Assembly: GCA_963768705.1 (NCBI GenBank)
Contig: CAVYJE010000027.1
Location: forward strand, 7,828 to 71,827
Length of the DNA: 64,000 nucleotides
Origin: an uncultured Chloroflexia bacterium
GTDB lineage: Bacteria > Chloroflexota > Dehalococcoidia > DSTF01 > WHTK01
Direction: 5' to 3'
Position numbers and translations under genes: made by a program
In this document: one piece after another, positions 1 through 64,000 of the stretch
Position numbering within the stretch: the stretch's first letter is position 1
How the letters are laid out: the number at the start of each line of letters is the position of its first letter
The notes under the pieces: model-generated
Seen by the model: the letters and a program-made list of their open reading frames with translations, nothing else
The model's database searches: none
Told to the model about the DNA's origin: nothing

Positions 1-1323
1 TGGAACGCAACTACGTCGAGGCGGCGCTGCGGGAGATCATCGTCTCGATGCCGGTGTACCGGACGTACACCCAGCCGGAGCGCGGCGAGATAGAGGACAG
101 CGACCGCGTCATCCTCTCGACGGCGATCAGCGCGGCGCTGGCGCGTCTGCCCGGCGTGGTGCCGGCGCTGTTCCGCGCCCTGCGCTCATTGCTGCTGATG
201 GAACGTCGCGACCGGGAGGCGTGCGAGTTCGTGCTGGCGTTCCAGCAGGTCTCGGGCCCGGCGATGGCGAAGGGCGCCGAGGACACGGCCTTCTACAACC
301 TCAACCGCCTCGTCAGCTTGAACGAGGTCGGTGGCAACCCGGGGAAATTCGGGGCGAACGTTTCGACCTTCCACCGTCTGTGTGCCGCGTACGCCGAGCG
401 CTGGCCGGGCACGATGCTCGCGACCGCCACGCACGACACGAAACGCGGCGAGGACGCCCGCCTGCGCATCGACGCGATCTCCGAGGTGCCGCATGAGTGG
501 TCGATCCTGGTGCGGGGCTGGATGCAGGGCCACGAGGGCCATCAAGACCTACGGCGGCCCGGACGACAACACGCGCTACCTGCTGTATCAGGCGCTGGTG
601 GGCGCCTGGCCGGTGAGCGAGGAGCGCATCGGCGCCTACATGCTCAAGGCGGTGCGAGAGGCCAAGTCCTACACGTCCTGGGTGGAGCCGAACGAGACCT
701 ACGAGACCGCCCTGCAGACCTACATCACGGCCGTACTGGAGAACGAGTCCTTCCAGCAGCAGTGCAGCGCCTTCGCCGAGCGCCTCGACGCGATCGCCCA
801 CCTGTCGTCGCTGTCGCAGACGCTGCTGAAGCTGACGGCGCCGGGCATCCCGGACTTCTACCAGGGCACGGAGCTGTGGGACTGGAGCCTCGTGGACCCC
901 GACAACCGGCGGCCCGTGGACTACGAGAAGCGCCTTGCCCTGCTGCGAGAGGTGCAGGCGCTATCGCCGGCGGACGTGCAGCAGCGCTGGGACGAGGGCC
1001 TGCCGAAGCTCTGGCTGATCTGGAAGACACTGGAGCTGCGAGAGGAGAGTCCGGAGCTATTCCGAGGCCTCTATGCACCGGCGCTCGCCAGCGGGCCCAA
1101 CGCCGAGAGCGTGATCGCCTTCGTGCGGGCGGGCAAGTCGATGACTGTGGTGCCACGACTGACGCAGCGCTTCTCGGACGCGGAGGAGACGACGGTCGCG
1201 GTGCCGGGCGGCAAGTGGCGCAACGCCTTCACCAACGCGCGCATCAAAGGTGGCGACGTGCCGATCAAGACACTGCTGGCCGACTTCCCGGTCGCCTTTC
1301 TGGTCAAGGAGGCGGCCTCATGA
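1..1323 (+). CDS. treY: malto-oligosyltrehalose synthase, 5'-truncated by the window edge, frameshift near 540
   Basis: Motifs QQVSGPAMAKGAEDTAFY, LVSLNEVGG, ATHDTKRGED (ORF 48) and PGIPDFYQGTELWDWSLVDPDNRRPVDY (ORF 331..1323). Confidence 0.93.
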
Positions 1324-3124
1324 GCGAGTTCCGGGTGTGGGCGCCGCTTGCGAAACGGGTCGATATTCTCGCCCTGGGCCAGCGGCGGCCCATGACGCGC
1401 GACGGCGGCTGGTGGCGCATTGAGCTGCCGGAGGTAGACCGCGGGGTGAATCCCGCGGCAACGGAGGCTGAGACACACCGCGGGCTGAACCCCGCGGCAT
1501 CAACCACAAGCCCGGGCGTCGACTACGCGTTCCACATTGATGGGCAGGGGCCGTTCCCCGACCCGCGCTCGCCGCTGCAGCCCAACGGCGTCGACCGGCC
1601 TTCGCGCTACGGTCGACCACGCGGCGTTCGCGTGGCAGCACGACGCGTGGCCAATGGTGCCCCTGGCGGACGCCGTGATCTACGAGATGCACGCGGGCAC
1701 GTTCACGCCCGGCGGCACATTCGACAGCGCGATCGAGAGGCTGGACCACCTCGTGGCCCTGGGCATCACGCACGTCGAAGTCATGCCGGTGGCGCACTTC
1801 TCCGGTAGCCGCGGTTGGGGCTATGACGGCGTCGACCTGTATGCGCCGCACACGGCCTACGGCGGTCCGGAGGCGCTCAAGCGCTTCGTGGACGCCTGTC
1901 ACGGCCGTGGCCTGCGGGTGCTGCTGGACGTCGTGTACAACCACCTGGGGCCGTCCGGCAACTACACGGAGCGCTTCGGGCCGTACTTCACGGAGCGTTA
2001 TCACACGCCGTGGGGCAAGGCGCTGAACTACGACCAGGCCTATTCGGACGAGGTGCGGCGCTACGTCGTCGACAACGTCCTGATGTGGCTGCGGGACTAT
2101 CGCTTCGACGGCCTGCGCCTCGACGCGGTGCACGCCATCCTCGACCAGTCGGCGGTGCACCTGCTGGAGCAGATCGCGGTCGAGACGCGGGCACTGGAGC
2201 AGCGCGACGGGCCGACGCTACGACATCATCGCCGAGAGCGACCTCAACGACCCGCGCCTGGTACGGGACATCGAGCACGGCGGTTTCGGGCTCGACGGCG
2301 CCTGGAGCGACGACTTCCATCACGCCCTGCACGCCCTGCTCACGGGCGAGACGGCCGGCTACTACGCCGACTTCGGCGGCATCGGTCACCTGGCGGACGC
2401 CCTGCAGCGCACCTACGTCTACGACGGGCGCTACTCGCCCTACCGTAACCGCACACACGGCCGGCCCGTGGGGGAGACACCGGCGAGCAAGTTCGTGATC
2501 GCGGCCCAGAACCACGACCAGGTGGGCAACCGGGCTGTCGGCGAGCGCCTGGAGCACCTCGTGGGCATCGGCCGGGCAAAGATTGCCGCCGCCGTGCTGC
2601 TGACGGCGCCGGGCGTGCCGTTGCTGTTCCAGGGTGAGGAGTGGGCCGCGTCCTCGCCGTTCCAGTACTTCACGGCGCACGAGGACCCGGCCCTCGGCAA
2701 GGCCGTCAGCGAGGGACGCCGTCGCGAGTTCGCCGCGTTTGGCTGGGAACCCTCGCAGGTGCCGGACCCGCAGGACATCGCGACGTTCGAGCGCTCACGT
2801 CTCGACTGGGGCGAGGTCGAGCGCGCTCCCCACGCCGAGATGCTGGCTTGGTACCGAGACCTCATCGCCCTGCGCCGCCAGTCGCCCGAGCTGCGTGACG
2901 ATGACCTGCGCAACGTGCACATTACCTACGACGAAGACGCCCGCTGGCTCACGATGACCCGCGGTGCGGTTACGATGGCGTTCAACCTGGCATCGGAAGC
3001 TCGCGAGCTGGACGTAACGCCCAATTCGGCGCTCGTGCTGGCCAGCGATAGCTCCATCACACTCACCGGCACGACTTTGCGCCTGCCGCCTGACACCGTA
3101 GCGGTCGTCAGGTCCGGCGCTTGA
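1320..3124 (+). CDS. treZ: malto-oligosyltrehalose trehalohydrolase (GH13), frameshifts near 1610 and 2210
   Basis: ATGA overlap with the treY stop; [67 protein letters not shown] across three frames. Confidence 0.93.
1439..1501. repeat. two degenerate REP family A palindromes inside treZ, in frame
   Basis: ccgcggg-gtgaat-cccgcgg (1439-1458) and caccgcgggctgaaccccgcggcatc (1476-1501) match the intergenic cactgcgggatgaatcccgcagctac. Confidence 0.75.
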
Positions 3125-3131
3125 GAGCGAT

Positions 3132-5279
<2,148 letters not shown>

Positions 5280-5345
5280 CGGTTCCAGAGCGCCTCGCTT
5301 GCCCGTGGGCGCCTCGACCGGTACCATGGATCGAAGCGAGCGCCC

Positions 5346-6685
5346 TTGAAACGCCTGTACTCTTCCCCGCCGCACTCCTCGTCCTGCTGCTCTCGGCCTG
5401 CGGCGGCGGCGCCAACACCCCCGCCGGACGCATCGCCTGCCGCGACTGCGACGGTTGCGGCCACGGCGCCGGCGGACTGGCGTATCGGGGCTCAGCGACG
5501 CGGTACGAGCAGCGCGTCGAGGCCGCGTCCTGGTACAGCGACGGCAACTACGACAGCGCCGGCGCCAACCTCCTCGATCTGATCACGGACCACAGCCCCC
5601 TGTGGCGCGACGCCGACAGCCTGGCCCTGCTGGACGCCTACCCAGACGGCATCCCGGACGAGACGCTCTCGATCGCGACGACCTACGCGCGCATGACCCT
5701 GCGGAACCTCGAAGAGGTAATCCGGGACCCGTGGCTGGCAGACGGCATCGATGACTACGAGCGGGCGATCATGGCGGCAGTTTCGGAGCGCCCCGTCTCT
5801 TCGGCGGCCCTGAGACATGCAATGGAGGAGGGCTTCTTTCGCCAGACCTACGAGACCGACCCAGAGCTTCTGACCGCCGTACGCATCGACGCCGTGGGCT
5901 CGCTCTCGCCCCACGTGCTGGAGCTACTGGAAAAGAAGGACTGGTTCACCGATGGCATCGATTCCTATGAAGCGAGCCTGCTGGGCGTGATCAACATCCT
6001 CCTGAGCGTCGATGAGCAGATCCGCATCCTCGACACAGAGGACTACCACCGCCTGCCTCTGAGCACGGGCGACATCGCTGTCGTCTACTTCGGGGACCCG
6101 GAGCGCAGCGCGAAGGCACAGGAGGTTGCTGCTGCCTGGATGGAGAAGATCGAGGCGTTCGTGGGCCCCTTCCGGCCCGTCGGGCTCGTGATCGACACGA
6201 CGCCGGTCCGCGATGCGGACGCCTGCCACACAGCCGATGGCGGCGGTACGCGCCCGGGCCGCATCGCCCTGCCGGCCGACTTCTGCTTCCAGTCGCCGGT
6301 CGTGATCCATGAGCTGACGCACGCCTTCGTCGGCGGCCGCTACCCCACGTGGTTTGCGGAGGGTGTCGCGGAGGTCGTGGCGTATCACCTCACAGGCACT
6401 CGCGCCGGCTACACGGGCGGGGAAGGCACGATCGACCTCGACGGGCGTTACTTCGTGCTCAGCGGCCCGTACAACAACCAGGCCGCGCTCGGCGCCGACT
6501 TCCTCGAAGCGCTCTACAACCTCGCGGGCGCGGACGAGATGTCGGTGTTCATCAAGGACGTGGCGGGCCAGAGCATGAGCGGCGAAGACCTGCTGGCCCG
6601 CATCCGCCAGATGAAGGTCGACGACCCGCAGGCGCTCGAGGATCTGATCGCGGACTCATTCGGCGTCACGCTGGCATCGCCCTAG
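5346..6685 (+). CDS. secreted/lipoprotein with C-terminal gluzincin-like metallopeptidase domain, frameshift near 5370
   Basis: Signal-like N terminus (LVLLLSAC after frame correction); VVIHELTHAF followed by WFAEGVAE (HEXXH...E). Confidence 0.6.
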
Positions 6686-6689
6686 GCAG

Positions 6690-6730
6690 ATTGTCAGTTC
6701 TCAGTCGGTACTTCTTGGTTTTCTAGTTCT
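6690..6730. repeat. degenerate heptamer tandem repeat
   Basis: ttgtcag-ttctcag-...-ttcttgg-ttttcta-gttct, between convergent genes. Confidence 0.55.
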
Positions 6731-6751
6731 CCTCGACGCCGCCCGCCACCG

Positions 6752-7448
6752 CTACGAGCTTGGCTTCGTGATGACGCTCGAAAGCCACTGGTTCACCGGG
6801 CTCAAAGCCTGGAAGTGCCCGAAGCAGTAGTCGACGAAGCCATGGCTGACGACTTCGTCCGGAATCGGCGCTTCGAGGTTGGCGTTCAGGCCCTCGAAGC
6901 GCAGGTAGCGGGCGCGCGGGTGGTTGGCGTCGTAGCCTCTCGGCACCGTCTTGCGGCTCTCGCCACCGACGATGTACGGCCCGGCGCTGGTGATGGCCGC
7001 GATGGTCTCTTCCAGCGCCCTGCCCAGCGCTTCGTCCACCACGGCGTGACGGAACACCTCCAGGCCGGGCTTGCTGAAGCTGTGCATGCCGGCGCCCAGG
7101 ATCATCTCGTCCTGCAGGAGTCGCATGAAGTAGCCGGGCGACTCCCAACCTTTGCGTTCGCCCTGCCAGAACCACATGTCGATGTGGTTCTTGTACGGTG
7201 TCTTGTCTTTCGAGAAACGGACGTCGCGGTTGATGCGGAATAGCGACCCGTTGACCCGCGCCTCGAAGCGCACGTCGCCGGGCAGGGTCTGGAGCTTCGG
7301 TCCCAGCGCCTCGATGAAACGCCAGCGCCGGTTCCAGGTAGAACGCCTCGTAGCGCTTGCGGTTGGCCTCGAACCAGGGCTTCTCGTTGTTGGCGGTGAG
7401 CTCGGCGAGGAAGAGAAACGTCTCGTCCGGGAAGCCTTCGAAGGTCAT
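6752..7448 (-). CDS. DUF2461 family protein, frameshift near 7318
   Basis: FLAELTANNEKPWFEANRKRYE and SLFRINRDVRFSKDKTPYKNH. Confidence 0.88.
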
Positions 7449-7459
7449 GGGGTGCTCCG

Positions 7460-7524
7460 GTTCTTAGTTCTTAGTTCTCAGTTCTTAGTGGTCAGTGGTC
7501 AGTGGTCAGTGGTCAGTGGTCAGT
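7460..7524. repeat. heptamer tandem repeat (GTTCTTA)n-(GTGGTCA)n
   Basis: About 9 consecutive 7-bp units read directly. Confidence 0.9.
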
Positions 7525-7533
7525 CCCTGAGGA

Positions 7534-7676
7534 TGTCATGTTGAGCCTCGCGAAGCATCTGCGGGTGTCCGTGCCAGGACGAGCTTCGGGTTACACGCTG
7601 GCGTTTCAACGGGCGTGCTGGAGCGTCGCAAATCGCGCGAGAGCCTGTAGATGCTTCGCTATCGCTCAGCATGACA
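7534..7676. repeat. REP/MITE-like inverted pair, family G
   Basis: tgtcatgttgagcctcgcgaagcatct ... agatgcttcgctatcgctcagcatgaca; a half copy lies at 35438-35463. Confidence 0.8.
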
Positions 7677-7752
7677 GCGTGAGAGCCTCGACACGTGCTT
7701 GCGATCCCGAGACGTAGTTCCCTGTTCTGGCCCGGGGTGAGGGCCTGGCGCA

Positions 7753-9051
7753 TCAGCCTCCCACCTCATGCAGGCGGCGCTGGAGGTAGCGTTGCTCTAC
7801 CGGGTTGGCGCACAGCTCCAGGGCGCGCCGATACGCCGTCGCTGCGGCATCGGGGCGAGCGGCGCGACGCAGGAGGTCGGCTTTGGCGGCGTGGAGGAGG
7901 TAGTAGTCGTCCAGGGCGCCTTCGGCCTCGAGGCCTTCGATCAGACGCAGGCCGGCGTCCGGGCCCCAGGCCATGGCAGCGGCGGCGGCGCGGTTGAGCT
8001 CGACGACGGGGCTGGGCTGCAGGCGCAGGAGCTCGTTGTAGAGCGCGGCGATCTGGCGCCAATCGGTGTCTCCGGAGCGCAGCGGCTCCGCGTGCAGGGC
8101 GGCGATGGCGGCCTGGAGCTGGTACGGCCCGGCATGCCGCATGCGCAGTGCCCGCTGCACCAGCACCGTGCCCTCCTCGATGCGCCCTCGGTCCCACAGC
8201 GTCCGGTCCTGCTCCTCCAGCGTGCGCATCTCGCCCGAGGCGTCGGTGCGGGCATTGCGCCGGGAGTCGATGAGGAGAATGAGCGACAGCAGGCCCAGCA
8301 CTTCCGGCTCGTCGGGCATCAGGGTCGCCAGGAGGCGGCCAAGGCGGATGGCCTCGTCGCACAGCTCGGCGCGCAGGAGGGTCTCGCCGGTCGAGCCGAC
8401 GTAGCCTTCGTTGAAGATCAGGTAGAGCACGGCGAGGACGCCGTTGAGCCGATCCGGCAGGGCGTGCTCTTCGGGTACCTGGTAGGGGATGCGGGCGTCG
8501 CGGATCTTGCCCCTGGCGCGGGTGAGGCGCTTCGCCATCGTCTCCTGGTTGACGAGGAAGGCGCGCGCGATCTCGGGCGTCTCCAGCCCGGCGACGGTGC
8601 GCAGGGTCAGCGCCACCTGCGATTCGAGGGCGAGCGCCGGGTGGCAGCAGGTGAAGATCAGGCGCAGACGGTCGTCTTGCAGCACGTGGTCCTCCGCCTC
8701 CTCTGGTACCGAGCCCTGTTCGGCCTGCTCCTGCAGCAACAGCGACTTGAGCTGCTCTTGCTTGCGCGCGAGGTTCTGACCGCGTCGCAACTGGTCGATG
8801 GCCTTGCGGCGGGCCGTCGTGATGATCCAGGCATCGGGGCGCTGCGGCACGCCATCGAGGGGCCAGCGTTCGAGCGCGGCGATCAGCGCCTCCTGGAAGG
8901 CGTCCTCGGCGAGCTGGAAGTCGCCTCCGCAGGCGCCGATCAGGGTCGCCACGATGCGGGTACCGTGTTCGGCAGCGACGGCCTCCACCGCGCGACGAGC
9001 CGTCTGCCCGTCGCGTGGTGGAGCACCCCTGAGCTCGCTCGAGGGGTTCAT
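7753..9051 (-). CDS. ECF RNA polymerase sigma factor with C-terminal TPR/DUF6596 extension (YciI-associated type)
   Basis: [67 protein letters not shown]. Start uncertain (9051 or 9156). Confidence 0.88.
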
Positions 9052-9092
9052 CCTGAGCCTGTCGGAGGGACCGCCTGCTGCACGATCGAGTG

Positions 9093-9441
9093 CTAGCCCA
9101 TGCTGTCGCCGAAGTCGACCACGGGGCGCACTTCGACGTGGCCGGTCGGCGCCCACGGGATCATCGCGGCGAGCTTGATCGCGACGTCAAGGTTCTCGCA
9201 ATCGAAGATGTAGTAGCCGCCGAGCTGCTCTTTGGTGTCTGAAAAGGGGCCATCGGTCGTGATCGTCTTGCCGTCGCGCACAGTGACGACGGTGGCGGTG
9301 CTGGACGGGATGCAACGCCTCACCGGAATCCTGGGTGGCGATCTTGGCGGCGTCCTCGCCGAACTTGATCCACGGCGCCATCGCGTCGGGCGTCATGTCC
9401 ATGGGCTCTTCTTCGTGGAACAACATCAGCATGTACTTCAT
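9093..9441 (-). CDS. YciI/DGPF family protein, frameshift near 9305
   Basis: MKYMLML...GEALHP, then [21 protein letters not shown]...VEVRPV; directly upstream of the ECF sigma gene. Confidence 0.9.
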
Positions 9442-9566
9442 GGGAGCTTGCGTCCTTTCGTCTACGGTGCAGGCCCGTACCTGCGTCCGATATTAGACGA
9501 ACGCGAGGGGCGCGAAAGGACAGGACTCTACAAGGAATCGTGAAATCTGCGGCGGCAGCGGCTGAG

Positions 9567-9785
9567 CTACAGGAGCTCTTTCTTCTTCACGGCCGTGACG
9601 ATGCTCAGGAGCTTCTCGACCAACACGACGTCGCCCTCGGACGGCGATGGGTAGACGACGTCATGGGCGAGACGCACCTCGTGGACCAGGTCGGGCGTAT
9701 CGGCGTAGGAGAGGAACATCTGGTAGTAGACGACGCCGTGAAGCTCGTAGGGGTTCAGTTTGCGGATGATCGCTTCTTGCGGCAT
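9567..9785 (-). CDS. small hypothetical protein downstream of rex
   Basis: 72-aa ORF with genome-typical codon usage and GGAGG upstream. Confidence 0.65.
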   Translation of the reverse strand: MPQEAIIRKLNPYELHGVVYYQMFLSYADTPDLVHEVRLAHDVVYPSPSEGDVVLVEKLLSIVTAVKKKELL

Positions 9786-9835
9786 ATGCGTGCCCTCCCG
9801 GTGACGGATGGATGCGATGCGAACTACTAAGAAGC

Positions 9836-10474
9836 CTAGCTCGACTGAGCAGCCGATGTCTTGAGATAGAAGGTCATGCTCTGGAGGGCGAGCACCGGGT
9901 CGATGTTCTTCACCTCGACCGTGTCGGGCACGGAGACGGAGGTTGGGGCGTAGTTGAGGATAGCGCGAATGCCGCCCGCCACCAGGACGTTCATGATCGA
10001 CGCGGCGGCCTCGGGCGGCACGGCGACGATGCCGATGTCAATCTGGCGCGCGACGAGGTAATCCTTGAGCCCATCCGTGTTGTGGATGGCCACGCCGCCG
10101 ATCTCCTGACCGACGATGGCGGGGTCGCTGTCGAAGGCATCGATGATGATAAAGCCCTGAGGATGGAAGCCGTCGTAGGTCAGGATCGCCTGTCCGAGGT
10201 GACCGACGCCCACAAGGATCATCGACCACTGGCGGTCCAGGCCGAGAATCTGACGTAGTTCCTGGGCGAGGCGCTGCACGTTGTAGCCGCGTCCCTGCTT
10301 GCCAAAGCGCCCGAAGTAGCTGAGGTCCTTGCGTATCTGGGCCGGCGTCACTCCCAGCACCTCGCCGAGCTCCTGGGAGCTAACGACATCGCGGCCTCGA
10401 GACTCGAGATCTGTGAGGGCGCGGGCGTATACGGGGAGTCTGTCGATAACGACTGCCGGTATCTCGATCGGCAC
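9836..10474 (-). CDS. rex: redox-sensing transcriptional repressor Rex
   Basis: IPAVVIDRLPVY, SSQELG, QIRKDLSYFGRFGKQGRGY, GVGHLG, AILNYAP. Confidence 0.96.
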   Translation of the reverse strand: MPIEIPAVVIDRLPVYARALTDLESRGRDVVSSQELGEVLGVTPAQIRKDLSYFGRFGKQGRGYNVQRLAQELRQILGLDRQWSMILVGVGHLGQAILTYDGFHPQGFIIIDAFDSDPAIVGQEIGGVAIHNTDGLKDYLVARQIDIGIVAVPPEAAASIMNVLVAGGIRAILNYAPTSVSVPDTVEVKNIDPVLALQSMTFYLKTSAAQSS

Positions 10475-10496
10475 GATTTCACACCCGCTTGCTAGA

Positions 10497-10514
10497 TTGC
10501 GTATTAAGTCACAA
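10497..10514. promoter_or_regulatory. putative Rex operator
   Basis: TTGCGTATTAAGTCACAA compared with the Rex consensus TTGTGAA-N4-TTCACAA, 23 bp upstream of the rex start. Confidence 0.7.
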
Positions 10515-10649
10515 GTTTAGGTTGGAGCACGATCTAGGTCAATCGTTCTACGAAGAAATTAGCGACTGGATTAGCCAATACTAATGATTCACGTCTGCCA
10601 TAAGACGTAAGGGGCGCTTCTGGGCTAGAATCGAAGTGAGGCTCGCCGC

Positions 10650-11366
10650 TTGCTCATAACCTACCTGGATCTCCTGTCAGAGAGCGTCACGATGTTCGCC
10701 GTATTCTTCGGCTCCGCAATCGTCGCTCTCGTCGCAGGCGTCACCTTTCACGAATTCAGCCACGCTTTCGTCGCCGACCGCCTCGGTGACGGCACCGCGC
10801 GCATGATGGGCCGCGTCAGCCTGAAGCCTTCACACCACCTCGACCCCGCCGGGAGTATGTTCATGCTCCTGGCCGGCTTCGGTTGGGGCAAACCGGTGCC
10901 GGTGAACCCGATGCGACTGCGCCACGGCCCCCAGACAGGCCGGGCGATGGTCGCGGCGGCAGGACCGGTTTCGAATGTCATCCTGGCGGTGCTCGCGGGG
11001 CTGCCGATCCAGCTCGGCCTCGTCGACTGGTGGAACCCCCTGACGCGACCGTTCAGCCTGAGCCAGTGGAGCACGGGAGACTACGTTGCGCTGTTCCTGG
11101 GTGCGATGATCTTCTTCAACCTTGTGCTGGCCGTGTTCAACCTGCTGCCGTTCGCGCCGCTCGATGGCTTCTCGGTAGCGGTGGGTGTGCTGCCGCGGGA
11201 CCTTTCGATGTCCGTGGCGAAGCTGGAGCAGTACGGGCCGGCGATCCTCATGGTGCTGCTGCTGCTGCCGTTGGTCTCGCGCGGTCAGGTGAGCATCCTG
11301 CACGAGGTCCTGTCGCCGATCATCAACGGGCTCTCAAACATCATCGATGGCCACAGCATCCTCTAG
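10650..11366 (+). CDS. site-2 protease (peptidase M50)
   Basis: HEFSH, GFGWGKPVPVN, AAAGPVSN, FNLLPFAPLDG; several TM segments. Confidence 0.93.
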   Translation: MLITYLDLLSESVTMFAVFFGSAIVALVAGVTFHEFSHAFVADRLGDGTARMMGRVSLKPSHHLDPAGSMFMLLAGFGWGKPVPVNPMRLRHGPQTGRAMVAAAGPVSNVILAVLAGLPIQLGLVDWWNPLTRPFSLSQWSTGDYVALFLGAMIFFNLVLAVFNLLPFAPLDGFSVAVGVLPRDLSMSVAKLEQYGPAILMVLLLLPLVSRGQVSILHEVLSPIINGLSNIIDGHSIL

Positions 11367-11839
11367 AGCCTTCTACCGCTCGCGCCAGGTGTTCCACGCC
11401 CTCTGGCCGCGCATCCCCGCGGACGACCTCGAATACGCCATGCAGCTCATGACGGCGGCGGAAGCGCGCCTGTTCGGCGCCATGGAGCGTCGCGACCAGC
11501 GCCACGCCCTCGAGGTCATGCACCGCTTGCGAGAGGCTACGGAGGAGCGAGACGTGCTAATCGCTGCGCTGCTGCACGACTGCGGCAAGGGCGCGGTGCC
11601 GGTATGGCTGCGCATCCTGCACGTCGTGGCCCCGCAGTTCGGTCGCATCGCGGGCAAGGAAGGCGCACCGGGCTGGCGAGGCTCGGCGTATCGCCTGCAG
11701 CACCACGTCGAGATATCGGCGCGGCTTGTGCAGGAGGCGGGTTGCAGCGAGCTGACAGTGCGCCTGGTCGGCGGCACGCACAGAGAAGACGAGGCAGGAC
11801 CTGGCGCAGCTGCTATATGCGGCGGACGACGCGAGCTGA
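11347..11839 (+). CDS. HD-domain protein, frameshift near 11795
   Basis: DQRHAL, AALLHDCGK; the shifted frame ends LAQLLYAADDAS*. Confidence 0.8.
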
Positions 11840-11946
11840 GTCTGTACGCGTCCTGCCCTCACCCGGCCTATCGGCGACCGCTGAGCGGCATCACCTGAGT
11901 TCCCCTGCGCTGTTCGTCGTTGCGTTCCGCTAAGATGGAAAGCGCG

Positions 11947-12999
11947 ATGGGCAAGGTAACGATTATTGGGCTTGGGCTGATCGGCGGCTCGATGGGGCTG
12001 GCCTTGAAGCGCGCCCAGCCCAAGAACACCGAGATCTGCGGCTACGACGACAACCAGGAAGTCATGGTGCGCGCCCACAAGGCGAAGGTCGTCGACACGA
12101 TCGCGACGAGCATCCAGCACGCCGTGCAGGACGCCAACGTGGTCATCGTCTGCACGCCGATCGTGACGATACGCAAGGTGTTCCGCGAGATGGCGCCGAG
12201 CCTGCAGCGCGGAACCGTCGTCACCGACACGGCTAGCACGAAGTCGGACGTCCTGCGCTGGGCCGACGAGGAGCTGCCGAAGACGGTGTACTTCGTCGGC
12301 GGCCATCCCATGGCGGGCAAGGAAAAGCAGGGCCTGCACTACGCCGAGGCCGAGCTGTTCGACGGCAAGCCCTACGTCGTCGTGCCAGCTGTCGATGCCG
12401 CGCAGGGCGCCGTAAACCAGGTCGTGGCGCTGGCCCAGGTCGTGGGCGCCGAGCCAAGATTCCTCGACGCGGACGAGCACGACTCCTACGCCGCAGCGAT
12501 CTCGCACCTGCCGCTGCTGACCTCCGTGGCACTGTTCAACCTCGCGAAGGGCAGCAACGCCTGGCCGGAGCTTGCCGGCATGTCCGGGCCCGGCTTCCGC
12601 GACCTGACGCGGCTGGCGTCCGGCGAGCCGGAGATGTCGCACGACATCTTCCTGACCAATCGCGAGAACGTGCTGCACTGGCTCAACCGCTACATCGGCG
12701 AGCTGCAGAAGCTGGCCGACCAGATCGACGACCGTGAGGACACGGAGTCGCTATTCAAGTCCCTGACCGACACGCAGATGTCGCGCGACAAGTTCCTCGA
12801 GGAACTGCCGCGGCACCCCGATCCGGTGCCGGTGGCCGACTACCCGGACTCGACCGACACGTTCATGACGATGCTCACGGGCACGCTGTTGCAGAACCGC
12901 GCCAAGGAGCTCACGGGCTACCTGGAGGAGCAGGGGCGCAAGGACGAAGAGGCCGACCGTCTCAAGCGCCGCCGCAAGGACCTCGACGACCTCGACTAG
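11947..12999 (+). CDS. tyrA: prephenate/arogenate dehydrogenase
   Basis: IIGLGLIGGS, DTASTK, FVGGHPMAGKE, HDSYAAAISHLP, GFRDLTRLA. Confidence 0.93.
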   Translation: MGKVTIIGLGLIGGSMGLALKRAQPKNTEICGYDDNQEVMVRAHKAKVVDTIATSIQHAVQDANVVIVCTPIVTIRKVFREMAPSLQRGTVVTDTASTKSDVLRWADEELPKTVYFVGGHPMAGKEKQGLHYAEAELFDGKPYVVVPAVDAAQGAVNQVVALAQVVGAEPRFLDADEHDSYAAAISHLPLLTSVALFNLAKGSNAWPELAGMSGPGFRDLTRLASGEPEMSHDIFLTNRENVLHWLNRYIGELQKLADQIDDREDTESLFKSLTDTQMSRDKFLEELPRHPDPVPVADYPDSTDTFMTMLTGTLLQNRAKELTGYLEEQGRKDEEADRLKRRRKDLDDLD

Positions 13000-13002
13000 C
13001 CC

Positions 13003-13987
13003 CTAACCGCCGCCGCTCCCCACTGTGACGACCACTTTGCCGTGCACGTGGCCGCCATCGATGTGCCGGAGGGCGTCCGGCGTCTGCTCCAGCGTGTAGG
13101 TCCTATCGATCACCGGCCTGAGCTTGCCGGCCTCGACGAGGTCTTTCAGGACCACCAGGTCTTCATGCTTCGGGACAGAGAGGTAGCGCCGGAGATTCTG
13201 TCGCTACGAACGGCGTGATCACCAGGGGCTTGAACAGACGAACCAGCATCTCGATTCCCTGAGCACCGGTTCCGCTGTTGAGAACGAGGGTGCCGGCAGG
13301 CGTCAGCGCGCTCCTGCAGTCTGCGAGGGAGCGGTTCTCGACGTTGTCGAAGATCACGTCGTACTTCTTGGCACCCCGAGTGAAATCCTCCTGTGCATAA
13401 TCGATGACGTGGTCCGCGCCGAGTGAGCGGACCATGTCCAGGCTTCCCGAGCTGCACACGCCGGTGACGACCGCCCCAAACGACTTCGCAATCTGAACAG
13501 CGAAGTGACCGACGCCTCCCGATGCGCCGTTGATGAGGACCTCCTGACCGTGACGCACCTTGGCCACGTCGCGAAGGGCGTGGAGGGCAGCCAGGCCGGA
13601 GGTCGGGAGACTCGCTGCCTGTTCGAAGGTGAGGTTGGCGGGCTTGAGAGCAAGCTTCGAGGCGGCGGCGCTGACGTACTCGGCGCAGGTACCGTTGGCG
13701 GCGCCAAACACCTCGTCGCCGGGCTTGAAGAGCGTCACGGCTGGACCAACTGTCTCGACGACGCCTGCGAGATCGTAGCCAGGCACGCCGTACTTGGGTT
13801 TCAGGAGGCCGGTCGCCGTACGCATGAGAAGCGGGGAGCCTTTCACGCCAAAGCAATCGCCGATGTGCAGCGCGGCGGCGTGGATGCGCACCAGCACCTC
13901 GTTGTCCCTGGGTGCCGGCCTATCGATGTCCTTGAGGTGCAGCAGTTCGAATGAGCCGTAGTGGTCGTAAACAATTGCCTTCATCAC
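13003..13987 (-). CDS. NAD(P)-dependent MDR-family oxidoreductase (quinone reductase/ADH-like), frameshift near 13200
   Basis: MKAIVYDHYG, PGYDLAGVVE, VLINGASGGVG, LGADHVIDY; ends GHVHGKVVVTV. Confidence 0.9.
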
Positions 13988-14240
13988 AACTTCTCCTCAC
14001 GGTAAGTCCAACCCGGACGGCTTCTAACTGCGCCAGCTAGGTCTCATGATCTGTGCGCCAAACCTCCCTCTCGACGTCCACGGAAGCACCATTCAAGCGC
14101 AATGGAGGCTCGACGCAAAGGGGATTGAGTTGACCGGGTGCTTCCGTAAACCAGATGGCCAACTCTACTCTTTATGTCTAGTTTGCACGCCACCGCCGCG
14201 TCGCAGCTCGAAAGCCCGTGAGTGGGCTAAGCTATTTCCC

Positions 14241-15533
14241 ATGGCGCTTCCTGACCTGGTCGAGATCGTCCCACCGGCCGCACTGGCACCCGTGCGCGTC
14301 ACGATACCCGGCTCCAAGAGCATCACGAACCGGGCGCTGATCCTCGCGGCCCTGGGTGAGGGCCTGACCATCCTGCACGGCGCCCTGTGGAGTGAGGACA
14401 CCGAGATCATGGTCGAGGCGCTGCGCACGCTGGGCTTCGAGGTCAGCGTGGAGCCCGACGCGTCGGAGGCAGGCAACTGCACGATCGCGGTCTCGGGTCG
14501 CGGCGGCGAGATCCCACGCTCCGGCACGCCTTCGGACCCGCTCGAGATTTACGTGGGCAACGCGGGCACGGCGGCGCGCTTCCTCACGGCGATGCTCTGC
14601 CTGGGCAACGGCAGCTATCGCGTGCACGGTACCGCCCGCATGCACCAGCGGCCGCAAGGCGCCCTGTTCGACGCGCTGGGCCAGCTCGGCTACCGCATCA
14701 GCGCCGAGAATGGCCACCTGCCCGCGACGCTCTCCGGCGAGACGGGCTCGATGTCCCGGACGTGCAGCGTGAGCATCGAGGAGAGTTCGCAATTCGCGTC
14801 AGCCTTGCTGCTGTCGGCGAAGCACGGCGCCTGGCAGGTTACGGTCACCGGCGATGATGCGGACGAGTCAGCCTACGTGGCGATGACGACGAGGCTGATC
14901 GAAGCCTTCCCGGAGCACGGCGGCGAGTATTGGATCGAGCCGGACGCGTCCAGCGCCAGCTACTTCCTGGCGGCCGGCGCGCTGTTCCCGGAGACGCACC
15001 TGCAAGTGAACAACTGGCCCGAGTCGGACTGGCAGATCGACGCGCGTTTCGTCGAGTACCTGCGCCGATTCTCGGACGACGGCATCGAGTACGCCGACGT
15101 CTCGCGCCTGCACGACCTGGGCGACGCGATCATGACAGCGATCACAATCGCTTCGCTGCTACCGAAGCCGTCGCGGTTCACGGACCTCGGCCGGCTGCGC
15201 GTGCAGGAATCGGAGCGCGTGTTTGCGCTGCGCACCGAACTGACCAAGTGCGGTGCCGAGGTCATCGAAGAGGGCGATACGCTGACGATCGCGCCCTCCG
15301 AGCTGCACGGCGCCGAGATCGACACGTACGACGATCATCGCATCGCCATGTGCTTCGCCACGCTGGGCCTGAAGGTACCGGGCATGCGCATCCGGGAGCC
15401 GAACTGCGTGGCCAAGACCTTCCCGAATTTCTTCGCTAAGCTGGTGGAAGCACCGCCGAGTGGACTCGGCGCGAGGGTGCTGGATGCGGCGACGGGCCGC
15501 GAGCTACTGGGAGACGAGCTACTTGCAGAATAA
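14241..15533 (+). CDS. aroA: 3-phosphoshikimate 1-carboxyvinyltransferase (EPSP synthase)
   Basis: PGSKSITNRAL, GNAGTAARF, RMHQRP, SSQFASALL, DASSASY, LRVQESER, YDDHRIAM, VAKTFPNFF. Confidence 0.93.
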   Translation: MALPDLVEIVPPAALAPVRVTIPGSKSITNRALILAALGEGLTILHGALWSEDTEIMVEALRTLGFEVSVEPDASEAGNCTIAVSGRGGEIPRSGTPSDPLEIYVGNAGTAARFLTAMLCLGNGSYRVHGTARMHQRPQGALFDALGQLGYRISAENGHLPATLSGETGSMSRTCSVSIEESSQFASALLLSAKHGAWQVTVTGDDADESAYVAMTTRLIEAFPEHGGEYWIEPDASSASYFLAAGALFPETHLQVNNWPESDWQIDARFVEYLRRFSDDGIEYADVSRLHDLGDAIMTAITIASLLPKPSRFTDLGRLRVQESERVFALRTELTKCGAEVIEEGDTLTIAPSELHGAEIDTYDDHRIAMCFATLGLKVPGMRIREPNCVAKTFPNFFAKLVEAPPSGLGARVLDAATGRELLGDELLAE

Positions 15534-16140
15534 CCTCGAAGTGCCGCTGCTGCCGCGAGAGCCGGCGCTGCTGATCGTGCTCTCCGGTCCTTCCGGTGCC
15601 GGCAAGGACTCCGTTTGCGACGTCCTGCGCACGTGGTACCCCACGATGCACAAGGTGGTGACGGTGACGACCCGACCGGTGCGCCCCGGCGAGGAGAACG
15701 GCAAGGACTACCACTTCATCAGCGCGCCGGAGTTCCAGACGATCCTGGATACGGATGGCTTCGTGGAGCACGCGACGGTGTACGAGCACAGCTACGGCGT
15801 GCCGCGCATCGAGATCGAGGACCCGCTGAGCTTCGGCCTCGACGTGATCGCGCGCGTGGACGTGCAAGGCGCCGCGACGCTGAAGCGCCTGTTTCCGGAC
15901 GCCGTGCTGATCTTCGTCTCGCCCGGGAGCGTCGAGGAGACCGTGCGCCGCATGCGGGATCGCGACCTCGACACGGAAGCGCAGCAGCAGCGCCGCACCG
16001 AGATCGCGGCGTCCGAGCTCGAAGCGGCGAAGGACTTCGACTACGTGGTGCTGAACGAGACTGGCAAGCTCGAAGAGGCCGCGAGCGAGGTGGCGAAGAT
16101 CATCGCGTCGGAGAAGCGGCGCCGCGGGGCGGTCGAGTAA
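15523..16140 (+). CDS. gmk: guanylate kinase
   Basis: LIVLSGPSGAGKD, TTRPVRPGEENGKDYHF, YG, DVQGA, FDYVVLN. Confidence 0.95.
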   Translation: MQNNLEVPLLPREPALLIVLSGPSGAGKDSVCDVLRTWYPTMHKVVTVTTRPVRPGEENGKDYHFISAPEFQTILDTDGFVEHATVYEHSYGVPRIEIEDPLSFGLDVIARVDVQGAATLKRLFPDAVLIFVSPGSVEETVRRMRDRDLDTEAQQQRRTEIAASELEAAKDFDYVVLNETGKLEEAASEVAKIIASEKRRRGAVE

Positions 16141-16182
16141 CCACCCCGGCGGCTGTTGTCGCAAGAAGCTGAGGTAGGCGTC

Positions 16183-16839
16183 CTAGGCCGGAGCGAGCTG
16201 GCGGTCGCGAGCCTTGAGGCCTGCGACAACCCAATCCGCCGCCGTGGCCATCTCGATCTCGCTGCCGTTGATCGTCAGGTCGTAGGCGCCGGAGCCGAGC
16301 CAATCCATGCCGTAGGCGCACTTGAAGAACTTGGTTCGCCGGCAGTCGTCGTCAGATAGGAGTTGAGTGGCTTCCGCCAACGAAAGGGACTCGCTCCTGG
16401 CGACTCGCTGAGCACGCACATCGCGGGCGCCGTGGACGAGCACCTTGAAGACGCCGGGCGTGTCACGCAGGATCGCCTGGCCGGCGTGGCCGACGATGAC
16501 GCAACTCCCTTCGTCTGCCAGGTTGCGCACGACCTCTTCGATCAGGGCGCGGTAGTCCGCGGACGACCGCATGGTCAGAACGCTCCCGCCAATCGGTGAC
16601 ATCAGAAAGCCATCGGAGGCAACTGCCGTGGTCGTGAGGTGCTCCACCATACGCTCGACAAGGCTGGGCCAGCGTTCGGCCCCAGCGACCGTCTCCGGAG
16701 AGACGCCGCTCAATTCGGCTGCGCGCGAGATCACTTCGCGGTCGTAGAAGCGCAGCCCCAGCCGGGTCGCGACTTCCTGGGCGATTTCGTGGCCACCGGA
16801 GCCAATCTGGGCGGAAAAGGTAACAACATCGCGGGTCAT
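16183..16839 (-). CDS. cytidylate kinase-like family protein (Cytidylate_kin2 type)
   Basis: VVTFSAQIGSGGHEIA, LRFYDRE, CVIVGHAGQAIL, YDLTIN; GGAGG upstream of ATG 16839. Confidence 0.85.
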   Translation of the reverse strand: MTRDVVTFSAQIGSGGHEIAQEVATRLGLRFYDREVISRAAELSGVSPETVAGAERWPSLVERMVEHLTTTAVASDGFLMSPIGGSVLTMRSSADYRALIEEVVRNLADEGSCVIVGHAGQAILRDTPGVFKVLVHGARDVRAQRVARSESLSLAEATQLLSDDDCRRTKFFKCAYGMDWLGSGAYDLTINGSEIEMATAADWVVAGLKARDRQLAPA

Positions 16840-16904
16840 GAGCCAATCCTCCATATCCTGCTGGAGGAGGGGGTCCGGTGGCAGTGAGGCGTTCCGGCCG
16901 CTCG

Positions 16905-16940
16905 AAAACAAAAACAGCCGGAGGACGTCCTCCGGCTGTT
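16905..16940 (-). terminator. intrinsic terminator, expression platform of the riboswitch
   Basis: Minus strand aacagccggagg-acgt-cctccggctgtt followed by tttgtttt. Confidence 0.85.
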
Positions 16941-16954
16941 AACCGAAAACCCAT

Positions 16955-17082
16955 CCTCTTTCAGTGGCCTACGAGGTTAGCTGTCGGGTTAGGGCTGAAA
17001 GAGATCTGCTGCCCCGTCCTCTTGCGAGAACTACACCCCGGGAATTGGTTCCCCCGCTCCTTCCGAAGAAGGACTCGGCCTT
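16955..17082 (-). ncRNA. cyclic di-AMP (ydaO/yuaA) riboswitch
   Basis: Minus strand GCCGAGUCC...GGAGCGGGGGAACC...GGGGUG...GCCCUAACCCGACAGCUAACCUCGUAGGC...GAAAGAGG, matching the ydaO-yuaA hallmark segments in order. Confidence 0.92.
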
Positions 17083-17160
17083 ATAACGCCATAAGAGTAG
17101 CCGATACGCCATCACAAGTCCATCCGGCCGCGTACGTGCTTTCGCACGCCGGACGCATGA

Positions 17161-17184
17161 CACTGCAGGATGAATCCTGCAGCT
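17161..17184. repeat. REP family A copy
   Basis: cactgcaggatgaatcctgcagct, with a compensatory change in the stem relative to other copies. Confidence 0.75.
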
Positions 17185-17239
17185 TGCGTTGTCGCACCGC
17201 GAATCGAAGCTATCGATTTACGGCAGACGGTACGTGACC

Positions 17240-19191
17240 TCAATGAGGCGGTCTGTGCGCAGGTCTGTGCGTGACTTTGAGGCCGCCGGTGTAGGTCTTG
17301 CCGTCCAGCAGCACGGACTCTATGTGGGCGCCTTCGGGGAGCTTGAGGTTGAGCGTGAGGGGCGTGGCCTCGGTGCCGGCCTCTTTCTGGACGTAGAGCT
17401 TGTACGTGCGCAGGTCGCCATCGGCCGCGATGACACCGGGGGTCTCGTACGAGACGTCGAGCTTCGCCGATGTGCCGGGGAGGACCGGGAAGTAGCGCCC
17501 GAAGGTCGTGTAGCCGTACTCGTTCTCGATGGCTTCGGCGCCGACGGTCTGGCCGCCGAACCTCACGTCCTTCAGGGAAGAGCCTTCAAGGGCGTACACG
17601 CGCAGGTAGCTGCCGTAGACACCGTTGAACATGAGGCGAGCGACCAGCTCCGGGTCGCGGCCGTCAGCCCACTGCGGGAACGGGTTCTGGATCGCGTATG
17701 AGACCGTTTTAGCCGCCGACGGCGTCGTCCGTGAGATCGACGTCGACGTTGAGGGACGTCTTGAGGATCATGTTGAGCTTCGTGCTGTTGACGCTCGTGT
17801 CGGCGGCGAGGAGGTAGTCGCTGTCCTCGCGGCTGCTCGATGGAGCCATCGAGGCTGTAGTCGATCGAGAGGGCCTGCATTTCGGGGTCGTTGAGGTAGA
17901 TCTGGAGGTGACGCTCCTGCGCCATGCGGTCGAGCACGCTAAGCAGGTCTACCCACTGCTCCTTCGGGGTCGAGAAGATGCGCTTGAGCAGAGCTTCGGA
18001 GAGGTCTGAGAGGAAGGCCTTCTGGTCCTCCACCGGTACGTCCCACTCATCGCGGGTGAGCTCCAGAGTGAGCTCCTGGAAGTTCTCGGCGTCCACGGTG
18101 ACGTCGTAACCGGGCACGTAGACGGCACCCATCTCGTCGAGGAGGGTGCGGATGAAGTAGGTGTCGATGGCGATGGTGCCATCCGTGGCGGGGGCGCCGC
18201 CCTTCTGCACGAAGTCGGCTGCCAGCCGCGACGTCGTGGGGAAGTCCGGGTACCAGCCCGCCTCGCCGAGGCCCCACGAGTAGCCCTGCTTGAGGTAGTT
18301 GGCCAGCGGCGCGGGCGGCGCGACGTACTCGCCGTTGGACTCGGTCTGCCAGCGGTCGAACAGGGCTTCGAAGTACTCGAACTGCATGTCGCCCAGCTCG
18401 CCATCCGTAAAGGTGGCGACGCCGTAGCTGGAGATCAGGCCACCGGAGGGGAAGAGCTCCGTGTCGTTCTGGGGCAAGACGAGGTAGGTGCGCTGGCCCT
18501 CGTAGCCCAGGAGGGTGGGCAAGAAAGACTCGGCGCGGTCGTAGCCGGTCACGAGAGCATCGAGCTTGGCGAGCGAGTCGCCGAGCTGCACTTTGGCGGT
18601 ACCGAGGGGGCCGATGAGGCCATCGGGCAGCGCGGCATACTCGGCCTGGAGTCCCGCGAGGCTGTCCTGCACCGCCTGCATGGGCGCCTGCTGGGCATCG
18701 AGGAAGGCGAGGGCCTCCTGGATCGACGTGAGGTTGGGGTCGTCCGTCTGCTGCGAGAAGGCGAGGGCCACGTCCGAGGCGAGCATGCCGGTGCGCGTCG
18801 AGTCCTCGGCGGCGAGGACGAGCGAGGTGAGGCCGTCCGCCTGCTTGTCGAGCACGGGCAGGTGGCGCGCGACCTTGAGCAGGGGGTCGCTAAGGACGAA
18901 CCGGCGAGCCGACTGAGCGCGCGTGAGGGCGTCTTCGAGCTGGGCTTGCGTGGCGAGCACCTCGGCCTCCGAGTCTTGCAGGCTGCCGAGGTCGAGCTCG
19001 TCCCGTAAGGAGAGAAGGCTGCTGCGCGTGGCCTGGACGTCGGAGTAAAAGGTGTAAGCCCGGTAGGCTTCGACGCCACCGATGAAGAGTAGAAGGGTCA
19101 AGAGGACAGCGCCCGCGATGCGCAGGCGAATGGCGCTGGTGGTGAGCTCCGGCGCACCAGAGCGCCGTTGTCCGGTCGCGACGTTGATCAC
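17240..19191 (-). CDS. DUF4012 domain membrane-anchored protein, frameshifts near 17830 and 17710
   Basis: N-terminal TM; RTYLVLPQNDTELFPSGGLISSYG, WYPDFPT, DGTIAID, NVNSTKLN, YKLYVQKEAG. Confidence 0.8.
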
Positions 19192-19412
19192 TGCTGACGT
19201 CCTTGTCTTAAGAGTTGCGTCCTGCGGGCGTGCGGCCCGGTACTAGTTGAAACGCGATGGGTGGCAGGCTGTTTCGGTGTGTAGGACGTATGAGTAAGTA
19301 GCAACCCCTAGGTGCTAACCCGAAACACATCTCGCGGATGCGCGTTGTAGGCAGTGAATGGATTTCAGTTTGGCCTGGCAAGACGCGAGGCCCCAAGAAG
19401 GCAGGGACTGTC

Positions 19413-20879
19413 GTGGTGCTTCGCTCAACCCTTGATTTCGCTGTAAGACAATCCTGGCTCTTGCTCCCATCGGCTGCGGCGGGAGCAGGCGCAGGATATG
19501 CGCTGGACGGACTTTCGCCGGTGATTGCGGGAGGCGCCGCTCTGGGACTGGCGCCCGCGCTGGCGGCCGGCCTGGCGCTGGACCTGCGAGGACACCGGCT
19601 GCGCACGCCGGACGACGTGGAGCGCCGGGTCGACCTCGAGACGCTGGGGGCGATCGGGCGGTTCAGGCAGTCGCCCGGCTCCGCCCTGCCGACGGACGAG
19701 TACCCGGAGGCGCTCCAGGCCTACCAAGAGCTGGCGACCTCACTGAAAGCGCGCGGCGGACCTGAGGTACGTACCGTACTCGTGACGAGCGCCGGACCCG
19801 AAGAAGGCAAGTCGACGACGGCCGCGAACCTGGCGACGGTGCTGGCGGAGATGGGCCACAAGGTCATCCTGGTCGACGGCGACCTGCGCTGGTCGTCTTT
19901 GCGCAGCACGAACGCCAGCGCGTCCTCGCTGGGGCTTTCGGGCCTGCTGCTGAACTACCTGCACACGCCGCAGCTCGCAGTGGTGCGTACGAACGAACGC
20001 AACCTCTTCCTCCTGCCGGCCGGCATCCTGCCGCCGAATCCGCAGGAGCTGCTGGCCCTGCCGCGTCTGGGCGACATCATCGCCTCGCTGCGAGAGATGG
20101 CCGACTACGTGATCTTCGATTCGCCCCCCATCCTGGAGGCGGAGGACACCAAGCTACTGGCCCGCAACGCGGACGCAACGCTGCTGGTGATGAACGCCGG
20201 CAGGACGCGCTCGCGAGAGGTGAACAAGGCGCTGGGCATGCTCATGGAGGTCGACGCGCTGCCGCTGGGCGCCGTGCTCAACGGGATCAAGACACCGAAG
20301 CGCGTCGCAGCGAAGGCGCCCGAGCCGGCATCGGAGCTGGCGCGGCGAATCGAGCCCGTCTACGCGCCGCCGGCGACGCCCGTGCCCACGCTCGAGCCGT
20401 TCACGGTCGATGCCTTCCGCAAAGGGACACCGAAGCCACCGGACCCCAACAAGCCTCGGCCGCGTGCGCCGGAGGCAGAGCCGGCGGTGGTGCGACTGGC
20501 GCAAGAGGGGCTTCCGAGCGCCCCGCCGATGCCTGCGGCAGCACCCAATGGCTTCGATACGCCGGACTACCGTAGCCGGGTGGCTTCATTGCGCAACAAC
20601 CTGCGCGTGGTGCAGCCGGACGAGCGACCGCTGGCGCCCGCGGTGAACGACTGGGAGCCCGTGCTGCCGACGAAGCCATCGCTGACACCGGAGCCGCCGA
20701 AGCCGAGCCTGAGCGCCATCGAAGTGCCAACACCGGCGCCGGTGGCGTCGACGAGGCCCGTAGCACCGACCAAGCCCGCCGAGCCGGATGTCTCGGTAGA
20801 CGACGTATTGGCCCACATGGAGGAAACCCTGCGCCTGATCCGTGAAATGCGGCACGAAAAGTCGACGTCCAACACTTAA
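19413..20879 (+). CDS. CpsD/CapB-family (BY-kinase-like) P-loop protein with Pro-rich tail
   Basis: VTSAGPEEGKST, VILVDGDLR, PPNPQELL, VIFDSPP, GAVLN; N-terminal hydrophobic segments. Start uncertain. Confidence 0.85.
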   Translation: MVLRSTLDFAVRQSWLLLPSAAAGAGAGYALDGLSPVIAGGAALGLAPALAAGLALDLRGHRLRTPDDVERRVDLETLGAIGRFRQSPGSALPTDEYPEALQAYQELATSLKARGGPEVRTVLVTSAGPEEGKSTTAANLATVLAEMGHKVILVDGDLRWSSLRSTNASASSLGLSGLLLNYLHTPQLAVVRTNERNLFLLPAGILPPNPQELLALPRLGDIIASLREMADYVIFDSPPILEAEDTKLLARNADATLLVMNAGRTRSREVNKALGMLMEVDALPLGAVLNGIKTPKRVAAKAPEPASELARRIEPVYAPPATPVPTLEPFTVDAFRKGTPKPPDPNKPRPRAPEAEPAVVRLAQEGLPSAPPMPAAAPNGFDTPDYRSRVASLRNNLRVVQPDERPLAPAVNDWEPVLPTKPSLTPEPPKPSLSAIEVPTPAPVASTRPVAPTKPAEPDVSVDDVLAHMEETLRLIREMRHEKSTSNT

Positions 20880-20934
20880 CGCTGTAACACCTCTCGCTTG
20901 AGAACGTTGAGGTCGATGTAAGGAGACAATTCAG

Positions 20935-21447
20935 ATGAGAAAAGGAAGCCTCTTCGCCGCTATCGCGGCAGCCGCCGCGTTTTTCCTGGTCGCCCAGGTA
21001 GCGTCGGCCCAGTACCCGCCGCCGAAGACCACGATGGTGTGTGCGGTCAACCAGATCGACGTCAAAATCAGTAGCAGCACCGCCGTCGCGGCGACGCTGC
21101 ATGACACGAGCGGGCAGGCCCTGTCCGGCTACGTGGTCCACTTCGAGGTCGTCTCCGGCGACGCGAGCCTCTCGTCCTCCAGCGCGACGACCGACAGCTC
21201 CGGCACAGCCGTGGTGACGGTGCACTTCGGCTCCAGCTCCGGCACGGTCGTCGTTCACGCCAGCAGCGAGTCGGCGGAGTGCCAGGCAAGCACGCAAGTC
21301 TCAGGCATCGTGCCGCCGAACACCGGCAGCGCAGGCCTGCTCGACAGCGGCAGCTCCAGTGACGCCGTGACGTTCGCGGGCCTCGGCTTCGGGGCCGTGC
21401 TGATGGCGGCGGGCGCCTTCGCCGTACGCAAGTCGGTCAAGGCTTAG
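20935..21447 (+). CDS. secreted Ig-like (Big_1) protein with PPNTG motif, C-terminal TM and basic tail
   Basis: Signal peptide; ATLHDTSGQALSG..V.F...ATTDSSGTAVV; PPNTG, hydrophobic segment, VRKSVKA. Confidence 0.75.
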   Translation: MRKGSLFAAIAAAAAFFLVAQVASAQYPPPKTTMVCAVNQIDVKISSSTAVAATLHDTSGQALSGYVVHFEVVSGDASLSSSSATTDSSGTAVVTVHFGSSSGTVVVHASSESAECQASTQVSGIVPPNTGSAGLLDSGSSSDAVTFAGLGFGAVLMAAGAFAVRKSVKA

Positions 21448-21477
21448 CGAACCGGCTTCAGTAGAACTTCCTCCAGC

Positions 21478-21508
21478 AGGGGCGGCCTCGGGCGGGGCCG
21501 CCCCTTTT
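21478..21508 (+). terminator. intrinsic terminator
   Basis: aggggcggcc-loop-ggccgcccc-tttt. Confidence 0.85.
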
Positions 21509-21726
21509 CATGCGCGCGAATCAGGGCACCTCACCGGTTGGGGTAGAGGGAACTTGCTACGGGTTCCCTCGGGCGTCCCTCAAGTGGGCGTCCCTCAAGC
21601 TGACGCGCACCTGATTCGAGCGGTAGGCGACACGTATCCCTCGCCCTGACAGGGAAAGGTTGGCCGTTGGCCGGGTGAGGGTAAGCAGCGGCTCAAACGC
21701 TCATCTGTAGACCGAAACGCTGTCAG

Positions 21727-21759
21727 CCCTCACCTCCCCTCTCCCAAGGGGCGAGGGGA
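21727..21759. repeat. REP family C (CCCTCACCC...CTCTCCC-N3-GGGAGAGGG) copy
   Basis: Similar to 27074-27108, 36201-36235, 39209-39243, 42919-42959 and 46688-46727. Confidence 0.75.
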
Positions 21760-21885
21760 CTGGCTGTACCGAGTTCGAACATTCGAGGGCAATTCGGAGT
21801 CGTATGTAAAGGCAGTACGGGACTTGTTGCGCTCACGCGCTACTATTACCCTCACCCTAACGTTACGTCGAAAGAGGTCTGGAGC

Positions 21886-23270
21886 ATGTTGACCAAGGAA
21901 GACAACGAGATTCTGACCCAGGTTGGGCCGGGGACGATGATGGGGAACCTGCTGCGGCGCTACTGGACGCCGGCGCTGCTCTCCAGCGAGGTGCCTGAGC
22001 CCGATAGCCCGCCCGTGCGTGTACGGATCCTGGGCGAGGACCTGGTGGCGTTCCGGGACACGGAGGGTCGCGTCGGGTTGTTCAAGCAGGCGTGTCCGCA
22101 CCGCGGCGCTTCGATGTTCTTCGGGCGCAACGAGGAGGCGGGGCTGCGCTGCGTCTATCACGGCTGGAAGTTCGACGTGAACGGCGAGTGCGTCGACATG
22201 CCGTCGGAGCCGGCCGAGAGCAACTTCAAGAACAAGGTACGCATCGCCGCCTACCCGACGCACGAGTCCGGCGGGCATCGTCTGGGCCTACTTCGGGCCG
22301 CCGGAGAAGATGACCGGCTTCCGCGACTTCGGCTCCGATGCGGTGCCGCGCGAGAAGTGGTTCGCGATCAAGATCATCGGCTACTGCAACTGGGTGCAGC
22401 GCATGGAGGGCAACCTGGACACCTCCCACATCTCGTGGCTGCATCAGTTCCGGGGCGCGCACGATTACCCGGACGACGGCACGGACGTCGGCCGGCGGCT
22501 ACCCGAGCTTCGACATGTCGATGAAGATCTGGGCGCACGACCGCCACCCCGAGCTCGAGGTCGAGGAGGAGTGGTACGGCTACAAATACGCCGGCATCCG
22601 CCAGACGCCCAACGGCAACACGCACGTGCGGATCACGGCCTGGGCGATCCCGTACACGTCGGTCGTGGCGAACATCCCGTACGTGGGCGGCGGCGGCCTG
22701 TGCGTGCCAATCGACGATACGAGCAACTACTTCTTCTTCTGGACGAAGGACCCGAGCGAGGCCGACCGCATGGCGCTGCGACTGTCCGGCGTCGAGGGCA
22801 AAGGCCTGTTCGACAACACGCCGTACACGAACCGCGGCGGCGGCCGTAACCTGCTGCGCAACATCACGACGCAGCGGCAGTGGCGGCCCGACAACGACTA
22901 CCAGGTCGACCGCGACTACGCGAACTCGCCCTTCTACTCCGGCGTCTCCGACTTCGGCAGCCAGGATCTCATGGTGACGGAGTCGCCCGGCGAGATCTGG
23001 GACCGCTCGCAGGAGCACCTGGGCACGACCGACAAATCGATCATCACGATGCGCAAGATCCTCCTGAAGGCGGCGAAGGACTACGCCAACGGCATCGAGC
23101 CGCCAGCGCTGGACCCGAGCCTGCCGTACACGGAGATCCGTGGCGCCGAGAAGGTGCTGGAACACGGCGAGGACTGGCGACGCCTCGGCACGCCCGCGGA
23201 CCCGCTGCGCCAGCGCATCGAGGGCGAGCTTGCCGCCGTCGAGGTGCCCGTGGAGGGCAGCGGGGGGTAA
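21886..23270 (+). CDS. Rieske non-heme iron oxygenase (phthalate 4,5-dioxygenase/LigXa-like), frameshifts near 22275 and 22490
   Basis: VGPGTMMGNLLRRYW, CPHRGAS..GRNEEAGLRCVYHGWKFD, EGNLDTSHISWLH, QDLMVTES, EHLGTTD. Confidence 0.92.
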
Positions 23271-23271
23271 C

Positions 23272-23567
23272 AACCCCTCCCCGCCCCCCGCTGGCGGAGA
23301 GGTGCGCATCGGGCTGCGTAGCGGGGAATTGGCCCTCACACCGGCTGGTCTAAAACCGTTCGTCCTGAGGCTCTCGAAGGACGCCGAGATGCCCGCAGGC
23401 GCTTCGGGGCGAGGGAGACCTCACCCCCGTCGACTGCGGTCGACACCCCCTCTCCGTCTCCACAGAGAGGGGGGCGCCTGCTACGCGGCGTGTTACGCCG
23501 GTCGAGACCTCAGTTTGGATAGGACCGCTCTCCCCTGTAGTGCCCCAGCATGCTGGGGCACTACAGG
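23272..23567. repeat. cluster of REP families C, E and D
   Basis: C at 23272-23303; E ccgttcgtcctgaggctctcgaagg at 23356-23380; perfect 34-bp palindrome cctgtagtgccccagca|tgctggggcactacagg at 23534-23567. Confidence 0.85.
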
Positions 23568-23717
23568 TTGGCGAACCGGCTCGCCCGCCGAGGCAGAAGA
23601 ACACCGGCTCAGGTCCAAACGGAATGAGCAGGCGATTCCAAGGCGGAGCAGATGTTCGGCTAGGGTAATTTTTGCTTTCGACTGGTAGTGTCGTTGCAGA
23701 CCTACTGGAGGTGATCG

Positions 23718-24887
23718 ATGCCCGCAGGACGGCCGCGCTACGAGGGACCGCTCACGCCGCGAGAGTGGGAGGTGCTCAACCTCATCGAGGAGGGCCTGAC
23801 GAACGAGGAGATCGCGGCCCGGCTGGGGATCTCGTTCGCCGGGGCGCGCTATCACGTGGCCGAGATCATCTCGAAGCTGGGCGTAGCGAATCGCAAAGAA
23901 GCGGTGGTTTGGGCGCAGGAGCAGGCTAAAGCGGGTGTCCCGACGAAGCGGCGATGGTCGCTCTGGCCGCTTCTTCCTGCGCCACGACTCGGTTCACCGT
24001 TCGTCATAGCGGGTGCTGGAGCCGGCTTAACTTTGTTCGTGGCGGTTCTCGTCATCCTGATGTTCACTCAGCGCGACGGGGGCACCGATGAGGTTGACCT
24101 GCCTCGGGAAGCAGCCGTCGACGGTCGTTCTGTAGAGGCATTCCTGCGCGAGGTCCAAACGATGAAACCACTCGACGCGGGACAGGTCCTATACACCCGA
24201 GTAGAGACGTACGAACGTCACGGGCCAAAGTCATCGCAGATCGCCGCTGCAAATGGCATACCGGTGGAAAACTACGTGCGCGAGTCCTGGGTTGAGGCCG
24301 GGCCGAACGATACCTTTGTGAGGGCGTACAGTCTCGTGACCGATATGTCCGGCAACCCGATTCTTGCCACCGTGACGGAGGGCAAGACATCACGTATCTA
24401 CGATGTGCAGGCCGACCGGCTATTTCGAGAGGATGAGGTGCCGGAGGACATGCACGTAATTGGCGACCCAGAGGGACGCATCCAGGGTTACATCGAGGCA
24501 CTACAGACAGGCGAGATCGTCCCGGTGAGTCAGACCGTGTCGGAGGTGGTCGTCGAATCCGTGCTCGATCAGGCTCACTTCGAAGACACGATCGTTGGCC
24601 GCATGGAAGAACGTCGCGAGCTCACCGAAGAGGAGAAGCAGTCCATCAGGGATTGTTTCTTTCAAAGGTGTATGACCGAGCCGGGGTCCTACGCCGTACC
24701 GTTCTATGGCGACCTTGGTGCCGTGGCATCTATCTTGCGTCTGGTCATTGACTCGGACGGGATGGTCACTCACCAGGAAACGACTATCGAGACAGAGACC
24801 GGCGAACGCATTGTCGTTCAATCATCGCGGGTAGAGGCCGCCGTCGTGGACGAGATCCCTCCGGAGGTCATCGCCCTGACGCGGTAA
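23718..24887 (+). CDS. LuxR-type HTH + transmembrane helix + extracytoplasmic domain protein
   Basis: LTPREWEVLNLIEEGLTNEEIAARLGIS...YHVAEIISKLGV; TM FVIAGAGAGLTLFVAVLVILMF; GGAGG RBS. Confidence 0.85.
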   Translation: MPAGRPRYEGPLTPREWEVLNLIEEGLTNEEIAARLGISFAGARYHVAEIISKLGVANRKEAVVWAQEQAKAGVPTKRRWSLWPLLPAPRLGSPFVIAGAGAGLTLFVAVLVILMFTQRDGGTDEVDLPREAAVDGRSVEAFLREVQTMKPLDAGQVLYTRVETYERHGPKSSQIAAANGIPVENYVRESWVEAGPNDTFVRAYSLVTDMSGNPILATVTEGKTSRIYDVQADRLFREDEVPEDMHVIGDPEGRIQGYIEALQTGEIVPVSQTVSEVVVESVLDQAHFEDTIVGRMEERRELTEEEKQSIRDCFFQRCMTEPGSYAVPFYGDLGAVASILRLVIDSDGMVTHQETTIETETGERIVVQSSRVEAAVVDEIPPEVIALTR

Positions 24888-24909
24888 TTCGAGAATGCGT
24901 CGGGAATAG

Positions 24910-24939
24910 TTGACATGTCGGGTGTTTCCGACATATCCT
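24910..24939 (+). promoter_or_regulatory. sigma70-type promoter with embedded palindromic operator
   Basis: TTGACA (24910) - 18 bp - TATCCT (24934); ATGTCGG-N6-CCGACAT at 24915-24934. Confidence 0.7.
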
Positions 24940-24945
24940 GGCGCA

Positions 24946-25260
24946 GTGGCGACTGACTCGTTTGCGGCATTGGCGAATCCAGTGCGACGACAGCTCATGG
25001 AGCTCCTAACTAACGGCCCCAGGACGGCAGGCGATCTGGCACGGCACATCGACCTGAGCCGCCCCGCCGTGTCGGAGCACCTGAGCGTGCTGCGTCAGGC
25101 GGAGTTGGTACGAGACGAGGCCGTTGGCCGGGAGCGCTACTACCGCCTCAACCCGGAACCGCTGGCTGAAGTCACGCAGTGGCTACAACAGTTCGAACGC
25201 TACTGGCGCGACCGCATCGACGCGCTGGCACAGCTACTCGATGAGGAGGACCCTTCATGA
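24946..25260 (+). CDS. ArsR/SmtB family regulator
   Basis: FAALANPVRRQLMELL, SRPAVSEHLSVLRQAELV, GRERYYRL. Confidence 0.92.
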   Translation: MATDSFAALANPVRRQLMELLTNGPRTAGDLARHIDLSRPAVSEHLSVLRQAELVRDEAVGRERYYRLNPEPLAEVTQWLQQFERYWRDRIDALAQLLDEEDPS

Positions 25261-25664
25261 ACGATACCGAGACAACCTCGATCCAGATCGAGCAATACAT
25301 CCCTCATCCGCCAGGCAAGGTCTGGCGAGCGCTGACCGAACCCGGCCTGCTGGAGCGCTGGTGGGCACCCGGTGACATTTCGCCGTCCATCGGCCATCAG
25401 TTCACGATGGACATGGGCCAGTGGGGACTGCAACCCTGTACAGTCCTCGAAGTGGAGCACGAGCGGCGCATCGTCTACTCCTTCACAGACTACTGGACCC
25501 TCTCCTGGCGACTGGAGCCTGAGGGCGACGGCACCCGCTTGTTCTTCGAGCACAGCGGATTCGACCTGACAAAGCCGATGGACCAGCAGGCGTTCAAGGC
25601 CATGGGCGACGGCTGGGAAAGCACAATCCTACCGGCCCTGGCACGCGTCTCCGGCGAGATATGA
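25257..25664 (+). CDS. SRPBCC/AHSA1 domain protein
   Basis: HPPGKVWRALTEPGLLERWW, GDGTRLFFEHSGF, GW; ATGA overlap with the ArsR gene. Confidence 0.9.
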   Translation: MNDTETTSIQIEQYIPHPPGKVWRALTEPGLLERWWAPGDISPSIGHQFTMDMGQWGLQPCTVLEVEHERRIVYSFTDYWTLSWRLEPEGDGTRLFFEHSGFDLTKPMDQQAFKAMGDGWESTILPALARVSGEI

Positions 25665-25667
25665 CGC

Positions 25668-26828
25668 TTACGGCGCCGTCTGGGCGCTGAGCGCCTCGAA
25701 GTAGCCATAAGTGGCGGTCGAGAGGGCTTGGATGATGTCGGTCTCGTAGGGGTTAGTGGTGAGGGCGACGAAGACGTAGGGGCCGGACGGCGCGTAGACG
25801 ACGCCGGCGACGTTCGTGGCGTCCGACCAGTTGCCGGTCTTGCGTGCGACGACGGTGCCGTCCGGGACGCCGCTGACGAGGCCGTTCTCGAACACGTCGT
25901 GGTCGAGGAGCTTGAGCATGTCGGCGCTGGCCTCAGGGCTAATCGCGTTGCCCGTGGCGATGGCTTCCATGAGCAGGCCGAGGTCATCGACTGTTACCGG
26001 CAGGCCGTCCTCGAACAGGCCGCTGTGCTGGAGGCCGAGCGCCTCGATGGCGGTGTTGATGCTGTAAGAGCCAGCGAGGTCCTGCAGCAGCACGGCGGCG
26101 GCGTTGTCGCTGACCGAGAGCATGGCTTCCATAGCGTCGCCGACCGTGATCACCTGACAGAGCTCGGTGACGCGGGGCGAGAGGGCGTAGGCGTCGTAGT
26201 AGGGCGTGACGACGAGCTCGTCGTCCCAATCGATGAGGCCGAGGCTCTCCTGGTGGAAGACCTCGTACATGACGAAGAGCTTGAACAGGCTGGCGGCGTT
26301 GAACACGCCATCGCCGTCGTGCACGGCGCCGCGACCGGTCGTGAGGTCTTTGACGTAGTAGGCGTAGCTATCGGCCTCGTCGCCCAGGGCTGCGTCGAGG
26401 AGGGTTTGTAGCGTGTCGTCGTGCGTGAAGGAGATCGGCTCGTAGGGGCCGGGGTATTCGATGATCGCTTCGGTGGGCGTGGGGTCGAGGCGTGCGGCAG
26501 GCGGCGATGCATCATCGTCTTCGGCGTTGAGGCAGGCTTCGTCGTACTGGATGTCGCTGGGCTCATCCGTGGCCAGACCGGTGGTGCCCTGCGGCGTGGC
26601 GACAGGCTGGGGGATGCGCGTTGGTGCAGTCGTGGCGGTCGGTGACGAGGCGGTCCCGGCCGGTGTTTCGACGCGGGCTGCGTTGGCGGAGGCATCGACG
26701 GCGTCCGTGGGTGTCGTGGGGGAGGAAGAAGAAGGGATTGTGGCGGACGGCCGCTGATCGGGCACGTCGGCAACGCAGGCGGTGAGGGCGAAGGCTGCGA
26801 TGAACGGGGGCAGCAGTCTCAGAAGCAC
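25668..26828 (-). CDS. lipoprotein serine hydrolase, class A beta-lactamase-like fold
   Basis: Lipobox ALTAC, Pro/Thr linker, SxxK (ASLFK), SDN, KTG. Confidence 0.85.
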   Translation of the reverse strand: MLLRLLPPFIAAFALTACVADVPDQRPSATIPSSSSPTTPTDAVDASANAARVETPAGTASSPTATTAPTRIPQPVATPQGTTGLATDEPSDIQYDEACLNAEDDDASPPAARLDPTPTEAIIEYPGPYEPISFTHDDTLQTLLDAALGDEADSYAYYVKDLTTGRGAVHDGDGVFNAASLFKLFVMYEVFHQESLGLIDWDDELVVTPYYDAYALSPRVTELCQVITVGDAMEAMLSVSDNAAAVLLQDLAGSYSINTAIEALGLQHSGLFEDGLPVTVDDLGLLMEAIATGNAISPEASADMLKLLDHDVFENGLVSGVPDGTVVARKTGNWSDATNVAGVVYAPSGPYVFVALTTNPYETDIIQALSTATYGYFEALSAQTAP

Positions 26829-26926
26829 AGCGTCGCTCCACTTCCCCGCCCTGGCAACGAGGGTATCGGAGCGGTTGGGAGTTTACAAGTTATTTCGTGT
26901 CGTGTGGCTCGTTCACCAGATAATGC

Positions 26927-27175
26927 CCTTCGACGGGTGAGGCCGAACAGGAGTCGGGGCCTCGTGGAGAGAGGCGCACTCACGTGATCGACCGCCGAGG
27001 TGTGGGCACCTCGGCTACGTCTTCGGGGGTGGTCAACCCTTCAATTGACTTCGTAGTCGCCGAGCGCTGCAAGCCCTCACCCTAACCCTCTCCCAGAGGG
27101 CGAGGGGACTGCACCTTCGGTTGCGCGTGTCTGCATCGGGCGATACGCGTCCTTCGACAAGCTCAGGACGAACGG
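26927..27175. repeat. cluster of REP families E, B and C
   Basis: B gaccgccgaggtgtgggcacctcggctac at 26990-27018; C at 27074-27108; E ccttcgacaagctcaggacgaacgg at 27151-27175. Confidence 0.85.
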
Positions 27176-27184
27176 GACAGGAGC

Positions 27185-27832
27185 CTACTCCGCGACGGGC
27201 TCGGGCTCTTCTTCGACGACGTCGGCGGCGTCAGCGGCCGGGTCTTCCTCATCGAGGTCCTCGTCATCGTCGTCGTCCAGGTCGAGGCCGAGGCTGGCGG
27301 CCATTTCGGCGCTGGCCAGCGGTGGCAGGTCGGTGGGCTTGGTGAGGCCGAAGTGCTCGAGGAACTTCATCGTGGTGCCGAGGAGGCCGGGGCGGCCGGG
27401 GCTGGGCAGCTTGCCGACCTCTTCGACGAGGCCGCGGGCGATCAGGGAGGCGATGGCGCCGTCCGAGTTGACGCCGCGGATCTGCTCGACGGTGGCGCGG
27501 GTGACGGGCTGGCGGTAGGCGACGATGGCGAGCGACTCCAGGGCGGCGCCGGAAAGTCGCTGACGGCTTTCGAGGCCGAGGAAGCGCTCGACGTAGGGGC
27601 CGGCGTCAGGCGCCGTGACGAGCTGAACGATGTCAGCGTCGCGTTGAAGGCGGGTGCCGCCCTCAAAGCAGCGCTGCTCCAGTTCCGCCAGGGCATCCTC
27701 GCAGGCTTCGCGGGTGATGCGCAGCGACTGCATGAGCAACGGCACGCCCACGGGCTCTTCGGCGACGAAGAGGATGCTCTCGATATACGCGGGAAGCTGG
27801 TCGGCGGTCAGGTCGGGGATACGTTTGGCCAT
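27185..27832 (-). CDS. scpB: SMC-Scp complex subunit ScpB
   Basis: IESILFVAEEPV, LSGAALESLAIVAYRQPVTRATVEQIRGVNS, FLEHFGL. Confidence 0.95.
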   Translation of the reverse strand: MAKRIPDLTADQLPAYIESILFVAEEPVGVPLLMQSLRITREACEDALAELEQRCFEGGTRLQRDADIVQLVTAPDAGPYVERFLGLESRQRLSGAALESLAIVAYRQPVTRATVEQIRGVNSDGAIASLIARGLVEEVGKLPSPGRPGLLGTTMKFLEHFGLTKPTDLPPLASAEMAASLGLDLDDDDDEDLDEEDPAADAADVVEEEPEPVAE

Positions 27833-27834
27833 GC

Positions 27835-28592
27835 TTAGGTGGACTTCTCCTCGCCCGGGTTATTCGGCTCGTCTTCGACGTCATCGTCGCGCCGCAGGTG
27901 TTCGGGCAGCTCCGGAGGCTCCGGGCTGGGGCCGCGACCGCGACGCCACCATGCGATTCGACCATGTCGGCATCGGGCTCGGTCGGGGGGCGGGTCGGCG
28001 ACACGGCCGGACGGGTGGTGCGACGCGTGGCAGGGCTGCCGCCTCGGTGCAGGCGTAGCTCGCGGTAGTGGAGCTTGGCGGTCGGCGGGCGCAGGAGGGC
28101 TACGTGCACGCGGTCCGTGAGCACCTCGGTGGCAGCGTGACAGGCTTCGTCCGTGACGGTCGCCAGGTTGGCCTCGGGGTCGACCTGGAGGTCGAGGGCG
28201 ACGAGGACGCCCTTGCGCTTCGACTTGACGCTGGCGCGCACCTCGGCGACGTGCGGCACCTGCACGACGGCCTCTTCGATGCGCTGGCTGATCGCCGCGG
28301 CGGAGAGGGTCGCGGTGCCGGAAGCGAGGTCGGTGACCTGCACGGCGGGGCCGCGACGGGGGATGAGCTCGATGAGGAGGACGATGGTGGCGACGAGGCC
28401 GACGAAGGCGCTGATCGTGGTCAGCAGGGCCTTTTCGAGGTCGCCGTCATGGTCATCGACCCACTGGGCGGCGTCGCCGAGCCAGTTCACGCTGCGGTTA
28501 GGGATGGTCCAGGTCAGGGAGATGATCCCAACCGCGGCAACCACCAGCAACACACAGAGGACAATGAGGACGATTCGGTTGAACGTGTTCAC
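27835..28592 (-). CDS. alkaline shock response membrane anchor AmaP / Asp23-like protein, frameshift near the 3' end
   Basis: MNTFNRIVL, two TM helices, Asp23-like alpha/beta domain. Confidence 0.7.
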
Positions 28593-29927
28593 GCCATGAC
28601 CTCCCCGATGAGACCGTCATCACTAAGCCCCGCGATCCGCACAGCTGTCAGCCGGTTAGCCAGATTGGCGTTTGAACGGGCACGCACGCGTACGTAGGTG
28701 TCCGTCAGGCCCTCCCAGGTATCGCCGTCATGTCGAGTCTCCCACAACACGGAGGTCGTCGTACCGGCGTATCGCCGGCGATAGGCCTTCGACATGCCCG
28801 AGGCGAGGTCGATGAGGCGATGCACGCGCTGCTTCTTAATGTCGTCGGGCACCTGACCGGGCAGCTTGTAAGCCACGGTGCCGCTGCGTTGCGAGTAGGG
28901 GAAGACATGGATGCCCGCGAAGGCCATCTCCTCGCAGAAGGCGTAGCACTCGTCGAACTCGTCGTCGGTCTCGCCCGGGAAGCCGGCGATCACGTCGGTG
29001 GTGATCGCGACGTCCGGGACGACGTCACGCAGGCGGTGTACGGCGTTTCGGTACTCGTCCTGGGTGTAGCGGCGTCGCATGCGCTGTAGCACGCCGGCGC
29101 TGCCGGACTGGAGGGCGAGGTGGTAGTGGCGGCACAGACGCGGGTTGTCCCAAAGGGCGATGAGGTCGTCGTCGAGGTCCTGGGGCTGCACGGAGGACAT
29201 GCGAATGCGGGGTATCGAGGTCTCGGCGAGGAGCGCCTTGCATGAGGTCGTACAGGCGCACGCCGATGTCGGAGCCGTAGTGCCCGAGCTGGGTGCCGGT
29301 GATCACGATCTCCCGTACGCCCTCGGCCTCGCGCTTCTGGGCCTCTTCGACCACCCAGGCAACGGTCTTCGAGCGCTCACGGCCACGGGTCTTGGGGATG
29401 ATGCAGAAGGCGCAGACGTCGTTGCAGCCTTCCTGAGCGGCGATGAAGGCGCGGGTGCGGTAGACCCCTCCCCCCGGCCCCCTCCCCGCTGGCGGAGAGG
29501 GGGAGAGCGAGCGTGAACTACTGTGCTCCCTCTGCCCTTGGGAGTAGGTAGGGGTGAGGACAGGCCCGCCGCGAAGCTCGATGAGCTTGTCGGCGAGGGC
29601 AAGCTGGTCCGGCTGGCGGTAGACGAGGTCGGCGGCGAGAGCGTCGAGCTTGTCCGGCGGCGCCGTCTCCAGGAGACAGCCTGTGAGGGCGACCGTGGCG
29701 TTGGGCGCGATGCGACGGGCCAGGCGCATGAGGTGTCGCGACTTATGGTCGGCCTTGTGGGTGACGGAGCAGGTGTTGACGATAACGGCGTCGGCCTCGG
29801 TTGCGCGGTCGACCACGTCCCAGCCGGCATCGCGCAGGCGACGCGCCATCACCTCGGAATCGGCGATGTTGAGCTTGCAGCCGAGGGTAAGGATGGCGGC
29901 GGTGGTCGGATGGGGGGACTCTGACAT
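28589..29927 (-). CDS. mtaB: tRNA t6A37 methylthiotransferase (radical SAM + TRAM), frameshift near 29235
   Basis: TLGCKLN, VNTCSVT, QEGCNDVCAFCIIP, LQSGS, TTDVIAGFPGET, HVFPYSQRSGT. Confidence 0.92.
29462..29560. repeat. inverted pair of REP family C inside mtaB, in frame
   Basis: 29462-29503 is nearly identical to intergenic 42919-42959; 29526-29560 is a reverse copy resembling 21727-21759. Confidence 0.82.
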
Positions 29928-30080
29928 AAGGACGCCTACAAGGGCCATCATAGGCGACAGTGGTCAGGTGTCAAACGGCAGCGTAGCGGCCGCGAGCTGC
30001 AAGCTTCAAGACTGGAGCTACACAGCAGCACGCCACGCCCCAGCAGCATCAGCTCGTGGCTTACGGCTTACCGCTTGGAG

Positions 30081-31094
<1,014 letters not shown>

Positions 31095-31107
31095 TCAAGC
31101 CGGAAGG

Positions 31108-32353
31108 CTATCCGATCTCACGAGAGAGCATCTGCTGCTCCCGAATCGAGCTAAACAGGACGACGCCCAGCGCGAGGAACAGCCCGGCGATGATCACGAA
31201 GCCGAGGTGAAACGAGATCGCGGCGAACAGCGCCGCGCCGGCGGGACCGACGCCGAACGAGAGCGCCTGGGCCGTGGCGGCGATGCCAAAGCCGGTGCCA
31301 CGCCTCGACCGCGTGACGCTGCTGGCAATGTGGGTGTTGATCGCCGGCACGAGGGAGGAGATCACGAGGGCGATCATGAGGAAGCCGGCGATGTACATCG
31401 GCACGGAGTCCGTGATGGCCAGGAGCAGGAAGCCGGCGGCGCCGAAGGCACAGGCGGCGCCGAAAGCCCGCCCGCACCCGGCCCGGCCTGAACACGATCG
31501 GCGCCAGAAACAGGACGCCGAGGGCGCTGACGAGGCCGCCGAGGCTGAAGGTGATGCCGGAGACGCCCGCCACATCGGCGCCGTCCTTGATCGCCTTGAG
31601 GGCGATCGGCGTCGAGAGGCGGATGAGCTCGTTCATGGCGTAGACGCAGAACAGGGCGCCGACGCCGAGCGCGAACTGCGGCGACCACCGGAAGGGCTCG
31701 ATTGCGGTCTTCTCGCCGGCGGCCGTCCGGCGCGGCGCCACCCGGTCGCGCGGCACCCAGAGCAGGACCATCGTCGCCGTGATCAAGGGGACGACCGAGG
31801 CAACGACGATCGTGGTGCGAAAGCTGAACAGCAGCGCGAGCAGGGCGCCCAGGGCGGGGCCTGTGGTGGTGCCGAGGTACTGGGCGCCCGTGAGGGTGCT
31901 GAGACTGCGATTGAGGCGATGGTCCGGCACGAGAACGCTCACCAACGACACGGACGCAGGGATGAAGCCCGAAAACAGGCCCTGGCAGGCCGTGGCCACG
32001 GCGAGGTGCCACGGCGCCTGGGCTACGGCGGCGAACATGAAGGTGAGACTGGCGAGGTAGAGGGCGCGCAAGAGCATGAGCTTGCGACCCCAGCGATCGG
32101 ACAGGACGCCCCAGATCGCGCTGGAGGCGAGGCGGGTCACGCCCTGCATCGTGATCGCGAGGGCAACCCAGGCTACGGCGTCGGCATCGCTTTTGGCGCC
32201 GAGCTCGAGGGCGTACAGGGGCATGAAGGGGTACCAGACGTTGAACGACATCGCCGTCGCACCGGCGGCGGCGGCGATGAACAGGGTGGAGCGCCGGCCT
32301 TCGTCGCCGGCAGCGGGCGCGGTGGTTAAGTCTGGAGGCTCCTCGGAGGCCAT
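31108..32353 (-). CDS. MFS transporter (MdtG/DHA1-like), frameshift near 31470
   Basis: [29 protein letters not shown]; about 12 TM segments. Confidence 0.9.
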
Positions 32354-32455
32354 CGCCTGAGTCTAGTGGTGCGGAGAGATACGAGATAGGAGGACGAGGG
32401 CAGAGGGCAGGCGGCCGGCTGGCGATACGGCTCGCGCACCGGCCCTGGCTCTGGC

Positions 32456-32739
32456 GTAGCCGAGGCGTCCCCGCCTCGGTGTGATGCGCACAAGGAGGGT
32501 CGACCCCTCCTCTGGCTACCGCCATCTCCTCCCCGCTGGCGGAGAGGAGATCCGCATTTCGGTACGAGCTTGCGCGGGAGGCGGGTCTTTGCCCTCACCC
32601 CCGGGCCCTCTCCCAAGGGCCGAGGTGACACGTGGTTGGGCGCACCAGGTCCCCGGCGTGCTCGACCCAACAATATGAGGGCGAGAACGGAGGGACGGTC
32701 GCAGGCGAATGACCGCCGAGGTGAGGACACCTCGGCTAC
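32456..32739. repeat. nested REPIN: inverted family B pair enclosing family C copies
   Basis: gtagccgaggcgtccccgcctcgg (32456) ... ccgaggtgaggacacctcggctac (32739); C copies at about 32504-32550 and 32592-32625. Confidence 0.8.
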
Positions 32740-32831
32740 GCGAGTCAGGGGGTCTCCGTTGGCGCTGACCCGGGCACGGCCTTGTCGGGGTGCCTTGGAA
32801 TGGCCTTCACTCTGCACTTCACGTTCTTGTC

Positions 32832-33995
32832 CTATTCCTCGAGGAGGGCGAAGAACTCGAGGCGAGGGAGGGGGCTGTGGGGGAAGGCGGCCTGCATAAC
32901 GTCGATGCGCGGCAGGTGCTCCGGGGGCCAGCGCTGGGCGCACTCGGCGCGGACGTCGGGCTCGAAGGCGGGGTCGCCGATGCCCCAGACCATCTGGGTA
33001 ACGTCGTCCAGGGAGCCACCGATGTGCTCGACGAGGCGTCGGGCGTGGCTCTCGATCAGGCGGGAGGCCTGCTCGCGGGCGGTCGGTTCGAGGCGTGCCT
33101 GTACTCGCGACGAGACGAACACGTTGCCGACCTGGGCACCGAGGGAGATGGGGTCGTTGTGCTTGATGCCCTCGATTTCGAGGATGCGGCGCTCGGCGCC
33201 TTCGACAGCGATGGCCTGGAGGGCGAACTCAACGCCGGGTGGCAGCGCGGCGGGCACGTACTTGTGCACGGGTTTCTCAGCCCACACGGGGAAGCGGGCG
33301 ACCATCTCGTTGTTCAGGAGGTCCTTGTCCTTGAGGTCGCGCATGTAGCCGGCGATGCGCAGGAGCTGGCCGCGGCCGACGCCTTCACGCTCCAGGAGCC
33401 GCTCCAGATTGTCGAAGGCGCCCTTGACCTGGGCTTCGATGCCGCCACGAGGCATCGATCCCTCGATCGGGTCCGCTGCCGTGAGGGCCGGGACCCAGAG
33501 CACGGGGCCGATGCGCACGGCGTCCGGCGGTGAGATCGGCCCCGCCGACCGCATCTTGCCAGCCCATTCGCTCCGGCCCTGCGTGGCGGCGAAATCGATG
33601 CGAAGATGCTGCCGGGGCGCCAGGTGCTGCCGTGAACCCTGGATCACATTCAGGGTCGCGAACTTGCTGAAAGGCAGGCGGGGCTGCAACGTCGCCTCAT
33701 AGCCTTCGGGATACCAGCCCTCCTGGAGCGACGCGGCATAATCCGGGTCGGCATCGGAAGTGAACACTTTGATGGCGGTCACGTTCACGGCCTGCATGCC
33801 GCCGCGCTCCAGCACGTGTCTCATCGCCGCCGCTGCAACCCGCATCTGCGCGCGCATGTCACCTTCGAAATCGCCGGTGACCGGGTCCATGGCGCTGACG
33901 GAACCGTAGAGCCAGTTATCTACGCGCAGGCCTACGGGCATGGTGGCGCGCGGGTCGGCGGGGTAGATCTCGAAGAGCTGCTGGAGCTTCGTCAT
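32832..33995 (-). CDS. multi-domain Rid (YjgF/RidA) family protein
   Basis: Three Rid-like units: DNWLYGS...QMRVA; IGPVLWV...IEAQVKGAFDNLERLL; VGNVFVSS...EHIGGSLDDVTQM. Confidence 0.75.
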   Translation of the reverse strand: MTKLQQLFEIYPADPRATMPVGLRVDNWLYGSVSAMDPVTGDFEGDMRAQMRVAAAAMRHVLERGGMQAVNVTAIKVFTSDADPDYAASLQEGWYPEGYEATLQPRLPFSKFATLNVIQGSRQHLAPRQHLRIDFAATQGRSEWAGKMRSAGPISPPDAVRIGPVLWVPALTAADPIEGSMPRGGIEAQVKGAFDNLERLLEREGVGRGQLLRIAGYMRDLKDKDLLNNEMVARFPVWAEKPVHKYVPAALPPGVEFALQAIAVEGAERRILEIEGIKHNDPISLGAQVGNVFVSSRVQARLEPTAREQASRLIESHARRLVEHIGGSLDDVTQMVWGIGDPAFEPDVRAECAQRWPPEHLPRIDVMQAAFPHSPLPRLEFFALLEE

Positions 33996-34051
33996 GGCGC
34001 CCATGATAGGTGAGGACACTTCACGAACAAATGCCCCTGGGGCGCAACGAC

Positions 34052-34395
34052 CACCGCGGGTTGAAACCCGCAGCTATGTCCGAAATGCGTACTAACAGAA
34101 GCTACGGGATTGACCCCGCAGTGACATCCGCGCGCTCCAGGTGCCAGCAACTCTACGAGGCGTCGTGGTCTCATGCGATCGGACGGGCGATTGCAGCCGT
34201 CTGGCCCCTCGTCCTTCGCAGGCTCAGGACGAACGGACCAGGGGGCCGCATTGCCAAAGAGACGCCGTCGCGCGCATGACCGCCGAGGTGTGGACACCCC
34301 GGCTACGGGGTTGCGAAGAGTTGCCCGTTTTGCGTCGTGTGGTCTGCAACCTGTATCTCGATACACAGTAGTGCCCCAGCATGCTGGGGCACTAC
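34052..34395. repeat. cluster of REP families A (inverted pair), E, B and D
   Basis: A at 34052-34077 and 34099-34123; E at 34211-34236; B at 34278-34306; D, a 28-bp perfect palindrome, at 34368-34395. Confidence 0.85.
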
Positions 34396-34416
34396 ACAGG
34401 TCGCTTGGGGGCCTTA

Positions 34417-35190
34417 CTAGAGGAAGCGAGTGGGCCAGATCAGGGTGCGCCACATGTGGGCGACCGGGCTGTTGTCGAAGCCGAGACCCTCTTCGGGCTG
34501 CTTGAAGTTGCGCCCGACGATGTCCTCGAACTCCTCCCATTCCACCTTGGCGTTGGGGTCGAAGGAGTAGATGTCGTTGATCGTGATCAGACGGCCCGTC
34601 ATGTACCACTTGTGGTCCTTGATGCGCTCGTAATTCTCCTTGATGTAGTCCTCGGGCTCGAAGTCCTCGCCGAAGAGTCGCAGGTACATCTCGGGGTACT
34701 CGTAGTCCATGGAGGGGTCGGGGAAGAAGCGCAGGGTCTGGTGGGCACGGATGGCCCAGCTGACTTTCTCCGACACGTAGGGCTCGATGAGCTGGGCGCC
34801 CCACCAGCCGTGGTCGCTGCGGATGAAGCCGATGACGGCGATATCGTGCAGGAGGCAGGCGAGGATCGTCTCCTCGTCGTGGCCGGCGTTCATGGCGTGC
34901 TTGGCGGACTGCAGGAGGTGGTTGTTGGGGCCGAAGCGGTACTTGAAGAAGTCGAGCAGGGTGGGCTTCTCCGGCATCTTCTGCAGCCGGGGGTCGTCGC
35001 CCTGGAGGGCGTAGTCCTTGGGGTTGCTCGAACCCACCATGTGGGACTCGTAGCCGGGGCGGCTGGGGTCGGCTTCACCCATGACGAACAGCGGCGACTT
35101 GCCGATGCGCACGTCCAGCTCGTGGAGCATGCTCTCTTCGAGGGCGTCTACCTTCTCGGAAGGGCTCATTCCTGGGGTCTGGCTGGTCAT
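34417..35190 (-). CDS. HD-domain protein (PhnZ/MIOX-like ligand pattern)
   Basis: NHLLQSA, ACLLHDIA, DHGWWGA, RAHQ, INDIY. Confidence 0.75.
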   Translation of the reverse strand: MTSQTPGMSPSEKVDALEESMLHELDVRIGKSPLFVMGEADPSRPGYESHMVGSSNPKDYALQGDDPRLQKMPEKPTLLDFFKYRFGPNNHLLQSAKHAMNAGHDEETILACLLHDIAVIGFIRSDHGWWGAQLIEPYVSEKVSWAIRAHQTLRFFPDPSMDYEYPEMYLRLFGEDFEPEDYIKENYERIKDHKWYMTGRLITINDIYSFDPNAKVEWEEFEDIVGRNFKQPEEGLGFDNSPVAHMWRTLIWPTRFL

Positions 35191-35509
35191 GTCGCTGCTC
35201 CTCTCGCTACGCGGTTGCTACGGGCAAGATACTCCTCCCGTTGACGTTTCGCACGAGTCTGAGGGCCCGAATATTGCGGCTATGAACGTTAGGGCAGCGT
35301 GGCAGATCGGTAGGTAGCTCCTTTAGCGAGCATCTGGGGGGCTCACGACGAACGGCCCGAGCTGCGTCCGGTAACCCGGCTCCTGCATTCGCGAGGCCAT
35401 CAGGCGCAACGTGCTGCCGGGCACGACGGCGCCCTGTGGATGCTTCACAGGCTCAGCATGACAAGGCAACCAGCGCCGTCTATAGGGCTTGGTCACGCAT
35501 GGCAACTGG

Positions 35510-35588
35510 TTGCCCATTTGCCGGGTTTGCCCGTGCCCGTTTGCCCGTTTGCCCGTTTGCCCGTTTGCCCGTTTGCCCGTTTGCCCGT
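35510..35588. repeat. octamer tandem repeat (TTTGCCCG)n
   Basis: About 9 units, 6 of them perfect; a related heptamer (TTGCCGT)n lies at 48069-48095. Confidence 0.9.
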
Positions 35589-35832
35589 GGAGGCTATCGA
35601 CCTGCCTGCATTTAGAACCAGCACGGCAAGCAAGAATTAAGGGAGGCCGGCTAGCGACCTCCCTTTGACCACAGAGGACTCGGCGCGGGCCAGGCAGGAA
35701 AAAGTGAGCGCCGTTGGGATGATGTCCTCGCTCTTACTACGACCGATCCGGGCCAGAAGTTCCCGCGATAGCCCACACCACGTCCGAAAAATCAGGCGCC
35801 CGAACGGCGCGGCGCCTGATCTCGTAGGCTCT

Positions 35833-35852
35833 TACACGCAAACGTGTATGAT
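35833..35852 (+). promoter_or_regulatory. palindromic operator overlapping the -10 box of the XRE gene
   Basis: TACACG-CAAA-CGTGTA (35833-35848) overlaps TATGAT (35847-35852), 7 nt before the ATG. Confidence 0.6.
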
Positions 35853-35859
35853 GAGCGGC

Positions 35860-36102
35860 ATGGCGAAGCGACGGCGGCCGGCGTGGGACGCTGACAAGGT
35901 GAAGGCGCTGCGACAGCACCTGAGGCTGACCCAGGACGAGCTGGCGCAGCGCATGGGCACGCGCCAGCAGACGATCTCGGAGTGGGAGACGGGGATGTAC
36001 GCGCCGCGCGGGGTTTCGGAGCGCATGCTGGGGATGGTGGCGGAGTCGGCCGGGTTTGCCTATGAGGCAGAGCGGGTCGAAGAGGCCGAGGGGGAACCGT
36101 GA
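35860..36102 (+). CDS. XRE-family HTH protein
   Basis: VKALRQHLRLTQDELAQRMGTRQQTISEWETG. Confidence 0.9.
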   Translation: MAKRRRPAWDADKVKALRQHLRLTQDELAQRMGTRQQTISEWETGMYAPRGVSERMLGMVAESAGFAYEAERVEEAEGEP

Positions 36103-36200
36103 ACTTGCCAGAGTGTGTCGGGCAAGCCGGACGAGGCGGGAGGAACGGAGGCTCAACCGCTTCGAGTTTCAAGTTCGGTAGGCGCACGGGAGGCTGCTAG

Positions 36201-36323
36201 CCCTCACCCTAACCCTCTCCCGCTGGGAGAGGGGACCTTCCATCGGGCGTTTCGGAGAGTTGTATGGGCGGGCTTGGTGTTGAAACCAATTACTAACAAC
36301 CAACAACTGAGAACTGACCACTG
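36201..36323. repeat. REP family C copy plus heptamer repeat abutting the next start codon
   Basis: ccctcaccctaaccctctcccgctgggagagggg; actaaca-accaaca-actgaga-actgacc-actg-ATG. Confidence 0.8.
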
Positions 36324-37619
36324 ATGACTACCGCCAAAGCTCTGCGCATCGCCGAGGAGCCCGTCCGCTACGAGGCTGGGGCGGGCACTTGGGCGTGGCT
36401 CAGCGAGCCGCCGCCGGAGCCGCTAGACGAGTCGGAGCTGAGCTGGATCTGGGCGGGGCAGCGCTATCCGGCGGGGGCGCTGAACCTGGTCGATGGGCGG
36501 GGGTTGCGGGTGGTGAACCCGGGGCGGGCGGGCGGCGGTGCCGGGCCGGACTTCCTCGACGCCGTGCTGGAGATCGATGGCGAGGCGGTACGAGGGGATG
36601 TGGAGCTGCATGTGCGGTCGAGCGGGTTTCGGGCCCACGGCCACGATACGGACCCGGCCTACGACGGCGTCGCGCTGCACGTCGTGTTCCGGGCCGACGA
36701 GGGCGCGCAGACCTGTCTCAGCAACGGTGCCCGAGTGCCTGTCGCCGCGTTCGCGCCCTGGTTCGACAGCCGCCGGGACGAGCTGCAACGCTGGCTGGGG
36801 GCCGAGGCGCTGTGGCGGGAACCCTGCCGGGACGCGGTCTGGCGCCTGGGTGAGGAAGGCGTGCGAGGCGTGCTGCGCGAGGCCGGCCTGCGGCGGTTCG
36901 AGGCCAAGGCGGCTGCATTGCGGACCCTGGCGGATGAAATCGGCGAAGAGGAAGCGATCTGGCGGGGCCTGTTCGACGTGATTGGCGTCGGCGGCGACCG
37001 AGAGGGCTTCCGGAGGCTAGCGGCGGCGTTTCCGGCGTCGCTGGCGCGGCGGATCCTGGACATGGCGCCGGAAGACGAAGGCGTCGCAACCCTGCATGGG
37101 GCGCTCACGTATGTCGCCGGGCTTGAGGAGCGTCACGAGTCGGCCATCGAGCTGCCGGCGCCGGTCAGGCCCGCGCTCGCATCCAGCGGCAGGCCGGCAA
37201 ACCGGCCGGGACGGCGGCTGGCGGGGATCGCGGCGCTGTTTGGGCGTGCCGAGGGTGACCTGGCGAGCTTCGTAAGGCGCAACATTGCCAATGCTACTTC
37301 GGTGAAGGCGCTGGTAGCGGGCTGGCAGGTGGCGCAGCAGGGTGTGGCCTTGATCGGGCCGGACCGGGCACGGGAGGTCGTGCTGAACCTGGTGCTGCCG
37401 TTCGCGGCATCGGATCAGTGCCTGCACGAACAAGCGCTGCTACTGCTAAAAGGCCTGGGCGTGGCGCCGGCTTACGGCAAGACGGCGTTTCTCGAGGCCA
37501 ACCTGCGCGCGGTTTCGGGACGCCGGCTGGTGCACTCGGCGCTGGATCAGCAGGGGCTGCTGGGGTTTCTCGGGGAGTGGTGCAGTCAGGGTGGGTGCGG
37601 GCGGTGTCCGTTGTCGTGA
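36324..37619 (+). CDS. DUF2851 family protein
   Basis: DGRGLRVVNPG..GPDFLDA..GDVELH..HGHDTDPAYDGVALHVV; C-terminal QQGLL...C..GGCGRCPL. Confidence 0.88.
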   Translation: MTTAKALRIAEEPVRYEAGAGTWAWLSEPPPEPLDESELSWIWAGQRYPAGALNLVDGRGLRVVNPGRAGGGAGPDFLDAVLEIDGEAVRGDVELHVRSSGFRAHGHDTDPAYDGVALHVVFRADEGAQTCLSNGARVPVAAFAPWFDSRRDELQRWLGAEALWREPCRDAVWRLGEEGVRGVLREAGLRRFEAKAAALRTLADEIGEEEAIWRGLFDVIGVGGDREGFRRLAAAFPASLARRILDMAPEDEGVATLHGALTYVAGLEERHESAIELPAPVRPALASSGRPANRPGRRLAGIAALFGRAEGDLASFVRRNIANATSVKALVAGWQVAQQGVALIGPDRAREVVLNLVLPFAASDQCLHEQALLLLKGLGVAPAYGKTAFLEANLRAVSGRRLVHSALDQQGLLGFLGEWCSQGGCGRCPLS

Positions 37620-37623
37620 CGAA

Positions 37624-37668
37624 GTAGTTAGTTGTCAGTTGTCAGTTGTCAGTTGTCAGTTGTCAGTT
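37624..37668. repeat. heptamer tandem repeat (GTTGTCA)5
   Basis: Read directly, just after the DUF2851 stop codon. Confidence 0.9.
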
Positions 37669-37956
37669 CCTTGAGTCTATTGGTCCGCCAACATGCCAAA
37701 GCTGCCTATAACGAAATGCCTGATGGACTGTCCCCTCTCCCGCTAGGAGAGGGCTGGCAGCCTCTCATGCGCTGAGCCTCGGCCTGACGCATGGGAACCT
37801 CGGCGCTGCGCATCGCTGTCGCGCTGGTTCGACTCCTGAGAGAGAAGAGAAGCATTGGGGGCGATACCCCCCACGCCCCGGCAGCGCTCAGGACAGGCAT
37901 GGCCTGCCGCCCCGGCTACCCCTGCTGTCTCGGACGGCGTTTATACTCGCCTCGCA

Positions 37957-39133
37957 GTGCACATCCGTCGCTTTCAGCTCTCCGGCTTTCGCAACTACCG
38001 CAGCCTCGACCTCGAACCGCCGCCCGGCGCCCTGCTCTTCCTCGGCGACAACGCCCAGGGCAAGAGCAACTTGCTGGAGGCGGTGGCGCTGCTGGCCACC
38101 GGCAAGTCGGTGCGCGCCGGCCAGGACGCCGAGATGATCGGTTGGGGGCAGGAGGCGGGCCTGCAGCCGTTCGCGCGCGTGCACGCCAGCGTCGAGCGGC
38201 GCCAGGGTGCGGTCGAGATCGAGACCATCGTGGCGGGGCAGTCGCCTTTGGGCGCGCCGCAGGGCCGGGGCGGCAAGCGGTTTCGGGTCAACGGCATCGC
38301 CCGGCGCGCCGTCGACTTCGTGGGCCAGCTGAGAGCGGTGCTGTTCACGGCCGACGACCTCGATATCGTATCGGGGCCGCCGGCCAACCGGCGGCGGCTT
38401 CCTCGACACGGCGCTGACCCAGGCCGACCGCGCCTACTACACGGCGCAGCAGCGCTACGGCCGCATCCTGCAGCAACGCAACGCGACACTGAAACGAATC
38501 AGGGAGGGTGTCGCCGGCACCGATGAACTGATGCTGTGGGACGACACGTTCAGTCGCGAAGGTGCGACGATCATGGCAGCGCGGCACCGGGCGGTCCGGC
38601 GGCTGGGCGACCTGGCGGCGGAGTCGCACGTGCGCCTGAGCGGCTCGGCGCTGGAGCTGCTGGAGCTGGCCTACCAACCCCAACTGGGCGAGCAGTGGAA
38701 GGACCTATTGCCGGAGGACGCCACCGCGGCGAGTGTGCAGCCCCTGCTGGCGGCGGCGATGGCGGCGCAAAGGCGTCGAGAAACGGCGGCCGGGCTCTCG
38801 CTGGTGGGGCCGCACCGGGACGACGTGGCGATCCTGCTCAACGGCGTCGCGGCGGCCTCGTTCGGTTCGCGGGCGCAGATTCGTACCGCGGCGCTGTCGC
38901 TGCGCCTGGCCGAGGCGGAGCTGCTGCGCGGCGGCGGCGACCCGCCGGTGCTGCTCCTGGACGACATCCTCTCGGAGATGGACGAGAAGCGACGGGAGGC
39001 GGTGCTAGGCGGTCTGGCGGGGTTCGAGCAGGTGTGGATCACGGCGACTTCGGGGTCGGCGTTGCCGGAGGCGTTTCTTGCGTCGGCGACGACTTACGCA
39101 GTGGAGGCTGGGACGGTCTCCAGGACGAGTTAG
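37957..39133 (+). CDS. recF: DNA replication and repair protein RecF, frameshift near 38395
   Basis: FRNY, GDNAQGKSNLLEA, LQQRNATLK, GPHRDD, FGSRAQ, PVLLLDDILSEMD. Confidence 0.95.
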
Positions 39134-39208
39134 ACTTTCGGAATCAGGCCGGCGACGCGCTGCTGAGCAGAGACGAAACGAGAATCTGAGCGCATGAGTG
39201 GCTTCTAG

Positions 39209-39338
39209 CCCTCACCCTAACCCTCTCCCAGCGGGAGAGGGGACACCGCATCAGGCGTCGCGGAGCCCAACAGTGCTCCGAAGTCCACCACTCGTGACCA
39301 AGAACCAACTACTAACCACTGAGAACTGATAACTGATT
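39209..39338. repeat. REP family C copy plus heptamer repeat
   Basis: C at 39209-39243; accaaga-accaact-actaacc-actgaga-actgata-actgatt at 39297-39338. Confidence 0.8.
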
Positions 39339-39347
39339 ACCCGCCCC

Positions 39348-40281
39348 CTAACTGCTGGACGTGAGGCCCTTGCTCTCGGGGAGGCTGAAGAGCTCGGCGG
39401 CGTGGCCCGGGGGGAGGAGGATGTCGAGGGCGGCGGGGGCGACGGTGAAGCGCACGGGGGTCTCGCCGATGTACTCGCCGTCGACCTGGACGCCGAGGCC
39501 GGGGGTGGCGACTTCGAGCTCTTTTACGCGGCGGAAGGTGACGCCGCGCGCGCCCTGCAGACTGCGACGCACAATGCGCGTGGCGGTGTGGACAAGGCGG
39601 CCGAGGCTGCGACCTTCGAAGATGAAGGCGTCGAGGACGCCGTCGTCGACCACGGCCTCGGAGGCGATGTGGATGATGCCGCCGTAGGAGCGGGTGCTAC
39701 CGAGGAGAAGCCAGTAGAGGCGCGCCTCACGCTCTTCGCCGTCGATGCGCAGGAGGACGTTGTCGGAGCGATAGCGCGCCATGACGCCGGCGCCCCAGAT
39801 CGCGTACGAGGTCGAGCCCAGGAGACTCTTGGGCAGACGGGGCACGGCGCGCACGACGTCGGCATCGAAGCCGACACCGGCCATCATGAGGAAGTAGCGC
39901 TCGTTGGCGCGGCCGAGGTCGAAGCGCCGGCGGTCGCCATCGACGAGGACTTTCAGCGCCTCCTCCGGCGCGCGCGGGATGCCGACTTCGCGGCCGAAGA
40001 CGTCGCCCATGCCGCCGCGCAAGACACCCATGGCGCTCTCCGTGTAGGCGAGGCCGTTGACGACCTCGTTGACCGTGCCGTCGCCACCGCAGGCGAAGAC
40101 GACGCGTGGCGCCGGACTGCGCGGCTTCGCGGGCGATCTCGACGCCGTGGCCGGGCGCATGGGTCGCATGGAGCTCGATCTGCCAGCCTTCGGCGGCGAA
40201 AGCGCTGGCAGCGGCCTCGAGCCGCCAGCGAGGCGGTGCGTTGCGCGAGGCCGGGTTGAGCACGATCACGGCACGTTGCAT
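39348..40281 (-). CDS. diacylglycerol/lipid kinase (YegS/BmrU family), frameshift near 40110
   Basis: VLNPAS, ACGGDGTVNEVVNG, DLG, MAGVGFDA, QVDGE. Confidence 0.92.
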
Positions 40282-40379
40282 CGAGCCCAGTATATGGCTA
40301 AGCCTGTGCTATAGTTGGGCACCGGCGATGGACAACGACGGCTACTCCCCCACTTGGATTTAGAACAGGGCTGGTACAC

Positions 40380-41616
40380 ATGACAAGGGTCGTCGTCACC
40401 GGCCTTGGCGCCGTCACGCCTCTAGGAAATGACCTCGCAACCACCTGGAAAAGCCTGCTGGCCGGCCAGTCCGGCATCGGCCCGATCACGCTGTTCGACG
40501 CCTCCGCTTACGAGTCGACGATCGCGGGCGAGGTCAAGGATTTCGCGCCGGAGCGCTACTTTCCCGCCAAAGAGGCGCGCTACATGGACCGCTACGTCCA
40601 GTTCGCCTGCGCGGCCGCCCTGGAAGCACTGCAGGACGCCGCCATCGAGATCGGCGATGGGCTGGGCCCTTCCACCGGCGTCGTTATCGGCTCCGGCGCC
40701 GGCGGCTCACGTCCTGCTGGAAGAGGGCTTCCACACACTCCAGAAGAAGGGCCCGCGCCGCATCAGCCCCTTCTTCCTGACCAACTTCTTGCCGGACGCC
40801 TCCACCGGCCACGTCGCTATCCTCACGGGCGCGATGGGTCCGAACATGGCGGTCGTCTCGGCCTGCGCCACGGGCGCGGGGTCTATCGGCGAGGCCGCCG
40901 AGATCATCCGGCGCGGCGATGCCGACATGATGATCGCCGGCGGCGCCGAAGCTCCCCTGACGCCGATGCTATACGCCTCGTTCAACGCCCTGCGCGCGGT
41001 CGCCAGCCCGGGCGACGACCCCGCGAGCGCCTGCAAGCCCTTCGACATGCGGCGCGACGGCTTCGTGGTGGCCGAAGGCGCGGCGATGATGATCCTCGAG
41101 AGCATGGAGCACGCGCAGAAGCGCGGCGCCCGCATCTACGCCGAGCTTGCGGGCTACGGCTGCGCCAACGACGCCTTCGACATGGTGGCGTCCGAGGAGA
41201 CGGGCCGCGGCGCGATCCTGGCGATGGAGATGGCCCTGCGGAAGTCGAAGCTGGAGCCAGACCGCATCGGTTACGTCAATGCGCACGGCACCGGCACGCC
41301 GATGAACGACCGCGTGGAGACGCTGGCGATCAAGCGCGTGTTCGGCGAGCACGCCTACCGGCTGGCGGTGAGCAGCACCAAATCGATGACAGGGCACATG
41401 ATGGGCGCGGCCGGCGCCATCGAGGCGGTGTTCAGCGTACTTGCCCTGCACGACCAGGTGCTGCCGCCGACGATGCACTACGAGGTGCCGGACCCGGACT
41501 GCGACCTCGACTACGTGCCGAACGAGGCACGCCCAGCGCAGGACCTCGACGCGACCATGAGCACGTCGATCGGGCTCGGCGGGCACAACGTCGCGCTGCT
41601 GTTCCAGCGGGCCTGA
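40380..41616 (+). CDS. fabF: beta-ketoacyl-ACP synthase II, frameshift near 40705
   Basis: RVVVTGLGAVTPLG, SACATG, KPFD.RRDGFV, NAHGTGT, STKSMTGH, GLGGHN. Confidence 0.95.
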
Positions 41617-41709
41617 CGGCCCTACCTCACCAGCACCGCCCCGGGCAAAGAGGCAAACGGGCATGTTGCCGCGCAGGCGATTCGGGCCGCCCGAGGCATC
41701 GCGGTAGCT

Positions 41710-41860
41710 GCAGTTGCGGGATCGATCCCGCAGTGTTCTTCCCACCGTCCGGTTCTGGTTCGTACTTATGCCACCCTGTCAACACCCGTGAGGCACACGT
41801 GTATGGCGCCCAAGCGCGGGATTGGCGTTTCGACCACTGCGGGATGAATCCCGCAGCTAC
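41710..41860. repeat. REPIN-like inverted pair of REP family A
   Basis: gcagttgcgggatcgatcccgcagtg (41710-41735) ... cactgcgggatgaatcccgcagctac (41835-41860). Confidence 0.85.
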
Positions 41861-41895
41861 CACCGGCTCTAGCGAGCAAGGCGATCGACTCCGAC

Positions 41896-42346
41896 CTACT
41901 TGCTGCCAACCGAGATGTTGGGTACGAACGTGAGGGCGGTGCCGTTGACGTTCACGGTGTATTCGGCGCCGGTCACGAGGTCTGTGCCGAGGCCGATGGC
42001 TAGCGGGTAAGTGCCGTAGATATCGCTGCAGACGCGGCCGTCCACCGGGACGTAGACGTAGACCTCGATGTCGATAGTGCGGTTATTGCGGTTGATCTCG
42101 TAGCCGGCCGGGCTCGGCGCAACCGCTGGGCAGGCCCGCCGTGCCGACGAGACGGTACTCGGTGCCGGTGGTGGGCGTTTCGATGGCGGCTTCGTCGATG
42201 GGGGCGAGGACTCGCTGCATGCCTTCGTGGTCTTGCGCCGGCGAGTCCCCGTCTTCGTTGCCGCCGAAAGCACCGGCTGCGAAGGCGCCGACCGCCAGCA
42301 TGACTACAAGAACGGCGCCGAGGCCGATAAGTGCGCGTCTGAGCAT
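41896..42346 (-). CDS. secreted hypothetical protein, frameshift near 42110
   Basis: Signal peptide; GLPSGC...C....YPLAIGLG....YTVNVNG. Confidence 0.65.
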
Positions 42347-42451
42347 ATCTGCGTCCCTCTCATGAAGTGCGTTTCGGGATTCAGACGAAATACGGAGGGC
42401 TATTGGTTCCAGTCGCCTTGATTGAGACGCTCGCGGCGTACGCCGCTATGA

Positions 42452-42477
42452 CACTGCGGGATGAATGCCGCAGCTAC
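42452..42477. repeat. REP family A copy
   Basis: cactgcgggatgaatgccgcagctac. Confidence 0.85.
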
Positions 42478-42550
42478 GCCTCGGCCACGGTTCCTGCAGT
42501 TCGACGATGAGCACTGATGGGATGACGGCTAGTCACTGAGAGCCAGCGAC

Positions 42551-42910
42551 CTACACGGGCGGGGCTGTGCCTTCGACGTGGGCTTTGAGGTTGGCGAGGC
42601 CGGCGACGAGGAGCATCTCGTAGTTGCGCTTGATGTGACCGAAGGTAACGAGGTAGTAGAGGCTGTACTTCTTGTCCAGGGGTTCGAGGCTGGCAGCGAC
42701 TTCGGTGGAGCCGGCTTCGGGCATCGGCGTCAGGGTGTAGGTGAGCAAGCAGAGCACGCCGGACATATCGACTTTTATCTGGAGTCGCGAGGGCCAGGCA
42801 GAGCCTTCGAGCTGGTAGAGCGACTCGTCGCCCTCGGTGAGGTCGGCCCAGAGGGCGTCCCGAATCGTCTCGGGTGCGGCTTGGATGGCGAAGGCCTTTT
42901 CGATAGACAT
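42551..42910 (-). CDS. hypothetical protein, SRPBCC-like
   Basis: IEKAFAIQAAPETI...GLANLKAHVE. Confidence 0.65.
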   Translation of the reverse strand: MSIEKAFAIQAAPETIRDALWADLTEGDESLYQLEGSAWPSRLQIKVDMSGVLCLLTYTLTPMPEAGSTEVAASLEPLDKKYSLYYLVTFGHIKRNYEMLLVAGLANLKAHVEGTAPPV

Positions 42911-43047
42911 TAGCGGTGAGACCCCTCCCCCAACCCCCTCCCCGCCGGCGGAGAGGGGGCCTCGCGAACCGCATCTCCTTGACATCGTAAGCGGAAATGT
43001 TCATATAGACCGCACAACATCGCTTTCGATTCGCCGGGGAGGGCATC

Positions 43048-44367
43048 GTGCTGAGCAAGCAGGACAACGAGACGCTAACGCAGGTGGGACCGGGGACGCT
43101 GATGGGCGACCTGATGCGGCAGTACTGGATCCCCGCGTTGAAGTCGGACGAGCTGCCGGCGCCGGACAGCCCGCCGCAGCGTCTGCGTCTACTGGGCGAG
43201 GACCTCATCGGCTTCCGCGTGACCTCGGGCGCCGTCGGGATCATCCAGAACGCCTGCCCGCATCGCGGCGCCTCGATGTTCTTCGGGCGCAACGAGGAGG
43301 AAGGGCTGCGCTGCGTCTATCACGGCTGGAAGTTCGACGTGACGGGTGCGTGCGTCGACATGCCGTCCGAGCCGGCCGAGAGCAACTTCAAGACCAAGGT
43401 GCGCACGCGCGCTTACCCCACGCAGGAGCGCCACGGCGTCGTCTGGGTGTACATGGGGCCGCGCGAGGTGCCGCCGCCGCTGCCAGGTATCGAGCCCAAC
43501 CTGGAGGAAGGCGCGACGGTGCAGAAGTTCCTGCGCGACTGCTCCTGGCTGCAGGGCTTCGAGGGCGACCTGGACACGACGCACATCAGCTTCCTCCACT
43601 TCGGCGCCTTCAAGGCAGAGGACATGGAGCCGAAGTCGATGGACTACTACACGATGGCGCGCAAGGACCCGAAGATGATGGTGGTCGAGCGGCCGTGGGG
43701 CGCCACGTACGGCTCCTACCGGCCGGCCGAGGAGGACACGACCTACTGGCGCGTGGCCCAGTACCTCTACCCGTTCTACTCGATGCCGCCGGTGGGCACC
43801 CTGGGCAATCGCAAGGCGATCCTGGCGATCGTGCCGGTGGACGACACGCACATGATGCGGTGGCAGATCAGCATCCCGAACCCGTGGGCGCAGGCCGGCG
43901 CCATCCGCCCCGCCTACGAGCTGCACGAGCAGTACGGCTACCAGCCGGAGACATCGGGGTTCCTGGGCAAGTGGCGCATGGCGCAGAACCGCCACAACGA
44001 CTACCTGCTGGACCGCGAGTTCCAGAAGAACGGCTCCTACACGGGCATCAAGGGCATCGGCATCCAGGACGAGGCGGTGACGGAGAGCATGGGCGAGATC
44101 GTCGACCGCACTCAGGAGCACCTGGGCACCTCAGACCTCATGGTGATCCGGCTGCGCCAGATGCTGCTGCGCAACGCCCGCCGCCTGCGCGAGCACGGCG
44201 AGGTACCGCCCGCGGTCGACAACCCGGAGGTCTACGCGGTGCGCTCCGGCGGCATCGTCCTGCCCAACGGGATCAACGGCGTCGACGCGACGCTGGACGT
44301 GCAGCAGGGCCGCGTACCCCAGGCAGCCTTCGAGCAGGCGATACCGACGCCGAACTTCGGGGTCTGA
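43048..44367 (+). CDS. Rieske non-heme iron oxygenase (phthalate 4,5-dioxygenase/LigXa-like), intact
   Basis: CPHRGAS...CVYHGW, EGDLDTTHISFLH, QDEAVTESMG, EHLGTSD. Confidence 0.94.
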   Translation: MLSKQDNETLTQVGPGTLMGDLMRQYWIPALKSDELPAPDSPPQRLRLLGEDLIGFRVTSGAVGIIQNACPHRGASMFFGRNEEEGLRCVYHGWKFDVTGACVDMPSEPAESNFKTKVRTRAYPTQERHGVVWVYMGPREVPPPLPGIEPNLEEGATVQKFLRDCSWLQGFEGDLDTTHISFLHFGAFKAEDMEPKSMDYYTMARKDPKMMVVERPWGATYGSYRPAEEDTTYWRVAQYLYPFYSMPPVGTLGNRKAILAIVPVDDTHMMRWQISIPNPWAQAGAIRPAYELHEQYGYQPETSGFLGKWRMAQNRHNDYLLDREFQKNGSYTGIKGIGIQDEAVTESMGEIVDRTQEHLGTSDLMVIRLRQMLLRNARRLREHGEVPPAVDNPEVYAVRSGGIVLPNGINGVDATLDVQQGRVPQAAFEQAIPTPNFGV

Positions 44368-44444
44368 GCTTCGAGCTGTGAGCGCGGAGCAATCGAGCCT
44401 TCAGCGATCAGCGATCAGCTGGCGGCTCAGTACGGGCTGCTCTG

Positions 44445-44758
44445 GTCATTGCGAGTGGAGCAAAGCAATCTCGCAGCGTGGCCTGGTGCTCGCTTCGACG
44501 GCACGGGGTGCGAACGCAGCACCGGCAGGAGCCGTAGGAGCGTGGGGCCGCGCATGAGAGCTGGCTGCACGATGCGAGATTGCCGCGTCGGCTGGCGCCT
44601 CCTCGCAATGACCAGGGGTGAGGGTCTACTGTCCTCGCGACGACAGGCGCCCTGTCGTGGCGTCCCAGCATGCTGGGAAGCTACGATGCAGCGGGCCTCG
44701 GCGTGTTGGCCTGTGGTGACAGGCGCTTTGGCCACTGCGGGATGAATCCCGCAGCTAC
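44445..44758. repeat. cluster of REP families F (inverted pair), D and A
   Basis: gtcattgcgag...gcaatct / agattgc...ctcgcaatgac at 44445-44612; degenerate D at 44657-44684; A at 44733-44758. Confidence 0.85.
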
Positions 44759-44829
44759 GCTGTGGTGACTTGCGATGCTGAATCGCTGACGGCCCACTCG
44801 CAGCTTGACGCTTGCGGCTCGAAGCTCCC

Positions 44830-46656
44830 CTACCAGCTGCCGCCGCCGCCGCCGCCACCACCACCACCGGAGAAGCCACCGCCGCCGAAGCCGCTCCCGC
44901 CAGAGCCACCCGGCGTCGAAGTGATGGCGCTCGATACGGATGACGAGAAGCTGTTGAGGTTCTGGGAGAAGGCGACAGCCGCGAAGGGGTAGGGCGAGAC
45001 GTACCAGCTACCGGTATTGGGCTGGATGCCCATGTCTTCGAAGGCCTTGGCCCACTTGTCGACGCAGCCGAAGACCATGGCGTACGGCAGGTACTCCGCG
45101 AAGATGTTCTCCTCTTCGTTGAAGCGCTGGCGGTCCTTTTCGGCGACCTCCATGTACTCGCGGAAGCCGAGGATGCGTCGATACATCTCGCGGCCGGCCG
45201 GTGTGCGGCGCGGCATCTTGCCCGAGAAGAGGAACACGAGCAGGCCCACGGCAATGACCGGGATACCGAGGATGGCGGCACCGATAGCGTTACCAAGGAT
45301 GAAAGCAATAACGGCGCCCGTGACGACAATCACAATGCCGCCAACCATGTGGTAGTTGCGCACGTTCTCCGGGTTCTTCGGGAAGAACTTGTCCTGGCTG
45401 ACGACCTGCGTGTAGAGCATGTCCTTGACCTTCGCGAGGTCCTTGTAGAACGAGTTCTTGAGGTCGGACATCTCCACGGTATCGCCGTCGTCGAAGAGGC
45501 GGCGGAGGAGAGAAGCCTCGTAGGCCAGGAGGGTGTCGTCGCCATCCCTGAGCTTTTCGAGCTTGTAGTCCTTGCTGCCGAAGATCCATTTCTTATCGAT
45601 CTCGGTGATGCGCATGTAGCCGCGCACGGCGAGGTCCACCATCGTCGCGGTGACGTCGAGGGTATCGGCGCGCTCGTCCAGGAGGGTGCCGATCTCGGCG
45701 GGTCGCAGGCGGCGCTCGCGACGGCCGATCTCCGGGGGCATGTACTCGACGATGATCGTGTCTTTGGCGAACAGCGGGCGCGTCGTCGCTTCTTTGTTGC
45801 CGGTGAGATAGTGGACGTCGCCGAACCAGCGATCACGGCCCGTGAGCCACCAGTAGCGCCCGACGCCCATGATGCCGAGGATGCCAAGGAACACGGTAGC
45901 GGCAATGGGGAGGGGCGAGATGCCTGCGAAGTCCTTGACCTTCTCGACGTCAGACTTCTGCTTCACGAGGTGCAAGGGCCGCACCTCGACGCTGCCTTTG
46001 GTCAGGGCGACAACGATCGTGAGACCGCTGCCGGGAGGGAGGCTATGCGTGGACCGGAACATCTGAGCGCCGTTGATCGAACCCGCGCATCCCTCGGTCG
46101 ATCCTTGAGGTCCCTGAAAGCAATCCTGGCGCTCGGTCGAAGGTGCATGCACGACGGCGGACGCGGCCTGTATCGTCACCGGCCATTCATTACCCGTGAC
46201 GTTCCAGTACAGCTCGTCCCAGTCGTCCTGGGGATTGAGGGCGTTGGGCAGGGTGTAGCTGATGACGTAGCGCTGCTGGCCCGTGACCAGCTTGTTCGCG
46301 TCGCCGATTTTGATCTCCAGGTTGGCGCCAATGCGGCTCTTCTCGAAGTGAATCTTCTTGGTGCCATCTGTCACCGACACGTCCTCGATATCGAAGATGC
46401 GATGGTAGTCGGGATCGTCCGTGGTGAACTCGACGGGGATGTCGCGGAAGATGCCGTGGCGCTGCAGAGTGCCGAAGTCGTACAGGATGTCCTCGGTGAC
46501 CAGGACGGAGCCATCCTCCCGGACCTCGTAAGTGGCATCGAAGCTGCGGATGGTCTCTCCGGTTTGCGCCTGCACCTGCTGCGCCCGGATGGCGACAAGG
46601 GGCAGGAGCAGCAGGGCAGCGAGGACGAGAAGGCGGGAGGTTCGTGAGTTGAGCAT
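44830..46656 (-). CDS. DUF2207 membrane protein
   Basis: VTEDILYDFG..RHGIFRDIP, DELYWNVTGNEW, ATMVDLAVRGY, YLPYAMVFG, GGGFSGGGGGGGGGGSW. Confidence 0.92.
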   Translation of the reverse strand: MLNSRTSRLLVLAALLLLPLVAIRAQQVQAQTGETIRSFDATYEVREDGSVLVTEDILYDFGTLQRHGIFRDIPVEFTTDDPDYHRIFDIEDVSVTDGTKKIHFEKSRIGANLEIKIGDANKLVTGQQRYVISYTLPNALNPQDDWDELYWNVTGNEWPVTIQAASAVVHAPSTERQDCFQGPQGSTEGCAGSINGAQMFRSTHSLPPGSGLTIVVALTKGSVEVRPLHLVKQKSDVEKVKDFAGISPLPIAATVFLGILGIMGVGRYWWLTGRDRWFGDVHYLTGNKEATTRPLFAKDTIIVEYMPPEIGRRERRLRPAEIGTLLDERADTLDVTATMVDLAVRGYMRITEIDKKWIFGSKDYKLEKLRDGDDTLLAYEASLLRRLFDDGDTVEMSDLKNSFYKDLAKVKDMLYTQVVSQDKFFPKNPENVRNYHMVGGIVIVVTGAVIAFILGNAIGAAILGIPVIAVGLLVFLFSGKMPRRTPAGREMYRRILGFREYMEVAEKDRQRFNEEENIFAEYLPYAMVFGCVDKWAKAFEDMGIQPNTGSWYVSPYPFAAVAFSQNLNSFSSSVSSAITSTPGGSGGSGFGGGGFSGGGGGGGGGGSW

Positions 46657-46881
46657 GCGGTCACAGCATAGGGGATGCAGCGGGGATACCTCACCCCCTA
46701 ACCCCCTCTCCGATTTCAGAGAGGGACATTTCTCTCTACAGCTTACGAAAGACCGTTGATACTTCGGGCGGGCGGTAAGCGGGCTGACTGGATTCGAGGT
46801 CACTGGATGGGCACAATGGGGTGGGCGGGGCAGACGTCCGCGTAGTCTGGTTCGAAACGCTAGCGTCGAAGGAGCAGGACG

Positions 46882-47691
46882 ATGATCGAGGTGTCTAACT
46901 TCCAGGAGCAGGTGCTGGACGCGAGTCATGAGAAGCCGATCCTGGTCGACTTCTGGGCGCCGTGGTGCGGGCCGTGCCGTCAGCTCGGGCCGATCCTCGA
47001 GAAGCTGGACGAGCAGAACGATGCGTTCACGCTCGCCAAGGTGAACACGGACGAGGACCAGGACACGGCGATGCGCTACGACATTCGTAGCATCCCGGCC
47101 GTGAAGCTGTTCGTGGACGGCGAGGTGAAGGGCGAGTTCATGGGAGCGCTGCCGGAGTCGCAGGTGCGCACGTGGCTGGACGACGTGCTGCCGAGCGAGG
47201 TCAAGGACCTGCTGCAGGCGGCGCACGACTTGATCCAGGAGGGCGACAAGCCAGCGGCGGCAGAGAAGCTGGAGCGCGCCCTGGAGCTGGACCCCAACAA
47301 TGCCGATGCAATGGTCGGCATTGCGACGATCGTCGTGTTCAAGGAGCCGCAGCGGGCAGTCGAGCTCGTGAGCGCGGCAGCCAAGATCGACCCGCGACGC
47401 ATCGGGGATGCCCGCGGAATCGATACGCTGGTGACGCTGCTGCAGAGGCGAGAGAGCGTCGACGAGCTGGAAGACGACCCGGCGAAGGCGCCGTACATCG
47501 AGGCGCTGGACAAACTGGGTGAGGGCGACTGGGACGGCGCTCTCGGCGCGCTGGTCGAGTCGGTGCGGCGCAATCGGGCCTACAACGGGGAGGCCGCGCG
47601 ACTGGCGTGCCTGGCGCTGTTCAACGTGCTGGGGTCGCGCAACCCCACGGTGAAAAAGCACCAGCGGTCGTTGGAGATGGCGCTCTTCTAG
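46882..47691 (+). CDS. thioredoxin-TPR co-chaperone (CnoX/YbbN-like)
   Basis: DFWAPWCGPC, then TPR-like helices; ends RSLEMALF. Confidence 0.9.
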   Translation: MIEVSNFQEQVLDASHEKPILVDFWAPWCGPCRQLGPILEKLDEQNDAFTLAKVNTDEDQDTAMRYDIRSIPAVKLFVDGEVKGEFMGALPESQVRTWLDDVLPSEVKDLLQAAHDLIQEGDKPAAAEKLERALELDPNNADAMVGIATIVVFKEPQRAVELVSAAAKIDPRRIGDARGIDTLVTLLQRRESVDELEDDPAKAPYIEALDKLGEGDWDGALGALVESVRRNRAYNGEAARLACLALFNVLGSRNPTVKKHQRSLEMALF

Positions 47692-47747
47692 CTTCGCGCA
47701 GAGGGGCAAAGAGGGCGTTCTCGGCGAGCGAGAGGCTTCGTGCGCAT

Positions 47748-48095
47748 GACGCCGAGGCGAGGACGCCTCGGCTACGGTTGGAGGTGCACCGGCGCCTGGT
47801 GTCCGAGCGAGAAGCAGGCTGTTCACTGTCGTTGCGAGGAGGCGGTAGCCGACGCGGCAATCCTCCGGCACCTCATGCGGTCACAGACGCCATTCAGCGC
47901 AACAAGGCTGGAAGATTGCCGCGGCCCGCTATCGCGTGCCTCGCAACGACAGTTAGAGATGCCGTCATCAGAGTCGACGTGTTCGCGTGGGGCAGGCGGT
48001 TCGACACTGCGGGATGAATCCCGCAGCTACGTCGTCGAACGAACCACCTCCAAAGTCCGGGAGGATCTTTGCCGTTTGCCGTTTGCCGTTTGCCG
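47748..48095. repeat. cluster of REP families B, F (pair), A and a heptamer repeat
   Basis: B at 47748-47775; F at 47828-47950; A at 48005-48030; (TTGCCGT)n at 48069-48095. Confidence 0.85.
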
Positions 48096-48098
48096 CCG

Positions 48099-48940
48099 TC
48101 AGGCCGTCTCCGGCCAGTTGAGGACCTTTGCCGCAGTCTTGCCGAGGACCCACTCCTTGTCTTCGGCGGTGAGGAAGTCGAGGCCTTCCTGGAAGTGGCG
48201 CAGGCATTCGGGGTAGGTGCTGGTGAGGCGGGTGTAGTCGGCGCCCCAGAGCATGCGCTGGGCACCGAAGGCCTCGTAGATGCGCTTGAGGTAGGGGTAG
48301 ATGTCGCGGTACGGGTAGGGGTCGGCGGAGAAGCAGGGGGCGGAGCTCGTCTTCACCGAGACGTTGTCGAATTGGCGAGAGCAAGGAGGCCGTCGATGCT
48401 GGCGAAGGCGGCGTCGCCCTTGGCGGCGAGGTTGGCAGCCATGTGGTCGACGACGAGCGTGAGGCCGGGGTGGCGCTCGGCGACGGGCAGGAGCTTGTGG
48501 GCTTCGTCCGGCACGAGGCACATGACCGGGATGCCGTTGCGCTCGCAGCCGGCCCAGAAGGGCTCGATGTCGGCGGCGTTGGAGTCGAGCCAGGTGTCGT
48601 AGGGCGGCACGCGGAAGGTCATGCGGATGCCGATCATGCCCGGCTGCTTGGTCCAGGCCGCGAGGGCCTCCTGGGCGTCGGGGCGCATGGGGTCGAAGCG
48701 GCCCATGACGGCGAAGCGGCCGGGGTAGGCCGCACAGGCTTCGAGGGCGGTCGAGTTGTCCTCGCCGATCCAGGTCGGCGGCACGATGGCAGCGCGGTCG
48801 ACCCCGGCCGCGTCCATCTGGGCGATCATCTCGCTGGCCTCGAAACCGTTCGGGAGCTGGGGCTGGTTACGAAGGGGCTTCGGCCAGGGCCGGCCCGGCC
48901 GGTCGACTTCCCAGATGTGTACCTGTGCGTCCGTGATCAA
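48099..48940 (-). CDS. amidohydrolase_2 family protein, frameshift near 48365
   Basis: DAQVHIW, MDAAGVDRA, VVDHM, FGAQRMLWGADY. Confidence 0.88.
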
Positions 48941-49150
48941 AGCGCTTCTCTCCTGCTACTTGCCTGAGTCAAACTCTTCGCTTAGCCGCTGCGCATCGCT
49001 ATCGGTCTGCTCCGCTAGCGTTGGGAGAATGTGGCTGGAGGGACACCCCCCAGAGCCCCCGCGCATGGGCTTCGCCCCCGCTGCCCCCGTATGGTGACTT
49101 CACGGTCCATTGCCGGTCCCACGTGGGAGCACAGACGAAGACATCGTCTG

Positions 49151-50053
49151 CTACCAGGTGAACGTGGCGACCTGGCTGTGATACCAGCTATCGATGGCGG
49201 ACACAAGGCTCTTGAAGGTTGGGTCGGCGTCGTCCATCCACTCCGTGTGGCCGGCGTTCCACAGCCAGTGAATCTGCTTCGGGCCCGGGTAGGCGTTGTA
49301 GAGCTCCTCGGCCTCGGTGGGCGGATGGAGGAAGTTGCGCTCGCCGTGGGCGATGAGCAGCGGCACGCGGCTGAAGTCTTCGAGGTGGGTGTCGGCCGCG
49401 AACCGCAGCAGGGAGTCGGCGAGCATGGGCTTCACGAGGCCGCCAAACGCCTGCACCTGTCGCAGCACGCTGTCCACGTAGTCCTCAGACTGCGGGTCCA
49501 GGGGGTAGATCGAGAAGGGGTCGACCTCAACCACCTCGCCCGTCTTTACGGAGAGGGCGCGAGCGGCATCGGTCCTTTCGAGGAACTCTACGTAGGCTGA
49601 GAAGCCGCGCACCATCTTCTGCACGCGCTTGCCGTTGTAGAAGCCGTTCATGCACACGAGGCCAACGACCTTCGGGATCAGGCGGGCGGCTTCGAGGACG
49701 AGGCCGCCGCCCATGCCCCAGCCCATGAGCAGGACGCGGCCGCCGTAAGCGTTCGGGTGCGACGTCGCGAAGGCAGCGGCGTTGGCGATATCGGAGATCT
49801 GCTCTTCGAGCAGGACGCGCCTGGGCTCACCCTCGCTGTCGGCGAAGCCCCGGTAGTCGAAGCCGAAGCAGGTGTAGCCGAGCTCGGTGAGCGCGCGACC
49901 GAAGCGGGCGGGATGGATGCGGTTGAGGCCCATGAAGCCGGAGCAGGTGAGGACGATGGGCCGGTCCTTCAGCTCCTTGCCCGGATCGGGCAAATAGAAG
50001 GACGCGTCTAGCTTGTGGCCCTCGCTGTAGAAGGAAGTCTTCTCTTCGATCAT
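49151..50053 (-). CDS. alpha/beta hydrolase
   Basis: FDYRGFADSEG, GWGMGG (no Ser at the elbow), PLLIAHGE, GH. Confidence 0.85.
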   Translation of the reverse strand: MIEEKTSFYSEGHKLDASFYLPDPGKELKDRPIVLTCSGFMGLNRIHPARFGRALTELGYTCFGFDYRGFADSEGEPRRVLLEEQISDIANAAAFATSHPNAYGGRVLLMGWGMGGGLVLEAARLIPKVVGLVCMNGFYNGKRVQKMVRGFSAYVEFLERTDAARALSVKTGEVVEVDPFSIYPLDPQSEDYVDSVLRQVQAFGGLVKPMLADSLLRFAADTHLEDFSRVPLLIAHGERNFLHPPTEAEELYNAYPGPKQIHWLWNAGHTEWMDDADPTFKSLVSAIDSWYHSQVATFTW

Positions 50054-50988
50054 AGGTTTTGTGCCTCCACTGTCGAGTAGTTCCTCTCCAGGACGTCGTC
50101 CAGTCGCCGGCGGACGAACCTGAGGTCCTCGTCACGCACGGTGTGCAGGACAGTCCGCGCTTCTCGCACCTCCGCGAGGTCGATCTCGGCGGTTATCGTG
50201 TCTTCTTCGCCGATCTTGCCTTCAGCAATGACGCGGCCGAAGGGGTCGACGATCTGGCTGCCGCCCCAGAACTCGAGGCCGCCGTCGTTGCCGACTCGGT
50301 TTACGAAGAGGACGTAGACGCCGTACATGCTGGCATAGAACTGGTTCATGCGGTGCCAGCTCTCCCGCGTCGAAAGGCGGCTGCCGAGGCCCTGGGTTGG
50401 GCTTGCGGCGGAGAATACGAAGATGTGTGCTCTGTCGCTGCCCGCAAGATGGACGAGGGCAGGGTTCCAGACGTCGGCGCAGATAAACGGGGTGACCCGG
50501 AAAGCACCGCAGTCCAGGCTCTCCTGTCGGGGGCCCACACTGAAGTACTTGCGTTCCTCGAAGGCGCCGTAATTGACGAGGTAGATCTTGCGGTGGATGC
50601 CCATGACCTTGCCGTCGCGGATGAAGGCGAGGCTGTCGTAGAAGTTGAAGGCGCCGGTCTCCTCGATGAAGCCCATGGCGATCGTGATGCCCTGGGTGTA
50701 GGAGACGAGCTCCTGGAAGATGTCGTCATCGACGCGGAGGGCGCTGTCGTAGACGGCCTGACCGGTCTGGTAGCCGCTGAAGGTGTACTCGGGAAAGACG
50801 AGGAGGTCGGTCTGGCCGCGCTGCTCATCGATGAGTCGTTTGATCTTCGGCAGGTTGGCGTCGTAGTCGCCCGGGGTCATGTCGACCTGTGCGAGGCCGA
50901 CGCGCATGCGGGGGCTGGAAGCGCGCAGGGCTGCACGGCTGCCTGCCTGACGATGGAACTCGAGGAACCCTGCATCTGAGGTGGTCAT
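50050..50988 (-). CDS. carbon-nitrogen hydrolase (nitrilase family, similar to the NadE glutaminase domain)
   Basis: VFPE, HRKIYLVNYGAFEERKYF, FICADVW, VNRVG, FWGGS. Confidence 0.9.
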   Translation of the reverse strand: MTTSDAGFLEFHRQAGSRAALRASSPRMRVGLAQVDMTPGDYDANLPKIKRLIDEQRGQTDLLVFPEYTFSGYQTGQAVYDSALRVDDDIFQELVSYTQGITIAMGFIEETGAFNFYDSLAFIRDGKVMGIHRKIYLVNYGAFEERKYFSVGPRQESLDCGAFRVTPFICADVWNPALVHLAGSDRAHIFVFSAASPTQGLGSRLSTRESWHRMNQFYASMYGVYVLFVNRVGNDGGLEFWGGSQIVDPFGRVIAEGKIGEEDTITAEIDLAEVREARTVLHTVRDEDLRFVRRRLDDVLERNYSTVEAQNL

Positions 50989-51065
50989 CGCCCCCATCTT
51001 AGACGGGCGAGGCAAGCACGCGACACGTCACGAAACCACAAACTCGGGCAACTTCGGCCGGAACG

Positions 51066-52439
51066 TCAGACGTCCTTGACCTGGTCCATGAGGGTGAAGA
51101 AGCCCTCCGTCATCGTGGGGTGCGTGAACATGCGCTGCTTGAACAGCGTCCAGGGCGCGTCGGCCAGCATGAGGGTCATCAGAGTCTGAACCAGGTCGCC
51201 GCCCTCGGGACCGAGGTAGCAGGCGCCGAGGATGCGGTCGTTCTCGGCGTTGATCACGACCTTCGCCATGCCCTTCGTCTCGGAGCGCTCGATGGCGCGC
51301 GCAACCCACTCCATCGGCATCGAGCCGACCTTGAGCTTGTAGCCGGCAGCGCGCGCTTCGTTCTCGCTCATGCCGACACGGCCCAGCTCAGGGTCCGTGA
51401 ACATCGCGTAGGGCAGGATGCGCCCTTCGATGCTGCGGTCCATGCCGTTGATCAGGTTGTCGTAGATCACGAGGTGGTCATCGTAGGAGACGTGGGTGAA
51501 GGCGGGGCCACCCTTGCAGTCGCCGATGGCCCAGACGCCGGGCACGTTGGTCTCGAGCTTCGGGTTGGTCTTGATGAAGCCGTGCGGGTCGGTCTCGATG
51601 CCGGCGGCGTCGAGGCCGAGGTCGTCCGTGTTGGGCGCGCGGCCGATGGCGACGAGGAGGTGGGTGCCGGTGAGGGTCTGCGTGGCGCCGTCCTTGCCTT
51701 CGATCGTGAGGTCGATGTTGGCGCCGTTCTTGGCGACCCGCGTTGCCTTCTGGCCGAGGTAGAAGGTCATGCCCTCTTCTTCGAGGATATTCTGCAGGGT
51801 CTCGGAGACGTCCTCGTCCTCCCGTGAGGCGATGCGATCGTTGACCTCGACGACGCTGACGCGGCTGCCGAAGCGCCGGAACATCTGGCCGAACTCGAGA
51901 CCGAGGTAGTTGCCGCCCAGGATCAGGAGGTGCTCCGGTGGCGCCTGCAGGTCGAGGATCTCCCTGTTCGTGAGGTATGGCACCTCGTCCAGACCGGGGA
52001 GGGGGATGACGCGAGCACGGGTGCCGGTGTCGATGAAGATGCGATCGCTGCTCAGGGTCTCGCCGTTGACTTCGACCTCGTGGCGGCCGGTGAAACGAGC
52101 GTGACCGCGCACGAGGTCCAGGGTAGGCCGGCTGTCGGCGTGGCCCTGCTGGCCCTGGCGCCAATCGAGCACCACAGCGTTCTTGCGAGCGATGACTTTG
52201 GCGAAGTCGATCTCGACGTTGCCGGTGTTGACGCCGAACTCGGGGCCTCGCCGGGCGTAGTGGGCGATACGGGCGCTGGCGATCATGGTCTTCGTGGGCG
52301 TGCAGCCGTAGTTGATGCAGGAGCCGCCGAGGTGCTCTCGCTCGATCAGGGCGACGTGCTGGCCAAGGTCGGCCAGCTTATGGGCCATGGGGCCACCGCC
52401 CTGCCCTGAGCCGATGATGATGGCGTCGTAGCTCTTCAT
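51066..52439 (-). CDS. class I pyridine nucleotide-disulfide oxidoreductase (RclA/YkgC-like)
   Basis: IIGSGQGG, GGSCINYGCTPTK, WAIGD, FTDPELGRVG, HPTMTEG. Confidence 0.9.
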   Translation of the reverse strand: MKSYDAIIIGSGQGGGPMAHKLADLGQHVALIEREHLGGSCINYGCTPTKTMIASARIAHYARRGPEFGVNTGNVEIDFAKVIARKNAVVLDWRQGQQGHADSRPTLDLVRGHARFTGRHEVEVNGETLSSDRIFIDTGTRARVIPLPGLDEVPYLTNREILDLQAPPEHLLILGGNYLGLEFGQMFRRFGSRVSVVEVNDRIASREDEDVSETLQNILEEEGMTFYLGQKATRVAKNGANIDLTIEGKDGATQTLTGTHLLVAIGRAPNTDDLGLDAAGIETDPHGFIKTNPKLETNVPGVWAIGDCKGGPAFTHVSYDDHLVIYDNLINGMDRSIEGRILPYAMFTDPELGRVGMSENEARAAGYKLKVGSMPMEWVARAIERSETKGMAKVVINAENDRILGACYLGPEGGDLVQTLMTLMLADAPWTLFKQRMFTHPTMTEGFFTLMDQVKDV

Positions 52440-52782
52440 GTCACGTCCTATCTAGTCTGCTCCCTCCATGATGCCAGCCGAAGCCTGCCTCAGACTGTGA
52501 CAGACATTACGGACGCGAAAAACTTAAGGTCGGTACGAGAAACTTTGGGCAGAATCGTGACTTCATCTGGATTATGTCGAGTTACCGGTGGGCCTTAGAC
52601 GTAAATGGTGTGTCCCGAGCTGGAAGCAGGGTGACGCTGCGGCTGCTGCATGGGGCTAAGGATGACGCCAACGGCGGTCGATCCTCCGATCAGATGTATG
52701 CGCACTTCTCCCTGGCAAGACGTGAGACGGAGTCACTGCTGTGACCAGCCGACCTCTGCTAACCTCCGATCGACAGCCAACC

Positions 52783-53446
52783 ATGCGCACAGACGAGGAC
52801 GTGCTACGAGACTCCATGACCTGGCTCGATACGCAAGGGCGGTTGGTTCGGGCCTCACTCGAACAAGTCCAGGCGAGACAAAGAAGGCCAGCCATCCGTC
52901 GGCATCGGCGAGATCGACGACGCCGTACGCGGGGAGGCCATGCGCTGGCTCTTCCTGCTGCAGGAGTGGTCGAGCGACGCGCGAAAGGACACCCTGCCGG
53001 GGCTGGCAGAGCGGGTTGAGATCGGGGTCTCGCCCTGGACCAGCTCAGCCGGTCGACGCCTCGTCCGGTCTCTCAATGCCAGGTCGCTCCGGCGCCTGCT
53101 TCGCGCTCCATCGGATCAGGAACTGCGGCAGGCCGGGGCGAACCAGGAGCAGCTGGATTCGATTGACGCTTCGCTGAAACTGAGCGCCGCTAGCATGAAG
53201 GATTTGCTGCCCATCAGCGACAAGCGGGGTCTGGCAGGCGATATTTCGCGCCGAAGCCAGACCTGCAACTCGTTTCGTCCGAACCGGCCGTATCGCCGTC
53301 GCAGCCAGCGCGGAAGGATCGCGGTGACATCCGAGCCCTGCCGCAGACGACCGCCGAAGATGGCTCCAACCTGGCGAGCCGGGGCGAGGAAGTCATCGAA
53401 CATCTCGCCACGCTTCATACGCTCCTGGGCACGGTCCTCTGGCTGA
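52783..53446 (+). pseudogene. broken or unknown ORF remnant
   Basis: Overlapping ORF fragments with atypical codon usage and no recognisable motif. Confidence 0.25.
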
Positions 53447-53660
53447 GATTCGACCAGGGATACGCGGCGCCCGCCTGGAGCCTGCCTGGTGATCCCACGC
53501 GGCCTCTGACTCACTGAACGCTTCGTTCTGACCGCCGAGTTGGCAGCGCTCCCCAAGCGTCCGATCTGTCCCCGGTGCACTGGCTTGGCCCCGCGGGAGG
53601 CCGGTGCTCGACGCGCGGGCTTAGAATCCCTGGAGCGGACTCGGGATGAAAGGGGACAAC

Positions 53661-54540
53661 ATGACTGAGCTCATACCTTCCGGCGAAATCCTCGGCGCCA
53701 GGGTCGAGGGCATCGACTTGTCGAAGCCGCTCTCCGACGGCGACTTCGAACTGCTGCTCAACGCCTTCGCGGACTACGGCGTGCTGTGCTTCCCGAATCA
53801 GGACCTGGATCCCGAGGCGCACAAGGCGTTCGGCAGCCGGTTCGGCTCGCTCGAGATCAACGTCGCATCGGGCCCTTTGCTCAGTGCCGGACCATCCGGA
53901 GCTCATGTTCCTCTCGAACATCGTCGAGAACGGCCGTCCCCTCGGGCTCAACGACGCGGGACAGGCCTGGCACACCGACATGTCTTACTCGGAGACAATC
54001 GCCTTCCTCAACGTGCTGTATGCCCTCGAAGTGCCGCAGCGGGACGGCGTACCCCTGGGCGACACGCTGTTCATCAACCTGCGCGCTGCCTACGATGACC
54101 TGCCGGAGGGCATCAAGAGCCAGATCGAGGGCCGAACGGCGACGCACGACTTTGCCAAGCTGTGGGACGAAATGCGCGAGCGGCCCGGCAGCATCCGCAA
54201 GCCTCTGACGGCGGAACAACGGGCGCAGAAGCCGCCGGTCTCCCATCCCCTCGTCCTCACCCACCCCGTGAACGGGCGCAAGAGCCTCTACTGCAACCCG
54301 GGGTACACGGTGAGCATCGACGGCATGCCGCAGTCGGAGAGCGAGGAGCTGCTGGCGTTTCTGTTCGAACACCAGATGAAGCCGCAGTTCCAATACGCGC
54401 ACCACTGGGCGAAGGGCGACGTCCTGGTCTGGGACAACCTCTGGACGATCCACAACGCGGTAGGCGACTACGGGCCGGACGAGCACAGGCTGATGCGTCG
54501 CTGCCAGGTGATGGCAGACAAGGTGTTCGCGAAGGCCTGA
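53661..54540 (+). CDS. TauD/TfdA alpha-ketoglutarate-dependent dioxygenase, frameshift near 53880
   Basis: LGARVEGIDL, WHTDMSY, HPLVLTHP, WAKGDVLVWDNLWTIH, R.MRR. Confidence 0.93.
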
Positions 54541-54559
54541 GCTCTGAGAGCCTCCGTCC

Positions 54560-55369
54560 TTAGTACGAGGGCTCCGCGTCCAGCTGCACGACGATGCCAT
54601 CGAGGCTGCCCGTCGCCGCGGGATAGCGCTGCATGACAAGCGGATCGTGGCCCGGCACGATGTGCTGCGGCGAATCCGCCAGCTCGTGCAGCTTCTTGAA
54701 GCCGGCGAGCACCTGTGCGGTGTCGTAGGTGGTGGCGAAGGCCCGGCCCGTCTCCATGTTCTCGTAGTAGTGCGTCGTGTCGGAGGCCAGCACGACGCGA
54801 CCGCGCTTCGTGTTCACCTGCAGCACCTGGATGCCCGGCGTGTGGCCGGGGACGAGATGTACCGTGATGCCCGGCGCCAGCTCCCAGTCACCCTGGTGCA
54901 GCGAAAGCCGGCCGTCGTAAAGGCCCGTGACGACATTGACCACGTCCGCGACCTCGAAGGAGCCCGTTGCCTTGCGGTCGAATAGCTCGCTGCTGGTCAC
55001 CCAGCGCAGCTCCTGCTCCTGGAGATGGAGCCGCGCGTGCGGCAAGTCGGCGAGGGTGCCGGCGTGGTCGTAGTGCATGTGCGTGATCACGACGTCGTCG
55101 ATTCGGGCCGGGTCGATGTCGAGGAGGCGCACCGCGTCCACGGGCCTTCGAAGGTGGGTGCGGCCTCGCCGGGCGCCGACGGCCTCCGTGAATCCGGTGT
55201 CGACGAGGACAGTGCGCGCGCCGTTGCGGATCACCCAGACGAAGTAATCCATCGGCATCGGGGCGTCGGGGTTCTCGACGTTGGCCTTGTCGAGGAAGTG
55301 GTCGACCCGCCTGGCATCGCGAGTGGCGTACTTGACGGCGAAGACTTCGTAGACCTCTTCGTTGCTCAT
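54560..55369 (-). CDS. N-acyl homoserine lactonase-like MBL-fold hydrolase
   Basis: LVDTG, THMHYDHAG, GHTPG, LASD, PGHD. Confidence 0.9.
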   Translation of the reverse strand: MSNEEVYEVFAVKYATRDARRVDHFLDKANVENPDAPMPMDYFVWVIRNGARTVLVDTGFTEAVGARRGRTHLRRPVDAVRLLDIDPARIDDVVITHMHYDHAGTLADLPHARLHLQEQELRWVTSSELFDRKATGSFEVADVVNVVTGLYDGRLSLHQGDWELAPGITVHLVPGHTPGIQVLQVNTKRGRVVLASDTTHYYENMETGRAFATTYDTAQVLAGFKKLHELADSPQHIVPGHDPLVMQRYPAATGSLDGIVVQLDAEPSY

Positions 55370-55573
55370 CTCAAACCCTTTCACCCTGTCAGGGACCCGG
55401 CACCTCTTTGGTGCCGATAGGTCCGCCGCATTTTCGCTATCTGGAGTCCTTCGGCCGGTGGCGAGAATGGTACCAGCGGCCTAATGTGGCAATGCGCGGC
55501 GAAGCCAAAGGATCGCTACTCTCCAGGGGAGAGGTTAGTGTACGGACTCGGCCATGTCGCCAAGGGGGTATCG

Positions 55574-57255
55574 ATGAGCTCGAATGCGTCTTCAGGGGTC
55601 AACGGGAACAGCATTACCGGCGACCTTGACGTGATCGTCGTGGGAGGCGGTCTTGCCGGCCTCTACACGCTCTACAAGATGCGAGAGCTGGGCCTCAAGG
55701 CACACGCATTCGAGGCCGGGGCCGGGCTCGGCGGCACCTGGTACTGGAATCGTTATCCCGGCTGCCGTTGCGACCTCGAGAGCCTCGAGTACTCGTACTC
55801 GTTCTCGCCCGAACTTGAGCAGGAGTGGCACTGGCCCGAGCGCTACGGCACTCAGCCCCAGATTCTCGAGTACATCGAGCACGTCGCTGACCGCTTCGAC
55901 CTGCGCAAGGACGTCACCCTCAATACGCGCGTCCTTTCAGCCCACTTCGACAGCACTGAGAATCTGTGGACGATTACGACCGACAGCGGAGAAAGCGTCA
56001 GCGCCCCCTTCATCGTCATGGCCACCGGTAACCTCTCGACGCCGCGAGTGCCTGACTTCCCCGGGCTTTCCGAGTTCCAGGGGCAGTGGTACCACACCGG
56101 CCTCTGGCCACATGAGGGCGTCGACTTCAGTGGTCTGCGGGTGGGCGTGATCGGTACGGGCTCATCGGGTGTGCAGTCGATCCCACACATCGCAGAGCAG
56201 GCGAGCACCTCTACGTGTTCCAGCGCACGGCGAACTACATCCTTCCCGCCCGCAATGCCCCCATGGAACCAGAGCGAGAGCGGGAGCATAAGGCTCACTA
56301 CCGCGAACGGCGAGAGGCAGCCTACGAAACGCCCTTCGGCATTGCCGGCCACCCGCCACCGACCAAGGGCGCGCTCGATGCGGCACCAGAGGAGCGCGAC
56401 GCTGCTTACGCCGCCAAGTGGGCTGCCGGAGGCAGCATCAGCTTCCTCTTCGCCTACAACGACCTGCTGCTGAACGAAGAGGCCAACGAAACAGCAGCCG
56501 AGTTCGTGCGTAACCGGATTCGGGAGACGGTGAAGGACCCGCAGACCGCAGAGCTGCTCTGCCCGACCGATCACCCTATTGGGACCAAGCGCCTCATCCT
56601 CGACACCAACTACTACGAGACGTTCAACCGCGACAATGTCACCCTGGTGGACGCCCGTAAGGCGCCGATCCAGCGCATCACCTCGAAGGGAATCCAGACC
56701 GCCGATGCCGAATACGAGCTCGACGCCATCGTGTTCGCGACGGGCTTCGACGCCATGACGGGCGCGCTCAGAGAGATCGACATCAAGGCCGACACGGGCG
56801 TCGACATCCAGAGCAAATGGGCGGACGGCCCTCACACCTACCTCGGGCTGATGATGGCCGGCTTCCCGAATCTCTTCATGGTGACGGGGCCGCAGAGCCC
56901 GGGCGTGAAGAGCCAGATGATCCTGTCGATCGAGCAGCACGTGAACTTCATCACCAACCTGCTCGCTCACATGCAGGGCCAGGGGCTTTCATGCGTTGAG
57001 GCAGAGCAAGAGGCCGAAGACCGCTGGGTCGTACACAACGACGAGGTCGCGGCCGCAACCCTCTACCCCAAAGCCAACTCCTGGTACATCGGCGCGAACA
57101 TTCCCGGCAAGCCGCGAATCTTCATGCCGTACGTTGGCGGCGTCCACACCTACAACGCGCTGTGCAACGAGATCGCGGCGAAGGGCTATGAGGGGTTCGC
57201 GTTCTCGGCTCCGTCGAGGACGACCCAGCCGATCGAGGACGTCTCGGTCGGCTGA
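55574..57255 (+). CDS. Baeyer-Villiger monooxygenase (cyclohexanone/phenylacetone type), frameshift near 56205
   Basis: GGTWYWNRYPGCRCD, FQGQWYHTGLWP (FxGxxxHxxxWP), GTGSSG, FQRT, ATGFDA, SWYIGANIPGKPR. Confidence 0.94.
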
Positions 57256-57446
57256 TTGCCACGGCTTCGAACGGTTTGCCAGGCTAGCCGAGGTCTCACC
57301 TTCCTCGAACCGGGGAGGAATTAGGGCACTTCATCCAGTCAGCCATAGGCTGGTTACGGGTCACGTCCTGTGGGCACGGCTGGCCGCGTATCTCAACCGG
57401 CATCACTGCGTAGGGCAAGTGGTCGAGCGGCCGGACTGTAGCCCGA

Positions 57447-58045
57447 TCATTTGCACGTGGGCGACGAAGTGGCTGCTGGCAGTCCTGAGCAACGCACGTC
57501 GAAAGAGCCCTTCGCGTTTGCGCCGCCAGCGCTGCTGAAGGTACCTTCACCGCCGATGATGGTTCCTCCCACATGCACTGTGAAGGTTTCATTGTCGGCG
57601 GACCAGTCTGGGTCGCCCGCTGGCCCCTTGATTGTGAGCGCCAGGCCGGTGTCGCGTGGATCAAAGTGAATGGTGATAGCGACCGATTCGTCCGCGGACG
57701 CGTGCCCATCAATGCTCACCACCGTAATTGCCTCGGACACGCTCTCGAAGTCACAGTCCCCCACTGGGACCAAATTCCACGTCTCGTCACCTACGGTGAT
57801 CTCGCCGACGCTATCCTCAGTTTCAGAAGCTGAGCCCCCAGAGGCTTCACCAGTGCCAGCTGTCGCAGTTTCTTTGCCAACTGTCGCAGTTTCTCCGGGA
57901 GATCTTCTGCCGACGCGGTCGGGCTGTCTTTACTCTGCGCTGTGTCCTCAGGAGCAGCGGTGGGCGCCGTGTCGTCGTCACCACCACAGGCCATGAGGCC
58001 GAGGAGAAGAGCACAGGAGATAAGGAGTGGCGCCGTGAGTCGCAT
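57447..58045 (-). CDS. lipoprotein of unknown function, frameshift near 57900
   Basis: Lipobox LMAC-GGDDD, Ala/Thr linker, beta-rich domain with two Cys. Confidence 0.7.
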
Positions 58046-58157
58046 GGGATGGCCTCCCTCCCTCAGACTTCCAGGAATGGTACACCCGCAGTTCAAGGGA
58101 GGCTGGCTCGGTCCTGACAAGAGGTTCTAGACGACAGCCAGCACTCTTCGCAGAGCG

Positions 58158-60640
58158 CTAAGGTCTGATCGGCAACGAGAGGCGCACCGTCGTGCCGCCG
58201 CCGGGCGTGCTGCCGATCTCGAGTATGGCGCCGATGCCTGCAGCCCTCTCGCGCATGGACACGAGACCCATGTGGCCGGGAAAGCTCGATGACGTATCGA
58301 AACCGACGCCGTCGTCGCCGACCTCCAGCACGACGGCCCCGTTGTTTGAGGAGAGAGCCACTGTTGCGCGGGAGGCTTGCGCGTGCTTGACGACGTTGTG
58401 CAACGCCTCCTGGCCCAGGCGGAAGAAGACTTCCTTCTCGTCCAGGTTCAATGGCGGCTCGGCGCCGAGGTCCGCCGTGACCTCGATGCCGTAGCGCGCA
58501 CGAGTGGCCGCCAAATGCTTCTCCAGCGCTGCGACGAGCCCTTCGTTCTCCAGCGACTCGGGCCTGAGCTCGAAGATCAATGCTCGCATTTCGGCGAGGC
58601 CGGCCTCCGCTAGAGAGAGCACATAGTCCACGGGCTGAACGGCTGCCGCTGGGTCGCGATCGAGCTGTACCCGCGCCGTTCGCGCACCAAGGGCGATGCC
58701 GTAGAGCGCCTGCGAAACAGAATCGTGCAGCTCGCGCGCCAGGCGCTGGCGTTCTTCCACCGCGGCCAGCTGCTGACCCTGCTCATAGAGGCGCGCATTC
58801 TCGATTGCGATGGCGATCTGCGTCGCGATGGCGCCGACGAGGCCGGCCTGACGCTGTTCATAGAAGTTCGGTTGGGTGTGAGACAGCGTGAGCATGCCGA
58901 TCACCTGGTCGCGGACGACAAGCGGCACAGACATCCACGAGTGGATGTCCCGGAACTCCGTCTCGAAGAGCTCGCCCGAGCCGCGTTGGTAGGCGCGGGC
59001 CTCATCACTGTCGGTCCTGACGTCATCGATAATCACCGGTTCCTGACGGAGGACGTTGGTGGCGATGGGCTCGATGTCGGCACGAGAGAAGCTGAAGCCT
59101 GAAGGGACGCTGCTGGCAGCGCTCTTGGAATCGAGCAGGACGAATCGGTCGTCCTCCAGCATGAAGATCGAGCAGCGGCTGTAGTCGGCGATGCTCCTCA
59201 CTTCCTCGATAATCAGGCGCAACAGCGATTCCAGGTCCAGGGTTGAGGCGAGCTTGTTGGAGATGCCCAGCAGGGCCGTGAGCTCCCGGGTCCGCTCCTC
59301 CACGCGTTGCTCAAGTTCCCGGCGAGCCTCGCGGACCTCAGATGTCATTTCGTTGAACGAGCGAGCAAGCGTCCCCAACTCGTCATCACCCGGCAGGTCG
59401 ATCGTGACGTCGAGATCACCTTGAGCCACGGAGCGCGTGCCGTGAGCGAGAGCCTCGATGGGTTTCAGCAGGACCTGACGGTTGAGGTACGTCGCACCGA
59501 TAAGGCCGGCGACAAAGAGCGCGCCCATCGCGACGAGCGTTGTCCGGAAGGTGCGGTTGCCCTGGTCCTCGATGCCGGCGGTGATGGCCGCAGCGGACGC
59601 GGTCAACTCCTCGACGGACGCTGCCATCGCCAGACTGCCACCGACACCCGGGATGGGCGCAAAGCCGATGAACATGTCGTTGCCATCGACCGTGACGCGG
59701 CTGACGCCCTGCTCCCCGGTCCGCATCGTATCCAGCGTCGTCTGCAGAGCGCTGTTCCCGCGCTCCGTTTCGCCGGTAACCAGATCGTAGGTGCTCCCCT
59801 TGATGATTTCGCCGTCGCGGTCCATATAGAAGGCAAAGCCGGTGGGGGTCAGCTTCAGCGTGTCCAGCTGGGTGACCAGCCTGTCGATGGACAGGTCGAC
59901 CTGGAAGGTGCCTCTGTACGTGTCGCCGTCGTAGGCCGGTACTTCGGCGGTGATCACGAGTCCTCTTCCCACCGCGTCCTCGTACGGGGTGCGCCAGTTG
60001 ATGCGTCTGTCAGGATTGCCGTCGGGTCCGACGCGCGCGGCTGACTGAGGAGAAATCGATGTCAGGCGGCGTCAGGGTTTGGACGCCGATGGGAGGGTAA
60101 TAGCGAACGACGGCGTTGGCCGTGATGAACGAGATCGCGATCGGCTCGAGATTCTCCTCCCGCAAGGACTCAGGAAAGCTCTCCATCAGCGCCGAATAGA
60201 TGAAGTCCAACGCTGCCGAGTAGGCGATATCGTCCAGGACGGCCTGGGTCACCTCGACGTAATTCGGTATCGCAACATCCGAGATCCGGTCGGGGTCCGG
60301 GTCATAGAGCACGCCACCGTCAGTGCGTGTCAAACCGCGATACGTCGACCACCGGTTGACCGCCCGATGCCTTGAAGGTCTCGATGAATGTCGCCGCTCG
60401 ATAACCCATCTCCGCGGCCGCCTCGATCGCCAGCCCGTCATAGTTGGCCTGATCCGAAACGATGGCTTGAAGAGCGACCTTACCCTGCTCTTCCAGCGCC
60501 TTCTGGCTGCGGTCGGTGGCGCTGCTCTGGGTGCGATTGAACCCGTAGAGCATGATGCCCGCCGTGGCGCCGCCTAGGAGGAGCAAGAAGAGAAGCAGCG
60601 CGATGTTGAGCTTCGTGCCGAGGCTGACGGACCGACGCAT
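58158..60640 (-). CDS. sensor histidine kinase (TM, Cache-like, HAMP, GAF, HisKA_3, HATPase), frameshifts near 60365 and 60030
   Basis: DELGTLARSFNEM, IAIENARLY, EERQRLARELHDSVSQ, QEALHNVVKHA, DDGVGF, GLVSMRERA. Confidence 0.93.
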
Positions 60641-60950
60641 GTCAGGCCGCTTCCATCACGATAGTACCGAGATTGGTCACCGCCACAGACCTGCTGCGCA
60701 CCGTCTCGGAAGGCGCCTCGCTCGATTTCCCCGGTTTCGGAAACAGGACCACTCTCGCGTGCATAGCCGCCTGATCCAAATCCCCGGGGTAAGCTGCGTC
60801 TTCGGCCTTATCAAGCGGGCCTTCGATGCAACATTGAAGGTGCTCGCTTGTCATGGCGAGTTGATTCTGTTGCGAAGAGATGGGCCTGTCAACGTACAAG
60901 GGGATGCGGCGGGGAGTAGGCAATCACAGGTGAGTCCGCATCAGCCAGCT

Positions 60951-61947
60951 TTAGCGCTCTGAGGTGATCTCAAACTCGTCGATGACTTCGCCACGGATGT
61001 TCTTGTAGTAGCCATGAGCCGACCGCGGGTCGCCGCCAACGTTGAAGTCGATGAAGAGGCTCCCGTAGGTTGCGCCCTGGTCTTCCGTATAGATGCTGGC
61101 CCACTCGCCCTTGCAGCCGTAGGGCGGATCGACGGGCCTGCAGCGCTCCTGGTCCCGAATGCTCTTGCCGCCAAGTCCGGAAACGAAAGCGAAGGTGGCG
61201 CCATCTGCGACTCTCAGGCTGTCCGTGTCTGGCCAGGCTTCGTCGACGGTCTGGTGCTCCATGTCAGTCAGCGTCCTGGTCCGCGAGTACGAGTGCTCGT
61301 GAGCCGTGGCAACAATGGCGCCGAGCTGACGACAGAATCTCGTAGGCCCCCCAGCCCACCTCGTCGCTCTTGCCCCCCGCCTGCATCGCTCTTTGGTCCT
61401 TGTGCCAGGCGCACACCCGCCAGATCGAGTCGTCCTCCTCCAGGGCGTTCGTGAGGAAGTCCTCGTGCCCGGTGCCCAGGGTTCCGACTCCGGAGAGCAC
61501 GATGAACAACCCTCGGAACTTGCACGCGGCATTGACGCCGAAATCGCCTGTGCAGCTGACTTCGGGAGAGGTACCGAGACGCCTTTTGAAGCCTGCCTGA
61601 TACGCCGGCCAATCGCCCAGATCGTGGTTGCCGACGACGGCGAGCACGGGCAAGTCTGGTCCAAGCACGCGATCCAGCAAAGCCTCCCACCGGTCGGGCG
61701 CCTCTTCATAATCAAAGTCGCCGAGGACGACAAGGAGGTCCGCCCCTTCGCCGACCACGAGCTGCAGCACGGCCTCGGTATTGTCATTGAGGCCCATGTC
61801 CCCAACAAAGGCCACGCGCAGACCCTCTGCCGTGGACTGCGTGCCGGGCCGGCCGACTGGGATCGGACGCTCGTCATGGCAAGACGCCGCGAGCAGAAGC
61901 AGGGGAAGGACAAGGACGATCAGTCCCCAAGAGCGTAGCCGCCTCAT
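60951..61947 (-). CDS. secreted/lipoprotein metallophosphoesterase, frameshift near 61335
   Basis: AFVGD, LGDFDY, GNHD, AWH, HEHSYSRT, FVSGLGG. Confidence 0.85.
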
Positions 61948-62243
61948 GCACCCAAGACTACATCGGGGCACAGGAACGTTGCTGCAGAAGCACCACTGCA
62001 ACGGGGAGAATTAGGGAAACCACGCACCACCATCTATTTATAGTCGACAGTTCCATCACGGTTCTAGCCGGCCTCCAGAACAGTGGAACGACGTCCGGGC
62101 GCCCGGCCATGAGCCGTCACGATGGGGGACATTAGGGAAACTACTGATACATCGGCCCCCAGCAGGCCGGCATCACCGCCGGCTTCACGTCCCAGTGCGG
62201 CTACGTAGAGGTCCTGCCCGGCACGCAAAGCAGCATGCTGTCT

Positions 62244-62272
62244 TTGACAGGCCTGCGTGCTGCTGTTAAGTT
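62244..62272 (+). promoter_or_regulatory. sigma70-type promoter of the rdhA-like gene
   Basis: TTGACA - 17 bp - TAAGTT; inverted repeat gcacgca/tgcgtgc (62221-62260) spans the -35 box; GGAGG at 62284. Confidence 0.6.
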
Positions 62273-62297
62273 TGCGGCCATTCGGAGGACAGTGCAG

Positions 62298-63609
62298 ATG
62301 GCAATCGATCAGGCTCCCGCCGAAACGACAACTGCAAACACATCCGGAAGCGAGACGGACTTCCCCACGCCCTACCTCGGCCGTACCGTCCGCATTGTCG
62401 GACCCGTCGAGAACGTCGATCCGAAGACGCTGCCGCATGCGAAGGCTGGGCGGGGCGAACTTGGCAAGGCCGTATTCAACTGGCGCAACAACACAATCTC
62501 GGCTGACCCACTGGCTCGGGTTGCCTATGACACCCACGCGGCCGACCCGAACAACCACATCAACACGCTGCTTCGCAAAGGCAAGCCCGGCGCCGTCAAC
62601 CCGCGCCGGTTGCCCGTCAACGACGCGAAGGCGATGTCGCGTCATATCAAGAAGGCGGCGCGTGATTTCGGCGCGGATGTCGTTGGTATCGGTAAGACGC
62701 ACCCGGCCTTTCTGTACGCGGGCAACTACCTCGACAGTGGCACGGGCGTTGGTGACTCGCTCTCTGATACGCCCGAGGCGCTCGCGAAACGGCTGCCTCA
62801 TGTCATCGTGGCCGTCGCAGCCTGGGACTATGACCTGATCCAGGCACATCGACACCACATCGGGGATGCCGCATACGACTTCACGCTGCTCAAGACGAGC
62901 ATGACCGTCAGCGCGCTGGAGGGTTACATTCACGAGATGGGCTACACGGCAATCCGGAATGCCGTGAACCCGCAGGCCGCCGCGCTGGCTGCGGGTGTCG
63001 GCGAGCTTGGCCGCAACGGCATGATCATCACGGAGAAGTTCGGGCCGCGCGTGCACATGTACGACGCCATCCTCACGGACCTACCGCTGGTCGCCGACAA
63101 GCCGATCGACATTGGCGTCGAGGACTTCTGCAAGGTGTGCCGCAAGTGCGCCGTGACGTGCCCAACGAACAGCATCTCATTCGAAGGCAAGCAGGTCTAC
63201 AACGGCGTCGAGAAGTACAAGATCAACTGGGAGACCTGCTATAAGCTCCGGCCTCTGGTGGCCGACCACTGGGGCCAGTGTCTGACCTGCGTCACCGTCT
63301 GCCCCTACACGAAACCAAACAAGTGGTGGCGAACCCTGGCGATTCAGTCGCTGAAGCGCACGCCCCTTCGGTTGCGGTCCCTCGTCGCCCGCGGGCTGAA
63401 ATTGCTGGACGACCGCGTCTGGGGTGTGATCCCGAACAAACGGGTACGCTGGCTGGGACTACGACACGGGAATCAAGCCCGGCGAAAAGGCCTGCACGAT
63501 TGCCGGCTGCACCGCTGACCATGCAGGCGCTTCGTTCGTGCCAACTGAGGACATCGGTTTCTACATACCGCTCAAGGAAAACACAAACCGCTTCGTGAAG
63601 CGCGGCTAG
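62298..63609 (+). CDS. reductive dehalogenase-like cobalamin/2x[4Fe-4S] protein without Tat signal, frameshift near 63458
   Basis: HIKKAARDFGADVVGI, AGVGELGRNGMIITEKFGPRV, LTDLPLVADKPIDIGVEDFCKVCRKCAVTCP, C...CLTCVTVCPY. Confidence 0.85.
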
Positions 63610-63615
63610 CCTCTC

Positions 63616-64000
63616 ATGCTGAGTTCTCTCTGGTCTCGCATTCGCCGTCAATCGGATCCCTACGAGGACTTCTACCTCAACGCAGGCGTCGCAGACCCTC
63701 GAAACCTCATCGTGAACCGCATCCGGGAGGCGCCGGAAGGCAGCGTGTTCGCGGTCAAAGCCGAAACGCACACGCCGGAGGTGATGGCATCTCATATCAA
63801 GGAGTTGGGCCGCTTCTTCGGCGCGGACCTCACAATCATCGCCAGCACTGGGGGATTGGGAATCGAGACCCTCAAAGCGGACGAGTCAGCGGATGCCCTT
63901 CGCGGTCTTCTGCCTCTTTGAAGCCGACCACGACCCGCGCGAGGCCCCGGGCATCGGTGGCCATGTTGCGGCCCTCAAGGGCGCCTTCGCGACCTTCCAG
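63616..64000 (+). CDS. second RdhA-fold-like protein, truncated by the window edge, frameshift near 63900
   Basis: PEVMASHIKELGRFFGADL parallels AKAMSRHIKKAARDFGADV of the upstream gene; starts 6 bp after its stop. Confidence 0.65.

Follow-up and report, generated by a model that had tools for sequence, protein, structure and literature searches.

In an uncultured member of the Dehalococcoidia, a presumably terminating c-di-AMP riboswitch and a duplicated gene of the PF13189 (Cytidylate_kin2) family stand together in what was probably, in our judgement, born within one genus by two copying events that placed the duplicate under common control with trehalose genes. In the first of these events, a PF13189 gene belonging to a trehalose/alpha-glucan cluster would have been duplicated and would then have diverged rapidly; in the second, a copy of a GT20 gene leader, made up of aptamer and terminator together with a portion of the sequence that follows them, would have been placed before the duplicate. 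Since this leader would have been copied from a GT20 gene, the duplicate would be co-regulated with trehalose-6-phosphate-synthase-like genes. An uncharacterised protein family would in this manner have been added to the c-di-AMP regulon of one lineage, and the transfer of a complete leader copy to a site ahead of a neighbouring gene's paralogue would represent a clean natural example of riboswitch regulon growth. PF13189 is widespread and includes two orphan crystal structures; its first contextual lead would be trehalose/alpha-glucan genes under c-di-AMP control.

The riboswitch leader and the gene it precedes

The window, being the whole stretch of 64,000 nucleotides that was analysed, yielded a single match in an Rfam cmscan, namely the c-di-AMP riboswitch RF00379 (ydaO/yuaA) at positions 16951-17090 of the minus strand. 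This match, recovered also by a search of the whole genome, scores 84.6 bits (E 3e-18) against a Rfam gathering score of 38 bits for this family, and it extends untruncated over model positions 1-134 of 134. The initial annotation had described a complete ydaO-type aptamer, which is borne out over the entire model; it had located the element properly, with an end at 17082 that omitted the first 8 nt of the RF00379 match. Within the aptamer, a 10-nt internal-loop strand (16995-17004, minus strand) is the perfect complement of a 3' tail strand (16955-16964, minus strand) situated just 5' of the terminator, and the two form a candidate pseudoknot which we take to be the one seen in crystal structures of this riboswitch class. 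The 3' tail block 16951-16970 is identical to the window in 9 of 12 aligned leaders, the three that differ being the C9a, C8 and C9b riboswitches of the same genome.

Beginning 10 nt past the aptamer, an intrinsic terminator (16905-16940, minus strand), already noticed in the initial annotation, is composed of a 12-bp stem (16940-16913, with 8 G-C pairs), a 4-nt loop and a U-rich tail (U-tract 16914-16905). A simple scan of 16000-17400 returned this site (16940-16905) as the sole terminator-like element; because approximately 1.2 such sites are expected by chance, it is the position directly after the aptamer that carries weight, and not mere presence. Folds of truncated transcripts of the window leader revealed no convincing antiterminator, the only alternative being a hairpin confined to the 3' portion of the aptamer; all full-length folds contained the terminator.

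The gene that follows (16183-16839, minus strand; ATG at 16839, stop codon at 16183-16185) encodes a protein of 218 aa, here named P0001, and is preceded by a Shine-Dalgarno (SD) sequence, GGAGGA, at 16847-16852 (minus strand), 7 nt 5' of the ATG. A longer version in the list of open reading frames starts with a TTG at 16911, which falls within the terminator; the 218-aa start is favoured because a 93%-identical homologue has equal length. P0001 matches PF13189 with 145.8 bits (cut-off 28) over profile positions 1-175 of 176, and the GC3 of its gene is 0.80, like that of other genes of this genome. On the other side lies the convergent guanylate kinase gene gmk (15460-16140, plus strand; PF00625, 118.7 bits), separated by a stop-to-stop spacer of 42 nt, and therefore the controlled unit is one gene, in agreement with the earlier description of a single Cytidylate_kin2-like gene convergent on gmk. 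Judged from its sequence, the element is a genuine RF00379 aptamer joined to a putative expression platform of the terminator type, in a position to control the PF13189 gene alone. The gene upstream of the riboswitch (17240-19191, minus strand) encodes a DUF4012 protein (PF13196, 76.4 bits) and is represented by two overlapping reading frames (17572-19191 and 17240-17632). The 149-nt spacer between this gene and the aptamer (17091-17239) must hold a promoter, otherwise the switch would be intercistronic; no sigma-70-like promoter was detected in 16000-17400 by a scan which omits other promoter types and is uninformative for this phylum.

The leader also contains a C-rich stretch at 16863-16873 (minus strand), which the predicted minimum free energy fold pairs with 16852-16846, making it a candidate anti-SD element. 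An SD-sequestering hairpin is predicted for this leader as well as for the one that precedes a GT20 gene elsewhere in the genome, with an energy no better than that of shuffled sequences (z of -0.19 for the window and -0.94 for the GT20 leader), and the element is offered as a lead only.

At a high concentration of c-di-AMP, which the aptamer presumably binds, the aptamer would fold and the adjacent hairpin and U-tract would stop transcription, thereby leaving the gene silent, while at a low concentration RNA polymerase would read through into the single PF13189 gene. Such an OFF polarity is most likely by analogy to the ydaO-like riboswitch of Streptomyces rpfA, whose leader likewise has an aptamer followed by a terminator, and where binding of c-di-AMP leads to premature termination (as outlined in an extract of PMC10117811). 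The genome encodes a single DAC cyclase (143.5 bits), a protein for which the initial annotation had suggested looking, together with five RF00379 riboswitches, four PF13189 paralogues and a separate canonical cmk.

Origin of the leader and of the gene

Within the same genome, the closest counterpart of the window leader is found in front of a gene of the C2 locus, assigned to GT20 by its Pfam family. The two aptamers are 90% identical (121/135) and the linker plus terminator 87% (39/45), whereas identity drops to 55% after the terminator, 45% in the sequence 5' of the aptamer and, for the coding sequence, 23%; the three remaining aptamers in this genome show about 69-73% identity to that of the window. 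An identical 25-nt terminator core is found in the genome at exactly two places, here and in the leader of the GT20 gene at C2. This leader and its orthologues in the genus share with the window the aptamer, the linker and terminator, the 25-nt core and a similar C-rich element before the SD sequence, but differ in having unrelated sequence 5' of the aptamer and an unrelated coding sequence, such that a GT20 gene is controlled in the one case and a PF13189 gene in the other. By this sequence comparison, the aptamer and terminator of the window are a copy of the leader of the GT20 (OtsA-like) gene.

The four closest homologues of P0001 (93, 81, 61 and 62% identity) are intact proteins of 218-223 aa, and in a phylogenetic tree they form with P0001 a clade with 100/100 support and a stem of 0.61. 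This clade is nested (99/96, 99/95) in a PF13189 subfamily, defined in this analysis and with synteny at the genus or family level, whose members have a riboswitch 0.6-1.8 kb downstream, and is sister (99/95) to the group holding the C2 paralogue of the same genome. From its placement in the tree, P0001 is a fast-evolving, diverged duplicate of a PF13189 gene of the trehalose cluster. The order of genes in this cluster is a GlgX-like or GT20 gene, the PF13189 gene, a BrkB/YihY gene, an oppositely oriented MarR-like gene, the riboswitch and a GT20 gene, an arrangement that holds also in the genome of the window. At the seven examined loci with a riboswitch downstream, the upstream neighbour of the PF13189 gene is either a divergent GT20 gene (4/7) or a GlgX-like gene (3/7), while on the downstream side come BrkB in 6/7 and then the riboswitch and GT20 gene in 7/7. 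The MarR-like gene separates the PF13189-BrkB pair from the riboswitch, and the cluster is therefore not one operon. The window gene itself sits outside the trehalose neighbourhood, between the DUF4012 gene and gmk, only the leader having been carried along. The osmotic role put forward in the initial annotation is thus plausible through the leader copied from a GT20 gene and the origin in the trehalose cluster, which are grounds other than those given at the time.

Distribution of the pairing and alternative explanations

Across 31 related genomes, all 57 further PF13189 matches lack a riboswitch directly upstream (by coordinates). The same is true of the 39 genome loci, of the 51 metagenome loci that offered 300 nt or more of upstream sequence (62 scanned), and of the nine PF13189 genes in 22 other riboswitch-carrying Chloroflexota genomes; these counts leave out the loci of the 81%, 62% and 61% homologues of P0001. 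In a sample of Actinomycetota, PF13189 was present in 16 of 151 genomes and the riboswitch in 3 of the 14 searched, the two being adjacent in none. Conversely, PF13189 is absent from the 58 first open reading frames controlled by the riboswitch in 14 relatives. The remaining two PF13189 paralogues of the genome adjoin an ADH-like gene and a glycosyltransferase gene, respectively, with no riboswitch at either, and none of the PF13189 genes from the four remaining families of the order lies close to a riboswitch. Metagenome contigs scanned with P0001 alone contained no close relatives of this protein.

The pairing recurs only in near-identical contigs from the DNA and RNA libraries of other runs. 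DNA run X1 supplied a 775-nt contig that is approximately 92% identical over 16537-17293 (49 changed letters and 11 gaps) and joins the start of the gene, the terminator, the aptamer and the upstream spacer in one sequence. Two RNA-library runs yielded contigs covering parts of the aptamer-gene junction, among them a 314-nt contig from run X2 that spans 16664-16976 with 6 changed letters and crosses the terminator; the RNA-library contigs may stem from contaminating DNA. Run X7 gave short conserved pieces only. The pairing is therefore real yet lineage-specific, being confined to one narrow lineage, and such a restriction to near-identical sequences gives few evolutionary grounds for holding that it is kept by selection. 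A full-text literature search, with two gene-association surveys falling outside its scope, returned no description of a riboswitch paired with PF13189, in line with the initial annotation, which was aware of no characterisation of this pairing.

The initial annotation had further proposed that the PF13189 family as a whole acts in c-di-AMP or osmotic signalling, with the pairing reflecting a conserved regulatory link, and had named absence of the pairing from relatives as evidence to the contrary. Such absence is largely what was observed, given that no other examined gene has a riboswitch directly upstream, be it in related genomes, the sampled loci, Chloroflexota or Actinomycetota, that none of the 58 first reading frames encodes PF13189, and that the other two paralogues of the genome lack a riboswitch. 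A link across the family is quite improbable on these counts, even when set against the one genuine pairing in the window, the PF13189 subfamily that neighbours a riboswitch and a GT20 gene in 8/39 genome and 6/62 metagenome loci, and the mention of PF13189 among domains fused to BON (OsmY-type) in supplementary text of a DolP preprint. It is very improbable that P0001 is simply an additional (d)CMP kinase, its level adjusted by c-di-AMP: the label 'cytidylate kinase' given to relatives by JGI, the CMP-kinase-like fold and a weak match to TIGR02173 (36.9 bits) would suggest this, but Gly and His stand in the places of the Walker-A Lys and Ser, the TIGR02173 score is far under the 102.1-bit cut-off, and the genome has a canonical cmk elsewhere in addition to four PF13189 paralogues.

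A somewhat more serious contender, though still unlikely, is a neutral accident in which a fragment of duplicated leader landed upstream of a redundant and perhaps drifting paralogue, so that the regulation would be uninformative on function. The long stem branch (0.61) and the failure of 30 related genomes and 101 retrieved loci to yield a relative exceeding 57% identity agree with such an accident; the clade, however, reaches down to 61-62% identity, its proteins remaining intact at 218-223 aa, and P0001 has the highest PF13189 score (145.8 bits) of the four paralogues of its genome, hence positions conserved in the family have been retained. The GC3 of 0.80 matching that of other genes, a complete copied leader that runs into a good SD sequence and ATG, and coverage of the gene by RNA-library contigs likewise argue against this reading. 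Misjoining of leader and gene during assembly at a repeated leader sequence is hardly credible: long exact stretches are common to the window and C2 leaders, and probable indel errors elsewhere in the assembly have split GlgX-like, GT20 and DUF4012 frames, but an independent DNA run provides the 775-nt contig across 16537-17293, two RNA-library runs cover parts of the same region, and both flanks of the shared stretches differ from the C2 locus. Recruitment of a trehalose-cluster duplicate by way of a copied GT20 leader is accordingly the reading that we prefer, and the window gene has probably been recruited into a c-di-AMP/trehalose regulon.

Likely activity of the protein and the regulon of the order

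The Walker-A P-loop motif has the general sequence GxxGxGK[ST], and the canonical Cmk encoded elsewhere in the genome carries GPVASGKSS. In a profile alignment to this Cmk, the P-loop of P0001 (GSGGHE) places Gly16 at the Walker-A Lys and His17 at the Ser, which corroborates the P-loop without Lys reported initially. Because G13, S14 and G16 are each at least 90% conserved among 48 homologues and a GSGG P-loop is also present in the PDB relatives 3fdi and 3hdt, the Lys-less P-loop represents a trait of the PF13189 family and is not peculiar to this gene. The LID-type arginines R142 and R145 and the D165/R168 pair of P0001 align with residues of Cmk, the Arg and Asp residues kept corresponding to those that hold the phosphorylated substrate. 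P0001 thus resembles bacterial Cmk (PF02224/TIGR02173) in these residues and in its NMP-kinase-like fold, but differs from it in the P-loop and in a score below the equivalog cut-off. PF13189 is the only Pfam domain detected, no match to PF02224 being obtained at E values up to 0.1.

An AF2 model of P0001 (pLDDT 85.1) adopts an NMP-kinase-like fold, with 3fdi (Eubacterium ventriosum) and 3hdt (Clostridium symbiosum) as the best fold matches. These two structures are relatives of P0001 (E 4e-14 and 3e-13, respectively) with about 20% identity, deposited under the labels 'uncharacterized protein' and 'putative kinase' with no function. A search for longer homologues gave two matches only, one of them with PF01554, and a protein atlas search returned PF13189 clusters only. 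CBS, PII-like and USP domains act as protein receptors of c-di-AMP. RCK_C is a further c-di-AMP-binding domain (extract of PMC10117811). None of these four was found in P0001 by Pfam at E values up to 0.1, a result that bears on known receptor types and not on a new kind. P0001 is likely to bind a nucleotide or a phosphorylated ligand but not to carry out canonical ATP-dependent phosphotransfer, and the missing Walker Lys together with the retained Arg and Asp residues is compatible with the earlier suggestion of a nucleotide-binding regulator rather than a kinase. Within compatible-solute (trehalose) metabolism, the protein most likely plays an accessory or regulatory part.

The wider regulon was surveyed through the 58 first open reading frames that lie behind 60 riboswitches in 14 relatives. 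Trehalose-synthesis genes account for 16 of the 58 (12 GT20, 2 Trehalose_PPase and 2 TreT) and are the most frequent identifiable riboswitch targets in the order. The targets listed for this class in passages of two reviews (PMC7266159, PMC10117811) are transporters of K+ and amino acids, enzymes of the cell wall and osmotic-shock proteins, in contrast to the PF13189 kinase-like protein of the window. A broader proposal, which we regard as tentative and rather doubtful, is that those PF13189 proteins which belong to the trehalose cluster and lack the Lys either regulate compatible-solute (trehalose) synthesis by sensing nucleotides or serve it as atypical phosphotransferases, that the window gene is a neofunctionalised copy wired to c-di-AMP by a borrowed riboswitch, and that the regulon of the order is centred on trehalose synthesis (OtsA, OtsB, TreT) and glycosyltransferases, not on uptake of K+ or osmolytes. 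A trehalose-centred regulon may be of more interest to the c-di-AMP field than the pairing.

As a separate observation, the riboswitch in this uncultured Dehalococcoidia order mostly precedes trehalose-synthesis genes and glycosyltransferases; if so, c-di-AMP would govern compatible-solute synthesis there at the RNA level.

Structure of the riboswitch-controlled unit

A cmscan search of the whole 64 kb returned RF00379 (c-di-AMP riboswitch, ydaO/yuaA leader) as the sole Rfam family above threshold. The match (16951-17090, minus strand) reaches 84.6 bits (E 3e-18), the gathering score being 38, and spans all 134 model positions without truncation, in agreement with the initial annotation of a complete ydaO-type aptamer; as an RNA it is typical of its class, which is well known. 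Ten nt after the aptamer lies a terminator hairpin whose stem has 12 pairs (8 G-C) and whose loop has 4 nt (16940-16913, minus strand), 3' to which a U-rich tract is located (16914-16905, minus strand), so that the strong terminator noticed earlier is likewise present. A GGAGGA Shine-Dalgarno sequence (16852-16847, minus strand) is placed 7 nt ahead of the ATG at 16839, from which a 218-aa reading frame extends to the stop codon at 16183-16185 (minus strand), its product, P0001, matching the whole PF13189 (Cytidylate_kin2) profile at 145.8 bits. This ATG is backed by a 93%-identical homologue that is also exactly 218 aa long; a longer, TTG-initiated frame from a mechanical ORF listing was rejected, as its start would fall within the terminator. 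The guanylate kinase gene (PF00625; 15460-16140, plus strand) is convergent on the P0001 gene, with 42 nt from stop to stop, and the riboswitch therefore controls one gene, as had been proposed. A DUF4012 gene (17240-19191, minus strand) lies upstream on the same strand as the P0001 gene.

The 4.14 Mb assembly of G000, the source genome (28 contigs, 68.7% complete), contains one DAC-domain match (143.5 bits), which supplies the cyclase whose presence was to be checked, together with five RF00379 matches and four PF13189 paralogues (mutual identity 44-54%), a further weak match falling on the true cmk. On contig C2 the riboswitch precedes a GT20 (OtsA-like) gene (322.7 bits), and the remaining three precede ORFs without a Pfam family. 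Three genes of this genome, namely DUF4012 (window 17240-19191, minus strand), a GlgX-like gene (L012:8543-10655, minus strand, in the C2 region) and a second GT20 gene (G000:C2:49120-50425, plus strand), are each split into two overlapping ORFs that lie in different frames, probably through assembly indel errors, otherwise through real frameshifts; in either case single-base frame calls in this MAG are to be taken with caution.

In this unit the aptamer is intact, a strong terminator comes immediately after it, a Shine-Dalgarno sequence and a start codon lead into a single target gene, and the genome encodes a DAC cyclase. High c-di-AMP usually lowers osmolyte accumulation, a logic which fits an OFF polarity. 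By analogy with the rpfA ydaO-like riboswitch, in which c-di-AMP binding causes premature termination (PMC10117811), ligand binding to the window riboswitch would terminate transcription ahead of the P0001 gene. Folding of the window leader revealed no antiterminator. Positions 17004-16995 and 16964-16955 are perfectly complementary over 10 nt, presumably representing the pseudoknot of the RF00379 class. Downstream of the terminator, the predicted fold pairs a C-rich element (16873-16863, minus strand) with the Shine-Dalgarno sequence, and a C-rich run in the C2 GT20 leader is predicted to do likewise (the regions concerned being 16846-16873 in the window and L012:5815-5860 for C2, both minus strand); since the fold energies of the SD-pairing hairpins are no better than those of shuffles in both leaders, a second, translational layer acting through this pairing is only a lead.

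The PF13189 product and its P-loop

When 48 PF13189 homologues are aligned as a profile with the canonical Cmk encoded elsewhere in G000 (P-loop GPVASGKSS), Gly16 of P0001 occupies the position of the Walker-A Lys and His17 that of the Ser, in line with the Lys-less P-loop (GSGGHE) noted previously, and R142, R145, D165 and R168 match up with Cmk residues. G13, S14 and G16 are conserved at a level of at least 90% among the 48 homologues and GSGG also occurs in the PDB relatives 3fdi and 3hdt, making the absent Lys a trait of the entire PF13189 family. An AlphaFold model of P0001 (pLDDT 85.1) has 3hdt and 3fdi as best fold matches, followed by CMP, shikimate and dephospho-CoA kinases. P0001 was rejected as a Cmk, since its 36.9 bits with the NCBIfam Cmk equivalog fall short of the 102.1-bit cut-off.

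Origin of the leader and of the gene

Alignment of the window against the C2 GT20 leader gave an identity of 45% upstream of the aptamer, 90% (121/135) within it, 87% (39/45) across linker and terminator, 55% in the leader after the terminator and 23% at the coding start, as compared to 69-73% between the window aptamer and the other three G000 aptamers. Within G000 the 25-nt core of the terminator is confined to two loci, the window switch and the C2 GT20 leader. Judging from these comparisons, the window switch is a paralogous copy, from ~17080 to 16865, of a GT20-type leader. The terminator is also almost unchanged in the orthologous GT20 leaders of two further species of the genus, so that the similarity is that of a conserved leader type and need not mean that the copying was very recent.

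An assembly chimera of leader and gene is excluded by contigs from independent sequencing runs that cover the junction. Fourteen public runs share a small part of the words of window 16100-17300, and four of these were examined by contig placement. A single 775-nt contig of X1, a DNA run, lies on 16537-17293 (49 changed letters, 11 gaps) and bridges gene start, terminator, aptamer and upstream spacer unbroken. Among the RNA libraries, X2 yielded a 314-nt contig on 16664-16976 (6 changed letters) crossing the terminator and 36 nt upstream of it, and X3 yielded contigs on 16351-16662, 16685-16840 and 16851-16940; further contigs of both match 16910-16976 or 16910-17074 only, and then diverge into sequence resembling the GT20-type leader, indicating that both leader types coexist in these samples. 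The RNA-library contigs hint at read-through transcripts past the terminator, though weakly, since such contigs may originate from DNA.

No relative of P0001 above 57% identity was found in the 30 related genomes or 101 fetched loci, and a collection of 5.8 billion proteins supplied four homologues of 218-223 aa, identical to it at 93, 81, 61 and 62%. A maximum-likelihood tree of 57 rows was built, taking in 48 loci whose matches are nearly full-length, the four paralogues of G000 and these homologues, and omitting 11 distant or long-branch rows as well as partial or more distant loci. P0001 and its four homologues form a clade (support 100/100, stem of 0.61 changes per site) nested in a PF13189 subfamily with the riboswitch downstream; the sister of this clade (99/95) is the group holding the C2 paralogue. 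A rapid tree that lacked these homologues already placed P0001 in the subfamily. This position and the long stem identify the P0001 gene as a lineage-specific, fast-evolving duplicate of a C2-type PF13189 gene. All five sequences of the P0001-type clade have Cys at residues 166 and 174 (window ~16318-16344), in the helix with invariant D165 and R168; in the parent subfamily the first position is Ala or Gln and the second His, and the two Cys may mark functional divergence following duplication.

The gene order on C2 is GT20 (two frames), GlgX-like, PF13189, BrkB/YihY, MarR-like (opposite strand), riboswitch, GT20 and DUF503. At seven other subfamily loci, a divergent GT20 (4/7) or a GlgX-like gene (3/7) lies upstream of PF13189, BrkB follows directly in six (33-141 nt), and a riboswitch then GT20 are found further downstream in all seven; the clade members L037 and L038, which lack a nearby riboswitch, have unrelated neighbours. 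By coordinates, G000 and 7 of the other 17 genomes in its genus (8 of 18) show the riboswitch-downstream arrangement, and none of the 12 that represent other families of the order does; many of these assemblies are fragmented. The window pairing is a lineage-restricted addition to a known kind of regulon, clear in its origin from a leader copy and a gene duplicate of a trehalose cluster, and offers a modest lead on PF13189 function. PF13189 followed by a BrkB/YihY membrane-protein gene after 33-163 nt, with a GlgX-like debranching enzyme or divergent second GT20 before, recurs as a conserved neighbourhood at L012:6630-10655, L030-L036, L053, L075 and L083, and looks like a candidate operon tying two functionally uncharacterised families to trehalose/alpha-glucan genes.

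Distribution of the pairing and targets of the riboswitch

The 31 related genomes (G000, 17 others from its genus, one from its family and 12 from its order) together hold 119 RF00379 and 58 PF13189 matches, and by coordinates a riboswitch stands directly upstream of PF13189 only in the window (1/58; 0/57 elsewhere). An alignment of the four G000 paralogues, scanned against 185,579 species genomes, recovered 39 loci; Rfam places no riboswitch upstream of the PF13189 gene in any of them, and in eight a riboswitch on the strand of the gene follows at 1.5-1.8 kb. The same alignment recovered 62 metagenome loci, which were searched with a covariance model made from 12 local riboswitches: no riboswitch lies upstream of PF13189 (51 loci extend 300 nt or more beyond the match on that side), and six have one 0.57-1.64 kb downstream. 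Among 150 evenly drawn genomes of other Chloroflexota, 22 carry the riboswitch, nine of which also carry PF13189, in no case near it. PF13189 occurs in 16 of 151 Actinomycetota genomes (a count including G271, flagged unpublished, which enters no other result); of 14 searched further, three have the riboswitch, none adjacent to PF13189, and three more genomes reached via loci show no such adjacency. In all samples with genomic context, the pairing is seen nowhere beyond near-identical sequence. The proposed role of PF13189 in c-di-AMP or osmotic signalling thus probably holds for the window gene and is not supported for the family, the pairing being absent from relatives at every distance sampled. 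Two genomes of the genus (L165, G002:C9:458898-462370; L171, G012:C1:2398832-2401494) have a DUF5698 gene under riboswitch control that converges, at a distance of 2-3 kb, on another PF13189 paralogue, which may be coincidence.

Full-text literature on ydaO or c-di-AMP with cytidylate kinase gave nothing relevant, consistent with the pairing being undescribed, and supplementary gene-association tables may still list PF13189. In that literature PF13189 surfaced only in a DolP paper and preprint, among BON-fused domains. According to reviews, the class targets transporters of K+ and amino acids, enzymes of the cell wall and osmotic-shock proteins (PMC7266159, PMC10117811).

Targets in the order were surveyed over 2.5 kb downstream of 60 riboswitches from 14 relatives, ten in the genus and four in other families, the first ORF being taken, by our own heuristic, as one of high GC3 starting within 700 nt of the riboswitch; two loci gave none. 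With Pfam at E <=1e-4, the 58 first ORFs comprise GT20 (12), Glyco_trans_2_3 (5, glycosyltransferases of GT2 type), Trehalose_PPase, TreT and DUF5698 (2 each), GT87, MFS, SBP_bac_5, GDPD, PRC and DUF3870 (1 each), a Radical_SAM and a rubredoxin-like match (1 each, both below cut-off) and 27 without a family. None of the 58 is PF13189, and none was identified as a K+ transporter. Trehalose synthesis (GT20, Trehalose_PPase and TreT; 16/58) is the largest identifiable class, as at C2 of G000 (L012:4289-6073, minus strand) and, among the relatives, at L132, L136, L141, L149, L152, L153, L162, L163, L166, L168, L170, L173, L177, L183, L187 and L190. For c-di-AMP riboswitches with trehalose-6-phosphate synthase, the full-text literature gave a Streptomyces review only, and otsA may stand in gene-association supplements.

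Small ORFs of 65-78 aa without a Pfam family above cut-off begin 0-73 nt after the riboswitch at L131, L137 and L160 (also L142, L147 and L150) and at L174, L184 and L188, one group having a common Cys/His/Trp motif and another a CPRC zinc-ribbon-like motif; they may be c-di-AMP-regulated proteins or leader peptides. A riboswitch-controlled protein of ~220-290 aa without a Pfam family recurs across the genus (L013:4355-5182, plus strand; L133, L135, L154, L167, L169), its G000 copy, at L013, having weak methyltransferase matches only, below cut-off.

What the first reader, a model, noticed from the sequence alone, without database searches (positions are those of the whole stretch)
29462..29560. 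Inverted REP pair translated as the MtaB interdomain linker
Seen: agacccctcccccc..ccccctccccgctggcggagaggggg in mtaB almost duplicates intergenic 42919-42959. With an inverted partner it encodes VLTPTYSQGQREHSSSRSLSPSPPAGRGPGGGV, right before RTRAF..QEGC. This is a different REP family from the one in treZ, in a conserved tRNA-modifying enzyme. Inference: several repeat families in this genome insert into permissive linkers and create protein sequence; the mRNA hairpin could also pause ribosomes between domains.
Basis: partly seen in the sequence, partly recalled or inferred. Interest (0 to 1): 0.7.

Follow-up and report, generated by a model that had tools for sequence, protein, structure and literature searches.

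The report
Selfish hairpin repeats inside MtaB linker
Two short GC-rich "triplex-motif" DNA repeats of different age lie head to head, in frame, in the flexible linker of the tRNA-modifying enzyme MtaB. This is an ordinary case of a selfish repeat family that has landed in frame in at least 15 genes of this soil or marsh bacterium.

Summary
Window 29464-29505 is a 42-nt copy (14 codons) of a dispersed repeat. I call it family C; the genome holds 75 loose matches and 49 exact ones. It is identical to copies elsewhere and is read in frame as SPSPPAGRGPGGGV in the MtaB linker.

The "inverted partner" (29527-29559, opposite strand) is real but is a decayed copy of a related, older family D. Both fit the published BoxC/PIT/TM intrastrand-triplex repeat consensus, with 2 and 4 substitutions.

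Most MtaB relatives have a linker about 23 residues long. One clade of relatives carries family-D remains at the same place. The family C copy is found only in this genome, so there were two insertions, not one composite.

In this genome, 15 of 66 family C units sit in frame in genes such as PurM, IspD, Fpg, RNR and IleRS, against 0 of 109 family D units. All 5 DUF559 nuclease genes lie 15-123 nt from such a repeat, 4 of them between an inverted pair. One sits in frame inside an Lhr helicase gene.

The mtaB frameshift near 29238 is probably an assembly error. Ribosome pausing is untested.

This scan has reported the same repeat-DUF559 pattern before, on this genome (purM) and on many others.

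The parts
28589..29951 (-). mtaB, the tRNA ms2t6A methylthiotransferase, read in two frames (N piece 29223-29951, C piece 28589-29200)
   Evidence: TIGR01579 matches profile positions 1-213 (172 bits) and 226-416 (192 bits). Pfam finds UPF0004 and Radical_SAM. It is the only mtaB-grade match in the genome.
29464..29505 (+). Family C repeat unit, 42 nt: a pyrimidine block, then a hairpin with 12-nt arms. On the mRNA strand it supplies 14 codons, SPSPPAGRGPGGGV.
   Evidence: It is 100% identical to copies at C24:60808, C16:1880 and C18:23074. Its ends are fixed by foreign contigs. The hairpin arms are 29478-29489 and 29492-29503. It fits the TMECO consensus with 2 substitutions on the minus strand.
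29506..29526 (.). Unique spacer between the two repeats (codes for about HSSSRSL)
   Evidence: BLAST finds no other copy in the genome.
29527..29559 (-). Decayed family D (BoxC/TM-type) repeat, inverted relative to the family C unit. It codes for LTPTYSQGQRE.
   Evidence: It fits the loose pattern with 3 substitutions and the TMECO consensus with 4 substitutions on the plus strand. The relatives P0002 and P0006 carry LTPALSQGERG and LTPALSLEGRR at the same place.
29238..29240 (.). One extra base that splits mtaB into two frames
   Evidence: There is a 1-nt gap against the G003 orthologue. A 96%-identical contig from run X1 lacks one base at 29238.
42921..42959 (+). It lies just upstream of a minus-strand gene start.
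   Evidence: nhmmer E 1.9e-10.
46685..46725 (+). Copy of the CCTCACCCC-type subfamily of family C
   Evidence: nhmmer E 3.6e-9.
27075..27108 (+). Family D copy near scpB. Further family D copies lie at 36202-36235 and 39210-39243.
   Evidence: C27:34902, 44029 and 47037; window coordinate = C27 coordinate minus 7827.

Best explanation
The MtaB linker of this Chloroflexota genome holds two selfish repeats of the G/C-rich three-block (BoxC/PIT/TM-like) kind, in inverted orientation. They were inserted at different times.

The older one (family D type, 29527-29559) entered the linker in an ancestor shared with a few relatives and has decayed. The younger one (family C, 29464-29505) is a 42-nt unit that inserted recently and only in this lineage, adding exactly 14 codons.

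Both are read through by the ribosome as Pro/Ser/Gly-rich peptide. They sit in the naturally length-variable segment between the N-terminal methylthiotransferase domain and the radical-SAM domain, so the enzyme tolerates them. They are passengers with no function of their own.

Shown: repeat membership, boundaries, uniqueness of the family C copy to this genome, the open frame, and the variability of the linker. Inferred: translation, tolerance, and the order of the two events.

Family C units are most likely solo ends or miniature derivatives of a cassette that carries a DUF559 (Vsr-like) nuclease gene between inverted copies of these repeats. That link is by association only.
For: Repeat status:
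- Family C has 75 loose and 49 exact copies, and controls give 0.
- The published TMECO consensus hits the genome 55 times literally, and the reversed control gives 0.

Recent family C insertion:
- The copy is 100% identical to three other copies.
- The closest relative, G003, has 5 exact family C copies and none in mtaB.
- The peptide SPSPPAGRG occurs in 1 of 121 sequences (G000 plus 120 orthologues) and in none of the other 25 MtaB frames taken from the genus-to-order loci.

Older partner:
- P0002 and P0006, in the same 10-row clade, carry the family D reading LTPALS... at the same place.
- Family D copies sit in the linkers of L002, L003, L006, L007, L008, L037 and L055 at the DNA level.

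Permissive site:
- Linker length ranges from 20 to 80 residues.
- MiaB (7mjv) is longer at this position.
- Residues 131-193 of the model have pLDDT below 50, next to a confident N domain.

Frame kept:
- Removing 29464-29505 leaves ...SRSL-YRTRAF in frame (direct reading).
- The PurM copy is an exact 42-nt insertion relative to G003.
- 15 units lie in frame in genes, and 9 of them are spanned by one domain match.
- The 18 readings of family C copies within those units use only four Pro/Ser/Gly/Glu-rich frames.

DUF559 link:
- All 5 DUF559 matches lie 15-123 nt from a repeat, and 4 of the 5 sit between an inverted pair. The 5 Y1_Tnp matches lie at least 5.5 kb away.
- One cassette shares an open frame with the DEAD domain of an Lhr-type helicase.
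Against: - mtaB is frameshifted in this assembly. If the frameshift is real, the repeats sit in a dead gene and are not translated.
- No proteomic or RNA data exist. No RNA run holds the stretch, and no contig bridges the linker in its mtaB context.
- The assembly has many indel errors, so the exact homopolymer lengths inside the repeat, and therefore the exact peptide, are not independently verified.
- Shared ancestry of the partner with P0002 and P0006 rests on peptides alone and on a weakly supported tree (support 24-86).
- G003, the nearest genome, carries a family D copy in the opposite orientation. The history may therefore involve replacement or more than two events.
- The DUF559 link is a co-location, not a shown activity.
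Confidence: 0.75

Rival explanations
1. mtaB is a pseudogene in this organism. The repeat landed in, or survives in, a dead gene and is not translated.
For: A 1-nt insertion near 29238-29240 splits the gene into two frames.
Against: Split genes are common in this assembly. In this window treZ, tsaD, an MFS gene and recF are also split, and completeness is 68.7% for 4.1 Mb. A 96%-identical contig from run X1 lacks one base at 29238, which restores the frame. Both halves keep strong MtaB scores. This is the genome's only mtaB.
Confidence: 0.1
2. The two repeats entered together as one composite miniature element with inverted terminal repeats, like the other convergent pairs in this genome.
For: 10 of 16 neighbouring family C pairs are convergent. 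Such pairs, 169-191 nt overall, sit in frame in IleRS-, Mfd- and RNR-like genes. The mtaB pair has the same convergent layout.
Against: The partner belongs to a different subfamily and is decayed, whereas the family C copy is pristine. The inner part is only about 21 nt, against 55-147 nt in the other pairs. The relatives P0002 and P0006 have the partner-type peptide without the family C peptide.
Confidence: 0.1
3. The insert is kept because it is useful. It could be a longer flexible linker, or an mRNA or DNA hairpin that slows ribosomes between the two domains to help folding or iron-sulfur cluster loading.
For: Repeat-derived PLPxGEGxGEG peptides persist in 19 of 121 sequences. The repeat arms are perfect in L003, L006, L007 and L037. 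A stable 11-bp RNA hairpin is predicted.
Against: Many members of the clade have lost or blurred the motif. The perfect arms are not more conserved than synonymous sites in the flanks, where third positions are 81-85% identical. The region's fold energy is ordinary (z -0.98). The family C copy is too young to show selection. The same unit sits in at least 14 unrelated genes.
Confidence: 0.07
4. Assembly artefact: a repeat-induced misjoin or a collapsed repeat put the unit into mtaB.
For: The assembly is rich in errors. No independent contig bridges the insert in its mtaB context.
Against: Both flanks are the same gene, collinear with its orthologues and in the same frame across the unit. The same kind of exact 42-nt insertion is seen in purM relative to G003.
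Confidence: 0.03

Closest known systems
BoxC / PIT / TM(ECO) G/C-rich intrastrand-triplex repeats (Holder et al. 2015, PMC4666352; I read the abstract and passages)
   Same: The architecture is the same: three blocks, one pyrimidine block and two purine blocks of about 9-11 nt separated by short loops. The paper's consensus CCCTCNCCC-N3-6-GGGNGAGGG-N3-GGGNGAGGG hits this genome 55 times literally (control 0). It fits the family C copy in mtaB with 2 substitutions and the partner with 4. These repeats are many, dispersed and highly conserved.
   Different: In E. coli the paper found them 'always located intergenically', with no link to mobile elements. Here 15 of 66 family C units are in frame inside genes, and all 5 DUF559 genes lie within 15-123 nt of such repeats. 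Family C has longer blocks, with the odd base in the middle, so it is a variant and not a literal match.
Rickettsia palindromic elements (RPE; Ogata et al. 2000 and 2002, as summarised in the MITE review PMC10969869, passages read)
   Same: These are dispersed palindromic repeats inserted in frame into unrelated housekeeping genes. They add a conserved peptide at sites the protein tolerates.
   Different: RPEs are about 150 bp and belong to Rickettsia. The units here are 42 nt (pairs 137-191 nt), have a three-block triplex-type design, occur in Chloroflexota, and have a candidate partner gene. I made no sequence comparison with RPEs.
REP / REPIN elements with their RAYT transposase
   Same: Both are short GC-rich hairpin repeats, often in inverted pairs, whose spread is thought to depend on a single-copy partner gene flanked by the repeats.
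   Different: The 5 Y1_Tnp (RAYT/IS200-type) matches in this genome lie at least 5.5 kb from any family C or D copy, whereas the DUF559 matches lie 15-123 nt away. REPs are extragenic.
Homing endonuclease genes in inteins and group I introns (the Vsr/DUF559 clade includes a group I intron homing endonuclease according to PMC3424549, table passage read)
   Same: A small nuclease gene lives inside conserved host genes (Lhr here) in the host's reading frame.
   Different: I saw no intein or intron splicing signatures. The cassette ends in hairpin repeats, and short nuclease-free units are far more common.

Membership tests
BoxC/PIT/TM intrastrand-triplex repeats | Three-block consensus CCCTCNCCC-N3-6-GGGNGAGGG-N3-GGGNGAGGG (PMC4666352) | tested here: inconclusive
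   The genome holds 55 literal hits and the control gives 0. The two mtaB copies fit only with 2 substitutions (family C, minus strand) and 4 substitutions (partner, plus strand).
BoxC/PIT/TM intrastrand-triplex repeats | Many dispersed, highly similar copies in one genome | tested here: met
   There are 49 exact family C matches and 52 exact family D matches, and reversed controls give 0. The loose patterns give 197 distinct elements.
BoxC/PIT/TM intrastrand-triplex repeats | Intergenic location (E. coli: always intergenic) | tested here: not met
   15 of 66 family C units lie in frame in genes. Family D behaves as published, with 0 of 109.
BoxC/PIT/TM intrastrand-triplex repeats | Folds into an intrastrand triplex in vitro | not testable with these tools
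   Only the hairpin part can be folded here.
RPE-like in-frame selfish repeats | The same repeat is inserted in frame in several unrelated genes with the ORF kept | tested here: met
   There are 15 open in-frame units. In 9 of them one domain match spans the unit: PurM, IspD, FGE-sulfatase, Fpg, PhnH, RNR, Polysacc_synt_2, DegT and MtaB.
RPE-like in-frame selfish repeats | Sequence relationship to the Rickettsia RPE families | not tested
   No RPE sequence was on hand.
REP/REPIN-RAYT | Repeats flank a RAYT (Y1 transposase) gene | tested here: not met
   The 5 Y1_Tnp matches lie at least 5.5 kb from the nearest family C or D copy.
MITE | Terminal inverted repeats plus a target-site duplication | tested here: inconclusive
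   Convergent pairs act as inverted ends. The PurM, IspD and DegT junctions show no clear duplication.
MtaB (TIGR01579) | Whole-protein score above the curated cut-off of 357 | tested here: inconclusive
   The two frames score 172 and 192.4 bits separately. Each is below the cut-off, but they cover profile positions 1-213 and 226-416.
MtaB (TIGR01579) | UPF0004 N domain followed by a radical-SAM domain with the CxxxCxxC motif | tested here: met
   UPF0004 covers residues 18-102 and Radical_SAM starts at 173. The motif CNDVCAFC is visible.

The most novel reading that the evidence does not exclude
The long-unexplained BoxC/PIT/TM 'triplex' repeats are the ends of a selfish cassette that carries a DUF559 (Vsr-like) nuclease. 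The cassette lives inside protein-coding genes in the host's own reading frame. It occupies an intein-like niche but is not spliced out and is tolerated as extra peptide. The 42-nt units, such as the one in the MtaB linker, are its miniature nuclease-free derivatives. The MtaB linker is a site that such elements hit or keep again and again across a Chloroflexota clade.
Probability: 0.4. Interest if true: 0.75.

Novelty: new variant of a known kind. Interest (0 to 1): 0.42.

Why it matters
For MtaB itself the matter is small: one more tolerated linker insertion.

The wider pattern is of more interest. A published repeat class (BoxC/PIT/TM), said to be intergenic and without a partner gene, here behaves like the Rickettsia palindromic elements and makes protein sequence in at least 15 genes. 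It also co-locates strictly with DUF559 nuclease genes. That gives a testable candidate for what moves these repeats.

It also shows how interdomain linkers and surface loops gain length. For annotation there is a practical point: such inserts and their Pro/Gly-rich peptides should not be read as domain features or as gene breaks.

Tried and rejected
- The family C nhmmer profile did not find the partner, and BLAST found no other copy of 29506-29560.
- Extra nucleotide-level conservation of the repeat arms in the relatives' linkers: rejected. Synonymous sites in the flanks are already 81-85% identical.
- Core length against location: 9 of 11 in-frame single copies have a 40-nt core, against 23 of 38 intergenic ones. 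This is no clear difference.
- Target-site duplication: none is clear at the PurM, IspD or DegT junctions.
- Public runs: the 5 runs listed hold only small shares of the stretch (0.05-0.14), and none holds half of its words. In the 4 runs I laid, no listed contig piece bridges the linker in its mtaB context (29559-29619 has no depth), so the insert is not independently confirmed and no habitat is claimed.
- The AlphaFold model of the 243-residue N piece gives low confidence for residues 131-193. The radical-SAM part is cut by the frameshift, so this adds little.
- The whole-region RNA fold is not better than shuffles.
- I looked for inverted repeats inside treZ and found none of note. The treZ-associated repeat is the 26-nt hairpin at 1476-1501. 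I did not test whether it is translated.
- Paper searches for DUF559 with 'mobile' or with repeats, and for intrastrand triplex with 'in-frame', listed nothing on such a cassette. I judged this from titles and abstract starts only.

Full report
**What is at the coordinates**

The gene on the minus strand at 28589-29951 is mtaB. NCBIfam TIGR01579 matches profile positions 1-213 in the frame 29223-29951 and positions 226-416 in the frame 28589-29200. Pfam finds UPF0004 (residues 18-102) and Radical_SAM (from residue 173).

The plus-strand stretch 29464-29505 is a copy of a dispersed repeat, which I call family C.
- A loose pattern finds 75 copies in the 4.14-Mb genome.
- An exact pattern finds 49, and the reversed-sequence control finds 0.
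- Three copies elsewhere are 100% identical over 43-44 nt.
- Contigs of an unrelated soil metagenome match only 29462/29464-29505 and then diverge, which sets the ends of the unit.
- The unit is 42 nt. Taking it out leaves ...SRSL-YRTRAF in frame (direct reading).

**The partner**

The family C profile does not detect 29524-29560, and BLAST finds no other copy of it.

The relatives' MtaB linkers gave the clue. Several of them hold a second repeat type, family D, made of the blocks CCTCACCC, CCCTCTCCC and GGGAGAGGG.
- A pattern of these three blocks, allowing up to 3 substitutions, finds 186 places in the genome. It finds 0 in a Markov-simulated genome and 1 in the reversed genome.
- One of those places is window 29528-29559 on the minus strand.
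- I chose the pattern after seeing the region, so this is not a blind test.

Both repeat types have the three-block design of the published BoxC/PIT/TM intrastrand-triplex motif. The consensus printed in PMC4666352 hits this genome 55 times literally (control 0). It fits the family C copy with 2 substitutions on the minus strand and the partner with 4 on the plus strand. The lead to that paper came from earlier notes of this scan. I read the paper's abstract and passages. The 'inverted pair' is therefore real, but it is made of two related families in different states of decay.

**History in relatives**

I compared three sets of MtaB sequences.

*Genomes from genus to order (26 MtaB frames from the 30 loci fetched; L011, L028, L029 and L030 dropped).* The basic linker is short, and only some members of the genus have long ones. 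At the DNA level, L003, L006, L007 and L002 carry a family D copy on the non-coding strand, read as PLPxGEGxGEG. L008 carries one on the coding strand.

*Database orthologues (120, none above 75% identical).* The segment from the end of the last N-domain helix to RTRAFI is 20-80 residues long, most often about 23.
- Recognisable repeat peptides occur in 24 of 121 rows, all within one clade of 56 (support 82, FastTree, linker columns left out).
- The family C peptide occurs in this genome only.
- P0002 and P0006, which sit near the window's row, read LTPALSQGERG and LTPALSLEGRR where the window reads LTPTYSQGQRE. This is the family D unit in the same orientation and frame.

*Metagenome loci (80).* These add DNA examples (L037, L055) and a further variant outside the clade (L054).

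Repeat content across genomes:
- Family C is nearly private to this lineage. G003 has 5 exact copies, and G010, G014, G008 and G011 have none.
- Family D is widespread in the genus. G001 has 44 copies, G010 56, G008 25, G003 17, G005 11, G016 11, G011 10 and G014 2. G012 and G002 have none, and both have short linkers.
- One of G014's two family D copies is its mtaB linker copy.

The simplest history is an old family D insertion (or several), followed by a recent family C insertion next to it. G003, the nearest genome, has its family D copy in the other orientation, so the old history is not fully resolved.

**Is the gene alive?**

mtaB has one extra base near 29238-29240 relative to G003. I read this as an assembly error, for two reasons.
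- treZ, tsaD, an MFS gene and recF in the same window are also split, and completeness is only 68.7%.
- A 96%-identical contig of run X1 lacks one base at 29238.

The same error proneness means that the homopolymer runs inside the repeat are not independently checked.

**The family as a whole**

I trained a codon-usage score on long ORFs. It picked the right frame in 97% of 300 test pieces. I used it to classify 175 units, merging elements that lie within 200 nt of each other.
- 15 units are in frame and open.
- 2 are in the same phase but contain a stop.
- 10 are on the same strand in another phase.
- 39 have one coding flank.
- 107 have no coding flank, 1 lies between opposite-strand genes, and 1 is at a contig edge.

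All 15 in-frame units contain family C: 15 of 66 family C units, against 0 of 109 family D units (Fisher p 1.5e-7).

Among the 27 units with coding flanks on one strand, 17 keep the phase. One third would be expected (p 0.0015). Assembly frameshifts and tandem genes add noise to this count.

Pfam or NCBIfam shows one domain match spanning the unit in 9 of the 15: PurM, IspD, FGE-sulfatase, Fpg, PhnH, class II RNR, Polysacc_synt_2, DegT and MtaB. Two more units lie between or beside domains of one protein (Mfd, IleRS). Two lie outside the recognised domain, and two ORFs have no match.

Further points:
- The PurM unit is an exact 42-nt insertion relative to G003, and the IspD unit is 45 nt.
- The 18 readings of family C copies within those units use four Pro/Ser/Gly/Glu-rich frames and never the two Arg/Trp-rich ones.
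- 10 of 16 neighbouring family C pairs are convergent. Such pairs, 169-191 nt overall, sit in frame in IleRS-, Mfd- and RNR-like genes.

**Candidate partner gene**

All 5 DUF559 (PF04480) matches in the genome lie 15-123 nt from a family C or D copy. Four have an inverted pair around them and one has a copy on one side only. The 5 Y1_Tnp matches lie at least 5.5 kb away.

The cassette at C14:181660-182197 shares one open frame with the DEAD domain of an Lhr-type helicase. Helicase_C and WH_Lhr follow in other frames.

The PD-(D/E)XK survey PMC3424549 puts Vsr, DUF559 and a group I intron homing endonuclease in one clade (table passage). Here I checked it only as co-location.

**Mechanism and its limits**

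Best reading, at about 0.75 confidence: the repeats are neutral or nearly neutral selfish insertions, read through as flexible peptide in a length-tolerant linker.

The linker is tolerant by three lines of evidence: its natural range of 20-80 residues, the longer equivalent in MiaB 7mjv, and the lack of predicted structure (weak).

A role for the RNA hairpin in ribosome pausing cannot be judged. The 11-bp stem is predicted, but the region's energy is ordinary, and the repeat arms are not more conserved than synonymous sites.

**Compared with what is known**

The design matches BoxC/PIT/TM repeats, which the paper reports as always intergenic in E. coli and unlinked to mobile elements. The behaviour matches the Rickettsia palindromic elements (review passages).

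My searches for DUF559 with 'mobile' or with repeats, and for intrastrand triplex with 'in-frame', listed no paper that describes such a cassette. I judged this from titles and abstract starts only. I did not look at supplements.

Noticed in passing
G000:C14:181660-182197 (locus L131, about 861-1398): A DUF559 nuclease gene lies between an inverted family C pair inside an Lhr-type helicase gene. It shares one open frame with the DEAD domain. Helicase_C and WH_Lhr follow in other frames.
   Followed up: partly
G000:C14:176544-178120: A class II ribonucleotide reductase gene carries convergent family C pairs (176544-176708 and 177931-178120) plus another copy at 177570. The classifier scored only the second pair as in frame and open. 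The first pair is open in the same frame, but its left flank did not pass the classifier.
   Followed up: partly
window 1489-3121, 30081-31060, 31108-32353, 37840-39130: treZ, tsaD, an MFS transporter gene and recF are each split into overlapping frames, as mtaB is. The assembly (and that of relative G003) looks rich in single-base indel errors.
   Followed up: partly
window 1476-1501: A 26-nt hairpin repeat of another family, with at least 10 copies in the genome, lies at the start of treZ. Whether it is translated was not tested.
   Followed up: no
window 46685-46725: A copy of the CCTCACCCC subfamily lies inside a 1016-codon open frame on the minus strand (44833-47880). That frame has no NCBIfam match. 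The copy may be another intragenic one.
   Followed up: no
window 62148-63515: An ORF matches the reductive dehalogenase subfamily model TIGR02486 (E 9.6e-43). This fits the Dehalococcoidia-like naming of the MtaB relatives.
   Followed up: no
inner parts of the convergent pairs, e.g. G000:C9:422562-422648 and C14:184379-184490: The inner parts share a third hairpin (CGTCCTGAGGCCCTCGAAGGACG-like).
   Followed up: no
G014:C1:2627503-2627534 (locus L006): This complete 3.2-Mb relative has only two exact family D copies, and one of them is the copy in its mtaB linker.
   Followed up: no

Follow-up and report, generated by a model that had tools for sequence, protein, structure and literature searches.

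The last part of the analyzed window, a stretch of 64,000 nucleotides from an uncultured Chloroflexia bacterium, carries two consecutive genes, the features of which are all located on the plus strand. Gene 1, in the following called alpha, starts with an ATG at 62298, which is preceded at a distance of 8 nt by a directly readable ribosome-binding site (GGAGGA, 62284–62289), and its homologs likewise begin with MA. The first part of the gene (part A, 62298–63458) is RdhA-like and encodes an N-terminal segment, a corrinoid-type core and a domain with two [4Fe-4S] motifs. Within the core, the segment HIKKAARDFGAD (62643–62678), which follows the pattern HIK..FGAD and has a counterpart in gene 2, is succeeded by an HRHH motif (62847–62858), in which H184, R185 and H186 are invariant. 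According to HMM alignment to PceA and NpRdhA, this motif immediately precedes a helix with the invariant Y193, at the position of the catalytic-Tyr helix of RdhAs. The first Fe-S motif, CKVCRKCAVTCP (63129–63164), contributes C278, C281, C284 and C288, whereas the second (63237–63305) is made up of C314 (63237–63239) and CLTCVTVCP (63279–63305; C328, C331 and C335) and includes R318; all eight cysteines are invariant in 40 sequences.

The frame of part A continues to a false stop at 63516–63518, so that the unrepaired ORF comprises 406 aa. Blastn against the close relative L001 and three-frame translation revealed one extra base at 63458–63459 in comparison to intact homologs (“ctgggactac” in the window vs. 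“ctggg-ctac” in L001). Part B of the gene (63460–63609) lies in the +1 frame, encodes the conserved tail YDTGIKPGEKACTIAGCTADH...PLKENTNRFVKRG followed by a TAG stop (63607–63609) and matches positions 394–444 of the gene 1 HMM with 77.8 bits. Both this stop and a CTIAGCTADH motif in the tail (63493–63522, +1 frame) can only be reached by skipping the extra base. An earlier, first-pass annotation of this DNA had described this motif as an extra one, which holds true relative to classical RdhAs but not within the family itself, as an alignment of 40 members shows no variation at C399, C404 and H408; the motif may represent a candidate metal site. With the frame repaired, the product of gene 1 has ~436 aa with a single core and the eight Fe-S cysteines; part A shares 92% identity with its L001 counterpart.

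Gene 2 (beta) begins with an ATG at 63616, 6 bp past the TAG of gene 1, as had already been recognized in the first pass. Its part A (63616–63892) matches positions 1–91 of the gene 2 HMM with 155.2 bits (match 63610–63918) and contains HIKELGRFFGAD (63793–63828), the gene 2 copy of the HIK..FGAD segment. This frame ends in a false stop at 63919–63921, which leaves an unrepaired ORF of 101 aa. Between 63870 and 63893 the frame changes by a net loss of 2 nt relative to L001 (blastn), and since this region is a variable linker, the change cannot be placed at an exact base. Part B, MPFAVFCLFEADHDPREAPGIGGHVAALKGAFATFQ (63893–64000), is read in another frame and matches HMM positions 85–131 with 65.4 bits (match 63785–64000); this continuation (MPFAVFCLFEADHDP...) extends from 63893 to the end of the window, which is crossed by gene 2, with about 60 codons being absent. 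The first-pass annotation had silently crossed both frameshifts.

The frameshifts in genes 1 and 2 most likely are assembly indels, since at least seven other genes of the window are split in the same way. Among 11 other genes examined, seven were divided into frames with complementary Pfam coordinates, among them housekeeping genes such as those for TsaD, a MiaB-like enzyme and a KAS. Programmed frameshifting was ruled out because homologs read straight through and need no frame change. It appears very unlikely that both frameshifts are real mutations and that the source organism carries a pair of decaying pseudogenes here. Although two genes broken within 450 bp and the presence of a truncated 406-aa form in the public protein set (P0001) would fit such a decay, frame breaks are found across the whole window, housekeeping genes included, and splits of the same sort occur in long-read MAG loci of relatives (L002, L036, L041, and L074) as well as in the ferredoxin gene of L001. 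Moreover, the excess of synonymous over non-synonymous codon changes relative to L001 persists downstream of both breaks, with ratios of 15:5 for part B of gene 1 and 12:7 for part B of gene 2, compared to 119:30 upstream.

Gene 1 matched the NCBIfam RDH profile TIGR02486 with 147.7 bits (E = 6.7e-43), which does not reach the curated cut-off of 160.35, and the related protein P0246 scored 160.6 bits on the same profile. For QueG (TIGR00276), an enzyme of the same superfamily that is likewise cytoplasmic and has a cobalamin core and two [4Fe-4S] clusters, the score was far lower (44.3 bits, with a curated cut-off of 200). Pfam matches of gene 1 up to E = 1 comprised Fer4 families only (Fer4_7 at E = 1e-8) and thus neither PF13486 nor a PDOR-type reductase domain at the C-terminus. 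The profile of the alpha family had PceA as top sequence match (E = 9.6e-36), with NpRdhA at E = 6e-33 and QueG at E = 3e-11. An AF2 model of the L001 orthologue (pLDDT 68, pTM 0.72) displays the RdhA fold of the corrinoid-binding core, and its fold matches were PceA (E = 7.1e-17), the RDH complex 8q4h (E = 3.1e-16), NpRdhA (TMq 0.60–0.61) and, far more weakly, QueG (E = 2e-7). A QueG identity of gene 1 is therefore ruled out by profile, sequence and fold scores, and its earlier description as RdhA-like, with a cobalamin-type core and both Fe-S motifs, is supported.

Neither a Tat-like motif ([ST]RRxF) nor a hydrophobic 19-mer was present in any of 120 alpha proteins, that of the window included, or in any of 52 beta proteins, and no rdhB-like small membrane ORF was located near gene 1 of the window. 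Small hydrophobic ORFs accompany the alpha gene in only 12 of the 80 sources, the window not being one of them, and their positions are inconsistent. These findings are in accordance with the first-pass observation that an RRxFxK signal and an rdhB are missing, and they exclude the respiratory type. Given the absent export and anchor signals, alpha and beta are both predicted to be cytoplasmic.

According to the alignments, the active site of alpha differs from that of characterized dehalogenases. PceA Y246 and NpRdhA Y426 (residue names as given in the accessible part of PMC10463259) align to one non-conserved column, which is L197 in the window (HMM alignment), and the invariant Y193 of alpha is situated four residues earlier in the same helix (sequence alignment). 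PceA R305 and NpRdhA K488 align to the nearly invariant H253, and in these alignments neither the Tyr and Arg of PceA nor Y426 and K488 of NpRdhA appear conserved in place; only NpRdhA R552 is retained, as the invariant R318. Since the Tyr column is non-conserved and K488/R305 aligns to His, dehalogenation by alpha is not assured. An enzyme of the same two-subunit architecture might instead be a cobamide/Fe-S reductase of a non-halogen substrate, with an active site of another kind built from the HRHH loop, Y193, H253 and the Cys-Cys-His tail. QueG, after all, acts on an epoxide, and apart from the replaced residues, the RDH score below the cut-off, the missing PF13486 match, the occurrence of the family in phyla not known for organohalide use and the variable neighbors beyond the core module, none of which names a halogen pathway, would be in line with such a function. 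Nevertheless, alpha is far nearer to RdhAs than to QueG in every sequence and fold comparison, a Tyr displaced by one helical turn could serve equally, and the substrate ranges of uncharacterized RdhA clades give no contrast in any case; a role other than dehalogenation is thus possible, though somewhat unlikely.

A homology search with the first 101 aa of gene 2 (length range 178–2000 aa) yielded 52 homologs, all of which have a length of 181–207 aa and which constitute an unannotated family of ~190 aa. These 52 proteins contain no Pfam domain and no conserved cysteine, and they terminate at ...TDLPVA, right where the Fe-S domain would begin. On this basis gene 2 would lack the Fe-S cysteines and is not a complete independent RdhA, the latter being a possibility that the first-pass annotation had raised against its own reading. 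Comparison of beta with the core of alpha by hhalign gave a probability of 99.7% (E = 6.2e-27), with beta columns 12–204 corresponding to alpha 76–286. The gene 2 fragment of the window is also directly similar to gene 1 (BLASTP, 30% identity over 73 aa), and because of the E-value of 2e-9 the diverged repetition of the HIK segment, as noted in the first pass, is to be regarded as homology and not as chance. Judged from these comparisons, beta is paralogous to the core of alpha itself and has lost the Fe-S domain.

The same origin is suggested by a tree of 73 core sequences, in which alpha and beta each form a clade (support 100/99) and the two together are set apart from 29 further RDH-type cores (97/96). 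In this tree beta is sister to the alpha family and not to fused NpRdhA-like proteins, which indicates that it is derived from alpha's own lineage and not from an NpRdhA-type duplication, and which lends no support to the earlier suggestion of an evolutionary intermediate. The AF2 model of beta (pLDDT 80.2) has NpRdhA as top fold match (E = 1.3e-6, TMq 0.59) and weakly matches CblD (6x8z, E = 2.3e-3) and MMACHC (3som, E = 8.6e-3). Its profile fits the functional core of NpRdhA with 22.4 bits and the vestigial one with 5.3 bits. Many invariant polar residues (THTP, HD.R..GIGG, KVHVAD) and most core motifs of the superfamily are retained, a degree of conservation that, on the evidence of the alignment, exceeds the needs of a mere scaffold.

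In 75 of 79 genome loci from several phyla, the gene immediately after alpha is beta, and the lineages with the pair belong to many soil, groundwater and sediment phyla. One of the four remaining loci has no room for beta, and three (L026, L071, and L079) have no adjacent beta. The projected gap between both genes has a median of 19 nt (73 loci), and the junction in L001 consists of a stop, 3–6 bp and a new start. As alpha and beta are separate ORFs in loci where both genes read through, repair of the frames would not fuse them, contrary to what had been considered as an objection in the first pass. No natural alpha-beta fusion was found among the 52 beta homologs obtained with the 101-aa query in the range of 178–2000 aa, nor among the 150 top-ranking of 245 profile matches. 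The long matches examined turned out to be an NpRdhA-like two-core protein (P0216), a tandem of two complete RdhAs (P0254) and a beta-ferredoxin read-through (P0185). For 62 loci with both proteins in full length, the identity matrices of alpha and beta correlate with r = 0.948, a value reached by none of 999 permutations. A published description of this pairing was not found in the literature search.

Structure prediction of the alpha-beta complex yielded a score of 0.89, with 0.00 for the best of three controls. Of 157 solved complexes, 116 reach this score, as do 2 of 215 mismatched pairs, counts that are only approximate here because own alignments were used. The runs share at least 95% of the contacts, of which there are 130–142, and the partner pLDDT is at least 86. 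The predicted interface joins alpha residues 71–125, 195–214 and 385–387 with beta residues 12–68 and 114–138, which are homologous surfaces; residues 46–90 of alpha have a pLDDT below 50 when alpha is folded alone. However, since the model may draw on memory of the PceA homodimer and of the intramolecular interface of NpRdhA, it shows likeness more than binding. Together with the synteny and the co-variation, the complex model is nonetheless in line with the split, partnered RdhA architecture proposed in the first pass.

Beta could also be thought of not as a permanent subunit but as a cofactor-handling factor, for instance a chaperone or carrier of corrinoids by which alpha is loaded or protected, in analogy to CblC-CblD, a pair for B12 processing in which the B12-binding protein, of nitroreductase-like fold, acts together with a paralogue that is degenerate. 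The G-x-G and FG.KVH..D...TDLP core motifs and the many invariant His and Asp residues retained by beta, the better fit of its profile to the functional core of NpRdhA, the weak matches of its model to the CblD and MMACHC folds and the presence of HbpS-like proteins, a family for which corrinoid and haem binding have been reported, on either side of the pair would all suit such a factor. Yet the large and pseudo-symmetric predicted interface orders the N-terminal segment of alpha, as expected for a stable partner, and both the co-variation and the translational-coupling distances fit a stoichiometric subunit, so that this function appears quite unlikely. It should also be considered that CblC-CblD has no Fe-S domain, is eukaryotic and serves another function, and therefore resembles the pair in fold and logic only.

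In addition to the HbpS-like genes that flank the pair in relatives, a gene for a fusion of a ferredoxin and an HbpS-like protein is found downstream of the pair in 59 of 78 loci. L001 contains this gene, frameshifted, from position 9890 onward; for the window, which stops inside gene 2, a counterpart coding for ~200–220 aa would be expected beyond the end. Other neighbors vary, with Amidohydro_2 and an NMT1-like binding protein each present in 11 loci, a RidA-like protein in 7 and others in fewer, and those beyond the core module point to no halogen pathway. This survey was based on a GC3-based gene pick, which recovers beta in 57 loci, compared to 75 by HMM. An RdhA with HbpS/DUF336 neighbors was not found described in the literature search. 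Regarding regulation, no sigma-70-like promoter was detected in 61900–64000, and the two terminator-like matches in this range are both on the minus strand and at chance level. Rfam scans at gathering thresholds of the window and of L001, L003, L011, L014, and L017 revealed no cobalamin riboswitch. The only hit of these scans was a c-di-AMP riboswitch, which is located elsewhere.

To our knowledge, reductive dehalogenases are known in two architectures, namely respiratory homodimers and catabolic monomers with a defunct duplicate of the core in the same chain. Alpha has the fold and the Fe-S motifs in common with respiratory PceA of Sulfurospirillum multivorans and with the RDH complex 8q4h. 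In contrast to respiratory RdhAs, the pair lacks a Tat signal, an RdhB and any link to the membrane, and while PceA is a dimer of two cores, the partner proposed here from modeling would be a shortened paralogue and not a second identical chain. With the catabolic NpRdhA, BhbA and JtRdhA the pair shares the cytoplasmic location without Tat and RdhB, the corrinoid-type core, the two [4Fe-4S] motifs and a second, Fe-S-less core, which in NpRdhA-type enzymes is thought to mimic a dimer interface, as stated in the accessible part of PMC10463259. In those enzymes this core is the N-terminal domain of the same chain, whereas here it is a separate, downstream-encoded protein of ~190 aa, which is far better conserved than the vestigial copy and of different origin. 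Unlike NpRdhA-type enzymes, alpha furthermore carries the additional C-terminal Cys-Cys-His tail and does without a C-terminal PDOR reductase domain, with the ferredoxin/HbpS-like fusion being encoded alongside instead. The nearest published category, as far as can be compared by description, is probably the “simplified cytosolic type” of RdhA-like proteins from Chloroflexota and Desulfobacterota with an average length of ~395 aa, for which the accessible part of the description mentions neither a separately encoded core-like partner nor a ferredoxin/HbpS-like neighbor (PMC12219181). In the accessible part of the T7RdhA study no link to the alpha family was found (PMC10008544), and the Binatota genome paper, in the part accessible, names only hydrolytic and glutathione-dependent dehalogenases.

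Taken together, the observations suggest, with a probability of roughly 0.65, that genes 1 and 2 specify a cytoplasmic two-subunit enzyme of the RdhA superfamily, gene 1 coding for its alpha and gene 2 for its beta subunit. The sequence data themselves establish homology, domain content, gene order, co-variation and the absence of export and anchor signals, and from the complex model the locus probably represents a split, heterodimeric RdhA-type enzyme. Less favorable to this reading are the three loci without an adjacent beta, the RDH score below its cut-off with no PF13486 match, and the many polar residues kept by beta. What we infer beyond that is the formation of the heterodimer, which is predicted by the model only, the binding of a cobamide, the electron donor and the reaction. 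In such an enzyme, alpha would provide the corrinoid-type core, the two [4Fe-4S] clusters and the family-specific C-terminal tail with its invariant Cys-Cys-His motif. Beta is modeled to pack on alpha via homologous surfaces, formed by the N-terminal segments and a long central helix, and would replace the second protomer of PceA or the vestigial N-terminal domain of monomeric NpRdhA. Electrons would most likely be supplied by the ferredoxin part of the ferredoxin/HbpS-like fusion, the gene of which follows just downstream in relatives, and would reach the cobalt via the two clusters of alpha for the reduction of a substrate in the cytoplasm.

A more far-reaching assumption, which we consider rather unlikely, is that of an undescribed cytoplasmic corrinoid reductase with four parts, i.e., an HbpS-like protein, alpha, beta and the ferredoxin/HbpS-like fusion, which would be widespread among Chloroflexota, Binatia, Methylomirabilota/Rokubacteria, Acidobacteriota and Desulfobacterota-type lineages. 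Its active site would be remodeled by the HRHH loop, the shifted Tyr, the His in place of Lys/Arg and the Cys-Cys-His tail, and it would act on a substrate different from the known ortho-halophenols, perhaps one without halogen. Beta would then not be a vestigial scaffold but would bind a second corrinoid or complete the active site.

Returning to the two-subunit enzyme, the locus suggests a third solution for RdhAs, in which a separately encoded and well-conserved paralogue of the core is the partner in what is probably a heterodimer. With 75 of 79 loci in many soil, groundwater and sediment phyla, this arrangement is not a curiosity of a single genome. In metagenome surveys, genes of the alpha type are counted as “reductive dehalogenase,” and the partner is annotated as hypothetical only. 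Since the active site appears to differ, conclusions on halogen cycling that are drawn from rdhA counts would need care with regard to the alpha clade. As a practical point for the window itself, both genes are interrupted by apparent assembly indels. If the two-subunit reading is true, both genes, and probably the ferredoxin/HbpS-like gene as well, would have to be supplied for heterologous expression of members of this clade, and the pair would be an independent, parallel instance of a paralogue substituting for a homodimer partner.

As written, the open reading frame of the RdhA-like gene 1 (alpha) was read directly from its ATG at 62298 to 63518 on the plus strand (406 aa), with GGAGGA at 62284-62289 (+), eight bases before the ATG. 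Its sequence contains the CKVCRKCAVTCP motif at 63129-63164 (+) as well as C314 and CLTCVTVCP at 63237-63305 (+). Full-length homologues comprise about 440 aa and continue as ...RVRWLGYDTGVKPGE.ACTI.GCTADH...PLKENTNRFVKRG. Nucleotide alignment with L001, the closest genome locus (1781 columns, 84% identity), revealed an extra base in the window at 63458/63459 ('ctgggactac' versus 'ctggg-ctac'), and frame translation places the tail in the +1 frame of the plus strand (63460-63609, TAG at 63607-63609). The CTIAGCTADH tail described in the first-pass annotation is present at 63493-63522 but, due to this extra base, can only be reached by reading through a frameshift. The short core paralogue gene 2 (beta) runs as written from the ATG at 63616 to 63921 (+, 101 aa) and indeed starts 6 bp past the TAG of the gene 1 tail. 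Homologues of gene 2 are 181-207 aa long; the segment that comes next in them (LPFAVFCLF.A.HDPRDAPGIGG..AALKGAFATFQ) lies in another frame of the window, from 63893 to the window end, and the frame changes within a variable linker at about 63870-63893 (net -2 nt relative to L001 in the nucleotide alignment). The original observation of a gene pair could be confirmed only in part, because it had passed over both frameshifts. Since the approximately 75 nt before the gene 1 ATG (window 62225-62297, L001 7929-8000) are conserved with a 1-nt gap, this stretch probably represents a non-coding leader or a promoter; a simple sigma-70 scan found no site in this stretch. The nearest picked ORF upstream of gene 1 encodes a metallophosphoesterase (61267-62001, minus strand), and the gene following gene 2 falls past the window end.

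A Pfam scan of 65 of the 67 picked window ORFs returned many truncated matches, and 11 suspect genes were checked by Pfam on 49 of 83 neighbouring stop-to-stop ORFs. Seven of the 11, housekeeping genes among them, were broken up into different frames whose profile coordinates complement each other (e.g., 6726-7463, 21685-23267, 28592-29963, 30084-31117, 40302-41930, 48102-48955, and 53625-54537), while the ORFs scanned held no complementary piece for the remaining four. The split genes encode a Rieske/LigXa oxygenase (21685-23267, +, three frames), a MiaB-like radical SAM enzyme (28592-29963), TsaD (profile positions 34-161 and 197-263 of 264), a ketoacyl synthase (2-127 and 130-252 of 252), TauD (9-65 and 70-266 of 267), and Amidohydro_2 and DUF2461 proteins (two frames each). 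Similar splits occur in the long-read MAG relatives L002, L036, L041, and L074 and in the ferredoxin gene of L001, and single-base indels abound throughout the window, as they do in long-read assemblies without error correction. Relative to L001, synonymous codon changes exceed non-synonymous ones not only before the break (119:30) but also past the breaks (15:5 for the tail of gene 1, 12:7 for the part of gene 2 that follows its frame change). Given the split genes and this synonymous excess, the frame errors in both genes most likely stem from assembly indels; a genuine mutation of very recent date is a conceivable but less probable cause.

Gene 1 reached 147.7 bits (E 6.7e-43) against the NCBIfam reductive dehalogenase family TIGR02486, just below the cut-off of 160.35, compared with 44.3 bits against the epoxyqueuosine reductase QueG; in Pfam it matched Fer4 families only. 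A profile built from 26 alpha members matched the respiratory PceA (E 9.6e-36), the catabolic NpRdhA (6e-33), the RdhA 8q4h (1.8e-31), and QueG (3e-11). The AF2 model of the L001 orthologue (pLDDT 68, pTM 0.72) resembled PceA (E 7e-17) and NpRdhA (TMq 0.60-0.61), with QueG only at 2e-7. The three QueG values rule out a QueG identity. As first proposed, gene 1 appears to do without Tat signal and rdhB: neither a Tat-like motif nor a hydrophobic segment occurs in any of 120 alpha members, and their surroundings show no rdhB-like ORF in a consistent place. Gene 1 encodes a cytoplasmic RdhA-type protein, and existing annotations of alpha genes already read reductive dehalogenase (domain) protein.

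Judging from HMM alignments, the active site of alpha seems to depart from the textbook RdhA site (residue names as in the consulted part of PMC10463259). The column to which the catalytic Tyr of both PceA and NpRdhA aligns is not conserved (L197) and lies one helical turn after the invariant Y193, which is itself preceded by an invariant H-R-H motif. NpRdhA K488/PceA R305 aligns to H253 and NpRdhA R552 to the invariant R318. In addition, alpha carries a family-specific C-terminal extension of about 90 aa with invariant C399, C404, and H408. An alpha-beta enzyme with non-dehalogenase chemistry is a possible, though less likely, alternative; the alignment-based active site speaks for it, the RdhA-type profile and fold matches against it.

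The beta family had no match in Pfam or NCBIfam, is listed as 'hypothetical protein' in its sources, and 28 of the 30 nearest ESM Atlas clusters lacked a common Pfam family. Searched against 1.84 billion representatives, the beta profile yielded 245 matches at E <= 1e-3, 96 at <= 1e-10, and 26 at <= 1e-30. That gene 2 repeats part of gene 1 was borne out by BLASTP within the window (E 2e-9) and by profile-profile comparison of the families (99.7% probability, E 6.2e-27). This comparison pairs beta columns 12-204 with alpha 76-286, ahead of the Fe-S domain; the family terminates (...TDLPVA.D) exactly where this domain starts in alpha and contains no conserved cysteine. The AF2 model of beta (pLDDT 80.2) matched NpRdhA best (E 1.3e-6, TMq 0.59), followed by PceA, QueG, and weakly CblD and MMACHC, and the beta profile scored 22.4 bits against the functional core of NpRdhA versus 5.3 bits against its vestigial domain. 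In a maximum-likelihood tree of 73 hand-chosen cores (18 alpha, 24 beta, and 31 others, all of the latter scoring best as RDH; midpoint root only), alpha and beta each formed a clade (100/99) and were jointly split from 29 other RdhA cores, fused two-core proteins included (97/96). This position indicates that beta descends from the alpha lineage itself, in parallel with the duplication in NpRdhA and not as a step on the way to it, and it does not support the earlier idea of an evolutionary intermediate. In the RdhA-like protein P0216 (603 aa), a complete C-terminal RdhA follows an Fe-S-less N-terminal core on a single chain, an NpRdhA-type architecture; P0216 groups among other RdhAs outside both clades.

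Among 79 genome loci found by the alpha profile (Chloroflexota, Binatia, Rokuibacteriota/Methylomirabilota, Acidobacteriota-type, Eremiobacterota, and Syntrophobacter-type MAGs), beta lies directly downstream of alpha in 75, with a projected median gap of 19 nt; three loci (L026, L071, L079) lack beta, and one is cut short by its contig end. The Dehalococcoidia locus L002 has two divergently oriented alpha-beta copies side by side (5452-7394, -, and 7962-9920, +). For 62 loci with both genes at full length (mean identity 0.68 for alpha, 0.59 for beta), the pairwise identity matrices correlated with r = 0.948, reached in 0 of 999 permutations, which shows joint inheritance and constraint on both genes, not binding. 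The alpha-beta complex model scored 0.89 (best of three controls 0.00). Of 157 solved complexes, 116 attained this mark, as did 2 of 215 mismatched pairs, counts that are rough because own alignments went in. Runs agreed in at least 95% of contacts with a partner pLDDT of at least 86. The predicted interface joins homologous surfaces, alpha 71-125 and helix 195-214 with beta 12-68 and helix 114-138, and covers alpha 46-90, disordered in the monomer model. As the PceA homodimer and the internal NpRdhA interface are solved, this pass may partly reflect memory of such structures; the model supports a likeness of architecture and is not proof of binding. Gene order, co-variation and predicted complex support the main point of the first-pass annotation, a split and probably partnered RdhA type.

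In 59 of 78 loci, beta is followed by a fusion of a ferredoxin (CxxCxxCxxxCP) with an HbpS-like/DUF336 domain (PF03928), for instance at L001 9890-10556, L003 9936-10601, L011 6666-7325, and L017 9894-10508; L001 is the close relative of the window. Ahead of alpha, 50 of 78 loci encode a separate HbpS-like protein of about 132 aa, and 39 of 78 have both genes. The remaining neighbours vary among loci, and a search for cobalamin riboswitches was negative. Members of the HbpS family reportedly bind haem, and HbpS also aquocobalamin (PMC4923194, consulted part), and we infer a role of these companions in electron delivery or corrinoid handling. No publication linking the ferredoxin/HbpS-like family to RdhA-like genes was found.

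Elsewhere, the window encodes two LigXa-type Rieske oxygenases (21685-23267, +, frameshifted; 43048-44364, +) and a TauD-family dioxygenase (53625-54537, +), which fits its description as oxygenase-rich; none of them adjoins the alpha-beta pair. An ORF on the minus strand (16186-16911) belongs to PF13189, a cytidylate-kinase-like family, and has a complete c-di-AMP riboswitch (16951-17090, -; RF00379, 84.6 bits, E 6.9e-18) immediately upstream.

According to PMC10463259 (consulted part), catabolic RdhAs are monomeric, and their vestigial duplicated core mimics the PceA dimer interface. For Chloroflexota and Desulfobacterota, a 2025 survey (PMC12219181) lists a 'simplified cytosolic type' of about 395 aa that has no vestigial domain. 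The consulted sections of the survey mention no separate partner, and one supplementary file contains none of four terms searched for. No published description of the pair was found in the literature on reductive dehalogenases, Binatia/Binatota, HbpS, and soil phyla, so that the two-gene architecture with its ferredoxin/HbpS-like companion is undescribed in the literature searched. Whereas catabolic RdhAs carry the second core within the same chain, the alpha-beta type has it as a separate downstream gene. We propose that the pair would form a cytoplasmic alpha-beta corrinoid/Fe-S reductase, a reading to which, for architecture and electron path together, we assign a probability of roughly 0.65.
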